Source: a virus. Taken from it: 64,000 bases of DNA. The notes under the pieces were generated by a model. It was not told the origin of the DNA. It saw nothing but the letters and a program-made list of their open reading frames with translations, and searched no databases. The stretch is from positions 1 through 64,000 of the IMG/VR virus record IMGVR_UViG_3300030503_000573; one strand, 5' to 3'. The position numbers and the translations under genes were made by a program. Below are positions 1-64,000 of the stretch, piece by piece; positions within the stretch are counted from its first letter, which is position 1, and each line of letters begins with the position of its first letter.

Positions 1-213
1 CCCCTGGAGGTTCGTCTGCTGGGCGACCGTCGGCAGCCCTATGCCCCACAGCTGGACCCAGGCGTTGCCTATCGGCGTCGCCTGCTGGTACACGCTCGCG
101 TCGACCCTCAGCTGGAGGGCCCGGGGGTTCCAGGTGCCGTCGTCGTTGTACGAAGAGTAGACGGTGGGCGAGCCCCCGGCGGCCGGCGTCACCTCCAGCC
201 GGTAGTACCTCAC
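1..213 (-). CDS. Baseplate hub-like protein, N-terminal part (truncated by window edge)
   Basis: GTG at 213 overlaps the stop of the upstream gene; frame open to position 1 (MRYYRLEVTPAAGG...NAWVQLWGIGL); position downstream of tape measure. Confidence 0.6.
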   Translation of the reverse strand, partial: MRYYRLEVTPAAGGSPTVYSSYNDDGTWNPRALQLRVDASVYQQATPIGNAWVQLWGIGLPTVAQQTNLQG

Positions 214-482
214 GTGACCTCGAAGTTCTGGGTGGACGCCCGGAAGACCATCGTGCTGGTCTTAAAGTAGCCAAACAGCAGGTTGATGTCGACGTTAGGT
301 GGCGAGGCGGTCAGCGCCTTCATGAAGATCAGCTGGCCGCTGAGCGTCGTGACGCTGAGGTACCAGCGCCGGCCGAACAGGCTCCAGCTCACCGTGGCCT
401 GGTACACCTGCCCGTCGAGGGTCGGCTTGAACGAGAAGGGCGCGTAGGGGCTCGGCGTGAAGGCCGTGTAGGTGGTGGTCAT
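210..482 (-). CDS. Small baseplate protein
   Basis: 90 aa ORF coupled by ATGA overlaps; FSFKPTLDGQVY...GRRWYL pattern typical of small baseplate genes in Bcep781-like myophages; synteny. Confidence 0.6.
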   Translation of the reverse strand: MTTTYTAFTPSPYAPFSFKPTLDGQVYQATVSWSLFGRRWYLSVTTLSGQLIFMKALTASPPNVDINLLFGYFKTSTMVFRASTQNFEVT

Positions 483-1300
483 GAGCCAACGCCCAGGCCC
501 AGCTCAGAGGCCACGCTCGTCGCCCCGGAGAGGCCGAAGGCCGTGAGGCCAGACGAGACCGCAGGGGCGAGCGGCGAGGCCCCGCCGAGGGCCGAGAGCA
601 CGCCGCCCACGTTGGAGGCGTCTGGAGTTATGGAGCCGGCGACGGTCGAGGGCGGAACCCCGGGGGTGTTGCCCAGGCCACTCCAGGTCGGCGGGTCGCC
701 AGCCACCTGGGTGCCAGAGCTGATCTTGCTCATCAGGTTGTTCTGCGCGGCAGTGGCCGCCGCCTGGGTGATGAGAGGCTGGATGAAGTCCCACTGCCAC
801 TCGGTCTGGACCTGGAGCTGCTCGCCGCCCCCGCCGCCCGAGACGTCGCGCAGGGCCGTGAGCAGGCAGTCGGTGTAGGTGTACGCCGGGGTAGCCACCG
901 TGAAGGTGCCCCCGGCCGCTACGTGCTGCTGCAGCGTCTGCTGCAGCTGGGAGAACACGGAACTCTTGAGCTCGTAGGCCCCGTTGATGCTCGGGGCCGG
1001 GGCCGTCATGTGGAGCGAGACCTTCAGCGGCTCCATGATGATCGCGTTGGCCGCGACGACCCGGTTGGCCAGCGGGTAGGTCGCCACCGCCGCGTCGAAC
1101 AGCGTGGACCCCGGCAGCGGGCGGAAGGCTGCCACGTAGGCGTCTGGGCCGTTGTCCTCAGAGTCGCCGCCCGAGCCGAAGGCCCCGGGCTGGAGCAGGT
1201 TCAGCACCGGCATCATGCCGCCCGGCATGTTGGCCGCGACGCCCCCGGTCAGTATGATCGGGCAGACCTCATAGGTCAGCTGGAAGTCAGCCATCGCCAT
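479..1300 (-). CDS. Tail/baseplate protein (Dit-like tube initiator)
   Basis: Directly after tape measure; YPLAN..VAANA motif; GGAGGAGG RBS. Confidence 0.6.
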   Translation of the reverse strand: MAMADFQLTYEVCPIILTGGVAANMPGGMMPVLNLLQPGAFGSGGDSEDNGPDAYVAAFRPLPGSTLFDAAVATYPLANRVVAANAIIMEPLKVSLHMTAPAPSINGAYELKSSVFSQLQQTLQQHVAAGGTFTVATPAYTYTDCLLTALRDVSGGGGGEQLQVQTEWQWDFIQPLITQAAATAAQNNLMSKISSGTQVAGDPPTWSGLGNTPGVPPSTVAGSITPDASNVGGVLSALGGASPLAPAVSSGLTAFGLSGATSVASELGLGVGS

Positions 1301-1315
1301 GGGGCGGCCTCCTCC

Positions 1316-3094
1316 CTAGTTGGTCAGCGTGCCAGCCGGCACCTGGACCTGGGCACCGGTGTTGTTGTTGATGTTGACCTGGACCTGCTTCTGGGCCCAG
1401 AGCGCGTCGGCGTAGCCCTTGCGGTAGGCCGCCGTCGCATCGAGGCCCTTGCCGCCGCCGGCCGCGACCTCGTAGCGCCGCGAGAAGAAGTCGGCGGCCT
1501 CACCGGGGGTCTTGGTGGTCTGGAAGTCGGAGAACAGGCTCTCGCGGCCCTTGAAGTCATGCGCGAGGAAGAGCAGCTGCTCCTGCATCGCCTGCTTGTA
1601 GTCCTTGACGCTCGTCATGGTGTGGTGGAACATATCCATGTATTCCTTGGACCAGACCTGGTTGGTCTGGTCCCACTGGCCGAGCCCGAAGTGGAGCCGG
1701 CCGTGCTGGTCTACTACATGGTTGAAGGGATTGAGGGAGCTCTCGCGGTCGAGGTTGGCCGCGATGCCGAGCCCCTGCTGATTTGTGATGCCGAGGTTCT
1801 GCGAGAGCCACGCGGCGATCTTCGCATCCTTGATGCCGATCTTGCCGGGGGCGGTGATGGCCGCTGCGGCTCCGGCGTCCATGGTCGGGGTCGGCCCGGG
1901 TATCAGACCCAGCACCTGGAGCAGCTTCTCCAGCCCCGAGGCCACCTTGACGACGTTGTCGATGAAGGCCGGGGCCTTGGAGGCGAAGTCGTCGACGAAC
2001 TTCAGCAGGTGATCCTTGAAGTCCAGGAAGCCCTGGCGGAACCCCGGGCTCTCCAGCTGGTCGGCGAGCCAGTGGACGCCGTGGGCGAGGTCGTCAATCC
2101 ACTTCCCCAGCACCTTGTCCTTGAACAGCTTGTCGAGGAAGTAGGTGAGGGCCTCGCTCAGCTTGCCCAGCGGGCCAGCAAGCGGGGTGATCCAGCGGAT
2201 GAAGTCATTCTTCAGCGTCAGCCCGGCGCGCTCCAGCTGGGTGACGAACTCCTGCCAGGCCCGGTTCTCCTTGTCGGTCAGCCCGAGCTTGGTGTCCGCC
2301 CGGTAGTGGCCGAGCTGGGCATTGAGCTCCTCCTTGGACATGTTGCCCAGGCGGCGCAGGTCGTCCATGGAGATGCCCATGACCGCGAGCGCCTGGACAA
2401 CGGGGTCCTGGGCGGCGCGGTGGCCCTGCTTGTACAGGTCCTGGGCCTTGGAGAGCGTCTCGGCGAACAGCTCAGCCGGGTTCTTCTGCTGAAAGTCCTT
2501 GATGCCCAGAGCCTGGAAGGCCCACATCTGGCCAAAGTCCTGGCGGGCGTTGGCGATGCTCTCCAGGGCCGAGTTGACGTTGGCGAACCGGCCAAGGTTG
2601 ATGTTGGCGCTCTGCTGCTCGCCAGACGAGATGCCGAGCCCGAGCGCCGAGCGCCGGCTCTCGGCGACCCCTCCAATCATGTGCTCCAGGCCGAACAGGC
2701 CACCGAGGCCCAGCAGCCCGGCGAGGCCGCCTCCGATGGAAGTCCACTTCAGGAACTCAGAGGTGATCGAGGCCGCCTGCTTGGCCATGCCGGCCATGTC
2801 GGTCCACATCTTGTGCGTGGCCTTGGAGGCGTCTCGCACGCCCTGCCCCAGGTTCTTCCACAGCTTGACCTGCTTGGCGCTCTCGTCGGTGACGCGCTCG
2901 GCGGCGTCAGCCGCGTCCTCCATAGCGCCCATGGCATCCTGGAGCGGCTTGAGCATCTCGTCGACCGCCTCGGTGACGTAGCCCCACTCGCCCGGCAGCT
3001 CCTTGACGTCGGCCTTGTACTTCTCGAAGTCGGCCTGGAAGCGCTTGAATGCGTCGTCCCTGACGTCGACCTCAATGATGCTCTTGGCTACCAT
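1316..3094 (-). CDS. Tape measure protein with C-terminal phage tail lysozyme domain
   Basis: 592 aa helical Ala-rich protein after the tail chaperone; GIAANLDRESSLNP...GLGQW lysozyme-like motif. Confidence 0.85.
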   Translation of the reverse strand: MVAKSIIEVDVRDDAFKRFQADFEKYKADVKELPGEWGYVTEAVDEMLKPLQDAMGAMEDAADAAERVTDESAKQVKLWKNLGQGVRDASKATHKMWTDMAGMAKQAASITSEFLKWTSIGGGLAGLLGLGGLFGLEHMIGGVAESRRSALGLGISSGEQQSANINLGRFANVNSALESIANARQDFGQMWAFQALGIKDFQQKNPAELFAETLSKAQDLYKQGHRAAQDPVVQALAVMGISMDDLRRLGNMSKEELNAQLGHYRADTKLGLTDKENRAWQEFVTQLERAGLTLKNDFIRWITPLAGPLGKLSEALTYFLDKLFKDKVLGKWIDDLAHGVHWLADQLESPGFRQGFLDFKDHLLKFVDDFASKAPAFIDNVVKVASGLEKLLQVLGLIPGPTPTMDAGAAAAITAPGKIGIKDAKIAAWLSQNLGITNQQGLGIAANLDRESSLNPFNHVVDQHGRLHFGLGQWDQTNQVWSKEYMDMFHHTMTSVKDYKQAMQEQLLFLAHDFKGRESLFSDFQTTKTPGEAADFFSRRYEVAAGGGKGLDATAAYRKGYADALWAQKQVQVNINNNTGAQVQVPAGTLTN

Positions 3095-3095
3095 G

Positions 3096-3419
3096 TCACC
3101 TCGTCGCCTTGGTTGTCATGGCCCGGAAGAGCCCCATCGAGTAGCGCTGGCGCCAGGTGCCGGCGTCCACAAAGACCTTGTCGAACTCCAGCCGGCGCGC
3201 GACCGCGCCGAACCCGGGGCCCGAGGCCCAGTCTAGGTAGGTATGGTAGAGGGTGTTGCCCTCCGCGAGGTAGCGGCGGCCGGCGTCAAGGTCGGCAAGC
3301 CATCCCTCCACGCCGAAAAGGGCGACGAGGTAACTTCCCAGCCCCACATCCCAGCCGCGCTCGTCAGTATCGGCATCAGGACCGACCGCTTGTGCATGGC
3401 TGAGTTGACCATAAAAAAA
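3096..3419 (-). CDS. -1 frameshift extension of tail assembly chaperone (GT-type product)
   Basis: T TTT TTT slippery run at 3413-3419; the -1 frame is open from there to 3096, abutting the tape measure start. Confidence 0.7.
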   Translation of the reverse strand, partial: FFYGQLSHAQAVGPDADTDERGWDVGLGSYLVALFGVEGWLADLDAGRRYLAEGNTLYHTYLDWASGPGFGAVARRLEFDKVFVDAGTWRQRYSMGLFRAMTTKATR

Positions 3420-3829
3420 GCCACGGCGGCCTCCACCTCCGCCGCCTCGTCAGCGCTGATGAGCCCCTGGTTCTTGGCGGCTTCCAGCGGCTGCTGGTCC
3501 CAGGTGCCGTCGACCTTGGGTGCCAGCACGGTGGTGCGGCGGCGGAACTCGCCCACCAGCCCCAGCTCGACCCCGTCGGGGCCCTCCCACCAGTTGCGGT
3601 CGCCGTCGCGCGCCGTCGAGGTGGCGACGTCCTTCAGCACCATGGGCATCACCTTGGGGCCCGCGAAGACGTGGAGCCGCTCGGCGTACAGCTTGGAGAA
3701 GGCCTTCGAGATGACCAGGTAGTAGAACTCAAAGGTCTCGCGCCTGATCGGCGTCGAGTAGCAGTACAGCTTAGCCTCGCCCCGGTCGATGGGTATGACG
3801 AGGTTAAGCTCGCGGTCCACGGTCGTCAT
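3233..3829 (-). CDS. Tail assembly chaperone
   Basis: Between tube and tape measure; contains slippery AFF codons GCT TTT TTT. Confidence 0.75.
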   Translation of the reverse strand: MTTVDRELNLVIPIDRGEAKLYCYSTPIRRETFEFYYLVISKAFSKLYAERLHVFAGPKVMPMVLKDVATSTARDGDRNWWEGPDGVELGLVGEFRRRTTVLAPKVDGTWDQQPLEAAKNQGLISADEAAEVEAAVAFFMVNSAMHKRSVLMPILTSAAGMWGWEVTSSPFSAWRDGLPTLTPAAATSRRATPSTIPT

Positions 3830-3859
3830 GTAGCGCCTCCCTCAAGGCGCGGGCTCAGG

Positions 3860-4324
3860 CTAGATCGCCGACGCGGCGGCCTGCTCCCACAGCTGGCTGT
3901 TGATGTAGTAGGTGCCTTGCAGCACCACGGTGAAGTCGACCGAGCCGCCGCTCATGGCCAGCTCGCTCGGGCCGCTCTTGATGGTGCAGTTCGACAGGTA
4001 GTAGGTGTCCCCCACCGGTGAGTCGGTCGTCAGCGTGACGTCGCCGATGAGGGCGCTCTGCTCCATCTGGCCCTTCCAGCTCCAGGCAAGCCCCTGCGCC
4101 CGGTTTAGGTGGATGGCAAGCGTGGCGATCTGATACGGGTTCGGCGACGGCACCGCCCCCGTCAGCGTCGGCAGGTAGGCGCTCGCCTCGCCCTCCAGCG
4201 TCAGCATCACGCCCTCGGGCGCCAGGAAGCTCGACGACACATTCAGGTCAGGGTTGTCGACGACCGAGACGTTGACGAGAAGCTTGTTGAGTGTGCCTTG
4301 GGGGATCAGCGGGTTCGAGGCCAT
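3860..4324 (-). CDS. Tail tube protein
   Basis: 154 aa beta-rich protein immediately after sheath. Confidence 0.75.
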   Translation of the reverse strand: MASNPLIPQGTLNKLLVNVSVVDNPDLNVSSSFLAPEGVMLTLEGEASAYLPTLTGAVPSPNPYQIATLAIHLNRAQGLAWSWKGQMEQSALIGDVTLTTDSPVGDTYYLSNCTIKSGPSELAMSGGSVDFTVVLQGTYYINSQLWEQAAASAI

Positions 4325-4362
4325 CGCGGCGCGGCTCCTGGGCTAGGGGTTCTGACCGGGGC

Positions 4363-5760
4363 CTAGCCTGCCACCAGGTCGGTGACGGTCAGGTCGAAGA
4401 GAATCTGGATGAAGCCGAGCTGCGGGATGAAGATGCAGCTGATGCCCGAGTACAGGCCCTGGCCGTAGTCGTTGGGGTTCTCGGCCGTGTAGGCGTTGAA
4501 CGGCTCGGCGTTGATGACGATCTGCCCGGCGTACAGGCCCGCGTTGTAGTTGGCGACGAACTGGGCGATGGGCAGCGAGGTCGCGATGACCTGGCCGTTG
4601 CCCAGCCCGTAGCTCACCGCCGACTTCATCGTCTGGACGGCCTTGGCCTGGAGGCGGTTGATGCCGTCCTGGTTGTAGTACAGCGGGTTGATGTTTGAGT
4701 TCGACCCGTTGATGACCAGGTTGGACAGGTTCAGGTTGATGTTGATCTGGGCCCAGTCGGCGGCGTACCAGAAGTTCCACATGTTCCCGTCGGACATCTT
4801 GCCGATGAAGACACAGGTGTTGGAGATGCCGCCCTCGTACCCGGTCCAGATCCAGTTGACGTTGTTGGTCCGCAGGGTCGAGAGGGTGGTGAGGTTGCCG
4901 GGTATAGGCCACGGCGTGACGCCGTAGACGAAGGCGTACTGGGCCGGGGGCACCTTGTTGGTGCTGGAGGGGTTCTGGCCGAGGGCCCAGGCGAACGGCG
5001 CGGCGCACGTGAACTCGGTCGAGGCGTTGCCCGGGGCGACGCCCGGGGCCTCGGCGAGGGCGTACACGCACTTGTGCGCCGCGTACCCAGAGTAGGTGCC
5101 AACGGTCGTGGTGACGTAGAAGTACGTCAGCATGTCCGGGTTGTCGTAGTCGGCCAGAATCTCGGTGAACGCCGACAGGGCGTCCCAGTCGCGAGGGACC
5201 AGCCAGTCGTACACGACCTTGGGGTTGGCGGTGATCCAGGCCTGGAGCTCCGGGGGCCCGAGGGCCACGTCCTGTTCGCCCAGCTCCAGCACGTAAATCT
5301 GCTGGTAGAAGCTCGTCTGCGCCCAGACGGTGTTGTTCATCTGCTGCAGCTCGATGGCCGACCACAGCGTGGCGGTGCCGGGGGTCGTCTCGGTGCCCGG
5401 GTTGGACGCCAGCGGGTAGGTGAAGGTCGAGGCCCCGGTGACAGTGGCCTGGAACTTGCCGTTGTAGCCGGCGGGCACCGCCCCCGCGATCAGCACCGGG
5501 ATGACGTCGCCGTTCGTCCACCCGTGCGGGTTGACAGTGGTGACCGTCGCGACCGAGGAGGCCCAGGTGATCGAGGTGATCGCCAGGGTCGGCGCCAGCA
5601 TGGTGGCGAGGTTCTGCGGGCCCGTCAGGGGCGTGAGCGAACCGACCTCGTTGGTGGTGCCACCCTGCGAGATGAGGGCCCCCGTGCGCTGCAGCGTCGA
5701 GGGCAGCGGCGCGAGCTGGACCTGGGTGTTGACTAGGACGATTGCCGTGGGGTCGGTCAT
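4363..5760 (-). CDS. Tail sheath protein (DUF3383-like) with inserted beta domain
   Basis: 465 aa; C-terminal WYAADW...PLYYNQDGINRL motif of sheath proteins. Confidence 0.85.
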   Translation of the reverse strand: MTDPTAIVLVNTQVQLAPLPSTLQRTGALISQGGTTNEVGSLTPLTGPQNLATMLAPTLAITSITWASSVATVTTVNPHGWTNGDVIPVLIAGAVPAGYNGKFQATVTGASTFTYPLASNPGTETTPGTATLWSAIELQQMNNTVWAQTSFYQQIYVLELGEQDVALGPPELQAWITANPKVVYDWLVPRDWDALSAFTEILADYDNPDMLTYFYVTTTVGTYSGYAAHKCVYALAEAPGVAPGNASTEFTCAAPFAWALGQNPSSTNKVPPAQYAFVYGVTPWPIPGNLTTLSTLRTNNVNWIWTGYEGGISNTCVFIGKMSDGNMWNFWYAADWAQININLNLSNLVINGSNSNINPLYYNQDGINRLQAKAVQTMKSAVSYGLGNGQVIATSLPIAQFVANYNAGLYAGQIVINAEPFNAYTAENPNDYGQGLYSGISCIFIPQLGFIQILFDLTVTDLVAG

Positions 5761-6021
5761 CTAGGCGTCTCCGGTCGGGTGCGGCTGTTCGTCGGTGATG
5801 GTCTGGGGCTCGGGGGCGGCTTCGGCCTCCGCAGGGGCTTCGGCCTCCTCCGGCTTCTCCGCTGGCGGAGTAGGTGCCTCGGCGACCTCGGTTGGCCGCT
5901 CGGGCACAGGGACCGGCTGCGGGGCCTCCTCCGGCACCTCCTCCGGCACCGAGACGCGGCCGAAGGCCCGTCGCCGGGCCTGCAGGTTCGCGATCTGGGC
6001 GAGCGGCCCCACGGCGGTCAT
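5761..6021 (-). CDS. Hypothetical Pro/Glu-rich protein
   Basis: ATG at 6021 with GGAG RBS; fills the gap between neighbouring genes. Confidence 0.5.
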   Translation of the reverse strand: MTAVGPLAQIANLQARRRAFGRVSVPEEVPEEAPQPVPVPERPTEVAEAPTPPAEKPEEAEAPAEAEAAPEPQTITDEQPHPTGDA

Positions 6022-6031
6022 GAGCAGGCTC

Positions 6032-6358
6032 CTACGCGGCGACCGCGAGGGTGAACGGCGCCAGCGAGGCCGTGTCGCCCGTCGCGTCCTGGGCCGTGAT
6101 AACGATGCCCGGGAAGCTGCCGTTGACCGTGGGGGTGCCGGCGACGGCCCCGGTGGTGCCATTGAGCGTGATGCCCGCCGGCAGGGCCCCGGCCGTCACC
6201 GAGTAGGTGTACGGCGAGTGGCCGTTGGCGGCTGTGACCGAGAACCCGGTGTACGCGGTCCCCTGCGTCGCCGAGGTCACCGGCGTGCCGCTGATGGTCA
6301 AGGCCGCAGCGGCGGCCGGCCCCACGGCGGCCACCTGCGTCAGGTGAGCGGGCTGCAT
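6032..6358 (-). CDS. Putative Ig (He_PIG) domain virion protein
   Basis: PYTYSVTAGALPAGITLNGTTGAVAGTPT signature. Confidence 0.75.
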   Translation of the reverse strand: MQPAHLTQVAAVGPAAAAALTISGTPVTSATQGTAYTGFSVTAANGHSPYTYSVTAGALPAGITLNGTTGAVAGTPTVNGSFPGIVITAQDATGDTASLAPFTLAVAA

Positions 6359-6365
6359 GGCCGGC

Positions 6366-6692
6366 CTAGAAAGAGAAGTTGCCGAAGGCGTAGACCTTCA
6401 CGTTCGCCCCGGTGACGACGGAGTAGCCGCCGTTGACCGAGGGCGCGTTCCACGGGATGAAGAACGGCACCAGGGAGGCGACCGAGCTTGCGCCCCCGGC
6501 GAAGACCTCCTCGTTGGTGCCCCCGTCGGAAATCTGGACCTCGCCGGGCGAGGTGGTCAGCGGCACGACGAGCAGGCCGATGAGCAGGTTGCCCGCGACC
6601 CCCGCGCTGCCCAGGGGCGTCGTCTCAGACGCCGGGCAGACCACGTAGGGGGCCGGGAGGTTTTGGGTAGCGATGGGGTTCTGCTGGCCCAT
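6366..6692 (-). CDS. Hypothetical virion protein
   Basis: ATG at 6692 with AGGAG RBS; beta-rich. Confidence 0.55.
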   Translation of the reverse strand: MGQQNPIATQNLPAPYVVCPASETTPLGSAGVAGNLLIGLLVVPLTTSPGEVQISDGGTNEEVFAGGASSVASLVPFFIPWNAPSVNGGYSVVTGANVKVYAFGNFSF

Positions 6693-6706
6693 GTGGGCGC
6701 ACTCCT

Positions 6707-7786
6707 CTAGATGACGACCTCGAAGGTCGGGATGCATGTCAGGATCAGCTGGCGGGCGACGTCCCTCACCCGGCTCTGCTGGTAGCTCACCTCAAAGTCG
6801 ACCGTCTTCTTCTGGGCCAGCACCGAGACCTCGGCCTGGGTTCGCTTGTCGTCTCGTATCACCGGGCCGCTCATCAGCCCGATGTCCGAGTACCGCCAGG
6901 AATGCCCGATGACCGCGTCCACCCAGTCGTACGCCGCGTTGGCGCGCACCCCGTACAGCGTGACCCGCACCCGGTCAGCCATCAGCTGGTAGCGCGAGCC
7001 GGTGGCGTCGTAGTACGGCACGGGCTGGAGCGCCCGGGTGGCGTCTGGGCTGATGTGGATGACCCCGTAGGGCGGCCTGATGTTGTCAGGCACCGCGAAC
7101 GAGGGGTACAGCGGGAAGTACGTAGTGAGGCCAAGCCAGATCGGCAGCGAGTTAGAGACCACGAGCGAGCGGCCGTCGAACCCCGTGAGGTCGTCGACCA
7201 GCTGCGGCTCCATCACCGGGTACAGGGCGTCGCCCTCGTAGTGGTGGAGGCCGGCCTGCTTGTAGTACTGGTGCGAGACCGTGAACGCGTACCGGTAGTC
7301 GCCCAGGCAGGCCACCCACATCTCGGTCGGGGCGATCTGGTTGAGCTCCTGGACCTCCTGGGTGGAGGTCAAGTGGATGCGGTTGACAGAGAAGCTCTCG
7401 GCCTCATCCTGGTTGTTCGTCGTGGTGACGTGCAGCGACGCCAGCACAGTCAGCTCGCACGCTGGGGTGACGACCTCGGGCGGCGCGTTGAAGGGGGCCG
7501 TGTTGAACGGCGAGGTGCCGAACTGGGCGCTCGGGCCCAGCAGGTCGGCACGAACCCAGAACACGAACCCGTCGAGCGGCAGCACCACGCGCACGTAGCG
7601 CCTGAAGGTGACCTGCTGCTGTTGGGAGATGACCCCGAGCCCGGCGCGCAGCGCTGAGGCCAGAGGGTTGGTGTCGGGGCCGCTCTCACCTGGAGAGGAA
7701 CCGTACGGGGCGGTCTGGGCCCAGGTGAGCGAGCCAGAGACCGCCGCCGCGCCCTGGATGGTGCCTGCGGCGTAGACGTCGCTCAC
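6707..7786 (-). CDS. Head closure / tail completion protein
   Basis: 359 aa in neck region; FRRYVRVVLPLDGFVFW motif seen in Bcep781-like neck proteins. Confidence 0.6.
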   Translation of the reverse strand: MSDVYAAGTIQGAAAVSGSLTWAQTAPYGSSPGESGPDTNPLASALRAGLGVISQQQQVTFRRYVRVVLPLDGFVFWVRADLLGPSAQFGTSPFNTAPFNAPPEVVTPACELTVLASLHVTTTNNQDEAESFSVNRIHLTSTQEVQELNQIAPTEMWVACLGDYRYAFTVSHQYYKQAGLHHYEGDALYPVMEPQLVDDLTGFDGRSLVVSNSLPIWLGLTTYFPLYPSFAVPDNIRPPYGVIHISPDATRALQPVPYYDATGSRYQLMADRVRVTLYGVRANAAYDWVDAVIGHSWRYSDIGLMSGPVIRDDKRTQAEVSVLAQKKTVDFEVSYQQSRVRDVARQLILTCIPTFEVVI

Positions 7787-7795
7787 GCCGGGGGC

Positions 7796-8239
7796 CTAGT
7801 TCTCGCCGATGCTTGTCGACGTCGTGAGGATGGGGGTGAGGCCCACACCGATGGTGATCAGCGGCGAGATGGGCCCGGAGTACAGCAGCACCCCGCCCCC
7901 GGTCGACAGCGTGCCGATGCCCATGAAGGCAGCCGTTGCCGCCGCGCCCGAGGTCACGGTGGGGAAGGAGATGTTGGATGTGGGGTACAGGATGCCGGCT
8001 GACGAGACCGTGAAGCCGCCCGTCAGGCGGGCGACGGCGACCCGGGCGTACGGCGTGTAGCTCAGCTCAGCGGTCGCCTGGTTGCCACCCGGCCCGGGGT
8101 CGGTCGTGTGCAGCGAGATGTAGAGGTCGGCGAACTCCGCGCCCGAGGTGTCAGGCAGGAACAGCCCCGTGATGCCGCCGGTGCCGTTGAACAGGGCGTT
8201 CAGGAAGGCGTTGGCGAGGTATGTGGACTTGCCGCTCAT
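7796..8239 (-). CDS. Virion structural protein (fiber-associated family)
   Basis: LYISLHTTDPG...ELSYTPYARVAV motif common in phage structural proteins. Confidence 0.6.
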   Translation of the reverse strand: MSGKSTYLANAFLNALFNGTGGITGLFLPDTSGAEFADLYISLHTTDPGPGGNQATAELSYTPYARVAVARLTGGFTVSSAGILYPTSNISFPTVTSGAAATAAFMGIGTLSTGGGVLLYSGPISPLITIGVGLTPILTTSTSIGEN

Positions 8240-8248
8240 CGCCGCTCC

Positions 8249-8767
8249 CTAGTTCCCTGTGACCCAGGCCTTCATCGAGGCCTGGTACAGACCCGAATAG
8301 CGGAAGGAGGCGCGGCGCGCGCCCTTCCCAGACTTCTTCCTCGGCGTGGTGCCCTGCCGGGCAGCCTTGGTAGGCACTCCCGGCACCCCGTAGCCTGCGA
8401 AGGCCTCCTCAGAGATGGCCGCCTTGAAGCCCTCTTCGATGAAGCCCATCGCGGGGGCGAGCAGGTCGGGCTTCGGGGGTGCCCCCGTCATCATGTCTTC
8501 TAGCTCACCTGCCATCGCGTCAGCGAAGGCGTCGGCCACGGCAAGCTCGTTGTTCTCGTACCAGACCTCCATGAGGTGGTACTTGTCCTCCAGCAGGGTC
8601 GCGACGTCACCCGTGGTCTCGTTCGGCGTCTTGGAGCCGCCGCCCTTCTTGGTGGCCCGCGCCTTCTTCGGATGCTGGGCCGGCCGCGCCTTGGCGACCG
8701 AGCGCACCGTGGGGGCGTCTGGGCCGTAGGGGACGTCGAGAACGCCCAGGTGGAGGGTGAGGGTCAC
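8249..8767 (-). CDS. Neck / head-tail joining protein
   Basis: LHLGVLDVPY...TTGDVATLLEDKYHLM, C-terminal SGLYQASMKAWV; position. Confidence 0.6.
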   Translation of the reverse strand: MTLTLHLGVLDVPYGPDAPTVRSVAKARPAQHPKKARATKKGGGSKTPNETTGDVATLLEDKYHLMEVWYENNELAVADAFADAMAGELEDMMTGAPPKPDLLAPAMGFIEEGFKAAISEEAFAGYGVPGVPTKAARQGTTPRKKSGKGARRASFRYSGLYQASMKAWVTGN

Positions 8768-9102
8768 ACGCCACCTCCTACGATCTCGCCGTTGGTGATG
8801 AAGCCGTGCCAGTTGCCGCCCGGGCTGCCGTCGATGGACGGCCTAACCGTCAGGTTCTCGAACTCACCTTCTATGGACCAGTGCGTGCCCTCTCTGGAGC
8901 CTTGCACGTCGTGACGACCGAACTCACGGTCCTCATCGTCGCCCTTCAGCGCCTCGGCAAACAGCGCCCACTGCTCACGGTGCGGCGGAGAAGCGAGAAA
9001 GCAAGACTGCCAGCACTGACGCCGCGTCGGGCAACGAAAGATGAAGCCGACGCGGCGGCCATCCTTGACCAGCCACCTAGGCTCCAGCTCTGTGAGCCTC
9101 AC
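8764..9102 (-). CDS. Hypothetical protein, DUF6527-like
   Basis: FIFRCP..C...LTVRPSI....WHGFITNGE pattern; GTGA overlap with upstream gene. Confidence 0.5.
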   Translation of the reverse strand: MRLTELEPRWLVKDGRRVGFIFRCPTRRQCWQSCFLASPPHREQWALFAEALKGDDEDREFGRHDVQGSREGTHWSIEGEFENLTVRPSIDGSPGGNWHGFITNGEIVGGGV

Positions 9103-9440
9103 GGTGCCAGCAGCTCGACCATGGTCACGACGTCTCCAGCCGTTCCCGACAGCCAAATCTCGCCCTGCCAGACAGGCGCGGCCCCACCAGTGAACTGCCC
9201 GTACGAAAAGCCCATCTCAGTGATGGGAATGCCGGGCATACCGGAATTGTTGACCGTGCTGTCGTACCAGAACCAGTCCGACCCCGAGCCGCTGACCACG
9301 AAGGCTGTCCAACCCACCCTGGCCGGGTTCGCTGGCAGGGCGCGCTGGGCTACTGTGTCCTGAGCGACCGTGACATTCGTGTTCTTGGTCGATGAGGCCG
9401 TCGTATTCGATGGCCAGACTGGTATTGGCCCCTGCGGCAT
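9099..9440 (-). CDS. Hypothetical virion protein
   Basis: 113 aa ORF in structural operon. Confidence 0.55.
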   Translation of the reverse strand: MPQGPIPVWPSNTTASSTKNTNVTVAQDTVAQRALPANPARVGWTAFVVSGSGSDWFWYDSTVNNSGMPGIPITEMGFSYGQFTGGAAPVWQGEIWLSGTAGDVVTMVELLAP

Positions 9441-9464
9441 CGTCTACCCCCCTGGTGGAGGGGG

Positions 9465-9980
9465 CTACGGCGTCAGCCCCCACAGCGTGCCGACCTTCTG
9501 CGCCTCGCCCAGGTAGAAGCGCCCGTAAGGCGTCTGCAGCAGCTGGAGGTCGTCGATGGTCAGGTTCTCAAACGCCTTCGACACCGTCATGCTCTGCGAG
9601 GTGCCATCGTCGCCAGTCGAGTTGATGACCCCGGCGACGAACCCGTTGAGGTTCCACAGCGCCCGCCAGTAGGCGAAGTACGGCAGGGAATCTTCGCAGT
9701 TGGGCGGGTTCTTGTACGGCAGGGCGTTGGGCACGTCCGGACACCACTGGAACAGCCGGGCCGCCGCGAGGTTGTACACGCACAGCATGTACACCGGCCC
9801 AGGCACCTGCTGGAGCTGGGCGTTGACCTGGCCAAGGGCCCAGTTGTAGGTCCAGCCGATCCACTCCGACGTCGCCGGCAGCGAGACCGGCGGGATGCCG
9901 ATGGTGTCGTACAGGAAGGTGCTGTAGCCGGCCAGCGTGGGGCACGGCGTGAACACCATCTGCGGAGGGCAGGAGCCCAT
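9465..9980 (-). CDS. Head-to-tail adaptor (DUF4054-like)
   Basis: YNLAAARL...LLQTPYGRFYL motif; position after capsid. Confidence 0.75.
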   Translation of the reverse strand: MGSCPPQMVFTPCPTLAGYSTFLYDTIGIPPVSLPATSEWIGWTYNWALGQVNAQLQQVPGPVYMLCVYNLAAARLFQWCPDVPNALPYKNPPNCEDSLPYFAYWRALWNLNGFVAGVINSTGDDGTSQSMTVSKAFENLTIDDLQLLQTPYGRFYLGEAQKVGTLWGLTP

Positions 9981-10004
9981 GCGCCGGCCCTCCTGGGCTT
10001 CGTG

Positions 10005-10595
10005 CTACGCCGCGCGCCTCGCCGGGGCCTTGCCGCCCCGCTTGGGGCCGCCCTTCGGCGGAGCCTCACGGCGAACGCGGATGCCCTCCTCCAGGCGGGG
10101 GCCGTCGTCGTTGTCGCTCGGGCCCTCGACCTGCTCAAACTCGACGTCGACCTTGTCGGGCACCGCGATGTCGGTGTTCATCGCGGCGTTCATCTCCTCG
10201 ACCTGGTGCACGATGGCGTCAGACGAGACGATGGCCGCGTTGCGGCGGCGCACCTGGCCCTCGTGGGCCTTGAGGCCCTTGTTCATGCGGAAGATGTCGT
10301 TGATCTGGTTGGCCGTCATCTGGCGGCCCTCCTGGTAGATCAGCGTCACCACCGCGCGGCTCCGCTTGGCCTCCTCGGGCGTCTTGGCCCCGTAGGTCTT
10401 GAGCTGCTCGATGATCTCCGAGACCTGGGGCGGGGCGAGGTCGCCGTGGATGGGCTGCTGCTCGCCCGGGCGCAGGGGGGTGTGCTTGTTCCCCTGGAGG
10501 CGCGGGTTGAGCGGCATGCCGTCGGCGGCGAAGTCCAGGCGGTAGTAGAACCGCTGGTGCTGCCGGGTCGGGTTGGCGAGGAAAATCTTGGTCAT
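10005..10595 (-). CDS. Hypothetical protein (post-capsid conserved gene)
   Basis: KIFLANPTRQ N-terminus; GAGGGAG RBS. Confidence 0.6.
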   Translation of the reverse strand: MTKIFLANPTRQHQRFYYRLDFAADGMPLNPRLQGNKHTPLRPGEQQPIHGDLAPPQVSEIIEQLKTYGAKTPEEAKRSRAVVTLIYQEGRQMTANQINDIFRMNKGLKAHEGQVRRRNAAIVSSDAIVHQVEEMNAAMNTDIAVPDKVDVEFEQVEGPSDNDDGPRLEEGIRVRREAPPKGGPKRGGKAPARRAA

Positions 10596-10633
10596 GTCCG
10601 GGGCTCCCTCAAGCTGGACGGTGGGTGGGGGTC

Positions 10634-10656
10634 GGGCGCGGCGGCGAGCCGCGCCC
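10634..10656 (-). terminator. GC hairpin after major capsid gene (terminator or mRNA stabiliser; no U tract)
   Basis: GGGCGCGGC-N5-GCCGCGCCC inverted repeat just downstream of the stop. Confidence 0.4.
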
Positions 10657-10658
10657 GC

Positions 10659-11678
10659 CTAGCTGTACGGAACGGAGATGATGGTGGTCGCCTGGGGTCG
10701 CACCGGCCACCCCGAGGAGATGCGCCACTCGGTGAGGTAGTCGGTCGCCCCGCCGGCCAGGGGCGAGATGATCTCGCGCGGCGCGGCCATGTCCGAGTAC
10801 TGTGCGTTGCACGTCTTGTTGCCGCTCAGCAACTTGGCAAACTCGTTGGTGCTGGGCTTGCGGGCCGCCGGCTTGGTGAGCTCCGGCATGGTCAGGATCA
10901 AGGCGTCGGTGCCGCCAGCCCCGGCCCCGATGAGGGTGTCATCGTAGGTCCAGGTCAGCTTGTCGCCGTTCTTGAGCAGCACCTCCTTGAAGACACCGGC
11001 GGTCGAGTCAGTGCCCGCGCCCTGGCGCTGGTACTGGGTCAGCTGGACCACGTTGTACTCGAACAGCCCGAGCACCCGCTGCGGGCCGATGAGGGTGAAT
11101 TCCTTGCCGATGCCCAGCTGGAGGGTCCGGGTCTTGATGCCCGCGACCTCCTGCATGAGGAAGAAGGCGAACTCGCCGTTGTCGTAGCTCTGGGCCGTTG
11201 TGTGGCCCCACTGGTCGGGCGGCAGCGTGACGGCGAGCGCGCCGTTGGCGTTGATGATACCCTCGCCGTTCTGCGGGTTCATGCCGTGGATGCACGCATC
11301 GCGGGCAAGCTGGTAGTGGGCCTGGCGGGAGCCCAGCTGGTAGCCGTCGGGCACCGCGATGTTCCAACGGCCGCCGGCCGAGACGTCGTGGTGGTCCCAG
11401 TTTGACCGCACGCGGGTCAGGTAGGTCGCGGTCGAGAAGTACGAGGCGACCAGGTCCACGCCCGGCAGCTCATTGTAGCTCGACTGGCCGACCGCGATCT
11501 TCGTGCGGAGGTTGAGCTGGCGCATGTACACGGCCAGGTCGTCCTCGCCGAGGCGGGCCCTGATCTCCCCCTCAGAGAGGAGCTCGATGAAGCCCGAGGG
11601 CTGGGAGTACTGCAGCAGAATCTCGGGCTCGGAGAAGCTCGGGTCCACCGTGATGTATGCGGGGGCCTGCAGGGCCAT
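10659..11678 (-). CDS. Major capsid protein (DUF2184-like)
   Basis: 339 aa after scaffold and decoration genes; GIINANGA and C-terminal RISSGWPVRP motifs. Confidence 0.85.
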   Translation of the reverse strand: MALQAPAYITVDPSFSEPEILLQYSQPSGFIELLSEGEIRARLGEDDLAVYMRQLNLRTKIAVGQSSYNELPGVDLVASYFSTATYLTRVRSNWDHHDVSAGGRWNIAVPDGYQLGSRQAHYQLARDACIHGMNPQNGEGIINANGALAVTLPPDQWGHTTAQSYDNGEFAFFLMQEVAGIKTRTLQLGIGKEFTLIGPQRVLGLFEYNVVQLTQYQRQGAGTDSTAGVFKEVLLKNGDKLTWTYDDTLIGAGAGGTDALILTMPELTKPAARKPSTNEFAKLLSGNKTCNAQYSDMAAPREIISPLAGGATDYLTEWRISSGWPVRPQATTIISVPYS

Positions 11679-11744
11679 TGATGTCTTCCTCTGATGGAGG
11701 GGTGGGGACTAGGGCCTCGCGACCCCGGCGGAGGTGAGGCGGCT

Positions 11745-12608
11745 CTAGATTTGGATGACCGCGCAGGAGCCGTTGAAGTTGTAGTTCGCGGTGTTGGTCT
11801 CAGAGTCGTACTCGACGGTGAGGCACCCGGTCGGCTGGACGTCGAGCACCTGGACGTTGATGGCCACCCCGGTGGTCAGCGAGCCGCCGGTGATGGTCAG
11901 CGTCAGGCCGGTCGCGATGGTGTACGTCACGGTCGACCCGGTGGTGCCGGGGCCGGTGGTGAACGTGCCGTTGATGTCGGCGAACGAGCCGGTGCCGGTG
12001 GCAGACGAGACCGTGACGCTGTCGCCCGGCGAGAGGTTCGCCGCGCTGGCCAGCGTGAGGGTGACCTCGCCGGTGGTGGAGTTGTAGGTGCCGGACGAGA
12101 CGGTGATGGCGCCGGTCGCCGGGATCAACAGCTGGTTGACATAGTCCCAGGCCACTGCCGCCGCGAGCGGGCCGCCCCGCAGGTCGACGAGCGCCGGGTC
12201 ACAGGCCACCGCGATGCGGGCGAACGACCCGAACGGGTAGTAGTTGACCTGCATGCCGGAGCCCGACATCGGCACGTTGCTGTCCGGCTGAATGATGGCC
12301 GAGTAGTTCTGGTCAGAGACCGAGAACCCGGCCAGCGGGTAGGAGCCGCCGGTGTAGCTGGTGGCGCGGCCGATGATCGGCCCCATGCCCACGAACGGGC
12401 CGCCGGAGCCGCCCGGCACCGAGGCGTAGACCCCGCACCCACCCCACATGGGAATCGTCTCGCTGTTGGCGAGGTAGCCGCCCCTCAGCCGGAACCGGCT
12501 CGACGGGTCGGGGTAGGCCGTGCCTTGGACCAGGCCTGCGGCGCTGGCGTCGGCGAAGAGGCCCTGGCCCACACCGGTGGACAGGGGGAACGGGACGTTG
12601 GCGGTCAT
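11745..12608 (-). CDS. Head decoration/cement protein with inserted beta domain
   Basis: GLVQGTAYPDP...PMWGG...GSFARIAV motifs; between scaffold and capsid. Confidence 0.7.
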   Translation of the reverse strand: MTANVPFPLSTGVGQGLFADASAAGLVQGTAYPDPSSRFRLRGGYLANSETIPMWGGCGVYASVPGGSGGPFVGMGPIIGRATSYTGGSYPLAGFSVSDQNYSAIIQPDSNVPMSGSGMQVNYYPFGSFARIAVACDPALVDLRGGPLAAAVAWDYVNQLLIPATGAITVSSGTYNSTTGEVTLTLASAANLSPGDSVTVSSATGTGSFADINGTFTTGPGTTGSTVTYTIATGLTLTITGGSLTTGVAINVQVLDVQPTGCLTVEYDSETNTANYNFNGSCAVIQI

Positions 12609-12674
12609 GGGAGAGCTGCCTCTGCTGAGAGTGGGTTGTGGTTGGGCGGGGCGGCCCCCCGGCCGCGCCCGGGC

Positions 12675-13565
12675 TTAGGCGCGGTCGGCGACCGAGACGA
12701 CCGACTGGCGCGCCCCGTCCGCGAAGTCGTCCATCCAGGAGCGGGTGCGCCCGTAGTAGGTGCGCACCGTGTGGCCGCCGGGGGTGCGGTGCTCGTCGCA
12801 CCTCAGCACGCCCTCGGGCACCGAGATGGGGGCCTTGGCCACCTTGGCGGCGTCGGCGAAGACCTCGCGCTCGATGTTGTCGAAGGCGACGCCGTCAGAG
12901 ACGGCGTGGAGGTTGGCCTTCTCCCACGCCGGGGAGTGAACCTTGAGCTTGCCGACGATGCGGCGGCGGTAGGCCGGCAGGTCCTCGCCCAGAAGCGGAC
13001 GCGGCGCGTGGTCGCCAAAGGCGGCGAAGGCGGCGTCGGCCCGGCCCTGGTACTCCAGCATGTCGTTGTGGTCGCCGTCCGAGATGTTCTTGGGCACCAG
13101 ACGCTCGACGTCGGAGATGCGGCGGCCGAGCTTGTCGAGCTTGCCGAGCACCGCAGAGAAGGCGTCGGCCATCTCCTTGGGCATCTCGCCGTCCTTCATG
13201 GCGCCGTCCTTCTTCTTGTCGGCCACGACCTCCTTGGGCTCGTCTTCGCCCCGGTCTTCGCCCTCGTCCTTCTTGGCGTCCTTCTTGCCGTCTTCCTTGG
13301 CCTCCGGCTCTTCCTCGCCGTCGGCCTTCTTCTCGTCCGGCTCGTCCTCGCCGTCCTTCTTGTCTTCCTTGGCCTCGCCCTCCGGCTCGTGCTCACCGTC
13401 CTCGCGCTCCTCCAGGGCGTCGAGGCGCGAGCCGAAGTCGTCGAGCCGCGCGTCCAGCTTGGACAGGAACTTGTCCAGCATGGTGCCGCCGTCGGCATCC
13501 TTCTTGTCTTCTTCGCCTTCTTCGGCGTCGTGGCGGAACTCAGGCGCGAGGCGCTGGGTCATCAT
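12675..13565 (-). CDS. Capsid scaffolding protein
   Basis: Highly charged D/E/K low-complexity N-half; APRPLLGE..AYRRR C-half; follows protease. Confidence 0.75.
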   Translation of the reverse strand: MMTQRLAPEFRHDAEEGEEDKKDADGGTMLDKFLSKLDARLDDFGSRLDALEEREDGEHEPEGEAKEDKKDGEDEPDEKKADGEEEPEAKEDGKKDAKKDEGEDRGEDEPKEVVADKKKDGAMKDGEMPKEMADAFSAVLGKLDKLGRRISDVERLVPKNISDGDHNDMLEYQGRADAAFAAFGDHAPRPLLGEDLPAYRRRIVGKLKVHSPAWEKANLHAVSDGVAFDNIEREVFADAAKVAKAPISVPEGVLRCDEHRTPGGHTVRTYYGRTRSWMDDFADGARQSVVSVADRA

Positions 13566-14815
13566 GATCTCCTGCTGTTCTGTCTGCGTCGCCGGGCGGC
13601 CATGGACCCCAGCTGAGCATCAATGAGGGCTGCCTTGGCCGTCAGCAGCCGAAGTGTTGAGCTGTAGTCGCGGCGCGGGGCCGGCTCGGCGTCGGCCCGC
13701 ACAAGCTCGCGCTCGGCGGCGTCCGCAATCGAGATGCCCTCGCTCACGCCCTGCTTGTCCCAGACCCCAGCGGGCACCACCGCCAGGTGGTCCAGCAGCG
13801 AGGGGTGGCCCTCCAGCAGGAACGGCGTGCCGTCCTCCATCTGGAGGCGAGAGTTGACCCCGGGCTCGCGGAAGACGACCGCCGGGCTGGTGCTGAGGCC
13901 CTGCTCCACGATGGCGCGGGCTGCCGACTCGTCGTAGACCCGGGCGATGGCCCAGACCTCGCCGTCCTGCGGCCGCGCGCCGAAGCGCAGGTAGGCAAAC
14001 ATCAGCGCCCCGATGATGCGGTCGAGGAACTCCTTGGTGTCGAGCGTCGCCTTGTCCTTCGGGTGTGCCATGATCACCGGCAGGCCGGCACAGCGCGCGC
14101 AGAACTCGGCGTTCATGTAGAGCGCCGGGTCTCGCCACACGTACTCGGTGACCGCCGTGCGGTAGCTCAGCCCGGTGCCGGTGACCCGCATGGCGAAGAG
14201 CCAGCAGTTCTCATAGCGCTGGGGGCTCGTGAGCCGCCCGGCCATGATGGCGCGGGCCACGCCCAGCTCGTCCATTCCTCCCCGGTCGAGGGCCACCCGC
14301 GCCCCGGGGTGAAGCGGCTCGGGCGGCGCGCTCACGTCGGCCCAGCACCACGCCGTGTGCTCGTCTGAGAGCACCGGCAGGAACTCGCGCTCCACCTGGG
14401 CACGGAAGGTCGTGTAGTCAACGTCGTCAGACGGGGGCGGCGGAGCTGCCGTGGGGTCCGAAGCTGGTCGAGGGCCCAGAGGCGGCCCCACGGCGGCCCC
14501 CGCCTCGACGGCTTGCGCCGCCGCTGCAGCTACGGGGTCTTGTGTGCCGGCCGGGTCGGCGGTGTTGGCCTCGACCTCGGCCGGTGTCTCTCGCGGCGCG
14601 ATGGTTCGCACCCAGTCAGCCAGCTGGTCGACCGGCACCTTGAGGCCGCACTCCTCTGCGGTCTCGCGCACGGCGGCCTCGGCCGGGCCCTCGCCTTCCT
14701 CCAGCTGGCCGCCGGGGAACGCCCACTGGCCGGGATGGTCAGACCCCGGGCCACGGCGCAGGAACAGCGCGCGGCCGGCCGGCGTGGTCAGAAGGATGCC
14801 GGCGCCCTTAAGCAT
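13562..14815 (-). CDS. NUDIX hydrolase fused to DUF2213-like prohead protease
   Basis: Perfect NUDIX box GQLEEGEGPAEAAVRETAEECGL; C-terminal GLPVIMAHP...LSTSP...LDHLAVVPAGVWDK. Confidence 0.85.
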   Translation of the reverse strand: MLKGAGILLTTPAGRALFLRRGPGSDHPGQWAFPGGQLEEGEGPAEAAVRETAEECGLKVPVDQLADWVRTIAPRETPAEVEANTADPAGTQDPVAAAAAQAVEAGAAVGPPLGPRPASDPTAAPPPPSDDVDYTTFRAQVEREFLPVLSDEHTAWCWADVSAPPEPLHPGARVALDRGGMDELGVARAIMAGRLTSPQRYENCWLFAMRVTGTGLSYRTAVTEYVWRDPALYMNAEFCARCAGLPVIMAHPKDKATLDTKEFLDRIIGALMFAYLRFGARPQDGEVWAIARVYDESAARAIVEQGLSTSPAVVFREPGVNSRLQMEDGTPFLLEGHPSLLDHLAVVPAGVWDKQGVSEGISIADAAERELVRADAEPAPRRDYSSTLRLLTAKAALIDAQLGSMAARRRRQNSRRS

Positions 14816-14824
14816 GTGGTACTC

Positions 14825-15175
14825 CTAGCGGCCGGGGCCGCCGGAGCCCCTGATGGTGCCTGCCGCACGGCCGTTGGGCTGGGCGGCGGGGTCGGCAAGC
14901 GGTGCCTTGAGCGCGTGGGCGAACTGCTGGCGCTGGACCTCGCTCAGGTCTGCCAGCGCCAGCGTAAGCGTCATCATCGGCAGGGTCGAGGCCGTCGGGT
15001 CGGTGCCCAGCGAGGGCACGTCCCACCGAGAACCGGCCGCGATGTACGGCTTGCCCTCGACGACGACCATCTGGCCCAGGGGCGGGGTGTCAGGCCCGGC
15101 GCAGTACCCGAGCTGCTCCTCCTTCGCGCCCGGGCCGAGGCCAGACAGTGCGGTGATGCGGTACTTGATTGCCAT
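14825..15175 (-). CDS. Hypothetical protein
   Basis: 116 aa, GAGGGAG RBS. Confidence 0.55.
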   Translation of the reverse strand: MAIKYRITALSGLGPGAKEEQLGYCAGPDTPPLGQMVVVEGKPYIAAGSRWDVPSLGTDPTASTLPMMTLTLALADLSEVQRQQFAHALKAPLADPAAQPNGRAAGTIRGSGGPGR

Positions 15176-15211
15176 GTGGTGTGCGGCTCCCTCAAGCCGG
15201 TGGTGCGAAGT

Positions 15212-15379
15212 CTAGGTGCCTGTGTGGGCTCCGCCAAGCTGGGTGATCGCCCAGATGATCGAGGCTGCGAACCACAGGCCAAAGGCGATGAGCCGGGCCT
15301 TGGGCCAGGCCCCGGCCGCGTCGAGCAGCATGAACAGGAAGCCGACGACGACCAGAATGACGAACAGGATGGTGACCAT
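15212..15379 (-). CDS. Small two-TM membrane protein (55 aa, not in ORF track)
   Basis: AAGGAGG RBS; MVTILFVILVVVGFLFMLLD...IAFGLWFAASIIWAI. Confidence 0.65.
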   Translation of the reverse strand: MVTILFVILVVVGFLFMLLDAAGAWPKARLIAFGLWFAASIIWAITQLGGAHTGT

Positions 15380-15432
15380 GGGGTGGTCCTCCTTGCAGTG
15401 AGCCGCCCCCGGCTGTTGTGGTGTGAACGCGC

Positions 15433-16032
15433 CTAGCCGGCGTCGGCTCCCTCGGCGCGGCGGCGTTCCTGCTTGTTCTCGCGGCCCTCACGGTGGTGGC
15501 CGTGGGAGTCGTCCTTCCCGATGGGCCCGGCGCGCTTGTCGCCGAGGTTCTCCAGGCCGGCGTCCATCGCCGCACAGTCCCGCACCCGGCGCTCGGCCCG
15601 CCGCGTCGCCACCGCGTCACACCGGCGGGCGAGGCCGTCCAGCTTGGCGCACGCAGCGTCGAGGCGCTCGGCGGCGTCGGCGAGGTACTCGGGCTTCATG
15701 AGCGAGGCGGCCTCCCTGATGGCAAGCGCGACGGTGGAGGGGTCCTTGTTGATGTCCAAGTCCGCGTCCTTGCGCATCGGTGCCCTCCCGGCCAGCAGTC
15801 GGTTGATGGCGCTCACCTCACGACCGGAGAGCTTCTTGCCACCCGTCACGCCCGGAGTGTGTCCAGCCTTGACAGGCGTGTACTCGAAGCGGCCCTTGGG
15901 GGTGTCAGCGTCCATCTGCCCGTCCTTTCCCACAAACTCCTTGCCCACGGCCTGCGGCACCCCGCCGTAGCCACCCTTGGTGTGTGCGGCTGCCTCCATG
16001 AGGCGGTGCTGGGCCGGGCTCTTGGTGGGCAT
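15433..16032 (-). CDS. Putative internal head protein
   Basis: MPTKSPAQHRLMEAAAH...VPQAVGKEF N-terminus typical of head-associated proteins; repeated xxDA motifs. Confidence 0.6.
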   Translation of the reverse strand: MPTKSPAQHRLMEAAAHTKGGYGGVPQAVGKEFVGKDGQMDADTPKGRFEYTPVKAGHTPGVTGGKKLSGREVSAINRLLAGRAPMRKDADLDINKDPSTVALAIREAASLMKPEYLADAAERLDAACAKLDGLARRCDAVATRRAERRVRDCAAMDAGLENLGDKRAGPIGKDDSHGHHREGRENKQERRRAEGADAG

Positions 16033-16043
16033 CAGCAGACCCC

Positions 16044-16838
16044 TCAGTACTTCAAGGCTTTGGCCATATTGCGCTCGGCAGCCTCGGCGGCCTGCTTTGC
16101 CGCCTCCATCTTGCCCTCGCGCGCCAGCCCAGAGGCCATCTTAAAGCCCTCCTCTGCCATGCCGAAGTTTACGGATCGGCTCTGGAGGTTCTTCGCATAC
16201 TCACTGCTGAGGTCGATGCCCCTCAGCCGGCGAGCTATGTCAGCCATGTTTGAGTAGGCCTGCTTTGACTTCTGCAGCCAAACCTTGGCCTGCGGATCAA
16301 CCGCATCCCGCTTCCCCCGCCGGTTCAGCACCCGCTCGATAGCCTCGCGCTCCTTGGGGCCGAGGTAGTCGGAGGGCTTCTCGCCGTCGAGCCGCACGCT
16401 GCCTTGCTTCACCACCTCGAGCCGGCGCTCGGCGATGTGGACCGCCTCGCGCTTGGCCTCCTCGGCAGAGAAGGCCCGCACCTCGACCTTGATGGTGTGC
16501 TCGGTGCCGCCCTTGTCCATGCCGGTGACGTGGACGGTGAAGGGGGTGGCGGTGGTCTTGTCGCGCCGCCCGCTCCCGGTCACCTGGCTCTTCTGATACT
16601 CCACGAACACCTGGACCCGCTTGCCGTTGGGCATCTGGACCTGGCAGTGGCGGCCCTCGACCGGGTCCGAGAACAGCTCCCAGCGGCCCTCTCGCGCGCC
16701 GGCCTCCAGCTGGGCCTTGGTGCGACGCGTGTCGGCATCCCGCCGCGCCCGCCGCCGGGTGATCGCATCCGCTCGGGCGCTCAGCCCGTCGAGCTTGCCG
16801 ATGACGCGGTCGAAGCGGTCTTCGGTGGCTGCGTCCAT
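16044..16838 (-). CDS. Putative internal head protein
   Basis: 264 aa basic protein; KLDGLSARADA motif shared with neighbour and scaffold. Confidence 0.55.
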   Translation of the reverse strand: MDAATEDRFDRVIGKLDGLSARADAITRRRARRDADTRRTKAQLEAGAREGRWELFSDPVEGRHCQVQMPNGKRVQVFVEYQKSQVTGSGRRDKTTATPFTVHVTGMDKGGTEHTIKVEVRAFSAEEAKREAVHIAERRLEVVKQGSVRLDGEKPSDYLGPKEREAIERVLNRRGKRDAVDPQAKVWLQKSKQAYSNMADIARRLRGIDLSSEYAKNLQSRSVNFGMAEEGFKMASGLAREGKMEAAKQAAEAAERNMAKALKY

Positions 16839-17149
16839 CAGACTACCACCAGCTCAGGCAGCATGCGAACCGTCCAGATCAGCACCCGCGCCCGGTTGTG
16901 CCAGCTGAGGGTCGGCAGCTCGGTGAGCAGCATGCGCGCGACGGCCCGGCGCGCAGCCGAAGCCCAGAGCCGGCGCTGATAGCGACCCCAGGCCCTCACA
17001 TCGGCGTCGCTGAGGTCAAGTTCCTCTGCAGTCAGCATGCGGGGCGGCACGCCATAGGCGCGGCTCACCATGTCAATCAGGCGGTCAAAGACCTTGTCCC
17101 GGCTGCTGGGCGAGGCCGGGTCGTAGGCCACCGGGCCGTTCTCCACCAT
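16838..17149 (-). CDS. Hypothetical protein
   Basis: 103 aa with GGAGGG RBS, coupled to next gene. Confidence 0.5.
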   Translation of the reverse strand: MVENGPVAYDPASPSSRDKVFDRLIDMVSRAYGVPPRMLTAEELDLSDADVRAWGRYQRRLWASAARRAVARMLLTELPTLSWHNRARVLIWTVRMLPELVVV

Positions 17150-17159
17150 CAGGCCCTCC

Positions 17160-18011
17160 TCACTGACCAGCCGCCACCATAGCCTGGGCGCGCTCCAGCG
17201 CAGCTGCGCCTTTCTTTGTAAGACACTCCTTCGGCAGGTGCCTCAGGTTGTAGATGTACCGGTACCGGCAGCGGCAGAAGGGCTCCTCGGCTGGCCGGGT
17301 GACCTCGTCTGTGTAAAGGTGGCCCGCCTTGGCCACGAACCCCTGCTTCTCAGCCCAGGAGCCGCGCACCAGGTAGACCACCCCGTCACGCCGCTTGTGG
17401 TCAGGCCGGTAGTCATACCCCACCTCCCGCCAGTTCGAGTGCCACTCGGCCGCGATGGCCCCGCCGTCGGTCGCCACCACCTCGTTGACGCTGCTGACGA
17501 GCTTGTGACCCTGGTCGATGAGCACCCGGCGGTGCTCGTACGGCAGCTGGCGCAGCGGCTTGGTGATCTCCGCCTTCTGCTTGCGCTTCTTGGTCGTGTC
17601 CTCGGCCCCGCCGCGCGGCAGGCTCGTCCCCCACCCCGAGAAGCGGCGCAGGGTCTCCTCGACCCTCTGGGCCTTGTTGAGGCGGATGAGGTCCGCCGCC
17701 GCCAGTATGCGCCGGTCCAGCTCACTGCGAAGGTGCGGCTTGATGCGCTCCAGCGTGAAGCGGTCGAGCCCAAAGTGAAACCGGGAGATCGCCCCCCGGT
17801 CGACGTAGCGGCGGTAGACGGCCCCGAGCCCGGCGCGAAGCCAGCCCAGCACGGTCTCGTCTGAGGCAGTGGACGCCTCGGCAGCCTCGCGCAGCCGACG
17901 CTGCCAGTACAGCAGCCGCTCGGGGGTGTCGAAGCCGTGCTCGACCATGTCGCCGACGGCGGCCGTGACCACCTCGAAGTAGCTCGCGCCCGGGGGTGGC
18001 GGGGCGGGCAC
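17160..18011 (-). CDS. Head morphogenesis (MuF/gp7-like minor head) protein
   Basis: After portal; IDQGHKL...YRPDH...PAEEPFCRC motif. Confidence 0.8.
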   Translation of the reverse strand: MPAPPPPGASYFEVVTAAVGDMVEHGFDTPERLLYWQRRLREAAEASTASDETVLGWLRAGLGAVYRRYVDRGAISRFHFGLDRFTLERIKPHLRSELDRRILAAADLIRLNKAQRVEETLRRFSGWGTSLPRGGAEDTTKKRKQKAEITKPLRQLPYEHRRVLIDQGHKLVSSVNEVVATDGGAIAAEWHSNWREVGYDYRPDHKRRDGVVYLVRGSWAEKQGFVAKAGHLYTDEVTRPAEEPFCRCRYRYIYNLRHLPKECLTKKGAAALERAQAMVAAGQ

Positions 18012-18248
18012 CTACCCACCCCTGTCGTTCAGCTGCCGGTACGCCCGGGCGAACGCGTCAAAGCTCGCCTCGACCATCATGAGCGCCTCTTCCCTCGCGT
18101 CGTCGGCCTCGGCGTAGCGGGCCTGCCCGCTCAGCTGGTGGAAGATGGCGCTCAGGTCGTTGAACTTCATGAAGGCGATGCGGCCCTCGGCGATGTGGCT
18201 CATCGGCTCGGGGCGCTCTTCCCTCACCCACGGCTTGTTCTTGCTCAC
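18012..18248 (-). CDS. Hypothetical protein
   Basis: 78 aa, overlaps portal stop. Confidence 0.5.
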   Translation of the reverse strand: MSKNKPWVREERPEPMSHIAEGRIAFMKFNDLSAIFHQLSGQARYAEADDAREEALMMVEASFDAFARAYRQLNDRGG

Positions 18249-19852
18249 CGCCCGACCATCTCAGCGTGCGCGGCGTCTCGGCCACCCTTCAGCACCTTGA
18301 GCTTGCTCACCGAGTCTGTCAGCCCGCCGAGCGCCCGCTGGACGCGGGCCTCATGCGCAGCACGGTCGCTGTCTGCGGCAGCAAAGGGCTTGGGTACCGG
18401 CGGTGGCTTGGCGCCGGAACCGGGGCCGCCTTCCTCGCCGCCGGCCGCGCCAGCCTCGGCGAGCGCCTTGGCCTGGTCTGCCTGGTCACCGAGGTGCTCC
18501 TTGAGCGCGTCGATGTCCAGGTTGAGCGGGCTCGGGAACAGCAGCTCCAGCTCGTTGAAGTTGTCCTGCGCCCAGGCAATCAGGTCACCGGTGTTCTCCG
18601 GGTCGAGGGTGGGCGCCAGCACCTCGACTAAGGCGATGATCGCCTTGAGGCGGACGTCGTCAACCTTGACCTTCTCGCTGTCCGGTTCCTCCAGCAGGTT
18701 CGGCCAGGTGGCCGAGAAGGCGTTGCGCCACTCGTTGAAGGCCGCCTCGTACTTGACGCCCTTGAACTGGTCGGGGAAGCGCTTCTGCAGCGTCTTGTAG
18801 AACTCGGGGTTCCACGCCCGGCGCTGGACGATGCGGTCCATGAACTCGTACGCCGGGTCCATCCACACCCGGATGGTATTGACGAACTGGGCAACGTGCT
18901 TGGCGTCCTCGGTGCCCTCGCCGAAGCCCTCGGCGAAGGTCTCTGAGTTGAGCAGCTTGGCCGGCATGTCGCAGGCCACCGCGATGTTCTCCAGTATGTT
19001 GGACCTCGCGAGCTTGTACGCCCCGTCGAGGTTCTGCATGTTGAGGGTCTCGATGTTCTCATCTGTGGAGATCGAGAGCACCGAGGCGATCTGCGCCTCC
19101 TTGATCATCGACCGCTTCTGGCCGGCCACCGCTGCCATGATGTTGTCGATGATGGACCCGGGCTGGGCCATCTTGGCGATCAGCACCCCGGACTTCAGCG
19201 TGACCAGGTCGTCGGTCAGCAGCGTCTGGAGGAAGCTCTTGAGCGGGTACAGCGGACGCTGAAACACCGAGCGGCCCACGAACCCGAAGGCCGAGGTGGT
19301 GTACTCGATGTAGAGCGGCTCCTCGTTGAGCAGCGTCACCGTCCTGCTGCGGGCGTAGGGTACGCCCCCGACCGCGATGTGCTGGACCTTCTGAAACTCA
19401 GGCTTGTTGGGGTCCTGGCTCAGCACAAGCGAGCCGGCCGTGTTGAGCGGGTCCAGCACGTTGAACGCGATGGCCTGATCCCACAGACGGTCCCACTCGA
19501 CCTCGTCGGCTGGGTCGATGTCCTTGCCGACCAGCGCAATCGACGAGATGCCGTACGTGCGGGCCTGGCGCCCGAGGTTGAACAGGTGAGTGTCGGCCTT
19601 GACCGCGCGCCACTCGGCCTCGAAGGCCGTGATCAGCTCCTTCTCCAGGGCCACCGGGCAGGTGACGACGCGCCGCTGGCTCTGGGCCAGCGTGATCGGC
19701 GTGTCAGTCAGCTTCTTGCCGAGCGGGTGGTAGGCCTGGATGGTCTTGCACAGCTGGTAGCTCGGGGCTGACCCGGGCACGATGTCGTCTGCGCTCAGCA
19801 GCGAGACGAGCACCGACCCCGAGGCTGACGAGCTGAGCATCAGCTGGCTCAT
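18245..19852 (-). CDS. Portal protein (DUF1073-like)
   Basis: 535 aa after terminase; PSYQLCKTI..YHPLG, NIAVACDMPAKLL, GFGEGTED motifs. Confidence 0.88.
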   Translation of the reverse strand: MSQLMLSSSASGSVLVSLLSADDIVPGSAPSYQLCKTIQAYHPLGKKLTDTPITLAQSQRRVVTCPVALEKELITAFEAEWRAVKADTHLFNLGRQARTYGISSIALVGKDIDPADEVEWDRLWDQAIAFNVLDPLNTAGSLVLSQDPNKPEFQKVQHIAVGGVPYARSRTVTLLNEEPLYIEYTTSAFGFVGRSVFQRPLYPLKSFLQTLLTDDLVTLKSGVLIAKMAQPGSIIDNIMAAVAGQKRSMIKEAQIASVLSISTDENIETLNMQNLDGAYKLARSNILENIAVACDMPAKLLNSETFAEGFGEGTEDAKHVAQFVNTIRVWMDPAYEFMDRIVQRRAWNPEFYKTLQKRFPDQFKGVKYEAAFNEWRNAFSATWPNLLEEPDSEKVKVDDVRLKAIIALVEVLAPTLDPENTGDLIAWAQDNFNELELLFPSPLNLDIDALKEHLGDQADQAKALAEAGAAGGEEGGPGSGAKPPPVPKPFAAADSDRAAHEARVQRALGGLTDSVSKLKVLKGGRDAAHAEMVGR

Positions 19853-19983
19853 GAGGCGAACCCGTGGGCGGTGTCAACGAACAGGTAGGCGAGCACAGCC
19901 CCGATGAGCGCCAGATAGAAGATCGCCCACCCCATGATGATCACGTCTCGGCGGCGGCGCTCGGCGCGGTCGGGGTCGCTCAT
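19849..19983 (-). CDS. Small single-TM protein (44 aa, not in ORF track)
   Basis: MSDPDRAERRRRDVIIMGWAIFYLALIGAVLAYLFVDTAHGFAS; abuts terL stop and overlaps portal start. Confidence 0.6.
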   Translation of the reverse strand: MSDPDRAERRRRDVIIMGWAIFYLALIGAVLAYLFVDTAHGFAS

Positions 19984-21474
19984 CTAGAAGCCCCCCTTGT
20001 TGCCCAGGGCGAGTGCCACACCGTAGCAGAATGTGTCGAACACATCGTCAGCCCGCTTGGCCTCCTCGGGGTCGGCGATGGAGTAGTTCTCGACCTGGGA
20101 GATCAGGTGGTTCTTGGCCTCGCCCTTGAACACCACCACCCGGTCGTAGGCCCGGCGCGTCAGCTTGACCTTGCCGGTGCTCACGTAGCCCGACACGCTC
20201 AGCGCCCGGCCGTCCTTGCCGAGCGAGGTCAGCTTGGAGTTGATGGCGTGGGCCTTGGAGCCCTTGATGTTCTTCTGCTGCTGGAGCAGTATGATGCCCG
20301 ACGAGGCGTCCTCGATCCACACCCCCAGGTAGCCCTGGCGCGCGCCGAGGTCGCGGGCCATCTGCTCGCCGACCGTCTGCACGCTAGGCAGCCAAGCCTC
20401 CAGCGAGGCCCCCTCCAGCTGCCGGTAGTCGTAGTCGATGACCGCCAGCGGGTAGCCGCAGCCGCCGAACTTGGTGACCGCGAAGTACGTGGTGGCCACG
20501 CCGTCGTGGTTCTTGCCCGTCTTGGCCGCCGTGTCCATGACCGCGAAGACCGCGTCGCAGACCTTGGGCACCTCGATTGGCGCCCCGTTGACCAGCATGT
20601 TCTGCAGGTCAAAGAACTTCTGGCCGCTCCACCTGATCTTCCAGTTGCCCCTCAGCAGCCGCTCGCGCTCGACGAGGGGCAGGGCAAGCAGGTTGGCCAT
20701 GTAGCGCGGGTCGGCCCGCAGCAGCGCCTTGTTGTCGCTGAGCAGCGACGGTATGAAGGTCAGGCTCTTGGGCGGGATCGGCCTGTTCTCAACCGGGTCG
20801 ACGTAGTTGACGAGGTCGAGGGGGTCGTCTGCCCAGACCAGGTCGTCGCCAACACGAACGAACCACCGCACCGCGCCGGCCCGCTCTGGTATGGCGAGCC
20901 CCGTGTTCTGGTCAATCCACCACTCAATGAGCTTGGCGACCCAGCTGTCGCAGTCGGGGTTGCACGTCGCCCTGATGTAGGGCTCGACCCCGCACGTAGA
21001 GCGGTTGCGGCTCACCATGTACCAGAACTGGTAGGCCGAGAAGTGGGTCAGCTCGTCGAAGCAGATCAGCGGTATCTGCGAGCCCTGGTAGTCGAGCACA
21101 TTCTTGTCGTGCTCCAGGTGGGCGAACGTGACGCTCGCCCCGCTCGGCCACCGCCACCACAGGTCGTACTCGCGCGGCTTCGGCGGGTTCGGCAGCTGGG
21201 TGTACAGCTTGAGGCTCTCGTCCCACAGCGCACCCTCGTTCCTAATCTGGACCGAGGTGCGCCGGAAGAAGACCGCGCCGAAGTCGCGCCGGTGGGTGTG
21301 GCGCAGTGGCTCCATGAGGAGGGCCCAGGTCTTGCCGCCGCCGGCCGCCCCGCCATAGATGGCGATGTCGGCCGGGGTGCTCAGAAAGGCCGTCTGCGGC
21401 CCCGGCTGCGGGCCGAGGGTGCCAGGCGGCTGAGCGTCGAGTACGTCGAGGCCGCCGGCCCGTGCCCTGCCCAA
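19984..21474 (-). CDS. terL: Terminase large subunit (start uncertain)
   Basis: PQPGPQTAFL, Walker A YGGAAGGGKT, Walker B ICFDELTHF, RATCNP, nuclease DTAAKT...DDVFD. Confidence 0.95.
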   Translation of the reverse strand: MGRARAGGLDVLDAQPPGTLGPQPGPQTAFLSTPADIAIYGGAAGGGKTWALLMEPLRHTHRRDFGAVFFRRTSVQIRNEGALWDESLKLYTQLPNPPKPREYDLWWRWPSGASVTFAHLEHDKNVLDYQGSQIPLICFDELTHFSAYQFWYMVSRNRSTCGVEPYIRATCNPDCDSWVAKLIEWWIDQNTGLAIPERAGAVRWFVRVGDDLVWADDPLDLVNYVDPVENRPIPPKSLTFIPSLLSDNKALLRADPRYMANLLALPLVERERLLRGNWKIRWSGQKFFDLQNMLVNGAPIEVPKVCDAVFAVMDTAAKTGKNHDGVATTYFAVTKFGGCGYPLAVIDYDYRQLEGASLEAWLPSVQTVGEQMARDLGARQGYLGVWIEDASSGIILLQQQKNIKGSKAHAINSKLTSLGKDGRALSVSGYVSTGKVKLTRRAYDRVVVFKGEAKNHLISQVENYSIADPEEAKRADDVFDTFCYGVALALGNKGGF

Positions 21475-21475
21475 G

Positions 21476-22249
21476 CTAGGCCCCGGCCGCGATGGCCTCT
21501 GGCGTCACCACCTCGCCCGTCAGCTGGGGCAGGCCGTTGATGACTTCCGAGTCGTTGCGCCCGTTGTCAGGCAGCGCGAAGATCGCCACACCGTGGTTGA
21601 CCTGGATGGGCGCGCCGTCGGGGCCCGAGACCTCGTGGCGCTGGACGTCCTTCTCGAACAGGCCCAGGTGCCGCATCAGCTTCTCCAGGGCCTCCAGCTT
21701 CGGGTGCATGCGCACCTCGACCTGGCCATCCTTGGTGATCTTGACCGAGGCCACGGCAGCGGCGGTCGCGGCCGGTATCTCGGCGCTAGACTTCGGCTTG
21801 GCCCAAGGCATCTCGACGTACCGCACCATCGCGGCCTCCGAGAGCTGGTCAAAGGGCAGCTTCTTCCCATCCGCGTCGTACGGGATGGCGACCTCCTGCA
21901 TGCCCCACTCGATCACGTCGGTGATCTTGGCCCGGGCGACGTCGGCGAGGATGCTCAGAATCTCGGCCTGGCTCATGGCCAGGTAGTCGGCCACCAGCTT
22001 GCGGTGGGCCGCGATGGCTTCCTGGACCAGCGGGTTCTCCAAGAAGCCCGCCGCCGTCACCTGGGCCATGCTCGGCTTGGCGCCGCACCGCAGGGCCGCC
22101 TGGGTGGGGTTGAGGTCCTCGAAGTACTCGCGCACGAAGCGGTGCTGCTGGGGCGTGAGGTCACGCTTGGCGGGCACCGGGTCCTGCTTGCGGGTGTTGT
22201 GGCGTGTGGCCAAGGGCCTCGGCTCCTTGGGTTCGCGGGTGCTTCGCAC
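21476..22249 (-). CDS. terS: Terminase small subunit
   Basis: LTPQQHRFVREYFEDLNPTQAALRCG HTH, KLEALEKLMRHLGLF; upstream of terL. Confidence 0.88.
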   Translation of the reverse strand: MRSTREPKEPRPLATRHNTRKQDPVPAKRDLTPQQHRFVREYFEDLNPTQAALRCGAKPSMAQVTAAGFLENPLVQEAIAAHRKLVADYLAMSQAEILSILADVARAKITDVIEWGMQEVAIPYDADGKKLPFDQLSEAAMVRYVEMPWAKPKSSAEIPAATAAAVASVKITKDGQVEVRMHPKLEALEKLMRHLGLFEKDVQRHEVSGPDGAPIQVNHGVAIFALPDNGRNDSEVINGLPQLTGEVVTPEAIAAGA

Positions 22250-22292
22250 ACCACATTCGGCCCGGGGCCGTGATGTGCTCGGGCGACCCCCT

Positions 22293-22304
22293 CAGGTCAC
22301 CGCC
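22293..22304 (-). promoter_or_regulatory. ops-like element (GGCGGTGACCTG) in late-operon leader
   Basis: Matches RfaH ops consensus GGCGGTAGnnTG at 8 of 10 defined positions; between NusG paralog and terS. Confidence 0.35.
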
Positions 22305-22327
22305 TAGCTGGTCGCCTGGGGCCTGTC

Positions 22328-22933
22328 TTAGACCGTATGGCGGGCTAGGACGGGAGCAGCGCGGTCTGCCTGCTCCGGAGATGAAGTCTTGCCAACTACC
22401 TTGCCGAGCAGCTTGAAGTCAAGGGACACGTCCACCTTGCCCCCCAGCATTTCAAGCCAAACCTTCACTTGGCCACTGCGGTCCAGATCGGCGACCGAGC
22501 TGATCTGCGCCGTCAGCCCGGCAAAGGGGCCCGCCGACCCCGAGAGCTTGACCGCGTCGCCGACCCTGAGGCGCAGGGTGGTAGACAGCTTGGTGGAGTC
22601 CCACGACCGTATGCGCCCATCCTCACCCGCGACCGCGCGCAGGGCGTCTATGACGGGGTCAGGCACGGCGAGGGGTACACGGTCTACCCCGCTGCGCAGC
22701 ACGTCCACGATGCCCCGTGCACAGAGTAACGGCGTGGGGTTGGGGGCGTCTGCGAACAGGTAGCGCGGGAAGATCGGCTCGTCACGGTCGACGAGGCGGA
22801 ACTGGTGGCGGCGGAACCGCTGCCGGCGCTTCACGCGCTCGTGTGGGAGAAAGACGGCCGCCCCGAGCCGCTCCAGCTCGTCACGGGCCAGGAACTCACG
22901 GCGCGGCTCGCACCACATTGCCCACCAGGTCAT
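22328..22933 (-). CDS. NusG/RfaH-family transcription antiterminator
   Basis: NGN motifs WWAMWCEPRRE, PIFPRYLF, VPDPVIDAL; KOW motif VGDAVKL..GPFAGL and LEMLGG. Confidence 0.88.
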   Translation of the reverse strand: MTWWAMWCEPRREFLARDELERLGAAVFLPHERVKRRQRFRRHQFRLVDRDEPIFPRYLFADAPNPTPLLCARGIVDVLRSGVDRVPLAVPDPVIDALRAVAGEDGRIRSWDSTKLSTTLRLRVGDAVKLSGSAGPFAGLTAQISSVADLDRSGQVKVWLEMLGGKVDVSLDFKLLGKVVGKTSSPEQADRAAPVLARHTV

Positions 22934-23041
22934 GGGAAAGAGATAGCGCGGGGCCGGGCTGAAAGTCTAGGCTAAGAGTCACGAATGATGCTGGATTACC
23001 AGCTCGGCCTTGTGTTGGCTACGCCAACAGGAGAATGTAGT

Positions 23042-23770
23042 ATGAAGTCAGCTCTTTGGAGAGAGGTCGTCGTCAAGAAGCGCCTGCCCGGGCACGGCAA
23101 CAAGTACGCGCTCGCGCGCCCCTGCCTCCAGACCCTCGCGCAGCTCAGACAGGTGGGCCACGAGGTGATGTGGCGGGGAAAGGCGGTGCGCCTCTCGACC
23201 ATCCAGGCCCACGTGCTGGACTACCTCATCTGCCGGTCGCCAGACTGGAGCGACTGGCGCTCGATCTACCGCAACTGCTGGCCTAACCCCACCTTCAAGC
23301 CCGGCCTCGCTGCCCTCGTCGCTGACGTCATGTCCAAGCTGAGGCAGCGATTGCCCGACCTGCTGGAGAGCGGACGCGAGGTGAACAAGACCAACGGCCA
23401 GGGCTGGCGCATCAAGTCTGAGCACCTCGCCGGCCGCCGCCTGCTGGACCCGGCCCCGGCCCAGGAGAACACCGCAGGACCCATCTACTGGAGGCGTGGC
23501 ACCCGGGTGCGGTGGAGGGGTCAGACCGCAGACCTCACCACGGCCGAGGCCGAGCTGCTGACCGACCTCTCTGCTCAGCGCACCTGGACCCACTGGAGGC
23601 TCAGCTTCTGCCGCCTGTGGCCCGAGAGGGCCCAGGAGCTGACCGAGCGGGGCCGACACTCCGCCTACTGCGCAATCGAGCGCCGGCTGCAGGAGAAGCT
23701 GCCTGGGCTGGTCGAGCGCAATCCCGCCAACCCTGCCCAGAGGCGCATGAACCCTGCGGCCCTAGACTAG
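23042..23770 (+). CDS. Transcriptional regulator with two tandem OmpR/PhoB-type winged-helix domains
   Basis: WRGKAVRLS...VMSKLRQRL...GQGWRI and WRGQTADLTTAEAELL...RRLQEKL; AGGAG RBS 8 nt before ATG 23042. Confidence 0.7.
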   Translation: MKSALWREVVVKKRLPGHGNKYALARPCLQTLAQLRQVGHEVMWRGKAVRLSTIQAHVLDYLICRSPDWSDWRSIYRNCWPNPTFKPGLAALVADVMSKLRQRLPDLLESGREVNKTNGQGWRIKSEHLAGRRLLDPAPAQENTAGPIYWRRGTRVRWRGQTADLTTAEAELLTDLSAQRTWTHWRLSFCRLWPERAQELTERGRHSAYCAIERRLQEKLPGLVERNPANPAQRRMNPAALD

Positions 23771-23779
23771 GGGCCCCGG

Positions 23780-24220
23780 CCGCCCTAAGCTGTTGCCTCC
23801 AGCCGACAACAGATGAGCACCGCTCCGAACCTATCTTAAGATACCGACTTAGGTCATTGATCTTACCACCAGCGGAAAACCTCTTCTAAATCAGAGGCCC
23901 GCTCGGTTTATTAGGTCATCTTAGGTAGTTTCAATCGGCTAGGACTTTCCAACGCACCCTGCGTCTCGCCGGCTCCTTGCCCAGGCTAGGAGTACGCACT
24001 AAGTCCGTTCTGCGGAGCGCCTCCTTATTTATCTTAAGTTAATATAATAAAGGGGGGTAAGTAATAATGGGCCTCAGTAAACCCAGGACTTTCGTCAACC
24101 ACCACACGCTTACCTTCTCGCCCTCTAGGCTGCTCCGACTTAAGTTAGTCCTCAGAGGTCCCATCACCACCGCCCCCTTGCCCCAGCCCCACGCCCCGGG
24201 CTAGCCTACCTAAGTCCAGA
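23780..24220. repeat. Non-coding region with repeated CTTA(G/A)G motifs, palindrome and AT-rich core; candidate replication origin or regulatory hub
   Basis: TATCTTAAGATA palindrome 23832-23843; GACTTAGGT at 23846 with exact inverted copy 24208-24216; TTAGGT direct repeats 23911/23921; AT-rich 24025-24068; no ORF. Confidence 0.55.
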
Positions 24221-24323
24221 CCGGGCGGCCCCACTGTCGCTCGGTTGCCGGCCTCAGGCCGGTGCCTGCCGGGGGGAGTGGTTGCCCGGCGGGATGGCCC
24301 ATCATAAGGAGCCACACGACCCC

Positions 24324-24686
24324 ATGCCCACAGACGAAGTCCTAGCCCGGGGGCTCGCCCACCTCACCCGCTACGCCTAGCTGGTAGACCGCGAAGACCT
24401 CATGGTCATCAACGGTGCGCGCTACCGCGAAGACGCCCAGGCCATACGCCGCGTGATCGCCGCAGCCCGGCCCTGGGAACCTGTAGGGCCTGACACCCCG
24501 GTCAACACCTGGCTCTACACGGCCCGCGAGGGCGAGCGCGGGGTCAACCTGTGCATGCTGCTGAGGATTGACGGCTTAGACGAGTGGGTTGAGGCCGGCT
24601 CGGGCGCCACCACCGTCACCCACCACAGCTTCGCCGCCCCGACGCACTACATGGTGCCCCTGGCGCTGCCGTGGGAGGTGGGGTGA
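24324..24686 (+). pseudogene. Hypothetical gene interrupted by in-frame TAG (24378-24380)
   Basis: Strong CATAAGGAG RBS before ATG 24324; frame continues after TAG into ORF 24402-24686. Confidence 0.5.
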
Positions 24687-25312
24687 TGACCGATCACGCG
24701 GAAGCGCTGGCGGAGGCGTTGCAAGCCATCGTCGCTCCCCACGGCAATTGGAGGGCGACCGACCTGTCTGGCCCGCGCGGCATGAATGCGGAGATCGCCA
24801 GAGACGTGCTCCGCGCCTACACCGCCGCCAAGGCCCAACCTGCGGACTCCGATGTTTGCCCGCACGACAGGAAGTCGTGCTTTGTAGGGCGCGATACAGA
24901 CGACGCCCACTTCCGCTGCGGGACCGTCGCTTGTCCCAATCCGCTAAACCCGAACGCGCTTCCTGCCCAACCTGCGGGCGGGGAGGGGGAATGGGTGATG
25001 GTGCCGAGGGAGGCGACAGCGGACATGGTTAAGTCCGGACGGTCAGCCCGAGCAGAGGTCGGACGCGATACCGGCTCAAACTTGGTGAGGGCTTGTTATG
25101 CCGCCATGCTCGTGGCCGCTCCCGCCGCCCCTCCAGCCATAGAGGCACAGTGGAGGCCAATTACAGATGAAGCCGTCCAGGCCGCATGGAGCGCGTGGTG
25201 CGCGACTCCGGAGGTCAAGCACGCGCAAACCGGCGAACCCGTCTCTGACTCGTTGGTTGCTATGAGAGCGGCTCTCGAAGCTGCTCGCACCCACCGGAGC
25301 CAGCAGCAATGA
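24686..25312 (+). CDS. Hypothetical protein
   Basis: TGATG coupling; WVMVPREATADM...CYAAMLVAAP motif common in phage accessory proteins. Confidence 0.55.
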   Translation: MTDHAEALAEALQAIVAPHGNWRATDLSGPRGMNAEIARDVLRAYTAAKAQPADSDVCPHDRKSCFVGRDTDDAHFRCGTVACPNPLNPNALPAQPAGGEGEWVMVPREATADMVKSGRSARAEVGRDTGSNLVRACYAAMLVAAPAAPPAIEAQWRPITDEAVQAAWSAWCATPEVKHAQTGEPVSDSLVAMRAALEAARTHRSQQQ

Positions 25313-25530
25313 CCTCCAGGGCAAAGTGGGCCGGCACGGCACTCCAGATCGCGGGCGTGTTCGCGATGTCCTCCCGCCTCGCACCCCCGTGGGCTGCCTT
25401 CATGATCATGTTCGCCGGCTCGCTGGTCTGGTCGAGCGCCGCCGTGCTCACCCGCGACTGGCCAGCAGCCACACTCAACCTCGCCTTCGTCGGCTCCAAC
25501 CTGCTCGGCATCTGGAGGTGGACACAGTGA
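25309..25530 (+). CDS. Small membrane protein
   Basis: 73 aa, three hydrophobic segments. Confidence 0.6.
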   Translation: MTSRAKWAGTALQIAGVFAMSSRLAPPWAAFMIMFAGSLVWSSAAVLTRDWPAATLNLAFVGSNLLGIWRWTQ

Positions 25531-27245
25531 CCGACGAGCCCCCCGTCAAGCTCTGCCTCGGTGGCTCGCTGCCCCCCTTCCTCGCCCGGGCGCTCGCCGA
25601 GGGGGCCGGCCGCCTGCTCACCCCGGCGCCAGAGCCCGAGCCAGAGGCAGCGCCGAAGACGCGCTCTGGGCAGGTGATGTCGTCGCTGCCGGAGGAGGCC
25701 TACCTCGTGCGGGTCGCCGCTCCCTACTGGAGCCAGCACGGGCACCCGGCTGGGTTCACCCCACCCCCCACCGCCACCCCCTACCAGGCCGAGCACGCAG
25801 CCCTTCACGCCCTCGACAAGGCCTGGGGCCTGCTGTGGGAGCAGGGCACCGGCAAGACCTTCGCCATCATCCACGACGCCGCCGCGCTCTTCGCTGCCGG
25901 CCACATACGGGTGATGATCGTCGTCGCCCCGGCGGGCGTGCACCTCAACTGGACGCGCGAGGAGCTGCCGAAGCACTGGCCGCCCTCGGCCCCGCCGGTC
26001 GACGCCTTCGAGTGGGACCCCCAGCGGACGGAGCAGAAGGGCTACGTGGCCGTGTTCCGGTCCTGGCTCGACCGGCTGGCCTCCAAGCCCGGGCGTGCCT
26101 ACGTGCTCGCCCTCGCCTACGACGGGGCTGCGACCGAGGCCGGCAACATCGCCATCCGCAGGGCGCTCAAGGCAGCAGGCGGCCTCGCGCTGTACGTGGC
26201 CGACGAGTCGCAGCGCATCAAGACGCCGGGTGCGACCCGCACCAAGCGCATCATTGCCCAGGGGCACCTGGCCTCGCACCGCCGCATCGCCAGCGGCACG
26301 CCGGCCGAGACGCCGTACGACTTCTACACCCAGCTTCGGTTCCTCGACCCGCTGTTCTGGATACGGGAACTCGATGTGGACACGTTCACCGCCTTCCGCT
26401 CCTACTTCTCCGAGTACGAAGACGCCTACGGGGCGGGCGGCCGGCGCTACCCGAGCTTCAAGAACTACCGCCGGCTCGATGAGCTTCAGGCCCTTCTGGG
26501 CAAGGCCACGAGCCGGGTGCTGAAGCCCGAGGGGCTGCCGGCCCAGACCTACGGCCGGGTGGTCCACCCGATGACCAACTCGCAGCGGCGGGCGTACGAG
26601 GAGCTTCACACCGAGGCGATGACCCTGCTGGACTCCAACGAGCTGGTCACGGCGGAGCTCGCGCTCACCCTCGCGCTGCGGCTCAACCAGATATGCGCCG
26701 GCCACGTGAGGGCGGTGGCCGGGGGCGAGCCGTTCCTCTTCCCGGGCAACCCGCGCGGCGCGGCGCTTGGCGACTACCTGGAGGACCACGCAAGGCAGCC
26801 CCACCTGGTCTGGTACGCATTTCAGCCCGACGAGGCCCAGGTGGAGGAGGCCTGCGCGCGGGCCGCGCTGAGCATGGCCTTCTACCGGGGCGACGACGAT
26901 GGCCGCGCGATCAGGAGCTTCAAGGATGGCTCGGTCGACGTGCTGGCGGGCAACCTGAGCTCAGGCATGGCCGAGGGCCACACGCTCGTGCGGGCCGCCT
27001 CGGGGCTGTACTTTAGCCGCACGTGGCGCACAATCCAGCGGCGGCAGAGCGAGGACCGCATCCACCGCATCGGCCAGACCGAGCCGGTCCACTACGTCGA
27101 CTTCGTGGCCGACCGCTCGCCTGCCGACGAGCGGCAGCTGGACTGCCTCAGGGGCAAGCGGGCGACGGTCGACCTGGTCATGGGTGACCCGCCGGAGAAG
27201 GCGCGGGCCTGGCTGCGTAGTGCTATATCTGGAGAGGGTAGATGA
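25527..27245 (+). CDS. SNF2-family helicase
   Basis: EQGTGKT, VADESQRIK, ASGTP, QSEDRIHRIGQ; GTG start overlapping previous stop. Confidence 0.9.
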   Translation: MTDEPPVKLCLGGSLPPFLARALAEGAGRLLTPAPEPEPEAAPKTRSGQVMSSLPEEAYLVRVAAPYWSQHGHPAGFTPPPTATPYQAEHAALHALDKAWGLLWEQGTGKTFAIIHDAAALFAAGHIRVMIVVAPAGVHLNWTREELPKHWPPSAPPVDAFEWDPQRTEQKGYVAVFRSWLDRLASKPGRAYVLALAYDGAATEAGNIAIRRALKAAGGLALYVADESQRIKTPGATRTKRIIAQGHLASHRRIASGTPAETPYDFYTQLRFLDPLFWIRELDVDTFTAFRSYFSEYEDAYGAGGRRYPSFKNYRRLDELQALLGKATSRVLKPEGLPAQTYGRVVHPMTNSQRRAYEELHTEAMTLLDSNELVTAELALTLALRLNQICAGHVRAVAGGEPFLFPGNPRGAALGDYLEDHARQPHLVWYAFQPDEAQVEEACARAALSMAFYRGDDDGRAIRSFKDGSVDVLAGNLSSGMAEGHTLVRAASGLYFSRTWRTIQRRQSEDRIHRIGQTEPVHYVDFVADRSPADERQLDCLRGKRATVDLVMGDPPEKARAWLRSAISGEGR

Positions 27246-27361
27246 GGACTGTCATCATCGCCCTCACCGCCATGCTGCTGTCCGGGTGCGCCCTGCTGGA
27301 GCCGATGCACTGCGGGCCGAAGGGCAACGACGGTGGCGAGTGTGAACTAGGGAGACTCTGA
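27242..27361 (+). CDS. Small lipoprotein (39 aa, not in ORF track)
   Basis: MRTVIIALTAMLLSG-C lipobox; ATGA overlap; GGAGAGG RBS. Confidence 0.6.
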   Translation: MRTVIIALTAMLLSGCALLEPMHCGPKGNDGGECELGRL

Positions 27362-27364
27362 CAG

Positions 27365-27616
27365 ATGATCAGCCGATACAAGCGCTACCGCAAGGGCAGC
27401 CTCGCCGACCAGGTGTACCTCCACGGGCCACCGCACGTGTGGCAGCCGTCCAGGGTCATCAAGGCTGCCCCGCTGATTGTGCCGTCGCGCCAGGTCAGCC
27501 GGGCCCGGGAGCGCGCTAGCCTCAAGCGAGGGACGCACGCTATGTCCTCTCAAATCCAGCTCCGGGCGCTGCGCGAGGCCCGGGCTATCAGGGACGGAAG
27601 GAGCGAGTTCGAATGA
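27365..27616 (+). CDS. Hypothetical basic protein
   Basis: ORF with GGAG RBS, coupled to next gene. Confidence 0.5.
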   Translation: MISRYKRYRKGSLADQVYLHGPPHVWQPSRVIKAAPLIVPSRQVSRARERASLKRGTHAMSSQIQLRALREARAIRDGRSEFE

Positions 27617-27930
27617 CCATGCCCGCGCGCCTCAGCGCCAAGCGGTTCCACCGCCGCACCCTGCCCGACGGCTTCGTGCCGGCGTACAGGTACCCCGTCA
27701 CGCGCCGGCACCGCCGGGCCGCCCTCGCCTGGGCGATCAAGGACGCGAAGCGCGACCCCGACGCGGTGCTCAAGTTCCAGCTCGCGCTTGAGGAGCTGCG
27801 GGCCACCTTTCACGCCTCGGTTGAGGCCGGGCTCGACCCCAAGTACCTCAACTCGCAGGCCCGTCAGATGCGCCAGCTCAAGCGCGCGGCGGCGGTGGCC
27901 AAGCGGTTCGCGAGGAAGCCAGCGCAATGA
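27613..27930 (+). CDS. Hypothetical basic protein
   Basis: ATGA-coupled ORF. Confidence 0.55.
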   Translation: MTMPARLSAKRFHRRTLPDGFVPAYRYPVTRRHRRAALAWAIKDAKRDPDAVLKFQLALEELRATFHASVEAGLDPKYLNSQARQMRQLKRAAAVAKRFARKPAQ

Positions 27931-28142
27931 TGAGCCGCTTTGAGTTCCTCGTCTTTCTGGCCATGGCCCTGGACCTGACTGTGTTCGCGGTCGACGGAGT
28001 TGTAGAAGGCTACTTCATGCACAGGCCACCAGGCGTCATAGCCATAGGCGCGGTGGCCTTCATGGGCCTGCTAGCATTCATCATACTGTGGGTCTTTATT
28101 GTCGAAGCCATCCGGTGCACGAGGTGGCATCGTGACTACTGA
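27927..28142 (+). CDS. Small two-TM membrane protein
   Basis: Two hydrophobic stretches; ATGA-coupled. Confidence 0.55.
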   Translation: MMSRFEFLVFLAMALDLTVFAVDGVVEGYFMHRPPGVIAIGAVAFMGLLAFIILWVFIVEAIRCTRWHRDY

Positions 28143-28707
28143 ACGCGACGGCGACCGAGCCACGGAGCAGGAAGAGGCTCCGCTTGACCCGAAGGAAGCA
28201 CCGGCGGTCGCCGCCGACAGGGAGGGGGCGGCGGGGGCCCGTAAGCCCCGGGTGACGACCAGCGCCGCCCCCTCCCGACCCCTCATCTTCGCCCCGCACC
28301 TGCCGATGCGCCGCGACCCCGAGACCCGGGCCTTCGTGCCCTCCATGGACCTGCGGCCGGTCTCGGCCCACGGCCAGCTGCGGTTCCTCATCCCAGGCGA
28401 CCACTGGGAGGTCGAGCGCATCCAGTCTTGCCCCGACGAGGCCCTAGCTACGATGACCCTGGGCCTCGCGCCGTACGACCACGCCCGGGGCGACGCCCTG
28501 CTGCTGGTAGGCTCGCCCCTGCTGATGGCCCTCATGGGGGCTGCGGCCGCCCCCCTGGGCCGCCCCCTCCGCTTCTTGCTGTGGCAGCGGCAGGAGCGGG
28601 TCTACGAGGCCTTCGAGGCCCACCCGGCCAGCTGCGCCGAAGCGTTGATAGCTCAAGCGAATGAGATAGCGCGCGGCCCCGGCCGGGCCGATAGTCACGC
28701 CTCATAA
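28132..28707 (+). CDS. Hypothetical protein of phage helicase/SSB gene clusters
   Basis: GDALLLVGSP...LLWQRQERVY motif. Confidence 0.55.
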   Translation: MTTERDGDRATEQEEAPLDPKEAPAVAADREGAAGARKPRVTTSAAPSRPLIFAPHLPMRRDPETRAFVPSMDLRPVSAHGQLRFLIPGDHWEVERIQSCPDEALATMTLGLAPYDHARGDALLLVGSPLLMALMGAAAAPLGRPLRFLLWQRQERVYEAFEAHPASCAEALIAQANEIARGPGRADSHAS

Positions 28708-28729
28708 GGCAAGAGGGGAACTCACCGAA

Positions 28730-29533
28730 ATGTCGCTCAAGGCTCGCCAGGGCGGATGCGAGGAAGCATCGCCATTCTCGCGGGAAGGCTACATCCCGTG
28801 CAACGCTCCCGCCGTGCGCATGATCAGCTGGCCTGATCGTGGTGAGGGCCCCTACCGCATGTGTGGGGCGTGCGCCGACCACAGCGTGAGGAACCGGGGC
28901 GCCACTGACATTGGCCCGTACGAGGGGCCGCCACTCACGGCTGTTCCACTGAGGGCCGACACGCTCACGGCCGACGCCGCCGCATACGAGGCCGACGCCG
29001 CAGACCCCACCGCGCAGGACGAGAACCTGCTGAGCCGCATCACCCGCCTCGCCCGCGAGGCCCGCGAGGCGGAGGCCGACGTGGAGCGCGCGAACGCCGC
29101 ACTCAAGGCTGCGCAGGACCGGGTGCGCGGGCTGGTCGAGAACATGCTGCCCAACGCCATGGACGAGGCCCAGCAGAAGAAGCTCACCACCACCGACGGG
29201 TGGGAGCTGTCGCGCGGCGAGATACTGCGGGCGTCGATACCGCCCGCGCTGCTCGACCGGGCGATCATGTGGCTCAACGCCAACGGGGCCGGCTCCATCG
29301 TCAAGCGCGAATTCAAGCTGGAGTTCGGCAAGGGCGAGGACCAGAAGGCCGCCGAGGCGCACGACCTGCTGCTGTCCAGGGGCTTCGCCCACGGCGACAA
29401 GCAGAGCGTCCACCCCCAGACCCTCCAGGCCACGCTCAAGGAGAAGATGGCCGCCGGGCAGGAGGTGCCCATGGACCTGTTCGGGGTGTACATACAGCCC
29501 ATCGTGCGCATGAAAGGTCCAAAGGGCGCGTGA
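28730..29533 (+). CDS. Conserved phage replication-cluster protein with Cys-rich N-terminal extension
   Basis: LPNAMDEA...WLNANGAGSIVKR...VHPQTLQA motif; precedes SSB. Confidence 0.6.
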   Translation: MSLKARQGGCEEASPFSREGYIPCNAPAVRMISWPDRGEGPYRMCGACADHSVRNRGATDIGPYEGPPLTAVPLRADTLTADAAAYEADAADPTAQDENLLSRITRLAREAREAEADVERANAALKAAQDRVRGLVENMLPNAMDEAQQKKLTTTDGWELSRGEILRASIPPALLDRAIMWLNANGAGSIVKREFKLEFGKGEDQKAAEAHDLLLSRGFAHGDKQSVHPQTLQATLKEKMAAGQEVPMDLFGVYIQPIVRMKGPKGA

Positions 29534-29649
29534 TGGGCTTCCTCGTCAACCTCGGCCTCGCCGTGCTGTTCACCCTTGCCACAGGTGCGCTGGGTGCTGG
29601 CCTGTTCGAGCTTGGCTGGGCGATGATGCACACGCCGGTGTGTCGCTAG
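29533..29649 (+). CDS. Small membrane protein (38 aa)
   Basis: TGATG coupling; hydrophobic. Confidence 0.45.
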   Translation: MGFLVNLGLAVLFTLATGALGAGLFELGWAMMHTPVCR

Positions 29650-29871
29650 ATGGGCAGCGCCATTCAGAAGGCCACTGCTGTCGCTGGGCTGATCGCCTCG
29701 ATGACTGCCGCCTACTGGATAGGTTTCCAGACGAGCAACGACCAGTTTGAACACCCCGCGTCATGCGGGGCGCAGGTGCCTGCGCCGGGGCACCCTAAAG
29801 AGCCCGCCGCATCTAGCACAGGAGGCCCGAGTGGCCACAGCAACGAAGGAGAAGCCGCCCGTCGGCGGTGA
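29650..29871 (+). CDS. Hypothetical membrane-anchored protein
   Basis: Abuts previous stop; N-terminal hydrophobic helix. Confidence 0.4.
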   Translation: MGSAIQKATAVAGLIASMTAAYWIGFQTSNDQFEHPASCGAQVPAPGHPKEPAASSTGGPSGHSNEGEAARRR

Positions 29872-30742
29872 GCAGGACCACGTCGACCCCAAGACGGGCG
29901 AGCTGGTCTCAGCAGAAGACCAGGCCCGGGCGCTCGCCCTGGCCGACGCAGAGGCCTACGACGAGGACGCCGGGGCCGGCTTTGAGAACCAGACGGCGGC
30001 CGACGTCGCGGTCCCGTTCCTCGCCGTGCTGCAGCCGACCTCGCCCCAGGTCCAGAGCGACCACCCCGACGCCCCCCGCCCCGGCGGCATCATCAACACC
30101 ACCACCGGTGCTGTGGTGCTGGGCTCGGTAGGCATGCTGTTCGTGCCGGCCCTCACGCGCCACGTCTTCGTGGAGTGGGTGGACCGCGACAAGGGCGGTG
30201 GCTACATCGGGGAGCACGAGGTCGACTCAGACCTCATCAAGCGGGTGCGCACCACCCAGCCGCTCGGCGACTACAAGCACCCCGAGACCGGCAACGACCT
30301 GGTCGAGACCTTCTACGTCTACGGCCTCCAGGTTGGCGACGACGGCATCGGGTGGCCGGCGATCTTCCCGTTCTCCTCGACGTTCATCCGCCCCTACCGC
30401 GACTGGATGTTCAAGGCGAAGTCCATCTCCATCAAGCTGCCCGACAGGGTGCTGACGAACCTGCCGCTCTTCGCCCACACCTGGCGCATCAAGACCGTGC
30501 GCAACGAGAAGAACGGCAACACCTGGTTCACCCCGGTGGTCGGCTTCGCGGGCAACGACGCCGAGGACAGCCGGAACCCGCCGACTTCGCAGCTGTACGA
30601 GGGCGCCAAGCAGGTGCGGGCGGCGATCTCCTCCGGGGCCCTGCGCGCCGCGACCGAGACTCTGGCCGGCGGTGGCAAGCCGGAGGACGGAGCCGGCCGC
30701 GAGGGTCGCGAGACCAAGAAGGCGGCGAACGCGCCGTTCTAG
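29831..30742 (+). CDS. Putative single-stranded DNA-binding protein
   Basis: AGGAGG RBS before GTG; GFEN..AADVAVPFLAVLQPTSPQV motif; flexible tail ending in PF. Confidence 0.7.
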   Translation: MATATKEKPPVGGEQDHVDPKTGELVSAEDQARALALADAEAYDEDAGAGFENQTAADVAVPFLAVLQPTSPQVQSDHPDAPRPGGIINTTTGAVVLGSVGMLFVPALTRHVFVEWVDRDKGGGYIGEHEVDSDLIKRVRTTQPLGDYKHPETGNDLVETFYVYGLQVGDDGIGWPAIFPFSSTFIRPYRDWMFKAKSISIKLPDRVLTNLPLFAHTWRIKTVRNEKNGNTWFTPVVGFAGNDAEDSRNPPTSQLYEGAKQVRAAISSGALRAATETLAGGGKPEDGAGREGRETKKAANAPF

Positions 30743-30748
30743 CCGAAC

Positions 30749-30810
30749 GGCCGGGGGAAGCGAAGACCCCGGCCCAGGCCCCGCCGAGAAGTTCCCCTCC
30801 CGGCGGGGCC
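30749..30810 (+). terminator. Twin GC hairpins after SSB gene (attenuator or mRNA stabiliser)
   Basis: GGCCGGGG/CCCCGGCC (30749-30774) and GGCCCCGCCG/CGGCGGGGCC (30777-30810); no U tract. Confidence 0.4.
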
Positions 30811-30832
30811 GCCCCCTTGATGGAGCACACCC

Positions 30833-32080
30833 GTGGACGGCTCTGGACTCTCATGGAACCCCCAGCAGCAGGGGGCCCTCGACCGGGCCCGGCGCTGGCT
30901 GGACGCGCCCGTGCGGGCCGAGAGCCAGGTCTTCCGCATGTTCGGGTACGCAGGCGTCGGCAAGACGACACTGGCCCGCACGCTGGCGCAGCACGCCGGC
31001 CCGGGGGTGCTGGCCGCCGCCTACACCGGCAAGGCGGCCCACGTGCTGACGCAGAAGGGGCTGCCGGCCCAGACCATCCACAGCCTCATCTACGACCCCG
31101 CCGGCATGGACAACCGGAAGGAAGCCGCGCTCCGGTTGGAGCTGTCACAGCTGGAGCAGGTGCAGGAGGCCGAGCCGAACCCGCTGACCGAGCAGCGCAT
31201 CGAAGCGCTCCAGCACGCCATCGAGAAGGCCCGCGCGAGCGCCCAGATGCGGTGGACGCTCAAGGAGTACTCGGACCTCGCCGACGCCTCGCTGCTGATA
31301 CTCGACGAGGTCTCCATGGTCGACGAGGAGGTGGCCCGCGACCTGCTGAGCTTCGGGGTGCGGGTGCTGTGTCTGGGCGACCCGGCCCAGCTGCCACCGG
31401 TGCGGGGCGCGGGGTTCTTCATGGACGCCGAGCCGGACGTGCTGCTCACCGAGGTGGTGCGGCAGGCGGCTGACAACCCCATCCTCGCGCTGGCCACGGC
31501 CGCCCGCGAAGGCCGGAGCATACCGTACGGTGAGTGGGAGACCGCCGCCGGCTCGGCGCGCGTGGTGCGCCGCGTAGGAGCCGAGAGCGCCCAGACAGCT
31601 GACCAGATCATCTGCGGCACCAACCGCAAGCGCCAGTCCATCAACGCCCGCATGCGGCAGCTGAAGGGCATGCTGGGCTACGACATGCCGCAGCCCGGCG
31701 AGCGCCTCATCTGCCTGCGCAACGACCGCGAGCGCGGGCTGCTCAACGGGCAGATGTGGGGTGTGCTGGACCGCGACGGGCCGGTTTGGAGCCCGGGGGA
31801 CGAGGCGGTTGACCTGTGGCTCCAGGAGGAAGGCTCCGACCGTGTGGAGCACCTGCTGGTCGAGGCCCCTGGGTTGCTCGACGAGGCCCAGCTGTCCAAG
31901 TGGCCGCTCGCGGCCCAGATGACGTGGGGCTACGCAGTGACCGTGCACAAGGCTCAGGGAAGCGAGTGGGGCCGGGTGCTGATGTTCGACGACTGGCCTG
32001 GCTCGGGCGAGGAGCGGCAGCGCTGGCTGTACACGGGGCTGACCCGGGCAGCGCGCGAGCTGGTGCTGGTGAGGGAGTGA
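30833..32080 (+). CDS. Dda/RecD-like SF1B helicase
   Basis: GYAGVGKTT, LDEVSMV, LGDPAQLPPV, TVHKAQGSEW, YTGLTRA. Confidence 0.92.
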   Translation: MDGSGLSWNPQQQGALDRARRWLDAPVRAESQVFRMFGYAGVGKTTLARTLAQHAGPGVLAAAYTGKAAHVLTQKGLPAQTIHSLIYDPAGMDNRKEAALRLELSQLEQVQEAEPNPLTEQRIEALQHAIEKARASAQMRWTLKEYSDLADASLLILDEVSMVDEEVARDLLSFGVRVLCLGDPAQLPPVRGAGFFMDAEPDVLLTEVVRQAADNPILALATAAREGRSIPYGEWETAAGSARVVRRVGAESAQTADQIICGTNRKRQSINARMRQLKGMLGYDMPQPGERLICLRNDRERGLLNGQMWGVLDRDGPVWSPGDEAVDLWLQEEGSDRVEHLLVEAPGLLDEAQLSKWPLAAQMTWGYAVTVHKAQGSEWGRVLMFDDWPGSGEERQRWLYTGLTRAARELVLVRE

Positions 32081-32316
32081 TGAGGAAAGAACGCAGCACC
32101 GAGCTGGGGCTGACCTTCATCATGGTCAGGCAGGTCAGGGACCAGCATGGGGTCACCGTCGTGCTGCGGGCAGTCGACTCTGCGGTGGATGAGGCCACAA
32201 TGCTGCCCGGGGGCACCCGCGTGACTGGTGAGCTCAGCTTTACCTTCACAGACATGGTATCCTTTGATCAGATGAGCTGGGACTTCCGCCGGCCAGTCAA
32301 GGGGAGTGTGGGGTGA
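32080..32316 (+). CDS. Hypothetical protein
   Basis: TGATG-coupled ORF. Confidence 0.5.
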   Translation: MRKERSTELGLTFIMVRQVRDQHGVTVVLRAVDSAVDEATMLPGGTRVTGELSFTFTDMVSFDQMSWDFRRPVKGSVG

Positions 32317-32819
32317 GGCCAGTCCTGGTGGGCATAGCGCCGAGCCGTCCAGGGTCGGAAGGGCAGCCACTCTCGGCGCTCGGCGGCCGCAGTACGGGGG
32401 CAACGCTGGCCGAGCTGGCTGGGCTCTCGGCGTCCCAGTACATGATGCGCTTCGACCGGGTGAACCTCTGCGCCACTACCCAGGCCAGCACGATCAGGAC
32501 GTCAGTCGGGCGGCCCTACGCCGAGATGCTGGCAGGTTCGCTGCTGCGGGGCCGGCGCGTCGTCCTTCTGGGCATGAACGTGGTCGAGTGCTTTGGGCTG
32601 GAGGAGTTCCGGTGTGACCTGGCCGAGTGGTTCGATACCAGGGAGATCAGGCCACAGGCGGGCTGGGCCGGCTACCGTGCTGGCATGGTCCCGCCATTCA
32701 ACTACGCCATCCTGCCGCACCCCAGCGGGCGCAACCGCTGGTACAACGAACCCGCCAACCGCGAGCGCGCCCGGGCCTTCATGACCGAGCTGGCCGAGGG
32801 CTGGGAAGGAGCCGACTGA
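32313..32819 (+). CDS. Uracil-DNA glycosylase-like superfamily protein
   Basis: VLVGIAPS, VNL, VVLLG, LPHPSGRNRWYN motifs. Confidence 0.7.
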   Translation: MRPVLVGIAPSRPGSEGQPLSALGGRSTGATLAELAGLSASQYMMRFDRVNLCATTQASTIRTSVGRPYAEMLAGSLLRGRRVVLLGMNVVECFGLEEFRCDLAEWFDTREIRPQAGWAGYRAGMVPPFNYAILPHPSGRNRWYNEPANRERARAFMTELAEGWEGAD

Positions 32820-33100
32820 TGCCACACCTCACCCGCGCCCTGCGCGTCATCTCCAACACCGGCGTCGTTGCCTTCATCGGCCTGTCGGTCTACTACTCGT
32901 ACACCGGCGACCACCACGCCTCGACCTACTCGATGCTGTGGGCGATCTTCTTCCGCCTGCTGATCACCGAGCAGAACTTCCAGCGCCGGGCCGAGGAGCG
33001 CTCGGCCGAGCGAACCCGAATAGACACCGTCAGAGACGGCGCGGCGGCCCTTGCGAGGGCTGGGACCGCCGCGCCAACCCAGCCCCAGGAGGACAGATGA
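32819..33100 (+). CDS. Membrane protein
   Basis: TGATG-coupled; two hydrophobic segments. Confidence 0.5.
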   Translation: MPHLTRALRVISNTGVVAFIGLSVYYSYTGDHHASTYSMLWAIFFRLLITEQNFQRRAEERSAERTRIDTVRDGAAALARAGTAAPTQPQEDR

Positions 33101-33681
33101 ACTACGGGCGTGTGTACCGCGAGTTCATCGCCGACCGACTGGGGAAGCAGGCCCAGCTGGAGGTGTATGAGACGCATCACATCAGACCGCGCTGCCTCAA
33201 GGGAGGCGACGAGCCCAGCAACCTGATTAGGTTGAGCGCTCCAGATCACCTCTTCGCTCATCTGCTGCTCGCCCGCATACACGGAGGCGCGCTCGCGTTC
33301 TCATTCATCTGGATGCTGGGCATGCAGAAGTATGCTGGGAGGCGTTCGCGCAGGACCTATGAGCAGCTGAGGGCGCAGCACCGAGCCCATGTGAGCAGCC
33401 TCAGAAGCGGGGCCTCAGCATCTGAGGTCACCCGCCAGAGGCAGAGCGAGGCTGCCGTCAGACGCTTCAAGGACTCTGAGCAACTAAGACGCCACATCGA
33501 GGCGCGGCGCGGGAGGCCACAGCCGCCGCGCTCAGATGCCCACAGGGAGAGCCTGAGGCGCTCAGCGGCGCTCTGGCAGTCGAAGCCGGAGGCGAAGGCC
33601 GCAGCGAGTGAGCGCGCCCGCAAGCAGTGGCAGCCTGGAGGCTGTCTGTACGAGAAGTTCAAGGGGAATAGCAACGCATGA
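33097..33681 (+). CDS. HNH homing endonuclease
   Basis: MNYGRVY...YETHHIRPRCLKGGDEPSNLIRLS..DHLFAH; basic NUMOD-like tail; free-standing before RNR. Confidence 0.85.
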   Translation: MNYGRVYREFIADRLGKQAQLEVYETHHIRPRCLKGGDEPSNLIRLSAPDHLFAHLLLARIHGGALAFSFIWMLGMQKYAGRRSRRTYEQLRAQHRAHVSSLRSGASASEVTRQRQSEAAVRRFKDSEQLRRHIEARRGRPQPPRSDAHRESLRRSAALWQSKPEAKAAASERARKQWQPGGCLYEKFKGNSNA

Positions 33682-35663
33682 CCGAGATGTCCGCCAGGGC
33701 GAAGGCGATATTCATACGCACCTACAGCCGGCCGAAGGAGGGCGGCGGGTACGAGACCTATGAAGAAGTCATGGAGCGCGTCACCGGCCACCAGCGCTGG
33801 CTCTGGGAGCGCTCTCTGGGCCGGGCGCTCGACCCCCGAGAGGAGGCTGAGCTGGGTGCCCTAAAGGCCCTCTTCCTGGCGCGCAAATGCATGCCAGCCG
33901 GACGCACCCTGTGGCTCGGCGGCACTGAGATAGCCCGCAGCCGGGAGATCAGCCAGTTCAACTGCTCCGGGCTCGTCGTCAAGACTATCCATGATGTCGT
34001 GGACGTCGCGTGGCTCTTGTTAAATGGCGCGGGGGTGGGGGCCAAGCCCACGCAGGGCGTGCTGAACGGCTTCGCCAGACCCATCGACGACGTGAGGGTG
34101 ATACGGTCCGAGCGCACCGAGAAGGGCGGCGAGGAGCACAACACCGAGACCTTCGACCGCGAGACCGGGGTGTGGACCATCCGGGTCGGCGACAGCGGTG
34201 AGGCCTGGGCCAAGGCTGTGGGCAAGCTGCTGGGAGGCAAGTGGGCGGCGAGGTCTCTGGTGCTGGACTTCTCCCAGATCAGGCCAGAGGGCTCGCTGCT
34301 GGCGAGGTATGGGTGGCGCTCCTCGGGCGACTCGGTCATCTCGGTTGAGATGGTCAAGATGGCTTCCCTGCTTAGCCGCCGGGCCGGCCAGCTGCTCTCC
34401 AAGCTGGACATCGCTGACATCGTCAACCACCTCGGGGTCATCCAGACGGGCCGTCGTGGGGCCGAGATACTGCTGATGGACAGCGATGACCCCGAGGCCG
34501 ACGCCTTCGCTGCCTTCAAGGCCCGCTACTGGGAGCGGCCGGAGACGCACCACAGGGCTCAGAGCAACAACTCCCTGGTGTTCTCAGACCGGCCGAGCAG
34601 GACACGGCTGCGGGAGATATTCGACGAGATGATGTCTAACGGCGGCAATGAGCCGGGCTTCATCAACGGCGAGGCCGCCCGAGCACGCGCCCCCTGGTTC
34701 TACACCGTCAATCCTTGTGCTGAGATACTGCTGGCCGACCGGGGCCTGTGCAACCTAACCGAGACCTCGGTGGCCGCCTTCGACCGCATGGACGACCTGC
34801 TTGAGGCTCTGAGGCTGATCGCCCGGGCGAACTACAGGCAGACGCTGGTGGAACTCGACGACGGTATTCTGCAGCGCTCCTGGCACGAGAACCAGGCATT
34901 CCTGAGGCTGTGCGGGGTCTCCCTCACCGGGGTGGCCCAGCGGCCGGACCTCACGGCCCACGACCTGCGCATGATGAGAAACGCGGCTGTGAGCGGGGCC
35001 TGGGCGATGGCCGATGAGCTGGGTACCCCGCGCCCCAAGAATGTCACCTGCGTGAAGCCGTCCGGCACGCTGGGCAAGGTGATGGACGCCGCCGAGGGGG
35101 CCCACGTGCCGCCCGGCCGCCACATCATCAACTCTGTGGTCTACGCCCGCACCGACCCGCTGGTGGGCCGGCTACGCGAGGCTGGGTATCGGGTCAGGCC
35201 ACATCCGACGGCCGAGACGCAGGTGCTGGTTGCCTTCCCGGTTGAGTTCAGCGGTGGTCACTTTACGCCGGAGCCGGGACCGACCGGCGGCACCATGTGG
35301 GTGAATCGAGAGACGGCGCTCGCCCAGCTCAGGCGGTATCGGCTGCTGCAGGAGAACTTCTCGGACCAGAATGTATCGCTCACGGTCAGCTACACGCCCG
35401 ACGAGGTCGACGGCGTGTGCGACTGGCTGTACGCAAACTGGGGCGGCTACGTGGGTGTAGCCTGGATGCTGCGGATGGACCCAGCCACGACGCCCGAGAG
35501 CGTAGGGGCCCCATACCTGCCCCAGCAGGTGGTGACGCAGGAGGCCTACGCCGAGTACATCGCCGAGCTGCGCGAAGTCGACTGGGAAGACGCGGGCGGT
35601 GCGGTCGAGGAGAATGACGCCCTCGACCCGGATTGCGAGGGCGGGGTATGCCCGGTGAGGTGA
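33678..35663 (+). CDS. nrdJ: Class II (adenosylcobalamin-dependent) ribonucleotide reductase
   Basis: FNCS, NPCAEI, CNL, TCVKPSGT, C-terminal CEGGVCPVR; no beta subunit nearby. Confidence 0.92.
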   Translation: MTEMSARAKAIFIRTYSRPKEGGGYETYEEVMERVTGHQRWLWERSLGRALDPREEAELGALKALFLARKCMPAGRTLWLGGTEIARSREISQFNCSGLVVKTIHDVVDVAWLLLNGAGVGAKPTQGVLNGFARPIDDVRVIRSERTEKGGEEHNTETFDRETGVWTIRVGDSGEAWAKAVGKLLGGKWAARSLVLDFSQIRPEGSLLARYGWRSSGDSVISVEMVKMASLLSRRAGQLLSKLDIADIVNHLGVIQTGRRGAEILLMDSDDPEADAFAAFKARYWERPETHHRAQSNNSLVFSDRPSRTRLREIFDEMMSNGGNEPGFINGEAARARAPWFYTVNPCAEILLADRGLCNLTETSVAAFDRMDDLLEALRLIARANYRQTLVELDDGILQRSWHENQAFLRLCGVSLTGVAQRPDLTAHDLRMMRNAAVSGAWAMADELGTPRPKNVTCVKPSGTLGKVMDAAEGAHVPPGRHIINSVVYARTDPLVGRLREAGYRVRPHPTAETQVLVAFPVEFSGGHFTPEPGPTGGTMWVNRETALAQLRRYRLLQENFSDQNVSLTVSYTPDEVDGVCDWLYANWGGYVGVAWMLRMDPATTPESVGAPYLPQQVVTQEAYAEYIAELREVDWEDAGGAVEENDALDPDCEGGVCPVR

Positions 35664-35673
35664 GGAGAACAAG

Positions 35674-36234
35674 ATGACGCGCCATGCAATGATAGACTTA
35701 GAGACCCTCGGGGTAGGCCCCCGCGCGGTCATCGTCCAGGTAGGGATATGCTTCTTTGACCCGTGGGCTCCCAAGCACGTGGCCGACCTGGAGGGCCACT
35801 CCTGGAATGTGGACCCGGAGTCGTGCGCCTCCCTGGGCGGCCAGTATGATGGCAGCACCATCATGTGGTGGCTAGCTCAAAGCGCAGTGACGCGCGAAGG
35901 GATTGCGCCGGGAGCATCTCGCTGGGTCATGCGGTCGGTGCTGAACGTTCTCACAGCCGTCATGCAGAGGGGCGCGGCGGTCGAGGGTGTCTGGGCGCAG
36001 GGCGCGGCCTTCGACATCCCCATCCTGGAGCACTACTTCTCGACGGCCGGGTTAGAAGTTCCCTGGGGCTATGGCCGGGTTCGCGACACCCGCACGGTGT
36101 ACTGGGCTGCCGAGTCCCTTGGCTGGCAGCGCGACAGGAGCACCACGGCCCACTCGGCGCTCGCCGACTGCCGGGCCCAGGTCGCCCAGCTGCAGTCGGC
36201 GCTCGCCGTCATCGGCAGCAGCAGGCAGCCATGA
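35674..36234 (+). CDS. DEDDh 3'-5' exonuclease
   Basis: MIDLETLG, FDIPIL, RDTRT, HSALADC. Confidence 0.88.
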   Translation: MTRHAMIDLETLGVGPRAVIVQVGICFFDPWAPKHVADLEGHSWNVDPESCASLGGQYDGSTIMWWLAQSAVTREGIAPGASRWVMRSVLNVLTAVMQRGAAVEGVWAQGAAFDIPILEHYFSTAGLEVPWGYGRVRDTRTVYWAAESLGWQRDRSTTAHSALADCRAQVAQLQSALAVIGSSRQP

Positions 36235-36440
36235 GCAAGTTCGGCGACGAGAGCGATACCTACGACCTGGAGTACCTCGGCCTCACCCGTGCAGGCAACG
36301 CCTACATGGTTGACGACGGCGACGGCAACACCGTCTTCCTGCCGACGAGCCGGGTTGAGCCGGTGGGCGCGCTCGTCGTCAACAAGACGTGCAAGTTCGA
36401 CATCCCCAACTGGCTCGCCGAGCGCGAGGGCCTATGTTAG
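36231..36440 (+). CDS. Hypothetical protein
   Basis: ATGA-coupled; VFLPTS...IPNWLAEREGL small conserved phage motif. Confidence 0.6.
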   Translation: MSKFGDESDTYDLEYLGLTRAGNAYMVDDGDGNTVFLPTSRVEPVGALVVNKTCKFDIPNWLAEREGLC

Positions 36441-36452
36441 CCAAAATACCAC

Positions 36453-36518
36453 TTGACTTACCCACCGGTGGTCACTAAGGGAGGGGGTGGGCGCGAGGCG
36501 TGCCCGCATCATAAGGAG
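36453..36518 (+). promoter_or_regulatory. Conserved sigma70-type promoter P1 + leader hairpin + RBS
   Basis: TTGACT-17-TAAGGG, hairpin 36487-36507, CATAAGGAG; repeated at 55190 and 58650. Confidence 0.8.
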
Positions 36519-36528
36519 GCCAGACCAG

Positions 36529-36858
36529 ATGACGAAGAGCCAGCCCCAGTTCGCCTTCACGGTGCGCCGGACCACCTATGAGTTCGAGGGTCGCTACGTC
36601 TCGACCAGCACTCAGGTCGTCTCCCGCGAATACTTCTGCTCGGCGGCTGGGGCCGCGTTCGCCTGCCGCCGCGCCGGTGACCCCGGCGACACGACCGACG
36701 GTGGCGTCTGTGGCGCGATTGAGAAGCTCCAGCCCGGCATGGTCTATGACTTCCAGCTCAATCAATGGGTTCCCGGCATGGAGTGGAAGCCCTGGTACGG
36801 AGAGGCGTGGGCGGCTCGCGAGCCGGTCGCCGATCCCTTTGACGACATGCCGTTCTGA
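36529..36858 (+). CDS. Hypothetical early protein
   Basis: First ORF after P1 with TAAGGAGG RBS. Confidence 0.65.
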   Translation: MTKSQPQFAFTVRRTTYEFEGRYVSTSTQVVSREYFCSAAGAAFACRRAGDPGDTTDGGVCGAIEKLQPGMVYDFQLNQWVPGMEWKPWYGEAWAAREPVADPFDDMPF

Positions 36859-36886
36859 AGCATCAATCAGCATAAGGAGACATCAG

Positions 36887-37450
36887 ATGACCCGCACCCG
36901 CCGCCCCGCTGGCTCCCGTGCCCACCCTGTCACCACCACCCTCGGCTCGGCCTTTGAAGATGGCCGCTCCGATGTCGAGGGCCTCTACGAGGAGATGAAC
37001 GACTGGGCCTCCAACATGGAGGGCAACAGCATGGAGCACCTGCCCAAGTACGACGAGGTCACCGAGGCCCGCGACGCGCTGGAGACAGCCAACGACACCC
37101 TCGGCGGCATCGAGCCGCCAGACGCCATCGCTGACCTGGAGGTCCACTTCACGACTGACACGCGCCAGAACGCCCAGAGCCGCTCGGGCCGTATGGGGAA
37201 TGTCCTGCAGGCCCTGGGCGCGGCCAAGGACGCCGCCGAGGCCTGGATGGAGGAAAACCCTGAGCTGGAGGTCAGCGAACCAGACGAGGAATTCATCGAC
37301 GGCAACGAACCCCTGGAGGAAGAAGAGAAGGTCACCCAGGAGCAGGTCGAAGAGCGCGAGGCTGCCCGCACCGAGGTCGAAGAATTCCTCAACGAGCTGG
37401 ACAGCGCCATCAGCGAGGCCGAGGGGGTCAGCTTCCCCGGCATGTACTAG
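36887..37450 (+). CDS. Highly acidic early protein
   Basis: CATAAGGAG RBS; D/E-rich helical sequence. Confidence 0.7.
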   Translation: MTRTRRPAGSRAHPVTTTLGSAFEDGRSDVEGLYEEMNDWASNMEGNSMEHLPKYDEVTEARDALETANDTLGGIEPPDAIADLEVHFTTDTRQNAQSRSGRMGNVLQALGAAKDAAEAWMEENPELEVSEPDEEFIDGNEPLEEEEKVTQEQVEEREAARTEVEEFLNELDSAISEAEGVSFPGMY

Positions 37451-37484
37451 CCTATCCCACCCACCAGCATAAGGAGACCACCTC

Positions 37485-38174
37485 ATGACCAACACCACCT
37501 ACACCACCAAGCGGGCGGCCATAGCCGGCGCGCGCCGCGCCCTCGCCAAGGCGGGCGTCGAGAACGCCCTGAGCCAGGTCCACTTCAACGTCCACCTGCG
37601 GGAGGACAGCGACGAGTGGTACTGGGCGGCGGTGGACCTGACGCCGGCTGAGCGGAAGGCCCAGGTGACCAAGCCCTCAGGCAAGTCCTTTCCCGACGCT
37701 GACCCTGGTTCGACCAGGGAGCTGGCCGATCAGAAGGCCGCCCGCCAGTCTCGCGCGGCCAAGCAGGCCATCGCCGAGACCACGGCCAGGACGCCGCCCA
37801 CCCCGCCGCCCACCCCGCCGGTCGCTCCGGCCGAGCGCTGGCGCAAGCCCAAGCGCGCCGAGCCGTCGAAGATCGCCTACCGGCCGCGCTCGGGCTCGCA
37901 GCAGCGGGCGGCCTACGAGCTGCTCACCAGCCCGGACTACCCCGAGGGCATCGAGGCCCAGACCTTCTGCGACCTCATGAACCCGTGGGTCAAGCCTGGC
38001 GCGACGCCGTGGACCCCCGCCAACACCTGGGGCTTTCTCAACTACCTGCTCGTCAGCCAGAAGGGCTACGGCCTGAGCTTCGACGGCACCCGGTTCCGCC
38101 TGCTGGTGCCGAAGGACGAGCGCGACCCGGTCGCGCGCAAGGCCGACCCGCTGCCGCCGATGAAGGCGAAGTGA
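37485..38174 (+). CDS. Hypothetical early protein
   Basis: CATAAGGAG RBS; 229 aa. Confidence 0.7.
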   Translation: MTNTTYTTKRAAIAGARRALAKAGVENALSQVHFNVHLREDSDEWYWAAVDLTPAERKAQVTKPSGKSFPDADPGSTRELADQKAARQSRAAKQAIAETTARTPPTPPPTPPVAPAERWRKPKRAEPSKIAYRPRSGSQQRAAYELLTSPDYPEGIEAQTFCDLMNPWVKPGATPWTPANTWGFLNYLLVSQKGYGLSFDGTRFRLLVPKDERDPVARKADPLPPMKAK

Positions 38175-38383
38175 TGCGCAAGCCCACCACCCACCAGAGC
38201 TCCGTCATCGAGCTGCTCCGGCTCGGGCATGTCACGCCCGAGCCGCACGCCCCCCGCGCGGCGGTGGCCCACTACGAGGCCAACCCGGCGGCGGCCGTGT
38301 GGGTGGTCGCCCGTACCCTCAGCGGTGCCAACCTCACCGAGATGTGGCGCGTCCACCCCGACGGCCGCGCGGAGCAGTTCTGA
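38174..38383 (+). CDS. Hypothetical protein
   Basis: TGATG-coupled at both ends. Confidence 0.55.
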   Translation: MRKPTTHQSSVIELLRLGHVTPEPHAPRAAVAHYEANPAAAVWVVARTLSGANLTEMWRVHPDGRAEQF

Positions 38384-39348
38384 TGAGCATCAGCATGAGA
38401 GGCTGGACCTACGGGGCCGAGCACGAGTTCGTGGACTGGCCACGGTCGAGGCCGCTCCCTGCGGGGTGCACCGCCCTGACGAATGAGTACACCATCGTCA
38501 ACTCGACCGGGGTGGCGACCGACCCGCACCACGACCCGGCCCGGCGCACCTACGCCTGGGGCCACGAGGTCAACACCCCGCCGACCGACGACATCGGGGG
38601 CCAGGTCGGCATCATGATGGAGCTGCTGGAGGCGCTGCCCGAGGCCCGCGTCAACTACCGCTCTGAGCTCAACATCCACATCCGGGTGCCAGGCCTGCGA
38701 GACGACCTCGCGGCGCTGAAGCGCCTCGCCGACTACAACGGCCGCCACCTGAGGACCGCCGTCGAGCTGGTCGACCCCATGAGCCCCCCGGTGCGCTCCC
38801 TGGGCATGACCGACGACGAGTGGGAGGGCGCCAAGCGCAACTACGTGGTGCGCCGCAACTTCCAGCACCGGGTGCTGCCGCCCGACCGCACGGCCCGCCA
38901 GCTGGCGGCTGCCACCACCACTGAGTTCTTCGAGGCCGAGGTGCCGAAGGCGAGGGGCAACGGCCGCCCGATGTGGCACGCCCAGCCCCGGTGCGCGGTA
39001 AACCTGCGGCAGCTGCTGCAGACCGACACGGTGGAGTTCCGCCACTGGGCGGGGACGCTGAACGCCGGCTTGTTCCAGAACGCTGGGCTCTGGTGCATGT
39101 TGTACCTGCGAGGAGCCCTCTTCGATCCTGATACTGCGCCAACAGCTCTGTGGAATGGAATGGCGAGCAGCTTGTTAGAATTCCCACCCCAGCACCCCTA
39201 CGAGCACTGGAAGGAGCGTCGTTTCCGCGCCACCACCCACGACGGCTCCAACCGCCGTGACGAGATTCTACGCAACATCGCGGCCATCGAGAGCGGCGAG
39301 TTCGACGACCTGCCCGAGTCGGTCGCACCTAGGAGGCTGCCGCTGTGA
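38383..39348 (+). CDS. Putative amidoligase (COOH-NH2 ligase, glutamine synthetase-like fold)
   Basis: TYGAEHE, HEVNTPP, LNIHIR, RCAVNL, TVEFRH motifs in canonical order. Confidence 0.75.
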   Translation: MSISMRGWTYGAEHEFVDWPRSRPLPAGCTALTNEYTIVNSTGVATDPHHDPARRTYAWGHEVNTPPTDDIGGQVGIMMELLEALPEARVNYRSELNIHIRVPGLRDDLAALKRLADYNGRHLRTAVELVDPMSPPVRSLGMTDDEWEGAKRNYVVRRNFQHRVLPPDRTARQLAAATTTEFFEAEVPKARGNGRPMWHAQPRCAVNLRQLLQTDTVEFRHWAGTLNAGLFQNAGLWCMLYLRGALFDPDTAPTALWNGMASSLLEFPPQHPYEHWKERRFRATTHDGSNRRDEILRNIAAIESGEFDDLPESVAPRRLPL

Positions 39349-40193
39349 CGCGCATCGACGTAGCCGTCATCGGCGGGGGCCTGTTCGGGCGCACCATCGC
39401 GGCCGAGATGTGGGCCCAGGGACGGGAGTGTCAGGTACTCGACGACGCGCGGCCCTGGAGGGGCTCGGCCCCGGCCGCCTGCCTGATGCGGCCAAGCTGG
39501 TTCTCCAAGATGGAGAGGGGCGAGTACGTCGCCTCGATGGACCGGCTGGACCGGCTGTTCGGGGTCAAGAAGGTCAGGTTCGAGACGCCCGCAGGGCCGG
39601 CCGACCTGGACTGGGTGGACCCAGCCGTGGTGATGCGGCCGGACGCCTGTGTCATACCGGCGACGGTCACCGACATCTGGCGCGGCGAGGGCTACTGGGC
39701 GCTCAGCGTCAACACAGGACAGCCGGTCCACGCCCGCTCGGTCGTCGTGGCCACCGGCGTTTGGGTGCCGGAGCTTGTCAGGACGCCCCACAACATCACC
39801 GCCCTCGGCGGGTGGGCCGTGACCTGGGCATGGCCCTACGAGCGCCAGCAGGGCCCGAGCCGCCTGGAGCCGTGGGCTCCCTACAAGCAGCTCATCGGCT
39901 TCCAGCGGGGGGCTTGGGAGTGGTGGGCCGGCGACGGCACGGCGCTCCTCCCGGGATCGCTCACGCCAGAACGGCGCGACGCCTCCGAGAACCGCCTCCT
40001 GGCCTTCGGCAAGCGCCTTGGCCTAGCGGGTGTCGCCAGCATCACGGGCGGCCTCCGGCCGAAGGTTCCCGGGCTGCGCGCGCCGGCCCTCGTCGAGGAG
40101 GTCGCGCCCGGCCTGTGGATCGCGACCGGCGGCGCAAAGAACGGAACCCTTGGCGCGGCCTGGGCCTCGCTCCAGCTGAAGGACAGGCTCTAG
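39345..40193 (+). CDS. FAD-dependent oxidoreductase (DAO/glycine oxidase-like)
   Basis: VAVIGGGLFG dinucleotide fold, VVVATGVW, GLRP, ATGGAKNG. Confidence 0.85.
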   Translation: MTRIDVAVIGGGLFGRTIAAEMWAQGRECQVLDDARPWRGSAPAACLMRPSWFSKMERGEYVASMDRLDRLFGVKKVRFETPAGPADLDWVDPAVVMRPDACVIPATVTDIWRGEGYWALSVNTGQPVHARSVVVATGVWVPELVRTPHNITALGGWAVTWAWPYERQQGPSRLEPWAPYKQLIGFQRGAWEWWAGDGTALLPGSLTPERRDASENRLLAFGKRLGLAGVASITGGLRPKVPGLRAPALVEEVAPGLWIATGGAKNGTLGAAWASLQLKDRL

Positions 40194-40559
40194 ATGCGCT
40201 TCGTGCTCCGCTCCAAGCTCCACAACGCCACGGTCACCGAGGCGAACCTGCTGTACGTGGGCTCGATCACCATCGACGAGCACCTCATGGAGGTCGTCGG
40301 CCTGTGGCCCGGCGAGCGCGTGCTGGTGGTCTCCAACACGAGCGGGGCCCGCCTGGAGACCTACGTCATCACCGGCGACCGCTACTCCGGGGCGATCTGC
40401 ATGAACGGGGCCGCCGCCCACCTCATCTCGGCCGGCGAGCAGGTCATCATCATGGGCTTCGAGCTGGCCGAGCGGCCCATCACACCGGCCGTGGCCCTGT
40501 GCACGCCTAATAACCAGGTAGCACGCATGCTAAGCGAAATCTCAGGAGAGTTCCTATGA
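40194..40559 (+). CDS. panD: Aspartate 1-decarboxylase (pyruvoyl-dependent)
   Basis: SKLH, YVG-SITID autocleavage site, GARLETYVI, NGAAAH all intact. Confidence 0.95.
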   Translation: MRFVLRSKLHNATVTEANLLYVGSITIDEHLMEVVGLWPGERVLVVSNTSGARLETYVITGDRYSGAICMNGAAAHLISAGEQVIIMGFELAERPITPAVALCTPNNQVARMLSEISGEFL

Positions 40560-40729
40560 TCCAAGCCCTCGTCATGGCAGTGATGCTGTGCGCGCTAGTG
40601 GTGGTCACCGCCAAGGTGCTGACCCTGCTGCTGCGCCTCGTGCTGGTGCTCGCCGGCATGGCGGTGCTGGCCGTGCTCGGGGCAGCCACATTCCTCATCA
40701 CGCTCGCCGCGTCTGTTGCGAGCGCCTAG
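40556..40729 (+). CDS. Small hydrophobic membrane protein (57 aa, not in ORF track)
   Basis: AGGAG RBS, ATGA overlap with panD; almost entirely hydrophobic. Confidence 0.6.
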   Translation: MIQALVMAVMLCALVVVTAKVLTLLLRLVLVLAGMAVLAVLGAATFLITLAASVASA

Positions 40730-40779
40730 AGACCCGCGCGCGGCGGCTTCCGCGCACAGCAAGAAGGAGGACTACGACT

Positions 40780-40938
40780 ATGGACAAGATCATGAGCTAC
40801 CTGGGCGACGAAGGCGGTGCCAGCGCCGCTGAGTACGCCTTGATCCTGGCGCTGATCGCCCTGGTGATCATCGTCAGCGTCACGACCCTCGGCACCAACA
40901 TCAACGGTGTCTTCTCGCACGCTGCCAAGTCTATCTGA
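40780..40938 (+). CDS. flp: Flp/Fap (Tad) type IV prepilin
   Basis: AAGGAGG RBS; 52 aa MDKIMSYLGDEGG-ASAAEYALILALIALVIIVSVTTLGTNINGVF with G-1, E+5, Y+6. Confidence 0.9.
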   Translation: MDKIMSYLGDEGGASAAEYALILALIALVIIVSVTTLGTNINGVFSHAAKSI

Positions 40939-40982
40939 CGCGGCGCGGCGGCCCGGGGTGGTGAGCCCCGGGCGACTACCTT

Positions 40983-41543
40983 GTGAATCATATGGAGTTC
41001 TCAGACGTGGCCAGGGCGATGTTCTACGACAGCTATCAGGACGAAGTGAGGGACTGGATGCTCCAGACCTTCCCGCCCGAGGTCTGCCAGGACCGGGTCG
41101 AACGCGCCGACCGCCTGCTGGAGGAGGTCTTCGAGCTGCTCCAGAGCGGAGGCTACGACCCGGCGCGGGTCGCAATGATCCGCGACTACGTCTGGGGCCG
41201 ACCGGTCGGCGAGCCGGCGCAGGAGGTGGGTGGTGTCGCTGTGACCCTCGCGGCCTACTGCTGGGTGCACGGCCTTGACTACGAGGCTGCTGCCAGGGCC
41301 GAGGTGGCCCGGGTGTGGACCATGATTGATGTCATCCGCAGGAAGCAGGCGGCCAAGCCCAAGGGGAGCCCGCTGCCGGTCGCGGTGGACCACCCGGCGG
41401 AGGCTCCTGTATCCAGAACAGCTGTCATGATATTTGGACAGCCTAAGCTGTACTATGAGGTCTACGAATGCGATCCTCGTGATGGCGCGATGTGGACTGA
41501 TGAGCGCGTCACGTCATGGTTTAGAGGCGAGCCGCTGCCGTGA
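40983..41543 (+). CDS. MazG-like NTP pyrophosphohydrolase
   Basis: RLLEEVFEL...QEVGGV all-alpha NTP-PPase-like pattern. Confidence 0.6.
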   Translation: MNHMEFSDVARAMFYDSYQDEVRDWMLQTFPPEVCQDRVERADRLLEEVFELLQSGGYDPARVAMIRDYVWGRPVGEPAQEVGGVAVTLAAYCWVHGLDYEAAARAEVARVWTMIDVIRRKQAAKPKGSPLPVAVDHPAEAPVSRTAVMIFGQPKLYYEVYECDPRDGAMWTDERVTSWFRGEPLP

Positions 41544-41935
41544 CCAGAACCGTCCCCCGCACCTCGCCCCCGCTCGACCTGGAGCTGGTCGCGCGCACCC
41601 TGCGCACCGCCACCTACCGGGCCTGGATGCTGAGCCTGACCAACAACCGCATGGCCGTGCGCTCCTACGAGGAGATGAAGGCCCCGGAGGTCGGGCAGAT
41701 GGTCGTCGAGCTGACGACCATCTGGGCGCGTGCGTTCGACCTCAAGGGCGTCGGGGAGCTGGTGCTCGTAGCCCAGGAGAGGATCGACCTCGGCGGTGAG
41801 CCCTGGGACGAGGTCTTCCAAGGCACCCCGTGCCCGACCGAGCCAGTCTACTACGTCAAGAACCTAGACGGCACCGTGACCCGCTGGACGAACTGCCAGC
41901 TGCTAGCCTGCCCAGCAGACCTGGGGCTAGTCTAG
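41540..41935 (+). CDS. Hypothetical protein
   Basis: GTGA-coupled 131 aa ORF. Confidence 0.6.
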   Translation: MTRTVPRTSPPLDLELVARTLRTATYRAWMLSLTNNRMAVRSYEEMKAPEVGQMVVELTTIWARAFDLKGVGELVLVAQERIDLGGEPWDEVFQGTPCPTEPVYYVKNLDGTVTRWTNCQLLACPADLGLV

Positions 41936-41940
41936 CACCC

Positions 41941-42261
41941 ATGACCCGCCCCATCCACTTCACCCCGGCCGACGTCGAGCGCTTCCTGAGCTTCGTCGTG
42001 CCCGCGCTTGACGGCTGCCACCACTGGGCAGGTGGCACGAGCTGCGGTGGCCACAACACGAGCGAATACGGCTCGTTCTGGGTGGACGGGCGCGGGGTGC
42101 GTGCCCACATCTTCGCCGCCGTCGCGCTGGGCGACGGGCACGCGCCGGGCAACCACGTCGACCACCTGTGCGTGACGTCGCTGTGCGTCAACCCAGCCCA
42201 CCTGGAGGACGTGCCCCCGCCGGTGAACCAGGCGCGGAAGCTGGAGCGGCGGAGGCGTTGA
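41941..42261 (+). CDS. HNH endonuclease
   Basis: GCHHWAG, YGSF, RAH, VDHLC...CVNPAHLE. Confidence 0.85.
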   Translation: MTRPIHFTPADVERFLSFVVPALDGCHHWAGGTSCGGHNTSEYGSFWVDGRGVRAHIFAAVALGDGHAPGNHVDHLCVTSLCVNPAHLEDVPPPVNQARKLERRRR

Positions 42262-42578
42262 TGGCCCACCCCTCCACCCTCATGGCCATCGCGGCTGGCG
42301 ACTACCGCCTGTTCTGGGTGCGGGTTGGCCCGACCTCGGCGCACACCGCGTGCTGCTGCCCGGCCCACGCCCTCGACAAGCTGGTGATGATCGGCGTGCT
42401 GCGCAGCGACGGCCGCCACCCGGCCGAGGGCGGCGAGATTGACGGCCGGTTCGTGCACTGGTTCTTGGCCCACCCAGAAGACCTCGACCGGCCGATGGGG
42501 CAGGGCGAGGTCGACTTCATCCAGGCCGCGTGCGAGAGCGCGGGGCTGAGCAGCATCGTGAGCGAGGCGAGGAACTAG
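42261..42578 (+). CDS. Hypothetical protein
   Basis: TGATG-coupled with GGAGG RBS. Confidence 0.55.
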   Translation: MAHPSTLMAIAAGDYRLFWVRVGPTSAHTACCCPAHALDKLVMIGVLRSDGRHPAEGGEIDGRFVHWFLAHPEDLDRPMGQGEVDFIQAACESAGLSSIVSEARN

Positions 42579-42580
42579 CA

Positions 42581-43477
42581 ATGATGGAAGTCGAAGACTT
42601 TGGCCGCCTGCTGATCGAGACCGGCGACCTCGACCCGGTGTACGTGGCGCTGAACCGCATGCGTTGGCCGGGCGGGTTCGCCCAGAGGGACCGCTGGCTG
42701 CAGGCGTACTGGTGCTGCTACCACGTGGGGGCCAGCTGCTGGCTCGCCGAGGTTCCGGACTTCTGGGGCTTCATGCGGCTGGCCGCCGTCAACGAGCGGC
42801 CGTCTCCCCTGGGCGGCCGGTGGCCCAGGGCGGCCGAGCGCCGCCACTGGCGGGGTCAGGCAGCCATAGACAGCGTCAACGACCTGGAGCGCCGCTACGG
42901 CAACCCGAACGCCCCTGACAAGAGCTGGTCCATGGTGCGGTACTGCGGCTTCGACGTCGAGCGGGAGGACATCCACCAGCCCAAGGTCCCCCTCGCGCTG
43001 ATTGAGGCCCGCGTCAAGGAGCACACCGGCTTCGGGCCCTGGATCGCCTTCAAGGTCGCCGACATGCTGGAGCGGTGCTGCGGGGTGCCGGTCGAGTTCG
43101 GCAACGCGCCGATGTTCTACGACAGCCCGAAGAAGGCCGCGCTGGCGCTGTTCAAGATGAGGGCCGGCCTGCCAGCCGCTGCCAAGGTCAAGGACGAGCT
43201 GGGGGCCATCTCCCAGGTCTCAGCCCACCTGCTGCGCACCATAGGCGACCTGGAGGCCCCCGGCGGGGGCCGGGCGTGCGGGCTGCCCGAGGTCGAGACC
43301 GTGCTGTGCAAGTGGGGCTCCCACCTCAGCGGCCACTATCCGCCGGGGAAGGACATCGCCGAGATTTATGAGGGGCTGTCCGAGTGGGAGACAGTCAGCC
43401 CGCTGGCCAGGAAGTTCCTCGCGGCGATGCCTGTTGACCAAGCAAAGCTGCTAGGTGCGGCCCCGGCTGCGGCCTAG
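42581..43477 (+). CDS. Amino acid:DNA transferase (aGPT-Pplase clade 2-like)
   Basis: TGDLDPVY, AYWCCYH, ERRHWRG, FGPWIAFKVADM, EVETVLCKW, YPPGKD motifs; beside kinases and TS homolog. Confidence 0.8.
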   Translation: MMEVEDFGRLLIETGDLDPVYVALNRMRWPGGFAQRDRWLQAYWCCYHVGASCWLAEVPDFWGFMRLAAVNERPSPLGGRWPRAAERRHWRGQAAIDSVNDLERRYGNPNAPDKSWSMVRYCGFDVEREDIHQPKVPLALIEARVKEHTGFGPWIAFKVADMLERCCGVPVEFGNAPMFYDSPKKAALALFKMRAGLPAAAKVKDELGAISQVSAHLLRTIGDLEAPGGGRACGLPEVETVLCKWGSHLSGHYPPGKDIAEIYEGLSEWETVSPLARKFLAAMPVDQAKLLGAAPAAA

Positions 43478-43503
43478 GTTAACCACTGACATAAGGAGCT
43501 CAC

Positions 43504-44142
43504 ATGGGCTGGGTACTCAACATACGCGGGACCAACGGGTCAGGGAAGAGCCACCTCGTGCGCTCGATGCTGCCGACGCCTGAGTATAGGCCAAATGTTA
43601 ACCTAGCCCGCTACGACTCACCGACGAAGCGCTACCCTGACCGCAAGAATGTAGTACCAGGGTATGTACTCAGTGAGCGAGACCTCGGACTGTTTGGTGT
43701 TGTTGGCTCCTACGAGACCCCGACAGGCGGCCTCGACGGAGTGCCAACATTTGCGGCTCAGATCGCGAGCTGTGCTCAGCTGCTCAACGACAACGAGTGC
43801 TGTACAGTCCTCGCCGAGGGCGTGCTGGCCTCCACGGTCTTCGGAGCCTGGGGCGCGTTCGCCGATGACCTCTCGCGGTTATCTCGACACCGTATGGCGT
43901 TCCTCTACATGAGCACGCCGGTTGACGTATGCCTGATGCGCATCACCGAGCGCCAGATTAAGGCCGGTCGCATCAGGGATATCAACGAGCAGCTGGTGCG
44001 CGACAAGGTGCGGGCCGTCGCCGCGACCCGCGAGCGGGCGCTGGCCGCCGGCCACGCGGTGTTCGACCTGCCGTTCGGGCTGGAGCGCGTGGCGCTGACT
44101 GGCATCATGCGCGGCGACATGGAGAGCTACCGTGGGAACTAG
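43504..44142 (+). CDS. 5-hmdU DNA kinase-like P-loop kinase 1
   Basis: NIRGTNGSGKS, VGSY...GGLD, LAEG. Confidence 0.8.
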   Translation: MGWVLNIRGTNGSGKSHLVRSMLPTPEYRPNVNLARYDSPTKRYPDRKNVVPGYVLSERDLGLFGVVGSYETPTGGLDGVPTFAAQIASCAQLLNDNECCTVLAEGVLASTVFGAWGAFADDLSRLSRHRMAFLYMSTPVDVCLMRITERQIKAGRIRDINEQLVRDKVRAVAATRERALAAGHAVFDLPFGLERVALTGIMRGDMESYRGN

Positions 44143-44761
44143 GCTGATAATCAACCTGCGTGGGCCCAACGGGGCCGGCAAGACGACGGTGGCCCGGGGG
44201 TTCCTGGAGCACAAGACTATCGACCTGGAGCCATACAGATACATCAACTCTGAGGGTCGAAGCAGAAGCTGGCCTATAGCCCAATGCAAGGCGCCAGGCC
44301 TCCAGCTGCCTATCTACGTGCTTGGACGCTATGATGTCCAGCAGGGCGGCTGTGACACGGAGAAGGACATGGACGCCATAGAGCGCTGCGTCCAGTGGGC
44401 CGTGGACAACCTCACCGATGGTCACATCTTCTTCGAGGGCTTCGTGGTCTCCAAGAGCGGCGGCCGGTGGCTGGAGTTCGCCGGGCGCAACGAGCGGGCT
44501 GGGAAGGGTCGCTACGTCTGGGCCTTCCTGAGGCCCAACCTCAACGAGCTGGAGGCACGCATCAAGGGCCGCAATGGCGGCAAGGAGGTCAAGCTTCCAC
44601 TCCTTGACAACACGATGCGCACAGTTGACCTCATTCGCAACAAGGCAAAGGCCCTCGTCACCGACCGCCGGTTCCTGGTGGACCTGGACTGGCAGCTCAG
44701 CGCGCCCATGGTTACCGAGCAGCTGATCCTACGCTTACAGCAGCTGGAGGCCGTCCGATGA
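44132..44761 (+). CDS. 5-hmdU DNA kinase-like P-loop kinase 2
   Basis: NLRGPNGAGKT, LGRY...GGCD, FFEG. Confidence 0.8.
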   Translation: MGTRLIINLRGPNGAGKTTVARGFLEHKTIDLEPYRYINSEGRSRSWPIAQCKAPGLQLPIYVLGRYDVQQGGCDTEKDMDAIERCVQWAVDNLTDGHIFFEGFVVSKSGGRWLEFAGRNERAGKGRYVWAFLRPNLNELEARIKGRNGGKEVKLPLLDNTMRTVDLIRNKAKALVTDRRFLVDLDWQLSAPMVTEQLILRLQQLEAVR

Positions 44762-45384
44762 CTACCCGAGTCATCGTCAACATCAGGGGTGCCAACGCCA
44801 GCGGCAAGACGACGCTGATGCGCCGCGTGATTGGGTCTGCGCCATACGTAGACCTAGGCCAGTTTCCAGACGCCCAGGGGAAGATGGGCTTCGTCCAAGG
44901 CCACCAGTTCTCGCTGGAGGGGTTCGAGCTGCCCTTCCTGGTCATCGGCCGGTACGATGCGTCCAAGTACTCGGGGTGCGACAAGATCAAGAGCGCTGAC
45001 CAGATCGAGGGGGTGTTGCGCTGGGCCATAGACGGCGGCTTCGCCGGCCACGTCCTCTTCGAGGGCTTCCGGGTCTCCAAGAGCTGGGCCCGCTTCGCCG
45101 CCGTGCGCAACTGGTGCGTGAGCAACCATCATGCCAGCTGGGTGTGGGCCTTCCTGCGCGCCGAGCCCGAGCTGATCTTTGAGCGCTCGGCCGCCCGGCG
45201 CGAGGCCGACGCGAGGCCCATTGACAAGGAGGAGCTCGCGGCAGTGTGCCGGGTGATGGCCTCCACCTGGCGCAAGGCCAAGGTGGCGATGCCACGAGAC
45301 TGCCTGGACCTGGACGCCTCGCAGCCGACCGAGGTGCTGTACGCGCAGCTGCTCGGGCGCATCAAGATGCTGGAGTCGGCGTGA
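44758..45384 (+). CDS. 5-hmdU DNA kinase-like P-loop kinase 3
   Basis: NIRGANASGKT, IGRY...SGCD, LFEG. Confidence 0.8.
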   Translation: MTTRVIVNIRGANASGKTTLMRRVIGSAPYVDLGQFPDAQGKMGFVQGHQFSLEGFELPFLVIGRYDASKYSGCDKIKSADQIEGVLRWAIDGGFAGHVLFEGFRVSKSWARFAAVRNWCVSNHHASWVWAFLRAEPELIFERSAARREADARPIDKEELAAVCRVMASTWRKAKVAMPRDCLDLDASQPTEVLYAQLLGRIKMLESA

Positions 45385-46373
45385 TGGACGTCGGCCCGCT
45401 GGTCGCCTGGGTGAATGAGCGCGAGGCGGTGCGGCTTAGGAAGGCTATCATTGCTGCTGGCGTTGACAGCTGGGGCCTAGAAGCCGGCTCCCTCACTCGT
45501 GATGTCTGGGGCGAGCATCCCAGAGACTACTGGCAGCTGGGTCACCTCACCGACGACCCCATCCTTCAGCAGTTCAAGTTCTGCAACGTCCGCCGCGAAG
45601 ACGACCGGGTGACTGTCTGGGTTCGCGAGCACATCAGGGAGCCGTATGCCGACCAGCAGCACCTGTGGCTCATGCTGGCCATCGCGAGGACGATCAACTG
45701 GCCCCCGGCGCTGCTGGAGCTGATCAGGGGCGGAGCCGAGGGCGTGTCCTCGTTCCCCAACATGCAGGACTTCGATCCGCGCTGCATGGCCCAGGTGCTG
45801 GAGGCGCGGCGGGCGCGTGGCGAGAAGGTCGAGACCGGCGCGTACATGATCAGGGCGGAGAGCCGGAAGGACAAGCCCTGGTACAGCTGGTCGAAGCAGC
45901 GGTATATCGCAGAGATCGTGATTGGCCATCTCTGGTACATGCGGGCCAGCTGGAAGCATGACTTTGAAAAGAAGAAGCTGACTACGCTGGAGCGCACCTG
46001 GGAAATTTTCCAGGAATATGACGGCTGGGGCCCATTCATGGCCTTCCAGGTCATCGTCGACCTCGCACACACCCGCTACCTGCGAGACGCGCCCGACCGC
46101 TCTAGCTGGGCCGCGCTCGGGCCCGGCTCGCGCCGGGGGCTGAACCGGCTGTACGGCCGGCCGGTGACAACTGGGCTGACGCAGGCCCAGGGTCTGGAGG
46201 AGATGCGAGAGGTCCAGGCGGCGGTGAACGCGCCGGGCGTGCTGGCGCCGTGGGTCGAGAAGATCGCGCTGAGCGACATACAGAACTGCTTGTGCGAGAC
46301 GGATAAATACCTCAGGGTAAGGAACGGCGAGGGTCGGCCGAGGGCCCTCTACAAGCCATGGAGTGGGTGGTGA
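45384..46373 (+). CDS. aGPT-Pplase clade 1-like DNA modification protein
   Basis: ERE, TDDPILQQFKFCNVRREDDRVT, GPFMAFQ...D, GPGSRRGL, IQNCLCETDKY. Confidence 0.85.
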   Translation: MDVGPLVAWVNEREAVRLRKAIIAAGVDSWGLEAGSLTRDVWGEHPRDYWQLGHLTDDPILQQFKFCNVRREDDRVTVWVREHIREPYADQQHLWLMLAIARTINWPPALLELIRGGAEGVSSFPNMQDFDPRCMAQVLEARRARGEKVETGAYMIRAESRKDKPWYSWSKQRYIAEIVIGHLWYMRASWKHDFEKKKLTTLERTWEIFQEYDGWGPFMAFQVIVDLAHTRYLRDAPDRSSWAALGPGSRRGLNRLYGRPVTTGLTQAQGLEEMREVQAAVNAPGVLAPWVEKIALSDIQNCLCETDKYLRVRNGEGRPRALYKPWSGW

Positions 46374-46597
46374 GCATGATCAATCGGATCAACCAGCTTA
46401 TGGTGCGAACCCGATGCTTTGCTGGCCTCCACCCTCGGGTAATCTCTGGTCGAGGGATGTGGGGCGACGCTGGCACCTGCCTGGTATGCGGAGCCGACGG
46501 CTATGGCCTCAAGGGCCTTCACAACACAGACCTCGCCGATGCAAGCGAAGATGACCGAGAGCGCCTGAGGGTGCTGGACGAGCAGAGGACGGCCTGA
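46370..46597 (+). CDS. Hypothetical Cys/His small protein
   Basis: CFAGLH...CLVCG; coupled to neighbours. Confidence 0.5.
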   Translation: MSMINRINQLMVRTRCFAGLHPRVISGRGMWGDAGTCLVCGADGYGLKGLHNTDLADASEDDRERLRVLDEQRTA

Positions 46598-47685
46598 TGC
46601 ACACCATCCACGCCCGCAACGTCAACGACGCCCTACACGCCGGCCTGATGCTGGTCCACAGCCACGGCATCCCGGAGACGAGCCGCAATGGTCCGGTCCT
46701 CCGCGTGCCCGAGCCGGTGGCCACCGTGTACGCCCGGCCGTGCGAGCGCGTGCTGATCCAGCCGTGGCGCGACGCCAACCCGTTCTTCCACCTCGTCGAG
46801 GCCTTCTGGATGCTCGCCGGGCGCGACGACCTGCGGCAGCTGACGCCCTACGTGTCCCGCATGAGGGAGTTCTCCGACGACGGCGGGGTGACGCAGCCCG
46901 GGGCGTACGGGAAGCGGTGGCGCGATCACGTCAAGAGCCCTTTCCTGGGCGGCATCGACCAGCTCAGCTGGGTAGCCGGGAGGCTTAGAGAGGACCCCAG
47001 CGACCGGCGCTGCGTCATTCAGATGTGGGACGCCAGCGTGGACATCCACAAAGCGTCCATCGGTGGCAACGACGCCCCGTGCAACCTCACGGCCACGCCC
47101 TACGTCGCGGCCGGCGCGCTCCACCTCGCGGTGTTCTGCCGCTCCAATGACATCATCTGGGGCGCATACGGCGCCAACGCGGTGCACTTCTCGGTGCTGC
47201 TGGAGTACCTGGCGGCGCGGGTTGGGGTGCCGGTCGGGACATACACGCAGGTGAGCATCAACTACCATGCCTACCTCAGCACCTTCCCCAAGGTCATGCC
47301 GGTCGAGGCGGCGCAGCCGTACAGCGTGAGCGGATTTGACGCCCTTCAACCCATACCTATGTTTTCAGAATGGTTGGTCGGCGGCGAAGATCGGGAATGC
47401 GAGCGCATCTTCCAGGAGGACCTCAGGGTCTTCTTCGAGGAGGGCCCCTTCGCCTACGCCACCGCCGGGCGCATTCCCTTCATGCGCCGGGTGCTGGTGC
47501 CTATGTGCCTGGCCCACCAGCACTGGCGCACGAAGAAGGGCGAGGACCGCTACCTCGGCGCGCTGGAGATTCTGCGCAGCTGCGCCGCGCCGGACTGGCG
47601 CCGGGCCGCCGAGGAGTGGGTTGGCCGCCGGTACGACAGGTGGAAGCTCGCCGCAGACGACGGAGCCCACGATGCTGAGGGATAG
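46597..47685 (+). CDS. Thymidylate synthase homolog, probable dUMP hydroxymethylase
   Basis: SRNG, RDANPFFH, PCN catalytic Cys, RSNDIIWG...NAVHFS (Asn = dUMP specificity), NYHAY, C-terminal DWRRAAEEW; context. Confidence 0.85.
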   Translation: MHTIHARNVNDALHAGLMLVHSHGIPETSRNGPVLRVPEPVATVYARPCERVLIQPWRDANPFFHLVEAFWMLAGRDDLRQLTPYVSRMREFSDDGGVTQPGAYGKRWRDHVKSPFLGGIDQLSWVAGRLREDPSDRRCVIQMWDASVDIHKASIGGNDAPCNLTATPYVAAGALHLAVFCRSNDIIWGAYGANAVHFSVLLEYLAARVGVPVGTYTQVSINYHAYLSTFPKVMPVEAAQPYSVSGFDALQPIPMFSEWLVGGEDRECERIFQEDLRVFFEEGPFAYATAGRIPFMRRVLVPMCLAHQHWRTKKGEDRYLGALEILRSCAAPDWRRAAEEWVGRRYDRWKLAADDGAHDAEG

Positions 47686-47842
47686 CGAAGCCCACCAGGA
47701 GTTCGTGCGTCGCCACGCCATCTTCATGGAGCAGATCAAGCGCGCCGAGCGCCGGCGCTACCTGAGCCGGATGTTCTTTGGCGGGCTGATCTGGGGCCTG
47801 GGCTTCGCCCTCGGCCTCGCTGCGGCCCGCATTCTTCACTAG
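47672..47842 (+). CDS. Small membrane protein
   Basis: C-terminal TM helix; GGAG RBS. Confidence 0.45.
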   Translation: MLRDSEAHQEFVRRHAIFMEQIKRAERRRYLSRMFFGGLIWGLGFALGLAAARILH

Positions 47843-47854
47843 GGACCATAGGAA

Positions 47855-48454
47855 ATGCCCAAGCTCTTTGACCGCGTCAGGCTCGCCCGCGAGGGGGCGG
47901 CCGTCGAGCGCGCCCACCAGCACCCCCACCTGCAGCGCTACTCGGTCGGGCACCACTCGCTCGATGTGGTCACGCTGGTGGTGCTGTGCTGGAAGCACGA
48001 CCACGGCGGCGAGCTCCCCCGGGCCGAGCTGCTCGTGGCAGCGGCCTTTCACGACGTTGCCGAGCGCGTCACCGGCGACCTGCCAAGTCCCATCAAGGAC
48101 CGCTGCCGCGATGCCCTGGGCGAGATCGAGAAGGAGGTGGACCGCTACCTCGGGGTGGACGTCGGGCTGCGGGAGGACGAGCAGTGGTACCTCAAGAGCT
48201 GCGACAAGCTGGAGCTGTACCTGTGGGCCCACGAGGAGGCCAGCCGGGGCAATTGCCGCTTCCTGGGCTGGTGCCGGGTGTACGAGCAGAACTGGCAGTA
48301 TGAGCCGCCGCCTGAGTCCGTCAAGCGCATCGTCGAGGCTGTCGACCACGCGGGCCACATACCTGTTCTGCCGGGCGACCCGACCGACATGATCAGGCTC
48401 GGGCTCGCCAACATGGCCGCCGAGCAGCGCTCGGGAGTGCGCACCGATGGATGA
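47855..48454 (+). CDS. HD-domain 5'-deoxynucleotidase (YfbR-like)
   Basis: YSVGHHS, FHDVAE..TGDLPSPIK, CDKLE. Confidence 0.85.
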   Translation: MPKLFDRVRLAREGAAVERAHQHPHLQRYSVGHHSLDVVTLVVLCWKHDHGGELPRAELLVAAAFHDVAERVTGDLPSPIKDRCRDALGEIEKEVDRYLGVDVGLREDEQWYLKSCDKLELYLWAHEEASRGNCRFLGWCRVYEQNWQYEPPPESVKRIVEAVDHAGHIPVLPGDPTDMIRLGLANMAAEQRSGVRTDG

Positions 48455-48842
48455 GCGCATCGAGGCGCGGCAGTACGGGGGCGACCACTACCGAGGCACG
48501 ATCAAGCACTGGGACATCTGCGAGAGGTGGGACGTGCCCTACCTGGAGGGCAACGCCACCAAGTACATCGAACGCTACGACCGCAAGGGCTCGCCCGTTG
48601 CCGACCTCACGAAGGCCGGCTCCTACCTGGCCAAGGCCATCGAGACGCGCGGCCGGCCCAGGCGCATAGTGCCGGAGGCCGAGGTGCTGCGCTGGGCGAT
48701 AGGCGCACAGCTGGATGGCTGGAAGCTCCACATGATGCGCCTGATCCTGTGTGAGGGCCGAGACGAGAGCCTGAGTGTGGCGCTCGACTTTCTCCACGGT
48801 CGGCTGGCCATGCTGGAGCGAGAGCGGCCAGCCGAAGCATGA
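48447..48842 (+). CDS. DUF3310 / T7 gp1.7-like nucleotide kinase family protein
   Basis: QYGGDHY, YLEGNATKY..R..RKG...DL.KA..YL. Confidence 0.75.
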   Translation: MDERIEARQYGGDHYRGTIKHWDICERWDVPYLEGNATKYIERYDRKGSPVADLTKAGSYLAKAIETRGRPRRIVPEAEVLRWAIGAQLDGWKLHMMRLILCEGRDESLSVALDFLHGRLAMLERERPAEA

Positions 48843-49174
48843 GCCCCCACTCCCCCCAGCAGTGCGCCCTTGACGTCATCGCGGCCTTCGGCGGCGCGAC
48901 GCTGGCCCAGGTCATGGGCCGCACCCGGGGGCCCGCCCCGGTGTGCCTGCGGCGGTGGCTCGCGCAGTGGGTGTGGTGGCGCATCAGGGGCGGCGACGGC
49001 GTGAACCTGCTGAGCGGCCCGAGCTACGCCGCGACCGGCCGGGCCTGGGGCCGGCACCACGTCACCATCATGGGGGCGAGGGCGAAGACCCGCGACTACC
49101 TCGCGGGGCACCCCGAGGTGGCCGCTGAGGTCGAGCGCATAATCAGCTGGAAGACGGGGCAGCGCCCTGCATGA
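48839..49174 (+). CDS. Stand-alone DnaA domain IV-like HTH protein
   Basis: VMGRTR...RRW...SYAATGRAWGRHHVTIM resembles SLPEIG..FGRDHTTV. Confidence 0.6.
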   Translation: MSPHSPQQCALDVIAAFGGATLAQVMGRTRGPAPVCLRRWLAQWVWWRIRGGDGVNLLSGPSYAATGRAWGRHHVTIMGARAKTRDYLAGHPEVAAEVERIISWKTGQRPA

Positions 49175-51120
49175 GCCAGCTCCAGGCCACGCTGTTCCCC
49201 CCGGAGAGCGCCTGGAGGCCGCCCCGCCTGGGCCACCTGCCCCAGGACTGGTCGATGTTCCCCCGCATCGGCCTCGACACCGAGACCGAGGACCGCTACC
49301 TCAAGACCCTCGGGCCCGGGGTGAGGCGCGGCGGCCGCATCGTCGGGGTCTCACTGTGCTTCCCGGGACTCCGCAGCTGGTACCTACCCATCGGCCACGC
49401 GGGCGGCGACAACATGGAGGACGCGGACCGGGTGCTGGAGTACCTCCGCGCCTGCGCGAAGGGCTACACCGGCGAGGTCGTCGGGGCGAACCTCAGCTAC
49501 GATGTCGACTACCTCGCCGAGGCCGGCGTGGACCTGACCCACGCCCAGCTGCTGGACATCCAGGTGGCCGAACCCCTCATCGACGAGCTGCAGTGGAGCT
49601 ACTCGCTGGAGAGCATCGCGCAGCGACACGGGCTGGGTGGCAAGGAAGAGGGGCTGCTGAGGGAGGCTGCCGAAGCATACCGCGTCGACCCCAAGGCTGG
49701 CCTCCACCTGCTGCCGGCCCGCTACGTCGGTCCCTACGCTGAGGAGGATGCGGCCCTCCCGCTCCGCATACTTGAGCGGCAGGAGGCCATCATCGAGGAG
49801 CGCGGCCTGGGCCCCATCTGGGCCCTGGAGAAGCGGGTCACCCCGGCCCTCATCGCCATGCGCCGCCGGGGCGTCGCCATCGACCACGACGCGCTGTCCA
49901 AGGTCGAGCGGTACTCACTGGCCGAGGAGAGCAAGGCCTGGGCCACGCTGCAGCGCGAGACCGGCGTAGCCGTGAAGGTCGGTGACGCCATGAAGGCCGA
50001 CGTGGTAGCAGCGGCCATAAGGCCGGCCGGGCTGATCCCGCCGAAGACCGCGACCGGCAAGCCGTCCATCACCAAGCAGTGGCTCGACGCCCTCAAGCAC
50101 CCGGTCGCCGAGGCCGTGCGCCGGGCCCGCAAGATGAGCCAGCTGCGCACCACCTTCGTCGCCTCGGTGCGCGAGCACGAGGTGCGGGGCCGCGTTCACT
50201 GCACGTTCAACCAGGTCGTCACCTCAGACGAGGAGGACAAGACCGTCGGTGGGCGCTATGGCCGCCTGAGCTGCTGCGACCCAAACCTCCAGCAGCAGCC
50301 GGCGCGAGACCCGGAGATCGGCCCGATGTGGCGCTCCGTGTACGTGCCGGACCACGGGTGCGAGTGGGGCTCGCTCGACTACTCCCAGCAGGAGCCGGGC
50401 CTCGCCATCCACTTCGCGGTCGCGGCCGGCCCGGACCTCATAGGCGAGCGGGGCTACGAGAGCGCCGTGGCGGCCATGGAGGCCAAGTGGCGCGACCCGA
50501 GCCTGGACTACCACACCAACTTCACCGCCATGGTGCACGGCGAGTACGTCTTCGGCCTGGACAAGAAGGCCCTCAAGCTGCTGCGCGATCCGTGCAAGAA
50601 CATCTTCCTCGGCATCTGCTACGGCGAGGGCGGCCCCAAGCTGTGCCGCGACCTGGGCTACCCCACGCAGATCATCGAGGACCACCACGGCCGCAAGCGC
50701 GAGGTCGCGGGCCCAGAGGGGCAGGCGCTGCTCGACCTCGTGGATGCCCGCGTGCCGTACGTGCGGAAGATTTCAGCGGCGGTCGAGCGGGTGGCCAAGG
50801 AGCGCGGCTTCATCGTCACCGGCGGGGGCCGCCAACTCCACTTCCCGACCGACCAGTGGGGCAACTACGACTGGACCTGGAAGGCGTTCAACCGCCTCAT
50901 CCAGGGCACAGCTGCCGACCAGATGAAGACAGCGACCGCCGTGCTGCACGAGGCCGGCGTGCCCCTGCAGCTCCAGGTCCACGACGAGCTGGACCTGAGC
51001 CTGGCCGGGGGCCGGCCCGAGGGCGAGCGCTACGCCCGGGAGATGGTTGAGTGCTTCCCGCTCCGGGTGCCGGTGCGGGTCGACGTCGAGGTGGGCCCGA
51101 GCTGGGGGAAGATCGCTTGA
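49171..51120 (+). CDS. polA: DNA polymerase family A with 3'-5' exonuclease domain
   Basis: LDTET, NLSYD, YAEED; GRLSCCDPNLQQ, LDYSQQE, K...LG..YG, IQGTAAD, VHDE. Confidence 0.95.
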   Translation: MSQLQATLFPPESAWRPPRLGHLPQDWSMFPRIGLDTETEDRYLKTLGPGVRRGGRIVGVSLCFPGLRSWYLPIGHAGGDNMEDADRVLEYLRACAKGYTGEVVGANLSYDVDYLAEAGVDLTHAQLLDIQVAEPLIDELQWSYSLESIAQRHGLGGKEEGLLREAAEAYRVDPKAGLHLLPARYVGPYAEEDAALPLRILERQEAIIEERGLGPIWALEKRVTPALIAMRRRGVAIDHDALSKVERYSLAEESKAWATLQRETGVAVKVGDAMKADVVAAAIRPAGLIPPKTATGKPSITKQWLDALKHPVAEAVRRARKMSQLRTTFVASVREHEVRGRVHCTFNQVVTSDEEDKTVGGRYGRLSCCDPNLQQQPARDPEIGPMWRSVYVPDHGCEWGSLDYSQQEPGLAIHFAVAAGPDLIGERGYESAVAAMEAKWRDPSLDYHTNFTAMVHGEYVFGLDKKALKLLRDPCKNIFLGICYGEGGPKLCRDLGYPTQIIEDHHGRKREVAGPEGQALLDLVDARVPYVRKISAAVERVAKERGFIVTGGGRQLHFPTDQWGNYDWTWKAFNRLIQGTAADQMKTATAVLHEAGVPLQLQVHDELDLSLAGGRPEGERYAREMVECFPLRVPVRVDVEVGPSWGKIA

Positions 51121-51175
51121 TGCATCAGAAGCACCCACTAGCGCTGCGCCGCGCGGGCCCGCTAAGGTGGCACTC

Positions 51176-51454
51176 ATGACCTCCGTCAAGAGCTGGGCCA
51201 ACGGGGCTGAACCGGGCGAACGCATCGTCTACCGCCAGAGCTGGATTGGCGAAGAACACAACCCCATCACGATGGAGGAGCGCCAGGCCATGGCTGATGC
51301 GATGGCGGCCCACACAGCCGCCCTCGTCTTCCTCGCGCAGCGCCGGCTGCCGAACAAGACGCTGTACGAGGCCACCCGAATCTCGCTGCGCACCGCGCAG
51401 GCGCTCGGCCTCGCGCCGAAGCCGGAGCGCCGCCACGCGGCGATGCGCGCATGA
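51176..51454 (+). CDS. Hypothetical protein
   Basis: AEPGERIVY...LVFLAQRR...YEATR small conserved phage protein; coupled to dcd. Confidence 0.55.
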   Translation: MTSVKSWANGAEPGERIVYRQSWIGEEHNPITMEERQAMADAMAAHTAALVFLAQRRLPNKTLYEATRISLRTAQALGLAPKPERRHAAMRA

Positions 51455-51939
51455 TACTCGGGGCCTGGGAGATCAGCAGCCGGGCCCTCCTGTGGCCCTG
51501 CCAGCCCCGCTGCGAGGTCGAGCACACCGAGGGCCGCCGGGTGAGCCACGGCCTCGGGCCGGCCGGGTACGACCTCCAGCTGGACCTGACGTCGCACCCT
51601 GACGCTCAGGACGGCGGCACACGCCACCTGTTCATCTCGCCGGGCTCATTCCTGCTCGCGTCGACCGTCGAGTGCTTCAACATGCCGGCCGATGTCATAG
51701 GCATCGTCCACGACAAGTCGAGCTGGGCGCGCCAGGGCCTGTGCGTCCAGAACACAGTCATCGAGCCGGGCTGGCGCGGCTACCTGACCCTGGAGCTGAC
51801 GAACCACTCGCGCCACGTCATCCGCCTGGAGCACGGCCTCGGCATCGCCCAGGTGGTGTTCCACGAGGTGCTCAACCCTGGCGAGGCATACAGCGGCAAG
51901 TACCAGGACCAGGAACCCGGCCCACAGGCGGCGCGGTGA
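51451..51939 (+). CDS. dcd: dCTP deaminase
   Basis: GYDL, KSSWARQGL, IEPGWRGYLTLEL, YSGKYQDQ. Confidence 0.9.
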   Translation: MILGAWEISSRALLWPCQPRCEVEHTEGRRVSHGLGPAGYDLQLDLTSHPDAQDGGTRHLFISPGSFLLASTVECFNMPADVIGIVHDKSSWARQGLCVQNTVIEPGWRGYLTLELTNHSRHVIRLEHGLGIAQVVFHEVLNPGEAYSGKYQDQEPGPQAAR

Positions 51940-52535
51940 TGGAGCGGCGCGAGGCGGCCTTCTGGGAGCGCGTCAGGCCGAGGCTGCTGAGCCTGGACCC
52001 CATCAGGGTGGAGAACGTGCTGGGCAACAGCTTCCCTGACGTCGACTACTCCCACGGCCTCATTGAGCTGAAGTACGTCGAGGACTGGGGCAAGCGCCGG
52101 CAGGCGGCCCACGTCGACTACGAGTTTGGCCAGGCGGCCGTGCTGGTGCGCCGGTGGCGGGCCGGGGGCCTGAGCTGGGTGCTGGTGGGCATCGGAGAGG
52201 AGGTCTTCCTCGTCTCGGGGTTCGACGCCGCAACCGTCGGAGCCCCGCTCCTGCGGGAGGAGTGGCTCGACCTGGCCTGCTGGCACACCGTGTGGCCGCC
52301 GACCGCCGCCGACCACGAGCGGCTGCTCGCGTGGCTGCGAGGGCGCTTCGGGCGGCTCTCGCTCGCCGACCAGGCCCTGCTGACGCGGCTGCGGTGCCTG
52401 ACGCGCCGTGAGGCGGCGGCCTGCTCCATAGCAAATGCGAGCGGCGAGCGCTGGAGCGTAGAGCGCGTCACAGCGGCAGAGAAGGGCCGCAGCGACACCG
52501 ACGCGGCCAAGCTGCTGGACTACTTCAACACCTGA
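51939..52535 (+). CDS. PD-(D/E)XK nuclease (VRR-NUC/resolvase-like) with C-terminal HTH
   Basis: E..FW, RVEN...FPDV...IELK, Q...R..AGG. Confidence 0.7.
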   Translation: MERREAAFWERVRPRLLSLDPIRVENVLGNSFPDVDYSHGLIELKYVEDWGKRRQAAHVDYEFGQAAVLVRRWRAGGLSWVLVGIGEEVFLVSGFDAATVGAPLLREEWLDLACWHTVWPPTAADHERLLAWLRGRFGRLSLADQALLTRLRCLTRREAAACSIANASGERWSVERVTAAEKGRSDTDAAKLLDYFNT

Positions 52536-52550
52536 GGGGGACCGCCGGGG

Positions 52551-54926
52551 GTGCCCCAGACCGACACCGCAGCCTCTGTTGCCTTCCTGCTCTGGGCGGC
52601 CCCCGAGGGGCCGTGGAACCTCACGGCCATCAGCCCAGAGACGCGGGACACCGAGACCCGCACATTCACGTCCACGGAGGACGCTGCGGCCTGGGTGTCG
52701 CAGGTCCAGTCGCGCGAGACGAAGTGTGGCAAGGGTTGGAACGTGTACTTCATGGTCAACCCGGCGCGGGCCCCGCTGCGCAAGAAGGCCTCCAAGGAGG
52801 ATGTCGAGGCGCTGGCGTTCCTCCATGTCGACGTGGACCCGCCCAAGGGACAGCCCCTCGGGCCGGCGCGGGCGGCGATACTGGAGCGTCTGGAGGCGTT
52901 CGAGCCGCGCCCGAGCGCGGTCATAGACTCAGGCGGGGGCTACCAGGCCTTCTGGAGGCTGGATGACGCCCTCTACATAGGCGGGTCAGAGGTGCGCTGG
53001 GCCGAGGCCGAGGCGTACAACCAGCAGCTGGAGCTGGTGCTAGGCGGTGACCACTGCTGGAACATCGACCGCATCATGCGGCTGCCCGGCACCGTCAACG
53101 TGCCCGACGCCAAGAAGGCGGCGGCCGGTCGCGAGCCGGCCCTTGCCGCGGTCATCTGGGCCGAGGACACCGTCTACCCGCTCCACACGTTCATGCCGGC
53201 CCCGCGCGTCGCCGCCCAGGAGGGCGGCTCGGCCCCGGTCGGCACCGTCAAGCTGAGTGGCAACCTCAAGCCCGTTACCTTGGAGGAGCTGCCCGAGGGG
53301 GTCACCCCCCGCATGCGGGCGCTGATCCAGCACGGGTACGATCCCGACGACATAACCAAGTACGCCTCACGGTCGGAGGCCACCTGGGCCATCTCGTGCT
53401 CGCTCGTGCGGGCCGGGTGCACAGACGACACCATCGCCTCGGTGCTGCTCGACCGCGAGTTCGGCATCTCGGCCCACTGCTTAGCCCAGAGGCGCTCGGT
53501 CGAGTACGCGGCCCGCCAGATCGCCCGGGCGCGGGAAGAGGTCGAGGAGCCCTGGCTGCGCAAGCTCAACGAGCGCCACGCGGTCATCGCCGACCTCGGC
53601 GGCAAGTGCCGCATCATTTCTGAGGTGAGCGACCCGGTGATGAGGCGGTCGCGGCTGTCCAAGCAGAGCTTCGAGGACTTCCGCAACCGCTACCTGAACC
53701 ACTTCGTCCAGGTTGGGTCTGACGCCAAGGGCAAGCCCATCTTCAAGAGCGCCGGCACCTGGTGGCTAGCCCACCCGCTGAGGCGGCAGTTCGAGAGCCT
53801 CGTGTTCGCCCCCGGCACCGAGGTGGACGGCGCGTACAACCTGTGGCGCGGGTTCGCGTGCGAGGCCGTGCCCGGCCAGCACCACGAGCCCTACCTGGAG
53901 CACCTGCACTCCAACATCTGCGGCGGCCGGGACGACCACTACGAGTACCTGCTGAGCTGGATGGCGCGGGTGGTGCAGAACCCGGCCGAGGCCGGCGAGA
54001 TTTCGATTGTGCTGCGGGGCGGTATGGGGGCCGGCAAGGGCACGGCGGTTCAGGGCTTCGGCCGGCTCTTCGGCCGCCACTTCCTCCACATCAACTCGGC
54101 CCGCCACCTCGTCGGGCAGTTCAACGCCCACCTGAGGGACTGCGTGCTGCTGTTCGCTGACGAGGCCTTCTTCGCCGGCGACAAGCAGCACGAGAGCGTG
54201 CTCAAGACGATGATCACCGAGGACACCCTCGTGGTCGAGGGCAAGGGGGTGGACGCCGAGGTGGGCCCCAACTACATCCACCTGATGATGGCCTCCAACA
54301 AGGAGTGGGTGGTGCCGGCCGGGGCCGACGAGCGCCGCTTCTTCGTGGTCGACGTCGGCGAGGCCCAGAAGCAGAACGCCACCTACTTCGGGAAGATCGC
54401 CCGGGCGATGTCCAACGGCGGGGCCGAGAGCCTGCTCCACTTCCTGATGACCCGAGACCTATCGGGGTACGAGGTGCGGGCCGTGCCACAGACTGAGGCG
54501 CTGCGCGACCAGAAGCTGTACTCCCTCGGGCCGGAGGAGAGCTGGTGGCTTGAGCGTCTGATGGACGGCCGCATCACGGCCGCCTCGCGTGAGTGGCTGA
54601 CGAGCGTCACCAAGGAGCGCCTACAGGGCGACTACGTGCGCCACTGCGAGCAGCTGAGGTCATTCCGCCGGGCGGCACCGACCGCCCTGGGCCGCTTCCT
54701 GAGCCGGGTGATGGGCGAGGGGTGGCCCAGGTCAGTGCAGCGGCTCACCGACGTCGAGAAGACGGGGCCTGACGGCCGCATCGAGGTGGTGCGGGAGCGC
54801 GTGTACTTTTACGACCTGCCGGACCTCGCCGCGTGCCGGGCGAGCTGGGAACGGCTGTACGGGCGGTTCGACTGGCCGGGGGAGGACGACCGGCCGGCGA
54901 GGGCCAATGAAGGAGCACCATTCTGA
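52551..54926 (+). CDS. Primase-helicase (RepB-like primase + SF3/DUF5906 helicase)
   Basis: HVDVD, DSGGGYQAFW, RIMRLPGTVN; GGMGAGKG, FADE, ASN, ERRF. Confidence 0.9.
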   Translation: MPQTDTAASVAFLLWAAPEGPWNLTAISPETRDTETRTFTSTEDAAAWVSQVQSRETKCGKGWNVYFMVNPARAPLRKKASKEDVEALAFLHVDVDPPKGQPLGPARAAILERLEAFEPRPSAVIDSGGGYQAFWRLDDALYIGGSEVRWAEAEAYNQQLELVLGGDHCWNIDRIMRLPGTVNVPDAKKAAAGREPALAAVIWAEDTVYPLHTFMPAPRVAAQEGGSAPVGTVKLSGNLKPVTLEELPEGVTPRMRALIQHGYDPDDITKYASRSEATWAISCSLVRAGCTDDTIASVLLDREFGISAHCLAQRRSVEYAARQIARAREEVEEPWLRKLNERHAVIADLGGKCRIISEVSDPVMRRSRLSKQSFEDFRNRYLNHFVQVGSDAKGKPIFKSAGTWWLAHPLRRQFESLVFAPGTEVDGAYNLWRGFACEAVPGQHHEPYLEHLHSNICGGRDDHYEYLLSWMARVVQNPAEAGEISIVLRGGMGAGKGTAVQGFGRLFGRHFLHINSARHLVGQFNAHLRDCVLLFADEAFFAGDKQHESVLKTMITEDTLVVEGKGVDAEVGPNYIHLMMASNKEWVVPAGADERRFFVVDVGEAQKQNATYFGKIARAMSNGGAESLLHFLMTRDLSGYEVRAVPQTEALRDQKLYSLGPEESWWLERLMDGRITAASREWLTSVTKERLQGDYVRHCEQLRSFRRAAPTALGRFLSRVMGEGWPRSVQRLTDVEKTGPDGRIEVVRERVYFYDLPDLAACRASWERLYGRFDWPGEDDRPARANEGAPF

Positions 54927-55177
54927 TGCGCGCAAAAGATGTCTACTTGAAGATGTACGAGCCCACAAGCTCGTACATAAAGCCCCGGCTCCCGCGCCTG
55001 TTTGTGAAGGTTGAGGGACCCCCTTACTGTGAGGACATCGAGATGGAGTACGCAGCTCCTGACGGCACGACCGAAGACGACCTCGTCAAGCTCGCCCAGA
55101 TGCTTGCCCAGGGTCTCAGCGTTGGGCCACCAGAGCTGTGGCACGCGACGCACCCGCCGATCCGGCACGCAAGATGA
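54926..55177 (+). CDS. Hypothetical protein
   Basis: TGATG-coupled with AAGGAG RBS. Confidence 0.55.
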   Translation: MRAKDVYLKMYEPTSSYIKPRLPRLFVKVEGPPYCEDIEMEYAAPDGTTEDDLVKLAQMLAQGLSVGPPELWHATHPPIRHAR

Positions 55178-55189
55178 ACAAAAGAACGC

Positions 55190-55254
55190 TTGACTTACCA
55201 ACCGGCCACCACTAAGAGTGGAGTTGGGCGCGAGCTGTGCCTGATCATAAGGAG
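55190..55254 (+). promoter_or_regulatory. Conserved sigma70-type promoter P2 + leader hairpin + RBS
   Basis: TTGACT-17-TAAGAG, hairpin 55224-55244, CATAAGGAG. Confidence 0.8.
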
Positions 55255-55264
55255 ACCCGAGCAG

Positions 55265-55882
55265 ATGACCTTCACCCACGGCTTTGTTCGCCATCGTCGC
55301 CCGGCCCCGGTCCGGCGCGACCCCGCCGTGATCGCAGCTGAGAAGGCCGCCGCCGACGCCAAGGCGATGACCTGCCAAATCTGCGGCCGCCGCATCTTCG
55401 CCGAGGCCGGCGTGATCGCCCACCACGGCTACCAGCGCCCCTACGAGGGCGTCCAGACGGCGAGCTGCTACGGGGCCCGCAAGCTGCCGTTTGAGGTCAC
55501 CTGCGACGACCTCCAGAAGGACTACGACCAGGCCCACGCTCAGCGCGACAAGGTCGCCGAGCACCGGGCCAAGGTCGCCGCGAGCAAGGCCCAGGTGGTT
55601 GTCCAGTGGGAAGACTACTGGTTGCCACGGCGCGACCGCCGGACTCACAGCGCCTTCATCACCCCTGAAACCTTCGAGGCGGTTCGCGACGCGAACGCCC
55701 AGGCCTTCCGCCGCAACAGCTGGAACACCTACGAGCGCGCCCAGCAGACGCACCTGGGCAAGCTCGATGCCAGCCTGAACCGCCTCGACGACTACCTCAG
55801 GTGGCAGCGGGGCCGGCTGCTGGCCTGGAAGGCCACGCACCGCGCCGGGACCGCTGGTGAAGCAACCTGGGTGGCGCTCTAG
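55265..55882 (+). CDS. Hypothetical early protein with Zn-finger-like motif
   Basis: TCQICGR...AHHGY...CYG; ATG after conserved RBS. Confidence 0.7.
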   Translation: MTFTHGFVRHRRPAPVRRDPAVIAAEKAAADAKAMTCQICGRRIFAEAGVIAHHGYQRPYEGVQTASCYGARKLPFEVTCDDLQKDYDQAHAQRDKVAEHRAKVAASKAQVVVQWEDYWLPRRDRRTHSAFITPETFEAVRDANAQAFRRNSWNTYERAQQTHLGKLDASLNRLDDYLRWQRGRLLAWKATHRAGTAGEATWVAL

Positions 55883-55916
55883 CGCCACCCACCACAGCAT
55901 AAGGAGACCACGCCAG

Positions 55917-56165
55917 ATGACCCCCGAAGCCGCAGCCCTCTACGAGCCGAAGCTCACCGCCTGGAACACCACCTTCGCCTGCCGCACCGTCTCGGCCCTC
56001 ACCCACGGGGTGGAGGTCGCACGGCGCGCGAAGTGCTGGCTCCGCCGGGCTAACATCCTCGCCCAGGTGAGCCGCGACGGCGTCACCCGGCTGACGATGC
56101 TGGTGCCCGCCGCGATGAGCGACGACCAGGCCATCGAAGCATTCAAGAAGGCACTCGCCCAATGA
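55917..56165 (+). CDS. Hypothetical early protein
   Basis: CATAAGGAG RBS. Confidence 0.65.
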   Translation: MTPEAAALYEPKLTAWNTTFACRTVSALTHGVEVARRAKCWLRRANILAQVSRDGVTRLTMLVPAAMSDDQAIEAFKKALAQ

Positions 56166-56332
56166 CCCCCCGCCACTGGGCCTGGGCGCGACTCGCTGCC
56201 GTGGTGGCAGGTGTCGCCACCGGGTGCTGGCTAGGGGGCTCGCCCCTCGCGGCCAGCGCCGTCGTGCTGCTGGGCGTGCTCGCCCTCGTCGCCCTGGCCT
56301 GCGCGGCCTCAATCAGAAGGAACATGTACTGA
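56162..56332 (+). CDS. Small membrane protein (56 aa)
   Basis: Coupled at both ends; hydrophobic. Confidence 0.5.
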   Translation: MTPRHWAWARLAAVVAGVATGCWLGGSPLAASAVVLLGVLALVALACAASIRRNMY

Positions 56333-57492
56333 TGACCCTCACCGCCACCACCCTCACCGAGGAGCAGCGCTCCATCATCGCCAAGGTAGAGAAGCTCATG
56401 CGGCTCGCCGGCAACAACCCCAACGAGGCCGAGAGCGCCTCGGCGACCGCCCGGGCCATGGAGCTGCTGGCGGCGTACAACCTGGACCTCGGCGTGGTCG
56501 AGCGCGAGGGCGGCGACGGGGGCCGGCGCGGCGAGGAGAAGCTGCTCGGCGGCTTCTACGACTACGAGCGCGACCTGTGGCACCGGGTGGCAGACCTCAA
56601 CTTCTGCCTCTACTGGAACCAGCACACCCGCGTGTGGAAGACGGCTAAGGCCGAGCGCGAGTACGAGCTGGGCATTGCCAACTGGCTGGCCGGCCTGAAG
56701 GCTGAGGACCCCGCGCGGCACGACCGCTACGTCAAGGAGGACGGCTCACTAACCAGCCTGGGCCAGAGAGCCGTGCCCTGGCGCCTCGACGCCCTCCGCC
56801 GCAACGGCAAGAAGCGCGTTCGCCAGCACCGGCTCGTCGGCCGCCAGGTCAACGTGGCCGCGACCCGGGCGATGATGATGTACCTGTCGGGGGCCATCGA
56901 GCGCCTCACCCGCGAGCGGCTGGAGGCCCGCATCACCGGCAACATCGGCTACTGCGACAAGCAGCAGCTCAGCTACCAGCTGTTCTCCCGCTGGGCCACC
57001 TCGTACCGCGAGGGCATCGCAGCCCGCATCGGCGAGAAGCTCTGGGACCGCCGGCAGGCCCAGATCAAGGAGGAGGCGAAGGCGGCTGAGGAGGCCCGCC
57101 GCCGGGCCCAGGAAGCCGGCATGAAGGGGGCGTCCACCGAGACCGGGGTGACGCTGTTCACGCTGCGCCAGAGCGAGCGGGACGCCAACTTCGACGCGCT
57201 GTACGGCGAGGGGTGGAGCGCGAAGCGAGCCGCCGAGGCCGCCGCCCGCGCAGCCGCAGACGCGGCGGCCGAGGCCGAGTACACCGCGTGGGCCGCCGCC
57301 CACCCCGAGGAGGCCCGCAAGAAGGAGGCCGAGCGCGAGAAGGAGGCCCGCAAGCGGTCGGCCCGCTCTTTCCGGGGCGGCAGCTCGGAGAAGGAGCGCG
57401 ACTGGGGTGCCTACCGCGCCGGGTATGCGCGCGGCGAGGAGATCGGCCTCGACCAGCAGGCCGGGTCGACCAAGGTGGCGGGGGTGCTGTGA
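56332..57492 (+). CDS. DUF2786-domain protein
   Basis: IIAKVEKLMRLA..NPNEAE...A..LLAAYNL; C-terminal AYRAGY..G..I.L. Confidence 0.75.
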   Translation: MTLTATTLTEEQRSIIAKVEKLMRLAGNNPNEAESASATARAMELLAAYNLDLGVVEREGGDGGRRGEEKLLGGFYDYERDLWHRVADLNFCLYWNQHTRVWKTAKAEREYELGIANWLAGLKAEDPARHDRYVKEDGSLTSLGQRAVPWRLDALRRNGKKRVRQHRLVGRQVNVAATRAMMMYLSGAIERLTRERLEARITGNIGYCDKQQLSYQLFSRWATSYREGIAARIGEKLWDRRQAQIKEEAKAAEEARRRAQEAGMKGASTETGVTLFTLRQSERDANFDALYGEGWSAKRAAEAAARAAADAAAEAEYTAWAAAHPEEARKKEAEREKEARKRSARSFRGGSSEKERDWGAYRAGYARGEEIGLDQQAGSTKVAGVL

Positions 57493-58418
57493 TGGCCGAC
57501 CACGGCACATACCGCGCCTACGTCGAGCGCCGGTTCCGGCAGTCCACGCTCGACCTCATCGGCAAGATCAACGAGGTGATCGCCGAGTACGAGCCCCAGG
57601 GCTTCTCGCTAACGGTGCGCCAGATGCACTACCAGTTCGTGAGCCGGGGCTGGCTGCCCAACAGCGACAAGACGTACAAGAGCATCCAGGGGGCCATCTC
57701 TGATGGCCGGCTCGCGGGCCTCATCAGCTGGACGGCCATCGAGGACCGGGGCCGCAACCTGATGGGCCTCAACCACGTCTCGGGCCCAGGCGAGGCGGTC
57801 GCCCAGGCGGCCCGCAACTTCCGCCTGGACCTGTGGAGCGACCAGGAGTGGCGGCCCGAGGTGTGGGTGGAGAAGCAGGCGCTGGAGGGCGTCATCGGCT
57901 CGATCTGCAACGAGCTGCGCGTGGACTTCTACGCGTGCAAGGGCTACAACTCACAAAGCATGCAGTGGGAGGCCGGCCAGCGCTTCGCGACCCGGGTGCA
58001 CCGGGGGCAGCGCCCCATCGTGTTCCACCTGGGCGACCACGACCCGTCCGGCCTCGACATGACGCGCGACAACCGCGAGCGGCTGGCGCTGTTCGCCGGG
58101 GTGCCGGTGTACGTCCAGAGGCTGGCGCTGAACCTAGACCAGATTGACCGCTACGACCCGCCGCCGAACTACGCCAAGACGACCGACAGCCGAATCGAGG
58201 ACTACAAGGCGATGATGGACGCGGCCGGCCGGGACCACACCGAGAGCTGGGAACTCGACGCCCTCGACCCCCGCACCATCCGCAACCTGATCAAGGACGC
58301 CGTCGGCCGCCTGCGCGACGAGGCGAAGTGGGAGGCCCGGCTGGCGCAGGAGGTTGCCGACCGCGAGGCGCTGGAGGACGTGATTGACATGATGGGCGGC
58401 GGAGGTGGTGATGGCTGA
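57492..58418 (+). CDS. Topo VI-A/Spo11-like TOPRIM protein (Mini-A / JetD-like)
   Basis: LTVRQMHY, VWVEK, GDHDPSG, WELDAL. Confidence 0.75.
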   Translation: MADHGTYRAYVERRFRQSTLDLIGKINEVIAEYEPQGFSLTVRQMHYQFVSRGWLPNSDKTYKSIQGAISDGRLAGLISWTAIEDRGRNLMGLNHVSGPGEAVAQAARNFRLDLWSDQEWRPEVWVEKQALEGVIGSICNELRVDFYACKGYNSQSMQWEAGQRFATRVHRGQRPIVFHLGDHDPSGLDMTRDNRERLALFAGVPVYVQRLALNLDQIDRYDPPPNYAKTTDSRIEDYKAMMDAAGRDHTESWELDALDPRTIRNLIKDAVGRLRDEAKWEARLAQEVADREALEDVIDMMGGGGGDG

Positions 58419-58653
58419 CCGCATCCCGGTCCGCCGCGTCGGCCTCAAGTACGACCCGGCCGGGGCTCCGCACGTCCACGCCGAGGCCGAGGGCCCAGAC
58501 GGCGAGACCTACCTGTGGGAGCTGCGCGAGCCGCCCGGGGCGCATCCGGAGCTGATCAGGCGGGCGTTCCACGCCGCGTGCCAGGCCGGCTCGATAGACC
58601 CAGAGCGGTGGGTTCGGCGCGAGCGGGTGGCTTCAGGCCAAAACAGCGCTTGA
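58411..58653 (+). CDS. Hypothetical protein
   Basis: GGAGG RBS; overlaps previous stop. Confidence 0.5.
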   Translation: MADRIPVRRVGLKYDPAGAPHVHAEAEGPDGETYLWELREPPGAHPELIRRAFHAACQAGSIDPERWVRRERVASGQNSA

Positions 58654-58714
58654 CTTACCCACTGAGAGCCACTAGCTAGGGGGTGGGCGCGAGCTGTGCT
58701 CACATCATAAGGAG
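58650..58714 (+). promoter_or_regulatory. Conserved sigma70-type promoter P3 + leader hairpin + RBS
   Basis: TTGACT-17-TAGCTA, hairpin 58683-58703, CATAAGGAG. Confidence 0.8.
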
Positions 58715-58723
58715 AACCCGAGA

Positions 58724-60235
58724 ATGACCCCGACAGCCCAGCAGGCCACCTACGTCGAGGCGCTCCTGACGACCTCGAACCACACCGCCCTCATCGCCCG
58801 CGCCGGCTGCGGCAAGACCTCGACAATCCTGCTGGGCGTCCAGGCCATTCTGAAGGCCACGCCCCGCGCGGAGATCGTCGTCGCCGCCTACAACAAGGCC
58901 ATCGCCGACGAGGTCGGTGAGAAGCTCAAGGTGATGGGCCTGACCGACTGGCGCCAGGTCCAGGCGTCCACGATGCACTCGCTGGGCTTCGGCCTGCTGC
59001 GGTTCGCCTTCAAGCCTACCATCGACGACAAGAAGGTGCGCAAGCTGGTGGACCAGCGCAACGATGACATCTCGGCCCAGTACTCCACGCAGATCATCTC
59101 GCTGGTGGGCTACGCCAAGCAGGCCGGCGTCGGCTTCTTCCCGGACAGCCCCATCGGCAACGTCCAGGTCTGGCACGACCTCGCCGATCACTTCGACGTC
59201 AACGGGCTCGACGACACGAGCGAGGCCGACGCGGTGGTGGAGGCGGCCCAGGCGGTCTACCGCGCCTCGCTGGCCCAGACCGACATCATCGACTTCGACG
59301 ACATGATCCTGTTCCCGCTGATCAAGAACATGCGCGTCCGCTTCGGCAAGGACCACATCTTCCTCGACGAGGCGCAGGACGCCTCCCGCGTGCGCCAGGC
59401 GCTCGCCCGCAAGTTCCTCAAGCCCGGCGGCCGGCTCCACGTCGTCGGCGACGACCGCCAGGCGATCTACGGCTTCTCAGGAGCCGACGCCGCCGCGCTC
59501 GACAACCTGGTGCGCGAGATGGGCTGCGCGGTCTACCCGCTGAACGTCACGTGGCGCTGCCCCAAGGCCGTGGTGGCCCTGGCCCAGACCATCGTGCCGG
59601 ACATCGAGGCAGCCCCGAGCGCGCCGGAGGGAGAGGTGTCCAGCGTGAGCGGGAAGGAGGCAATTGACGCCCTCGTCGCCGGCCTCGGCCCGACCGACGC
59701 CGTGCTGTGCCGCAACACCGCGCCCCTCATCGAGCTGGCCTTCCGCCTGATCCGCCAGGGGAAGCCTTGCAAGGTCGAAGGTCGGGCCATAGGCGACGGC
59801 CTCATCAACCTGGCCCAGCGGTGGAAGGTCAAGACCATCGACGCCTTCCTGGGCCGCCTGGAGGCATACCAGGACCGCGAGATGCAGAAGGCGCTAGCGA
59901 AGGGGAGCGAGGCCAAGGCTCAGGAGGTCGAGGACCGCTGTGAGACCCTGCGCACCATTGCCCAGGCCTGTGTTTCAGCCAACAAGACTCAGGTGAGCGA
60001 CATCGTCGCCTACATCAACGAACTCTTTGCCGACGGCGCGACGGGCGTGACGGTGCTGGCCACGGCGCACCGCTCAAAGGGTCGCGAGTGGCCCCGGGTG
60101 GTGCTGTGGGGCAACAACAGGTACGCCCCGAGCCGGGCTGCCAAGCAGGCCTGGCAGCAGTCTCAGGAGCAGAATCTCATCTACGTGATGTTCACGAGGG
60201 CGCAGAGGGAGCTGGTCTTTGTTGACCTTCCCTAG
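58724..60235 (+). CDS. UvrD/REP-family SF1A helicase
   Basis: ARAGCGKT, DEAQD, VGDDRQAIYGF, TAHRSKGREW, YVMFTRA. Confidence 0.92.
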   Translation: MTPTAQQATYVEALLTTSNHTALIARAGCGKTSTILLGVQAILKATPRAEIVVAAYNKAIADEVGEKLKVMGLTDWRQVQASTMHSLGFGLLRFAFKPTIDDKKVRKLVDQRNDDISAQYSTQIISLVGYAKQAGVGFFPDSPIGNVQVWHDLADHFDVNGLDDTSEADAVVEAAQAVYRASLAQTDIIDFDDMILFPLIKNMRVRFGKDHIFLDEAQDASRVRQALARKFLKPGGRLHVVGDDRQAIYGFSGADAAALDNLVREMGCAVYPLNVTWRCPKAVVALAQTIVPDIEAAPSAPEGEVSSVSGKEAIDALVAGLGPTDAVLCRNTAPLIELAFRLIRQGKPCKVEGRAIGDGLINLAQRWKVKTIDAFLGRLEAYQDREMQKALAKGSEAKAQEVEDRCETLRTIAQACVSANKTQVSDIVAYINELFADGATGVTVLATAHRSKGREWPRVVLWGNNRYAPSRAAKQAWQQSQEQNLIYVMFTRAQRELVFVDLP

Positions 60236-60794
60236 GCCCTTTGAGGCCCTCCCTTCTGGCTGCGTCGCCTGCTTCAAGATGCTGCCGCGAGGGGAGCGCG
60301 TTGCCGAGCCGCCGGCGCTCAACTTCGAGAAGTTCGACCTCACCTACGAAGGCGAGCGCTGGCGCGCGAGTCGGCTGTCGTTCTACCTCAACAAACACCC
60401 CATTCCGCGCGCCCCGCCCCGGGGCGGGGACCAGTTCGTGCTCCACACCTGCGACAACGACTGGTGCATCAACCACGACCACCTGTACCTCGGAACGATA
60501 CAGCAGAACACCAAGGACAAGTTCGAGCGCCACCCGACCATCAGGCAGATTCTCTCCAAGAGCGCCAGCTGGAAGGGTCGCTCAGAAGAGTCCAAGGCGG
60601 CGTCTCTGAGCGGCCTGTACGGCCAGCCCGGGAAGCCTTCCTACGAGAGGTCTCAGGAGAGCCGGGCGCGCTCGGCCAACTCCAAGCGAAGAGACTGGAA
60701 CAGCCTCACCCCTGAGAAGCGAGCCGAGCGCGGCCGGAAGATCGCTGAGGGTATACGAAGGGCCCGCGCCAGATACGTCGACGAACCCACTTAA
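60219..60794 (+). CDS. HNH endonuclease
   Basis: RASRLSF, VLHTCDN..CINHDHLYLGT..QN..D. Confidence 0.82.
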   Translation: MLTFPRPFEALPSGCVACFKMLPRGERVAEPPALNFEKFDLTYEGERWRASRLSFYLNKHPIPRAPPRGGDQFVLHTCDNDWCINHDHLYLGTIQQNTKDKFERHPTIRQILSKSASWKGRSEESKAASLSGLYGQPGKPSYERSQESRARSANSKRRDWNSLTPEKRAERGRKIAEGIRRARARYVDEPT

Positions 60795-60811
60795 CAGAAG
60801 GAACCAACGCA

Positions 60812-62059
60812 ATGCCCGACGTCGTCAGCTTCGTGAACCGTGGCCTCGTACCCTGGGAGGCCATCACCACCATGGGCATCTCGGTCAAGGAGGTCGAGAA
60901 CCCCATCGGGTTCTTCGGCACCGGGCTCAAGTACGCCATCGCCTCGCTGCTGCGCACCGGCCAACAGGTGACCATCTGGCGTGGCCTAGAGCGCGCCGAC
61001 TTCTCCGTCCAGGTCGACCTGGTGCGGGGGAAGGAGTTCTCCTTTGTGTGCATGGCGGTCGACGGTGGCGACCCGTGGCGGCTCGGCTTCACGACCCTTC
61101 TGGGCCAGACCTGGGAGCCGTGGATGGTCTTCCGGGAGCTCTACTCCAACATGCTCGACGAGGGCGGTTCGATGCACTGGGGGCGGCCGGAGCCGGCCGA
61201 GGGCCACACAGTCATCACCGTCAGGGGCACCGAGTTCGCTGACGCCGCTACGCGCCGTGACGAGATTTTCCTCCAGAGCACCCCGCTGTTCGCGACCTCC
61301 ATGACGGAGATACACCCGCCCGGGAGGAGCCCCACCGCAGTGTTCTACCGGGGCGTTAAGATTCACAACCTGCAGAACCCAGGGGTGTTCACCTACAACA
61401 TCTTGACCAAGATGGAGCTGACCGAGGACCGCACCTTGAAGTGGGTCTACTATGCTGACAGCTGGATAATGAACACCCTGTCCCAGTGCGAAGACGCTGG
61501 GATACTAGAGGCCGCACTGGTCGGTCGCAACGAGAACCTGGAGGCCAAGAACAACTACACCCCCGCCTCTGTGACCGATGCCTGGGCAGACATCATCATG
61601 GACCTGACCGAGCGCCGGGGCCGGGCCAACGTCGCGGTCTGGGCCGTCGTCGCGGCCGAGTCACACCTCCACCGGGCGGCCCGCGTCAAGGCGGCGCAGC
61701 TGACCGCCCAGGAGAAGGCCATGCTCGCCGACACCCTGGGCTTCCTGCGGTCGGTGGGGGTCGACGTCACGGCCCCGGTCGTCGTCACCGAGAGCCTCGG
61801 GCGCGGGGTCACCGGGCTCGCCGTCAGGGGCACCATCTACCTGAGCCGCATCGCCCTCGTCAACGGACCCGACTACCTGGCGGGCACCATACTGGAGGAG
61901 CACCTCCACCTGACCCACGACTTCGAGGACGAGACACGCCCATTCCAAGACTTCCTGATCAACTTCGTGATCCAGCTGCTGCGCGGGCGGGCGGCCGAGG
62001 TTGCCCTGGCCCAGAAGAAGGAGGTCACGGCCCCAGCCGTCGAGCAGTTCCCCTTCTGA
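60812..62059 (+). CDS. GHKL-like ATPase domain protein
   Basis: IGFFGTGLKYA G-box, FRELYSNMLDE N-box; C-terminal EEHLH. Confidence 0.6.
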   Translation: MPDVVSFVNRGLVPWEAITTMGISVKEVENPIGFFGTGLKYAIASLLRTGQQVTIWRGLERADFSVQVDLVRGKEFSFVCMAVDGGDPWRLGFTTLLGQTWEPWMVFRELYSNMLDEGGSMHWGRPEPAEGHTVITVRGTEFADAATRRDEIFLQSTPLFATSMTEIHPPGRSPTAVFYRGVKIHNLQNPGVFTYNILTKMELTEDRTLKWVYYADSWIMNTLSQCEDAGILEAALVGRNENLEAKNNYTPASVTDAWADIIMDLTERRGRANVAVWAVVAAESHLHRAARVKAAQLTAQEKAMLADTLGFLRSVGVDVTAPVVVTESLGRGVTGLAVRGTIYLSRIALVNGPDYLAGTILEEHLHLTHDFEDETRPFQDFLINFVIQLLRGRAAEVALAQKKEVTAPAVEQFPF

Positions 62060-62136
62060 GCCCCACCGCGCAGGAGGAGGCACCGTAGGGCTGGCCCGCT
62101 GCCACGCAGCTGTAGGTCTGTATGGCGCCGGGGACG

Positions 62137-62172
62137 AAAAAGGCCCGGAGGGCTTCCCCTCCGGGCCTTCTT
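62137..62172. terminator. Bidirectional intrinsic terminator between converging arms
   Basis: 13-bp stem AAGGCCCGGAGGG/CCCTCCGGGCCTT, CTTC loop, A-tract on left and TTCTT on right. Confidence 0.85.
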
Positions 62173-62197
62173 GCCGAGCGGCGATGTAGGCGTCAGG

Positions 62198-62422
62198 CTA
62201 GGCGGGCTCGCCTCCCGCTCCAGCGCCAGCGGCCTGGAGCGCCGCGAGGGCCCCCGCCATCTGGGTGTTGAGCGCGGCCCACTGGGCGGCGGTCGGGTCG
62301 GTTCCGCCCGAGATGACGGCCTGGACCTCGGCGATGAGGGCCTTGACGGAGGCCACGTCACCGAGGATCGAGGGGATCAGCTGGAGCGCCGCGAGGACGA
62401 ACTGGAGGGCTGAGGGGCTCAA
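62198..62422 (-). CDS. Small lysis-cassette protein
   Basis: 74 aa, amphipathic N-terminus, DPTAAQWAAL; last gene before terminator. Confidence 0.55.
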   Translation of the reverse strand: MSPSALQFVLAALQLIPSILGDVASVKALIAEVQAVISGGTDPTAAQWAALNTQMAGALAALQAAGAGAGGEPA

Positions 62423-62423
62423 G

Positions 62424-62783
62424 TCACTTCACCTTCACGGTTGACGTGTCGGCCTGGAGGGCTGACACGGCGGCCTTGGCCGCTGCTACGGCCGCCGCGA
62501 TCTGCGCGGCGGTCCCCTTGGCCGTGACGACGCCCTGCGCGGTGAGCACCGCAGAGGATGCCGCCTGGGCGTCGGTGATCATCTTGGAGACGACCGCCGG
62601 GTTCGAACACAGCGAAGCCCCGGTGGAGCACGCCGGCAGGCCGGCGTAGGTCGTCGCCACCTGGATGGCGCCCGTCAACGCCGCCTCTGTGGCGTAGAGG
62701 GTCTGGGCGGGGTCCGAGCCAGTCATGCTCGCGCACCCCGCCAGCGCCAGGGCGCATGCCCCGGCGGCGAGCGCCGCCCTCAA
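62424..62783 (-). CDS. Lipoprotein (spanin-like candidate)
   Basis: TTG start overlapping upstream stop; ALALAG-C lipobox; Ala-rich helices. Confidence 0.65.
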   Translation of the reverse strand: MRAALAAGACALALAGCASMTGSDPAQTLYATEAALTGAIQVATTYAGLPACSTGASLCSNPAVVSKMITDAQAASSAVLTAQGVVTAKGTAAQIAAAVAAAKAAVSALQADTSTVKVK

Positions 62784-63079
62784 GCGGGCACGCTGATCTT
62801 GGCGGCGGTGTACTTGGAGATGGTGGCGTAGGCCGCCGCCTGCACCTCGGCCGCCTTGGCGTCGAGGAAGGCGTTCCACTCTGGCACCAGCTCGGGCGCG
62901 ATGGTCGGCGCAGCCGTGTCAACGACGGCGTCAGTGGCCTTCTGGACCAGCTTCTCGCCGTCGGTGATGGCCTCGTTGGCGATGCCCGTCTCGGTGCCCG
63001 GGGGCAGCGAGTCCAGGAAGCCGGCGAGCTTGGCCTTGATGGCGGCCCAGTCGTCAGCGAGTTCTTGTTGGAGCGGCAC
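62780..63079 (-). CDS. Hypothetical lysis-cassette protein
   Basis: GTG start with AGGAGG RBS; 99 aa helical. Confidence 0.6.
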   Translation of the reverse strand: MPLQQELADDWAAIKAKLAGFLDSLPPGTETGIANEAITDGEKLVQKATDAVVDTAAPTIAPELVPEWNAFLDAKAAEVQAAAYATISKYTAAKISVPA

Positions 63080-63123
63080 GGTGTCCTCCTGTGGGACGGG
63101 GCTGGGCTTGGTAGCAGCCGGGC

Positions 63124-63450
63124 TCAGCCCAGGGGCCGGCTGCTGGGCTGGGGGATTATAGGCCTGGAGGCGGCCTGGGCAAGGGGCCCGGTGGGGTTGT
63201 CGGCGATCTCGGCCATCTTTCCCTTGACGGCGACCGGGTCCAGGTTCTGGAGCAGCCACGCGATCACCAGCAGCCCGGCCGAGGTCGCCCAGGCGGCCTG
63301 GCTCGGGGGCACCACCTTGAGGTGGATGAGGATCGGCACGATTGTGGCCACGATGATGCGGGCGTTGGCGGCCACCCAGCTTCGGAAGAAGCCCGAGGTG
63401 ACGATGTTGAGGAACGTGGCCCAGAGCCACGCGAAGAACTTCTTGATCAC
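63124..63450 (-). CDS. Putative holin
   Basis: GTG start with GAGGG RBS; 2-3 hydrophobic segments; follows endolysin. Confidence 0.55.
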   Translation of the reverse strand: MIKKFFAWLWATFLNIVTSGFFRSWVAANARIIVATIVPILIHLKVVPPSQAAWATSAGLLVIAWLLQNLDPVAVKGKMAEIADNPTGPLAQAASRPIIPQPSSRPLG

Positions 63451-63482
63451 AGCGGCACCCTCGTGACGCGGGCCGGTTGGCC

Positions 63483-63995
63483 CTACTGGTTGTAGAAGAC
63501 GTGGGCCCACAGCGTGCAGGCCAGCTTGGCGCGGACGGCCCACACCGGAGCGGCAGGCACCCCGCTCGGGGCATAGTACAGCACGGTGGTGGGGCCGAAC
63601 CCGGTGCCGACCCCGGCGTCGCCGCGCCACGCCGGCCCGGGCTCGAAGCTCATCGGCCGCCCGGCGGCCCAGGCGCTCGCGTCGAGCGTGGCCTGGACGG
63701 CGCGCTCCCACACCCCGTCCTCGGCCTGGAACTGAGCCTGCAGCGCGACGGCGCGCGCCATCGCCGCGTCGGCGTCGAAGGCGACCTCGACGTACCGGCC
63801 GGACACCCAGTCGTCCCAGAAGCCGGAGAAGGCCCACTTGTGGAGCACGGTGCCCGCCATGGAACCGTCACTCTGGTAGTGGAGCCTCATGCGGTTGAGT
63901 ATCACGGCCGCGACGGCGGCCTGCCCCTCGGGCGGCTGGTTGGCCCCCTCGTCGGCGACCGCCGTGGCCCACAGCTCGGCGTCTGTGAGGGTCAC
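63483..63995 (-). CDS. Endolysin, SleB-like cell wall hydrolase (Hydrolase_2)
   Basis: E(GANQP)..GQAAVAAVILNR...AFS...YY...HVFY. Confidence 0.85.
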   Translation of the reverse strand: MTLTDAELWATAVADEGANQPPEGQAAVAAVILNRMRLHYQSDGSMAGTVLHKWAFSGFWDDWVSGRYVEVAFDADAAMARAVALQAQFQAEDGVWERAVQATLDASAWAAGRPMSFEPGPAWRGDAGVGTGFGPTTVLYYAPSGVPAAPVWAVRAKLACTLWAHVFYNQ

Positions 63996-64000
63996 CGGGG

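What the first reader, a model, noticed from the sequence alone, without database searches (positions are those of the whole stretch)
38383..48842. Thymidine-hypermodification cluster with an unfamiliar tailoring set (amidoligase + FAD oxidoreductase + PanD): candidate new DNA base
Seen: a dUMP-hydroxymethylase-type TS homolog, three P-loop kinases, clade 1 and clade 2 aGPT-Pplase genes, and a coupled trio of amidoligase, FAD oxidoreductase and panD (GTGA overlap, then TAG-ATG abutment). Established: M6, ViI and PaMx11 phosphorylate 5-hmdU in DNA and displace the phosphate with an amino acid. M6 and ViI then tailor with PLP decarboxylase and/or radical SAM enzymes. PaMx11 uses a FAD-dependent lyase to make 5-aminomethyl-dU and a GNAT to acetylate it. 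No PLP, radical SAM or GNAT gene is recognisable in this window. Inference: glycinyl-T is converted to 5-aminomethyl-dU by the FAD enzyme, and the amidoligase then acylates it with beta-alanine supplied by PanD, giving a cationic 5-(beta-alanylaminomethyl)-dU. Alternatively beta-alanine or aspartate is transferred directly. I know of no described phage base of this kind.
Basis: partly seen in the sequence, partly recalled or inferred. Interest (0 to 1): 0.93.

Follow-up and report, generated by a model that had tools for sequence, protein, structure and literature searches.

The report
Phage thymine-modification cluster with amidoligase and PanD
An uncultured phage related to Pseudomonas phage PaMx11 has the known genes for making 5-aminomethyl-uracil in its DNA, but where PaMx11 has an acetyltransferase it has an ATP-dependent amide ligase and an aspartate decarboxylase, so it probably makes a DNA base not yet described, perhaps a beta-alanyl amide.

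Summary
Observation confirmed. The window is 64 kb of a 73-kb, CheckV-complete uncultured phage syntenic with PaMx11.

- a TS/dUMP-hydroxymethylase homologue;
- three tandem 5-hmdU DNA kinases, plus HMUDK_hel;
- an amino-acid:DNA transferase that keeps all 6 glycine-pocket residues;
- a flavin lyase that is 41% identical to PaMx11 gp47;
- a divergent amidoligase with a glutamine-synthetase/GCL fold;
- an intact PanD.

No GNAT, radical SAM or PLP tailoring gene was found.

New context:
- The amidoligase family is common. Of 80 IMG/VR loci, 21 have the flavin lyase and 7 have M6-type PLP and rSAM genes.
- Two complete phages place it beside QueF, which makes preQ1.
- All these routes end in a primary amine tethered to a base, which supports N-acylation of 5-aminomethyl-dU.
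- PanD sits beside this machinery nowhere else: 0 of 80 amidoligase loci, and 0 of 5 other PanD-carrying phage records have the core.
- The window's ligase differs at 13 of 85 conserved positions.

Making 5-NmdU is likely (about 0.85). Amide capping is plausible (about 0.6). Beta-alanine as the donor is a reasonable guess that I could not test (about 0.4).

Other runs of this scan found amidoligase clusters of the TET/JBP type on other DNA, none of them noted with PanD. This is a new variant of a known kind.

The parts
37485..38174 (+). 229-aa ORF of unknown function, first of six translationally coupled genes. Membership in the pathway is not shown.
   Evidence: No Pfam or PHROG match. Its stop overlaps the next start (TGATG). 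GC3 is 0.94.
38174..38383 (+). 69-aa ORF of unknown function, coupled to the amidoligase by an ATGA overlap
   Evidence: No Pfam match.
38383..39348 (+). Divergent Amidoligase_2 with a glutamine-synthetase/GCL fold, i.e. an ATP-dependent carboxylate-amine ligase (321 aa)
   Evidence: Own Pfam E 0.13. 45 of 56 aligned homologues match PF12224. AF2 pLDDT 89. The top 19 VIA-align rows are all GS, GCL, PafA or Dop, with Z from 10.5 down to 6.4. The invariant E/E/E/H/E/R columns are kept. It differs at 13 of 85 conserved columns.
39345..40193 (+). FAD-dependent N-alpha-glycinylthymidine lyase homologue (type of PaMx11 gp47, NGTO)
   Evidence: PF01266 1.4e-12. phrog_16743 9.6e-53. 198 bits to PDB 8z2o, and 41% identical to PaMx11 gp47. 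W51, F52, Y180, Q182, R210, R242 and K268 are kept.
40194..40559 (+). PanD, pyruvoyl-dependent aspartate 1-decarboxylase
   Evidence: PF02261 128.5 bits. 89 bits to PDB 2c45. K8, H10, Y21, G23-S24, R53, T56, Y57 and N71 are aligned to PanD residues; their roles are recalled, not looked up. 69-75% identical to alphaproteobacterial PanD.
40556..40729 (+). 57-aa hydrophobic peptide whose start overlaps the PanD stop. Probably not a modification gene.
   Evidence: Sequence read. No meaningful Pfam match.
42581..43477 (+). Amino acid:DNA transferase (AADT, aGPT-Pplase2), glycine type
   Evidence: PF18724. 255 bits to PDB 25qc (YuA Pplase2) and 207 bits to 8z2m (PaMx11 gp46). D24, E96, K159, K248, Y257, D262, C247, E243 and T244 are all kept.
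43504..44142 (+). 5-hmdU DNA kinase paralogue K1, the one closest to M6 gp54
   Evidence: PF18748 1.2e-7. 32-33% identical to M6 gp54. Walker A motif present.
44132..44761 (+). 5-hmdU DNA kinase paralogue K2
   Evidence: PF18748 7.9e-8. 33% identical to K3 and 26% to K1.
44758..45384 (+). 5-hmdU DNA kinase paralogue K3
   Evidence: Only a weak AAA_33 match in Pfam. Homology to K2 and to M6 gp54 by BLAST.
45384..46373 (+). HMUDK_hel protein (homologue of M6 gp55 and PaMx11 gp50)
   Evidence: PF18723 1.3e-40. 49% identical to M6 gp55.
46597..47685 (+). Thymidylate-synthase-family protein, presumed dUMP hydroxymethylase
   Evidence: PF00303 3.3e-18. 44% identical to PaMx11 gp51. The hydroxymethylase activity is inferred, not tested.
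47855..48454 (+). HD-domain, YfbR-like deoxynucleotidase; a conserved neighbour of the cluster
   Evidence: PF12917 6.3e-13. 41% identical to PaMx11 gp52.

Best explanation
The phage replaces thymine by 5-hydroxymethyluracil during replication, using the TS-like dUMP hydroxymethylase.

After replication the proposed steps are:
1. The kinases (K1-K3, with HMUDK_hel) phosphorylate 5-hmdU in DNA.
2. The glycine-type AADT displaces the phosphate with glycine, giving N-alpha-GlyT.
3. The flavin lyase cleaves the glycine N-C-alpha bond, giving 5-aminomethyl-dU (5-NmdU).
4. PaMx11 then acetylates this amine. Here the GS/GCL-fold amidoligase instead activates a free carboxylic acid with ATP, as an acyl phosphate, and joins it to the DNA-borne amine.
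5. In this phage the acid is most likely beta-alanine, made from aspartate by the PanD gene that abuts the lyase gene. The product would be cationic 5-(beta-alanylaminomethyl)-dU, neutral nucleoside mass 328.138.

What is shown: family membership and conservation of catalytic residues.

What is inferred: every enzymatic step, the direction of ligation and the donor.

My odds:
- steps up to 5-NmdU: about 0.85
- N-acylation by the ligase: about 0.6
- beta-alanine as the donor: about 0.4
For: Core route:
- The genes are syntenic with PaMx11 and M6.
- The AADT keeps 6 of 6 glycine-pocket residues and the catalytic Cys (residues from PMC13458397, section 36).
- The lyase keeps 7 of 9 residues listed in PMC11472151 section 20.
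- The ligase fold and its metal/ATP-site columns are conserved.

Direction of ligation:
- In a tree of 82 ligases (quick tree) the window falls in a 37-row clade with 99% SH-aLRT support.
- That clade holds 22 loci with a flavin lyase, 8 with M6-type PLP/rSAM genes, and 2 complete phages that lack AADT. In one of the two (L003) the ligase follows QueF and precedes an rSAM gene. In both, QueF maps just upstream of the ligase and QueC lies elsewhere.
- The known or expected products of those three routes (5-NmdU, 5-NedU, preQ1) share a primary amine and have no carboxylate.
- A natural fusion of ligase and 5-hmdU kinase exists (P0060).
- PaMx11's acetyltransferase is absent from the genome and from 80 of 80 ligase loci.

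Donor:
- PanD starts on the base after the lyase stop codon, in the slot PaMx11 gives to gp48.
- PanD is rare in phages: 15 of 50,697 records, most of them unannotated or non-phage-like.
- PanD keeps the residues that I recall bind aspartate and carry out self-processing.
- The window's ligase is the longest basal branch of its clade. It differs at 13 of 85 positions that are at least 85% conserved in 55 homologues, including residues next to catalytic E62 and H99 and two arginines. The genome also has no LMW phosphatase, the ligase's usual partner.
Against: - PanD co-occurs with the ligase nowhere else: 0 of 80 IMG/VR ligase loci and 0 of 2 QueF phages.
- The other PanD-carrying phage records have neither AADT nor ligase: 0 of 5 (positive control). 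So PanD can be an ordinary auxiliary gene.
- PanD is 69-75% identical to alphaproteobacterial housekeeping PanD, as expected for a recently captured host gene.
- One promoter-like cassette at about 36440, with the next at 55177, suggests an 18-kb transcription unit. Co-transcription is therefore weak evidence.
- The coupled gene run also holds a membrane peptide, with a pilin gene after it, so it contains unrelated cargo.
- As far as I recall, solved GS/GCL-fold enzymes activate glutamate rather than beta-alanine.
- I did not identify the ligase's substrate pocket, and I could not place the 13 substitutions in 3D.
- In the TET/JBP clade the ligase sits beside a glutamine amidotransferase. That would also fit amidation of a DNA-borne carboxylate.
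Confidence: 0.4

Rival explanations
1. The pathway is the same up to 5-NmdU, and the amidoligase acylates the amine. However, the donor is a common host acid, for example the gamma-carboxyl of glutamate or another amino acid, as it would be in the PanD-less relatives. PanD is then an unrelated auxiliary metabolic gene (coenzyme A supply) that happens to lie there.
For: - 80 of 80 related ligase loci manage without PanD.
- The closest folds are glutamate-activating enzymes (substrate recalled).
- PanD occurs in two cultured phages without AADT or ligase.
- PanD looks like a captured host gene.
- Unrelated cargo (membrane peptide, Flp pilin) lies directly downstream.
Against: - PanD abuts the lyase stop codon in the slot of PaMx11's acetyltransferase.
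- A rarely phage-borne gene landing next to one of two tailoring genes in a genome of about 100 genes is improbable by chance (inference).
- The window's ligase is atypical at conserved positions.
Confidence: 0.25
2. The amidoligase activates the DNA-borne carboxylate of N-alpha-GlyT and joins an amine to it: ammonia, beta-alanine or a polyamine. This is a branch parallel to, or competing with, the flavin lyase. With beta-alanine the product would be a glycyl-beta-alanine side chain of mass 386.144, isomeric with gamma-glutamyl-5-NmdU.
For: - ATP-dependent amidation of a DNA-borne carboxylate has a precedent: CmoY on 5-carboxymethylcytosine (PMC12783734, passages read).
- In the TET/JBP clade the ligase is next to a class II glutamine amidotransferase, which could supply ammonia.
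Against: - Ligase and lyase would compete for one substrate. The lyase keeps R242, which PMC11472151 proposes binds the free glycine carboxylate.
- In the same ligase clade, the M6-type and QueF contexts leave no carboxylate on the base.
- The TET/JBP-clade AADTs lack both carboxylate-binding lysines, so there may be no tethered carboxylate there either.
- A beta-alanine amide would keep a negative charge.
Confidence: 0.13
3. Beta-alanine (or aspartate) is the AADT's own donor and is transferred directly to 5-PmdU, giving the N-carboxyethyl adduct of mass 329.122.
For: PanD lies in the same gene run. AADT donor range is known to vary between clusters (PMC13458397, passages).
Against: - All six residues that bind glycine in YuA Pplase2 are kept, as in PaMx11 gp46 and M6 gp51, both of which use glycine.
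- Two substitutions at these positions were enough to switch donor in that study.
- The flavin lyase would then simply remove the adduct.
Confidence: 0.05
4. The ligase attaches aspartate through its beta-carboxyl, and PanD then decarboxylates the DNA-tethered residue. This would mirror the PLP decarboxylases of M6 and ViI that act on DNA.
For: Decarboxylation on DNA is established for M6 and ViI (PMC8989533). The final product would be the same beta-alanyl amide.
Against: PanD keeps R53, the residue that I recall binds aspartate's free beta-carboxylate. It is 69-75% identical to housekeeping PanD. I saw no added DNA-binding feature.
Confidence: 0.04

Closest known systems
Pseudomonas phage PaMx11 5-AcNmdU pathway: gp46 AADT, gp47 flavin lyase, gp48 acetyltransferase, gp49 kinase (Lee et al. 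2021, PMC8989533; structures in PMC11472151)
   Same: Gene-order synteny from the kinase through TS, HD, DUF3310, DNA polymerase and primase. The AADT is 42% identical and the lyase 41%, with key residues kept. The same intermediates are expected up to 5-NmdU.
   Different: - No gp48 acetyltransferase; an amidoligase and PanD stand in its place.
- Three kinases instead of one.
- The tailoring genes are moved upstream and separated from the AADT by six other genes.
Metavirome kinase+AADT contigs carrying flavin oxidoreductase and 'amidoligase' Pfam matches, function unassigned (Lee et al. 2021, sections 4 and 21)
   Same: The same module. I recovered 21 IMG/VR loci plus phage Simon (PQ683277) with AADT, lyase, ligase and kinase.
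   Different: - None of them has PanD.
- 16 of 28 have an LMW phosphatase beside the ligase, and the window has none.
- The window's ligase is the outlier of the clade.
Pseudomonas phage M6/YuA 5-NedU pathway (glycine AADT, rSAM isomerase, PLP decarboxylase)
   Same: The AADT is 45% identical to M6 gp51, HMUDK_hel is 49% identical to gp55, and K1 is 33% identical to gp54. Seven ligase loci carry M6-type PLP and rSAM genes.
   Different: The window has no rSAM or PLP homologue.
TET/JBP + GATase + amidoligase + LMW phosphatase + AADT + kinase clusters of T4-like phages
   Same: The ligase family is the same, as its sister clade. Kinase and AADT chemistry are shared.
   Different: - 5-hmU is made by oxidation in DNA.
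- The AADT pocket is not of the glycine type.
- A GATase is present; there is no flavin lyase and no PanD.
CmoY, the ATP-dependent amide ligase acting on 5-carboxymethylcytosine in phage S-B43 DNA (PMC12783734)
   Same: ATP-dependent amide bond formation on a modified base in DNA.
   Different: CmoY has an asparagine-synthetase-like, AMP-forming fold, and the carboxylate is on the DNA with glycine as the free partner. Here the fold is GS/GCL-like, and the amine is probably the DNA-borne partner.
dPreQ1 N-derivatisation: fdPreQ1 by DpdN and mdPreQ1 by DpdM (bioRxiv 10.1101/2023.04.13.536721)
   Same: Capping of an aminomethyl group on a DNA base. Two complete phages place this ligase directly after QueF.
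   Different: The enzymes are different (formyltransferase, methyltransferase). That paper's text contains no occurrence of 'ligase'.

Membership tests
PaMx11-type 5-NmdU route | 5-hmdU DNA kinase (P-loop, PF18748) | tested here: met
   K1 and K2 pass the PF18748 cut-off. K3 is assigned only through homology to K2 and M6 gp54. Activity was not tested.
PaMx11-type 5-NmdU route | Glycine:DNA transferase with a catalytic Cys, metal ligands and a glycine pocket | tested here: met
   C247, E243, T244 and D24, E96, K159, K248, Y257, D262 are all identical to M6 gp51 and PaMx11 gp46. 255 bits to PDB 25qc.
PaMx11-type 5-NmdU route | Flavin-dependent N-alpha-GlyT lyase (NGTO) with the base cage and carboxylate-binding Arg | tested here: met
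   198 bits to PDB 8z2o. W51, F52, Y180, Q182, R210, R242 and K268 are kept; K202 is L and Y244 is K (against PMC11472151 section 20).
PaMx11 5-AcNmdU pathway (final step) | gp48-type GNAT acetyltransferase | tested here: not met
   No tblastn match for gp48 in the genome (best E 0.67). No PF00583 match, with the control ringing in 14 of 14 genomes. Other GNAT Pfam families were not searched.
Amidoligase_2 (PF12224), GS/GCL-fold carboxylate-amine ligases | Pfam gathering score on the protein itself | tested here: not met
   12.5 bits against a cut-off of 22, E 0.13, C-terminal stretch only.
Amidoligase_2 (PF12224), GS/GCL-fold carboxylate-amine ligases | Homology to family members, and the fold | tested here: met
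   168 homologues at E<=1e-3. 45 of 56 aligned homologues hit PF12224, best 3.8e-10. Ranks 1-19 in VIA-align are all GS, GCL, PafA or Dop, with Z from 10.5 to 6.4, and the next rank is 5.6.
Amidoligase_2 (PF12224), GS/GCL-fold carboxylate-amine ligases | Metal/ATP-site acidic, His and Arg residues | tested here: inconclusive
   The invariant columns E41, E43, E90, H127, E246 and R248 (349-aa numbering) are kept in the window. Assigning them to metal or ATP binding is recalled from GS/GCL, not mapped here.
PanD (aspartate 1-decarboxylase, PF02261) | Pfam score, the Gly-Ser self-cleavage site, and catalytic and aspartate-binding residues | tested here: met
   128.5 bits against a cut-off of 25. 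G23-S24, K8, H10, Y21, R53, T56, Y57 and N71 align to E. coli and M. tuberculosis PanD. The residue roles are recalled.
dUMP hydroxymethylase (TS family) | Produces 5-hmdUMP rather than dTMP | not testable with these tools
   Only TS-family membership and 44% identity to the PaMx11 homologue are shown.

The most novel reading that the evidence does not exclude
This GS-fold amidoligase family is a general 'amine-capping' enzyme of phage DNA. It would aminoacylate base-tethered primary amines produced by at least three independent routes: 5-NmdU, 5-NedU and dPreQ1, and perhaps also ammonia-derived 5-NmdU in TET/JBP phages. In this phage it would have been retuned to beta-alanine, with PanD captured from an alphaproteobacterial host to supply roughly 10^4 beta-alanine molecules per genome copy. 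The product would be 5-(beta-alanylaminomethyl)uracil, a DNA base not described anywhere.
Probability: 0.35. Interest if true: 0.85.

Novelty: new variant of a known kind. Interest (0 to 1): 0.7.

Why it matters
Thymidine hypermodifications protect phage DNA from restriction enzymes and other nucleases. Only a handful of final structures are known.

The amidoligase-bearing clusters are numerous. Here I found 131 IMG/VR stretches and 168 protein clusters, and the scan's notes list at least 27 other genomes. None of the papers I searched or read names their product.

This genome is the only one I found that carries a gene for a candidate donor next to the ligase, so it offers a concrete and cheap hypothesis for in vitro reconstitution.

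The link between the ligase and three different amine-producing routes, if it holds, would define a new modular tailoring step. It would also give an enzyme that writes amide bonds onto DNA, which is of use for DNA labelling chemistry.

Tried and rejected
- Nucleotide search of the cluster against 50,697 phage records found nothing.
- PDB sequence searches with the ligase, alone or as a profile, gave only chance-level rows. Foldseek gave weak E-values of 1e-3 or poorer, though all for one superfamily. VIA-align settled the fold.
- The unknown ORFs 37485, 38174, 41540, 42261 and 46358 had no Pfam or PHROG family. The Atlas look-ups for 41540 and 42168 gave nothing usable.
- Profiles of 13 accessory families recurrent in related loci, including the LMW phosphatase, matched no gene of the cluster. 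In the whole genome they matched only a UDG-like ORF at about 32.3 kb and one marginal row.
- A search for longer, fused forms of the ligase found none. The tool itself calls this weak evidence.
- A Pfam census of 64 accessory ORFs from related loci listed no donor-supply enzyme among the 25 families shown, out of 50 found. The other 25 were not displayed.
- PF01702 (TGT/DpdA) did not match the two QueF phages. I therefore could not show that preQ1 enters their DNA. Divergent DpdA may escape that model.
- Paper searches for PanD or beta-alanine together with phage DNA modification returned nothing relevant ('pand' also matches 'pandemic').
- I could not place the 13 atypical ligase residues in 3D, because model coordinates are not exposed.
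- I did not use complex prediction, the look-up of sequencing runs, read laying or the search of protein representatives.
- I did not open supplementary files. Figure 2 and the supplements of Lee 2021 may show flavin+amidoligase contigs in more detail than the text I read.
- The tree is the quick IQ-TREE result. The careful search did not finish.
This call resends the same report with that field filled in.

Full report
**What the window is.** The window is bases 1-64000 of a 73,083-bp IMG/VR virus record that CheckV rates 100% complete. GC content is 67.8%. From about 36.5 kb onward the genes lie on the + strand with high third-position GC. The order TS homologue, HD, DUF3310, DNA polymerase A, dCTP-deaminase-like, primase matches Pseudomonas phage PaMx11 and the unannotated 'phage Simon', with 30-50% protein identity. 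No nucleotide-level relative exists among 50,697 phage records.

**Checking the observation.** Pfam confirms these families:
- FAD oxidoreductase, 39345-40193.
- PanD, 40194-40559, 128.5 bits.
- ADDT (the former aGPT-Pplase2), 42581-43477.
- Two PF18748 kinases, plus a third P-loop paralogue.
- HMUDK_hel, 45384-46373.
- A thymidylate-synthase-family protein.

The ligase starts at ATG 38383, GTGA joins the ligase and lyase genes, and TAG|ATG joins the lyase gene and panD.

The three kinases are 26-33% identical to each other and 27-33% identical to M6 gp54. All three have a Walker A motif.

The ligase is the weak point. Its own Pfam match to Amidoligase_2 is below threshold (E 0.13). Three other lines support the assignment:
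- It has 168 homologues at E<=1e-3, and 45 of 56 aligned ones match PF12224.
- An AF2 model built on that alignment has a mean pLDDT of 89.
- An exhaustive structural comparison puts glutamine synthetases, glutamate-cysteine ligases, YbdK-type ligases, PafA and Dop in ranks 1-19, with Z from 10.5 to 6.4. Unrelated folds begin at Z 5.6.

The invariant Glu, His and Arg columns of the family are present in the window's protein.

The genome has no match to PF00583 or PF04055. PaMx11 gp48 and M6 gp52 and gp53 also find nothing.
- The trio is embedded in a six-gene translationally coupled run, 37485-40729.
- Six other genes separate PanD from the AADT. They include a 57-aa membrane peptide, an Flp-type pilin gene and an ORF with a weak His-Me finger match.
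- A promoter-like cassette at 36440, repeated at 55177 and 58637, suggests that the whole 18 kb may be one transcription unit.

**The steps up to 5-aminomethyl-dU.** The AADT's best solved relative is PDB 25qc (255 bits). [quoted passage not shown] Its section 36 names D24, E96, K159, K248, Y257 and D262 as the glycine pocket.

I aligned against M6 gp51, which that paper says is 97% identical to YuA. The window's protein keeps all six pocket residues plus C247, E243 and T244. So do PaMx11 gp46 and 13 of 14 AADTs sampled from related loci. The same paper reports that two substitutions at K248 and Y257 equivalents switch the donor, so this signature carries real information.

The FAD protein scores 198 bits against PaMx11 gp47 (PDB 8z2o, 'flavin-dependent lyase'). 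Of the nine residues discussed in PMC11472151 section 20:
- W51, F52, Y180, Q182, R210, R242 and K268 are kept.
- K202 and Y244 are not.

R242 is the residue that paper proposes recognises the glycine carboxylate.

I therefore consider the route 5-hmdU -> 5-PmdU -> N-alpha-GlyT -> 5-NmdU likely. It is inferred from homology, not shown.

**What the ligase does.** I fetched 80 IMG/VR loci encoding relatives of the ligase. These were the best 80 of 131 confirmed stretches. I scanned them with the window's proteins and with M6 proteins.
- 21 loci, plus phage Simon, carry a homologue of the flavin lyase, usually in the order AADT, lyase, ligase, kinase, HMUDK_hel, TS.
- 7 loci carry both M6-type PLP and rSAM genes, and 1 more has the PLP gene only.
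- None carries PaMx11's acetyltransferase (0 of 80).

A quick maximum-likelihood tree of 82 ligases splits them into two clades with 99% SH-aLRT support. The 37-row clade holds:
- the window;
- all 22 lyase contexts;
- all 8 PLP/rSAM contexts;
- one locus with an AADT only;
- five rows in which my queries found no lyase, PLP/rSAM gene or AADT.

Lyase and PLP/rSAM contexts are interleaved within this clade.

Three of those five rows are contig-end cases that still show kinase and TS genes. The other two, L003 and L016, come from complete ~110-kb phages with terminal repeats and no ADDT match.
- In L003 the ligase lies directly downstream of QueF and upstream of an LMW phosphatase and a QueE-like radical SAM gene.
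- In both genomes QueF maps just upstream of the ligase, and QueC lies elsewhere.

QueF makes preQ1, which is 7-aminomethyl-7-deazaguanine.

The other clade has 45 rows. I examined it by Pfam in one representative, L048. Its order is Tet_JBP, GATase_6, ligase, LMWPc, ADDT, P-loop kinase. In ten loci of this clade the AADTs keep the catalytic Cys but lack E96, K159, K248 and D262.

So one ligase clade accompanies three routes whose known or expected products are 5-NmdU, 5-NedU and preQ1. All three products carry a primary amine and no carboxylate. That is my main argument that the DNA-borne, or base-borne, partner is the amine and that the free partner is a carboxylic acid.

A natural fusion of the ligase with a 5-hmdU kinase domain, P0060, ties it further to DNA-level chemistry.

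The opposite polarity, activation of the GlyT carboxylate, has a precedent in CmoY (PMC12783734). It would also fit the neighbouring GATase in the TET/JBP clade. I keep it as a rival.

**PanD and the donor.** PanD is genuine.
- It aligns over its whole catalytic core with E. coli and M. tuberculosis PanD.
- It retains the Gly-Ser self-cleavage site and the Lys, His, Tyr, Arg, Thr-Tyr and Asn residues that I recall as catalytic or aspartate-binding.
- Its nearest bacterial relatives are alphaproteobacterial: Bradyrhizobium 75%, and Asticcacaulis and Caulobacteraceae 69-71%.

It therefore most likely makes free beta-alanine.

Points in favour of a link to the ligase:
- PanD occupies the slot directly after the lyase, where PaMx11 has its acetyltransferase.
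- PanD is rare in phage records. Only 15 of 50,697 have it, and most of those are unannotated or look bacterial.
- The window's ligase is the most divergent member of its clade: branch length 1.21 against a median of 0.38, and at most 47% identity.
- The ligase departs from the consensus at 13 of 85 columns that are at least 85% conserved in 55 homologues. In 321-aa numbering these include G61H beside a catalytic Glu, N95E and H97N beside the conserved His, and R153N, R156V, S160F and H161Q.
- The genome lacks the LMW phosphatase found beside the ligase in 16 of 28 AADT-plus-ligase loci.
- The genome has 23,502 A:T pairs. Even partial modification would need on the order of 10^4 donor molecules per genome copy, which makes a supply gene sensible. 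This last point is inference.

Points against a link:
- PanD is in 0 of 80 ligase loci and in 0 of the 2 QueF phages.
- The three IMG/VR contigs with a close PanD are low-GC; two are classed as proviruses and one is a linear fragment. They, Achromobacter phage 2-1 and Rhodococcus phage Jace have neither ADDT nor the ligase: 0 of 5, with the positive control working.
- Unrelated cargo genes sit directly downstream.

Beta-alanine remains a single-genome inference.

**Comparison with what is known, and novelty.** The core is a member of the published AADT-based thymidine hypermodification systems. Lee et al. 2021 already recorded flavin oxidoreductases and amidoligase matches in such metavirome contigs, without assigning a function (sections 4 and 21, read).

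My searches found no paper that assigns a product to the ligase or that links PanD or beta-alanine to phage DNA. The library covers only open-access papers and bioRxiv.

Other runs of this scan have reported the TET/JBP-type ligase clusters in at least 27 genomes, always with the product unknown. The notes returned for this genome are first-reader notes on the same stretch.

I class the finding as a new variant of a known kind. The predicted base would be new. The QueF association and the atypical ligase are observations I did not find in print.

**Verdict.**
- Odds: about 0.85 that the cluster makes 5-NmdU as an intermediate, about 0.6 that the ligase N-acylates it, and about 0.4 that the acyl group is beta-alanyl supplied by PanD.
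- The decisive experiment is a standard in vitro reconstitution with a panel of acids.

Noticed in passing
window 40780-40938 (+): A 52-aa Flp/Fap-type pilin gene (PF04964, 4.5e-13) with its own ribosome-binding site lies inside the modification region. Together with 68% GC and a PanD of Caulobacteraceae or Bradyrhizobium type, it points to an alphaproteobacterial host.
   Followed up: partly
L003 9234-12277 and L016 8883-10903 (IMG/VR, complete ~110-kb phages): In L003 the order is QueF, a small ORF, amidoligase, LMW phosphatase, QueE-like radical SAM gene. In L016 QueF maps just upstream of the ligase. QueC lies elsewhere in both genomes, and neither has an ADDT match. This suggests an undescribed N-acylated dPreQ1 (or preQ1) derivative. 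No PF01702 (TGT/DpdA) match was found.
   Followed up: partly
28 AADT+amidoligase loci (e.g. L004 9547-10104, L001 12869-13387); L048 10978-11397; L003 10909-11358: A low-molecular-weight phosphatase (PF01451) is the ligase's most constant neighbour: 16 of 28 such loci, and also the TET/JBP and QueF contexts I examined. It is absent from the window's genome. Its role is unexplained; it might remove leftover 5-PmdU phosphate or hydrolyse an acyl phosphate.
   Followed up: partly
window 43504-45384 (+): Three tandem, overlapping 5-hmdU DNA kinase paralogues, only 26-33% identical to each other. Related loci usually have one. Among the rows printed, only L022 shows two.
   Followed up: partly
window 36440-36533, 55177-55269, 58637-58714 (+): Three copies of a promoter-like cassette (a TTGACT-type element, then a GC-rich stretch, then an ATCATAAGGAG ribosome-binding site). 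They probably delimit the transcription units. The modification cluster lies between the first and the second copy.
   Followed up: partly
window 40983-41543 (+): A 186-aa protein matching phrog_14118 and phrog_8593 (E 1e-51 and 1e-43), with tblastn relatives in 51 phage records of many hosts. One of them is annotated as a nucleoside deoxyribosyltransferase. It is possibly a nucleotide-metabolism enzyme and is not specific to hypermodifying phages.
   Followed up: partly
window 41941-42261 (+): A 106-aa ORF with a weak His-Me finger / HNH match (PF05551, E 2e-4, below cut-off). Related loci carry GIY-YIG genes between the AADT and the lyase (5 loci). Homing endonucleases may explain the rearranged gene order here.
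   Followed up: no
window 32313-32819 (+): An ORF matching (E 9e-21) a profile built from a UDG-superfamily accessory protein found in 4 related hypermodification loci.
   Followed up: no
L088 5989-6384 (Achromobacter phage 2-1) and L089 5001-5426 (Rhodococcus phage Jace): In two cultured phages panD lies in replication or DNA-metabolism modules. In one it is beside the DNA polymerase. In the other it is beside a ParB-like protein and an 'ATP binding protein'. Neither has ADDT or this ligase. Whether beta-alanine serves DNA chemistry there is open.
   Followed up: partly
protein P0060 (525 aa, JGI metagenome): A natural fusion. Residues 1-294 are the amidoligase (43% identical to the window's). 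Residues 323-475 are a 5-hmdU DNA kinase domain (28% identical to K1, E 1e-15).
   Followed up: yes

Follow-up and report, generated by a model that had tools for sequence, protein, structure and literature searches.

A Phage Aspartate Decarboxylase Gene Beside Thymine-Decorating Genes Suggests Beta-Alanine as a Building Block of a New Modified DNA Base

Introduction

The gp46-gp49 pathway of phage PaMx11 yields 5-acetylaminomethyl-dU (PMC8989533; structures in PMC11472151). Its transferase and that of phage M6 are the two characterized glycine:DNA transferases (PMC8989533, PMC11472151), and Table 1 of PMC8989533 lists glycine, serine, and putrescine among the donors used within the family. 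The same table gives the PaMx11 gene order, which includes the acetyltransferase gp48. Phage SH-Ab 15599 raises host 1,3-diaminopropane synthesis to feed its thymine modification (PMC13458397). This precedent suggests that modifications of this kind are limited by how much donor is available.

Amidoligases are among the commonest uncharacterized enzymes of phage thymidine-hypermodification clusters. They were noted in clusters from viral metagenomes, and the text leaves their function unassigned (PMC8989533). We found in the literature neither a later functional assignment of phage amidoligases nor a characterized member of the subfamily considered here.

We analyzed a window of 64,000 nucleotides, the whole stretch examined for genes, from a virus record of 73,083 bases with a CheckV completeness of 100. 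The phage comes from peat soil, and its G+C content is 68%. Among its thymine-decorating genes lies panD, a gene for aspartate 1-decarboxylase, which suggests that beta-alanine is a building block of a new modified base. We found no literature linking aspartate decarboxylase or PanD to phage DNA hypermodification and none joining beta-alanine with 5-hmdU in phage; the terms “aspartate,” “pyruvoyl,” and “PanD” are absent from the main text of PMC8989533.

Results

Gene content and layout of the locus

A sequence-only reading of the window had placed panD inside a DNA-modification operon, and the annotation agrees with it on two counts. The kinase and transferase genes of a hypermodification set are present (PF18748 twice, PF18723, and PF18724, with the motifs EVETVLC and FGPW..K), and six ORFs between 37485 and 40729 overlap or abut, with the junctions GTGATG, TGATG, GTGA, TAG followed by ATG, and ATGA. 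The features are as follows.

37485..38174, plus strand: ORF of 229 aa that starts the overlapping run; GC3 0.94; no Pfam, PHROG, or NCBIfam match
38174..38383, plus strand: ORF of 69 aa whose start and stop overlap the neighboring genes; no family match
38383..39348, plus strand: predicted GS/YbdK-fold carboxylate-amine ligase (Amidoligase_2-like), 321 aa; ATG at 38383, longer ORF from GTG at 38299
39345..40193, plus strand: homolog of the FAD-dependent N-alpha-glycinylthymidine oxidase/lyase (PaMx11 gp47-like), 282 aa; PF01266
40194..40559, plus strand: panD, pyruvoyl-dependent aspartate 1-decarboxylase proenzyme; PF02261, TIGR00223, and aligned hallmark residues
40556..40729, plus strand: hydrophobic ORF of 57 aa whose ATG overlaps the panD stop (ATGA); no Pfam or PHROG match
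42530..43477, plus strand: amino acid:DNA transferase (ADDT/aGPT-Pplase2), glycine type by homology; PF18724, E 8.5e-16
43504-44142, 44132-44761, and 44758-45384, plus strand: three tandem P-loop kinase paralogs; PF18748 for the first two
45246..46373, plus strand: 5-hmdU DNA kinase helical-domain protein; PF18723, E 2.1e-40; phrog_2396
46597..47685, plus strand: thymidylate-synthase-like enzyme; PF00303, E 3.3e-18; phrog_5131, E 4.6e-102
47855..48454, plus strand: HD-domain 5'-deoxynucleotidase-like protein; PF12917 (YfbR-like), E 6.3e-13

The amidoligase gene, the gp47 homolog, and panD follow one another within the run. The GTG start of the FAD-enzyme gene overlaps the amidoligase stop (GTGA), and the panD ATG comes directly after the TAG of the FAD-enzyme gene, with no gap. 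Downstream of panD are the genes for the glycine-type transferase, the 5-hmdU DNA kinases, and the thymidylate-synthase-like enzyme. With these junctions, panD is probably translationally coupled to the tailoring enzymes and coexpressed with them. Scans of positions 36400 to 43600, which are uninformative for a phage of 68% G+C, returned no terminator-like sites (fewer than in shuffles) and a single promoter-like site, on the minus strand.

The junction between the FAD-enzyme gene and panD is bridged without a difference by contigs from three of four peat-metagenome runs, and an identical panD sequence was recovered in several such runs, on contigs that are short and of low depth. A 94-base skip inside panD in run X5 lies on a 450-letter contig that carries other differences, and we read it as another organism's panD. 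The region from 38000 to 46000 had no megablast match among 50,697 phage records. We also considered the 186-aa ORF at 40983-41543 as an NTP pyrophosphatase and dropped the assignment, as it matched nothing in Pfam, NCBIfam, or the PDB sequences and only PHROGs of unknown function.

The FAD enzyme and the transferase have characterized relatives. The FAD enzyme matches PF01266 (DAO; E 1.4e-12), shows 41.1% identity with the FAD oxidoreductase of PaMx11 across 99% of its length, and aligns over residues 3-281 with PDB entry 8z2o, a “flavin-dependent lyase” (E 1.4e-57). It keeps the equivalents of gp47 W51, F52, Y180, Q182, R210, R242, and K268 and has K in place of Y244; substrate- and DNA-contact roles of gp47 residues are described in PMC11472151. 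The transferase is 45.2% identical to M6 ORF051 and 42.4% identical to its PaMx11 homolog, and it matches PDB entries 25qc (E 7.6e-75) and 8z2m, a “glycinyltransferase” (E 5.2e-60). Its motifs GDLDPVY, GFGPWIAFK, and EVETVLC are conserved in the alignment to 25qc; by our own mapping, they would hold the equivalents of PaMx11 D24, W146, K150, E243, T244, and C247, whose roles in glycine binding and catalysis are described in PMC11472151.

The first two kinase paralogs match the 5-hmdU DNA kinase family PF18748 with E values of 1.2e-7 and 7.9e-8, and the third has only a subthreshold match to AAA_33. The thymidylate-synthase-like protein is presumed from its context to be a dUMP hydroxymethylase, which its sequence alone did not distinguish here from ThyA. 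Pfam searches of the cluster found no PLP enzyme.

The decarboxylase

The panD gene is an uninterrupted ORF at 40194-40559 on the plus strand, encoding 121 aa. Its product matches the Pfam family PF02261 (Asp_decarbox; E 1.5e-37; 128.5 bits against a cutoff of 25) over profile positions 3-114 of 115, and it scores 117.7 bits with the NCBIfam equivalog TIGR00223 (panD), above the cutoff of 106. Two solved PanDs served as references for alignment, 1ppy from E. coli (E 3.9e-16) and 2c45 from M. tuberculosis (E 1.8e-24). Aligned to these, the phage protein carries K8, H10, Y21, G23-S24, R53, T56, Y57, and N71-G-A-A-A-H76, where phage residue n corresponds to E. coli residue n+1 across the catalytic region. 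We take the functional residues of the E. coli enzyme to be K9, H11, R54, T57, Y58, and N72, and Gly-Ser is presumably the self-cleavage site that yields the pyruvoyl group. The hallmark columns are 100% conserved in 118 close homologs, except for A75 (98%), and the phage protein has the consensus residue at every one. The presence of all the hallmark residues had been claimed in the sequence-only reading. Six other positions depart from residues conserved in at least 80% of the homologs (F3, L9, L20, Y64, C103, and T104); the residue at Y64 is G in 95% of them.

Cellular PanDs, mostly alphaproteobacterial, are 70-78% identical to the phage protein. This identity and the invariant catalytic columns make activity on free aspartate likely: the phage PanD is most likely canonical and retains the conversion of free L-aspartate to beta-alanine. 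The earlier proposal of this substrate and product is thus favored by Arg53, the catalytic columns, the identity to cellular enzymes, and the TIGR00223 score.

The closest sequences come from Bradyrhizobium, Caulobacteraceae, Asticcacaulis, and Rhodoblastus. In a tree of PanDs, the nearest neighbors are all Alphaproteobacteria and include no other viral PanDs, consistent with a putative recent capture from an alphaproteobacterial-type host. At 0.32, the terminal branch of panD is roughly double the median of 0.15, so the gene is not brand new, and its GC3 of 0.91 is phage-like.

The record holds one copy of panD, alone among the pantothenate genes panB, panC, and panD. HMM searches across all 73,083 bases found no panB (PF02548) and no panC (PF02569), with the two profiles matching 11 and 9 of 14 control genomes, respectively. 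The absence of both genes, first remarked for the window, extends to the entire 73-kb record; the last 9 kb, beyond the window, were covered by the three pan HMMs only.

The amidoligase

The amidoligase itself has no Pfam match at an E value of ≤0.01. A sequence profile search of the PDB gave nothing meaningful (best E 0.1), and its fold was used instead. The AF2 model has a pLDDT of 88.9, and its top Foldseek matches are all GS, GCL, PafA, or YbdK proteins (E 2e-3 to 5e-2; top 10, 2.3e-3 to 9.5e-3). With VIA, the model gave Z 10.5 against 1tt4 (rmsd 4.6; 217 aligned), 10.3 against YbdK (1r8g), and 9.9 against GS and PafA, Z values of about 10 standing only modestly clear of background. The modeled structure points to an ATP-dependent carboxylate-amine ligase fold. 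Among the homologs (n = 168), PF12224 was found in 25 of the 120 listed; three scanned relatives match PF12224, and one homolog, P0180, additionally carries the 5-hmdU kinase family PF18748.

Relatives align from about residue 26-37 of the ORF starting at GTG 38299, and the TGATG junction is at 38381-38385; residues are numbered here from that GTG. The core residues E41, E43, E90, H127, R231, E246, R248, and H249 are present in the phage protein and in 222-225 of 225 relatives and are probably of the metal/ATP type. Variation is concentrated elsewhere. Eight covarying sites, at positions 89, 123, 125, 181, 184, 188, 189, and 298, read GNHRRSHF in 90 of 105 distinct locus-derived relatives; in the phage protein they read HENNVFQQ, deviating at all eight, whereas every other one of the 225 relatives deviates at no more than six. 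By our own tally of Pfam assignments, radical SAM proteins occur at 8 of 9 loci with variant signatures versus 3 of 96 with the canonical one. Variant signatures thus track different accessory enzymes, and the eight sites behave like specificity determinants, although they could instead bind the DNA-borne group. The phage locus has the canonical transferase and FAD-enzyme partner set, yet it has its own amidoligase signature and PanD, both unique.

In a stricter leave-one-out comparison, the phage amidoligase only shared first place for deviance within the locus set, departing at 4 of 33 conserved columns; the control proteins departed at none (transferase, 0/30; thymidylate-synthase-like enzyme, 0/54; PolA, 0/46). 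In the set of 226 sequences, it ranked second in deviance at a 95% threshold and sixth at 90%. The same comparison led us to abandon the idea that it is unique at each deviant residue: other sublineages vary at those positions, and the combination alone is unique.

Related loci and other viral PanDs

Of 80 viral amidoligase loci, 23 carry the transferase and 20 the FAD enzyme; for 80 metagenome loci, the counts are 29 and 28. At the relatives L007, L008, and phage Simon, the order is transferase, FAD enzyme, amidoligase, kinase, thymidylate-synthase-like gene, HD protein, and PolA, an arrangement in which the amidoligase occupies the slot of the PaMx11 acetyltransferase gp48. PanD was detected by tblastn (E ≤ 1e-4) at none of the 80 viral or 80 metagenome loci, sets that share some contigs and include many short ones. 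When 161 loci (these 160 and phage Simon) were translated in all six frames, a PanD HMM matched none of them, and PF02261 was absent from three of three whole related records. The link between PanD and hypermodification is a single case. If the relatives use beta-alanine, PanD is dispensable there; if they use another acid, the assignment of beta-alanine rests on PanD alone.

Viral PanDs occur elsewhere, in Rhodococcus phage Jace (gp87), Achromobacter phage 2-1, and at least 55 IMG/VR viral contigs, with 32-55% identity to the phage PanD. The sequence-only reading had tied its case to phage panD homologs associating with modification loci, and this association was largely missing: hypermodification genes were found at none of the 55 other IMG/VR PanD loci and in none of five PanD-bearing records, the latter with an HMM that also matched no control genome. 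No transferase, kinase, or amidoligase gene was near any of the other viral PanDs examined. Those PanDs typically lie in nucleotide-metabolism or early regions, beside genes for RNR, clamp loader, or DNA ligase, so a PanD amid DNA-metabolism genes is not unusual. Neither panB nor panC lies near them, apart from two proviruses with panB-panC-panD, where the set resembles a host flank.

Discussion

We propose that PanD supplies beta-alanine and that the amidoligase couples it to 5-aminomethyl-dU in DNA, a reading that we hold tentatively and at slightly less than even chances. PanD would be functional and self-processing, making beta-alanine from free L-aspartate by its pyruvoyl group. By homology to characterized enzymes, 5-hmdU would enter the DNA and be phosphorylated by the 5-hmdU DNA kinases, the transferase would add glycine to give N-alpha-glycinylthymidine, and the gp47-like flavin lyase would cut this back to 5-aminomethyl-dU. 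The amidoligase, with ATP, would then acylate the amine with PanD-made beta-alanine. The fuller claim, that an amidoligase pocket retuned for beta-alanine and a PanD-made donor give 5-(beta-alanylaminomethyl)-2'-deoxyuridine, a so far undescribed derivative of thymidine, is possible but somewhat more doubtful. Characterized GS-fold ligases mostly activate glutamate, and to our knowledge beta-alanine has no precedent as an acyl donor in this fold. Beta-alanine is a scarce metabolite, not known to be produced for anything but pantothenate. On this physiology, PanD would be needed because each genome has about 23,000 thymines and a burst of them would take very large amounts of it. The sequence-only reading had favored substrate supply for DNA chemistry over a boost to CoA. 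That view draws on the gene order of one genome, the unique amidoligase pattern, and chemical plausibility; the operon coupling and the amidoligase pattern strengthen it, and the absence of PanD from other amidoligase loci (0/80, 0/80, and 0/3) weakens it.

That absence would be expected if PanD were a generic auxiliary metabolic gene, making beta-alanine during infection to sustain or boost host pantothenate and CoA or to feed another sink, its location being a chance result of gene insertion into the early, DNA-metabolism region. We hold this less likely than the preferred reading, yet a serious rival. The phage PanD is indistinguishable from cellular PanDs at its functional sites; Jace, Achromobacter phage 2-1, and the IMG/VR contigs (at least 55) carry PanD without hypermodification genes, usually amid nucleotide-metabolism or replication genes; and a nearby HNH endonuclease gene and the rearranged gene order suggest a recombination-prone region. 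However, panB and panC, which would consume the product, are missing from the record. In E. coli, the CoA level is set at pantothenate kinase, so added beta-alanine alone should have little effect. The apparent translational coupling of panD to the tailoring enzymes goes beyond mere proximity, and the partner amidoligase has a unique pattern at its specificity sites.

The beta-alanine might instead be linked to 5-phosphomethyl-dU by the transferase, in place of glycine, with the amidoligase and flavin enzyme acting on the adduct. Beta-alanine, like glycine, has a primary amine and a carboxylate; the family takes various primary amines, and an Acinetobacter phage enzyme is described as having a broad donor range in vitro (PMC13458397). 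We nevertheless judge this improbable. The transferase agrees with 30 PanD-less relatives at every one of 30 conserved columns, and its motifs with the equivalents of D24, W146, and K150, which contact glycine in PaMx11 gp46 (PMC11472151), are conserved. The flavin enzyme retains R242 and other substrate-site residues of the N-alpha-glycinylthymidine lyase, and oxidative cleavage of the adduct would throw the beta-alanine away.

Quite improbable, in our estimate, is that panD is a passenger, taken up from a host not long ago and without a selected role. Its high identity to host-type genes and its restriction to this phage lineage among the loci surveyed would fit. Against this, the frame is intact with all functional residues present and a phage-like GC3 (0.91), its start and stop are closely tied to the flanking genes of the operon, the same sequence came from several peat metagenome runs, and the terminal branch (0.32 versus 0.15) is too long for a brand-new arrival.

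Very improbable is a role for PanD on DNA itself, decarboxylating aspartate attached by the amidoligase or transferase in place of the PLP decarboxylases of M6 and ViI, which act on DNA-borne amino acids (PMC8989533). The cluster does lack a PLP enzyme, and an aspartate joined by its beta-carboxyl and then alpha-decarboxylated would leave the identical beta-alanyl product; yet this option, which the sequence-only reading had itself held less likely, is disfavored by 70-78% identity to housekeeping PanDs, with catalytic and substrate columns including Arg53 unchanged and none of the six off-consensus residues in a hallmark column. In PanD structures, the partner of this arginine is the free beta-carboxylate, so an aspartate linked through that group would be unable to bind as the free one does, and the active sites are small pockets at tetramer subunit interfaces, unlike those of base-flipping DNA enzymes.

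The preferred pathway, with PanD as donor supplier and the amidoligase as coupling enzyme, would, if true, provide the first phage-encoded precursor-supply enzyme among 5-hmdU hypermodification pathways and the first substrate assignment in a widespread phage amidoligase family. A PanD in an amidoligase operon offers an uncommon clue from nature to what such a ligase attaches to DNA, and it narrows the candidate acid and amine substrates to a short list. Confirmation would enlarge the set of natural DNA bases by one and would show that phages can recruit a housekeeping enzyme from the host to supply DNA chemistry; if the pathway is refuted, this panD joins the scattered phage PanDs without an explained role.

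Compared with known systems, the phage PanD shares with the cellular enzymes (2c45 and 1ppy) the Pfam and equivalog family, length class, Gly-Ser site, and catalytic and substrate residues. It differs in being virus encoded, without panB or panC, within a DNA-hypermodification operon, and in a few odd residues at conserved positions, notably Y64. Other phage PanDs (Jace gp87, Achromobacter phage 2-1, and the 55 IMG/VR loci) likewise belong to PF02261 but lack hypermodification genes. Conversely, the amidoligase clusters of L007, L008, phage Simon (PQ683277), and others have an amidoligase of the same family (32-51% identity) and share the transferase, FAD lyase, kinases, and thymidylate-synthase-like gene, with PanD in none.

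The kinase, glycine-type transferase (42%), and FAD lyase (41%) of PaMx11 gp46-gp49 are homologous to the set found here, and the predicted intermediate, 5-aminomethyl-dU, is the same. PaMx11 then uses a GNAT acetyltransferase, whereas this phage has a predicted ATP-dependent GS-fold amidoligase, an added PanD, and a rearranged gene order; the end product is an acetyl amide in PaMx11 and would be an aminoacyl amide here. The alpha-dapT pathway of SH-Ab 15599 is likewise described as a 5-hmdU-derived thymine modification with a bulk small-molecule donor (PMC13458397). Its donor is a diamine added by a transferase, whereas the donor here would be an acyl group added by a ligase; and where SH-Ab 15599 reprograms host donor genes, the donor-making enzyme of this phage would be carried by the phage itself.

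An intact panD coupled to a flavin lyase gene

An earlier, sequence-only reading had described an intact phage aspartate 1-decarboxylase (PanD) with all of its hallmark residues and without other pan genes, and this was borne out in full. The IMG/VR virus record comprises 73,083 bases and is rated 100% complete; the window is its first 64 kb, and no panB or panC is found in the whole record. The window carries terminase, portal, family-A polymerase, primase, and helicase genes. It also encodes a NusG-like protein (22328-22933, - strand; PF02357, E 2.3e-7) that adjoins the small terminase gene, and a 416-aa protein with an N-terminal NUDIX domain (13562-14815, - strand).

Features of the panD region, in order
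229-aa ORF without assigned function
69-aa ORF without assigned function
38383 (ATG), 321-aa putative amidoligase
282-aa FAD enzyme (lyase)
40194-40559, + strand, PanD, uninterrupted, 121 residues (Pfam Asp_decarbox, E 1.5e-37, nearly the whole profile)
57-aa hydrophobic ORF
Downstream: amino-acid:DNA transferase (PF18724); three tandem P-loop kinase paralogs (43504-45384), two of the three matching the 5-hmdU DNA kinase family; kinase helical-domain protein; thymidylate-synthase (TS)-like gene; HD nucleotidase; polymerase

PanD scored above the NCBI panD equivalog cutoff (117.7 bits versus 106). Alignment to solved PanDs identified K8, H10, Y21, G23-S24, R53, T56, Y57, and N71-GAAAH76; in the catalytic region, our numbering is that of the Escherichia coli protein minus one. 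G23-S24 is presumably the cleavage pair, and we take the other hallmark residues to have their usual roles. Among the 118 closest homologs, the hallmark columns are invariant except for A75 (98%), and the phage protein has the consensus residue at each. It departs at six positions where at least 80% of the homologs agree (F3, L9, L20, Y64, C103, and T104); residue 64 (R-G-S-G loop after the T-Y pair) is Tyr versus Gly in 95% of the homologs. That all six lie outside the hallmark columns argues that the enzyme would still act on free aspartate. Judged by its sequence, the gene is an ordinary panD.

The six ORFs from the 229-aa ORF to the hydrophobic ORF abut or overlap across 37485-40729. The coupling of panD to the lyase gene is tighter than mere proximity: the lyase TAG directly abuts the panD ATG with zero spacer, and the next ORF overlaps the panD stop. 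Contigs from three of the four peat-metagenome runs compared cross the lyase/PanD junction without difference; these runs are not mutually independent, and the source sample may be among them. Between panD and the transferase gene lies a 52-aa Flp/Fap-type pilin gene (40780-40938, + strand; PF04964, E 3.4e-12), preceded by a strong Shine-Dalgarno-like AAGGAGG; a Flp prepilin is unusual in a phage.

A predicted route to 5-aminomethyl-dU

The FAD enzyme is 41% identical to gp47 of Pseudomonas phage PaMx11, a flavin-dependent lyase shown in PMC8989533 to convert N-alpha-glycinylthymidine to 5-aminomethyl-dU. Compared with solved gp47, it retains W51, F52, Y180, Q182, R210, R242, and K268 and has K in place of Y244 (residue roles from PMC11472151). 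The transferase resembles two characterized glycine:DNA transferases, M6 gp51 (45% identity) and PaMx11 gp46 (42%), and conserves the motifs with the Asp/Trp/Lys that contact glycine and with the catalytic Glu/Thr/Cys. The homologies of these two enzymes make a route to 5-aminomethyl-dU well founded, in which kinase, glycine transferase, and flavin lyase would generate the 5-aminomethyl group. Three P-loop kinase paralogs precede the kinase helical-domain gene in the window, versus one in relatives.

A putative carboxylate-amine ligase with its own residue signature

The 321-aa protein itself has no match in Pfam. It has 168 homologs, and among the 120 listed, PF12224 (Amidoligase_2) is found in 25. 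One homolog, the 525-aa metagenome protein P0180 (41% identity over 92% of the window protein), also contains the 5-hmdU kinase family PF18748. An AlphaFold model built from 40 input sequences was confident (pLDDT 88.9). Its Foldseek matches were weak (E 2e-3 to 5e-2) and all to glutamine synthetase (GS), glutamate-cysteine ligase, YbdK, or PafA/Dop; a second structural aligner gave Z 10.5 (rmsd 4.6, 217 residues) to a YbdK-like protein and approximately 9.9 to GS and PafA. This uniformity of fold points to an ATP-dependent carboxylate-amine ligase, which by homology would be the GS-fold ligase of such hypermodification pathways.

The comparison set for this amidoligase comprised 225 distinct relatives (120 from databases, the others translated from loci), and residues are numbered from the longer ORF start, GTG 38299. 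The residues E41, E43, E90, H127, R231, E246, R248, and H249, presumed to form the metal/ATP core, are kept in the window and in 222 to 225 of the 225. Sites 89, 123, 125, 181, 184, 188, 189, and 298 read G-N-H-R-R-S-H-F in the large majority versus H-E-N-N-V-F-Q-Q in the window, which alone departs at all eight (others, at most six). In a leave-one-out control of 226 amidoligases, the window ranked second at a 95% threshold and sixth at 90%, and in the locus-only set it was tied for most deviant (4/33 columns); other sublineages vary at the same sites, which tempers this deviation. The same test gave 0/30 for the window transferase, 0/54 for the TS-like protein, and 0/46 for the polymerase.

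Variant signatures track cluster content. In our own tally of signature rows, with partners assigned by Pfam, radical-SAM genes accompany 8/9 variant-signature loci versus 3/96 canonical ones, and PLP enzymes accompany 5/9 versus 3/96. The variable sites therefore behave like specificity determinants, and the signature seems usable as a specificity code for this family. The window combines the canonical partner set (transferase and FAD lyase) with a signature of its own, and of these loci it alone has PanD. In the model, a single helix carries four variable sites, and three are on the strand that includes invariant H127 (odd positions 123-127); the eight could face the active site.

Variant residues at 123, 125, 181, 184, 188, and 298 (loci L026, L031, L032, L204, L229, and others) are found where the cluster also encodes radical-SAM/SPASM and PLP (PALP) enzymes and, in one case, an SDR. 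Clusters with the canonical signature have the FAD lyase and, in 50/90 loci, a low-molecular-weight phosphatase.

PanD in other viruses

We surveyed amidoligase loci from the best 80 of 125 confirmed viral relatives and the best 80 of 140 metagenome relatives, using available DNA up to 10 kb on each side; many contigs are short, and the two sets share some. No PanD was detected by tblastn (E ≤ 1e-4) at any of the 80 viral or 80 metagenome loci, a PanD HMM had no match in six-frame translations of 161 amidoligase loci including phage Simon, and PF02261 was absent from three whole related records. Conversely, none of 55 viral PanD loci from a profile-guided scan contained the transferase, kinases, FAD lyase, or amidoligase; PF18724 was absent from five PanD-bearing records, and this model also had no match in control genomes. 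Of 15 representative PanD loci (89 neighboring proteins scanned with Pfam), two proviruses have a host-like panB-panC-panD, and the remaining PanDs have genes such as those for ribonucleotide reductase, clamp loader, DNA ligase, and PhoH as neighbors. PanD is thus a scattered phage gene, usually within DNA-metabolism regions, and among the loci surveyed only this phage joins it to a hypermodification operon; Figure 2 and further supplements of PMC8989533, outside the survey, might list relevant clusters.

The sequence-only reading had inferred that PanD serves substrate supply for DNA chemistry. The absence of a PanD-modification association elsewhere counts against this on that reading's own terms. 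The scatter and habitual location of phage PanDs fit a generic auxiliary gene for beta-alanine and CoA. We consider this somewhat less likely than supply for DNA chemistry, and it is the strongest alternative; it accounts for neither the coupling of panD nor the amidoligase pattern.

Several viral PanDs have other neighbors. In Rhodococcus phage Jace (L001, 6347-9112), the neighbors of PanD gp87 are a ParB_N protein, gp86 (a fusion of P-loop and GNAT domains), and gp88, which matches the N-terminal part of CoA-transferase family III. gp86 is 38% identical (E ~1e-62) to a protein approximately 1.2 kb from PanD in T4-like IMG/VR contigs (loci compared: L001, L260, L261, L274, L275, and L278), and PanD and P-loop-GNAT may be a conserved pair. 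PanZ/PanM, the maturation factor of E. coli PanD, likewise belongs to the GNAT proteins. By visual alignment, PanD-like proteins at L262, L263, L281, and L282 have H-W-E-T-Y versus the R-x-x-T-Y of PanD, with His for the substrate arginine; their genes adjoin radical-SAM and PP-loop (QueC/Asn-synthase-like) genes, and they may be pyruvoyl decarboxylases with another substrate. PanD homologs at L283-L294 (173 to 197 aa) have a C-terminal extension of 60 to 80 residues; at L283-L285, a beta-eliminating lyase (PF01212, E 2e-74) is encoded immediately upstream, and at L284 a Dam-type methyltransferase gene is nearby. At 14 viral loci (L254-L258, L264-L268, and L270-L273), PanD lies within approximately 2 to 3 kb of an AMP-binding (adenylate-forming) enzyme 62 to 100% identical among loci, and here, too, PanD is paired with an enzyme that activates carboxylates; PhoH and peptidase M15 are near the pair at L257 and L267, which were Pfam scanned.

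Origin and possible role of PanD

The closest proteins to the window PanD are cellular PanDs (70 to 78% identity), with named sources Bradyrhizobium, Afipia, Rhodoblastus, Caulobacterales, Hyphomonadaceae, Sphingomonas, and Collimonas. Among one-genome-per-species contigs, the best matches were Bradyrhizobium (75%), Caulobacteraceae (71%), Asticcacaulis (69 to 70%, full length), and Beijerinckiaceae. In a tree of 108 rows and 120 columns, which has no supported resolution, the five nearest rows are all Alphaproteobacteria, and other viral PanDs fall elsewhere on long branches. The identities and this placement together suggest that the phage acquired a housekeeping enzyme independently and fairly recently.

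Use of beta-alanine as donor by the transferase itself is improbable, as the transferase and lyase are unremarkable and of the glycine type. Still a little less probable is a passenger gene, given the intact frame, the coupling, and the recurrence in several samples. Decarboxylation of DNA-bound aspartate, which the sequence-only reading had ranked lower, is very improbable, as the protein is nearly identical to housekeeping PanDs and retains Arg53.

We tentatively propose, as a possibility somewhat short of even, that beta-alanine from PanD is joined by the amidoligase to 5-aminomethyl-dU. The ligase would acylate the 5-aminomethyl amine, by positional analogy with the PaMx11 acetyltransferase gp48, and with beta-alanine as acyl donor the product would be 5-(beta-alanylaminomethyl)-dU. 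Beta-alanine is normally made only for pantothenate. The window contains 20,491 A+T in 64,000 bp, or, scaled to the whole record, approximately 23,000 thymines per genome on both strands, which would impose a large demand for beta-alanine. That donor supply matters for thymine modification has a precedent in phage SH-Ab 15599, which raises 1,3-diaminopropane synthesis in its host as a supply for thymine modification (PMC13458397). A functional link between PanD and hypermodification, favored by the coupling of panD, the patterned divergence of the amidoligase, and this precedent, is plausible but rests on one lineage; it would be informative about a large uncharacterized enzyme family. PMC8989533 reports such amidoligases as co-associated with clusters, function unassigned, and we found no assignment in later literature. 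Among relatives, two IMG/VR contigs and phage Simon arrange these genes as transferase, FAD lyase, amidoligase, kinase, kinase helical protein, TS-like gene, HD protein, and polymerase. The amidoligase of these relatives thus occupies the slot that in PaMx11, whose pathway leads to 5-acetylaminomethyl-dU, is held by the acetyltransferase gp48.
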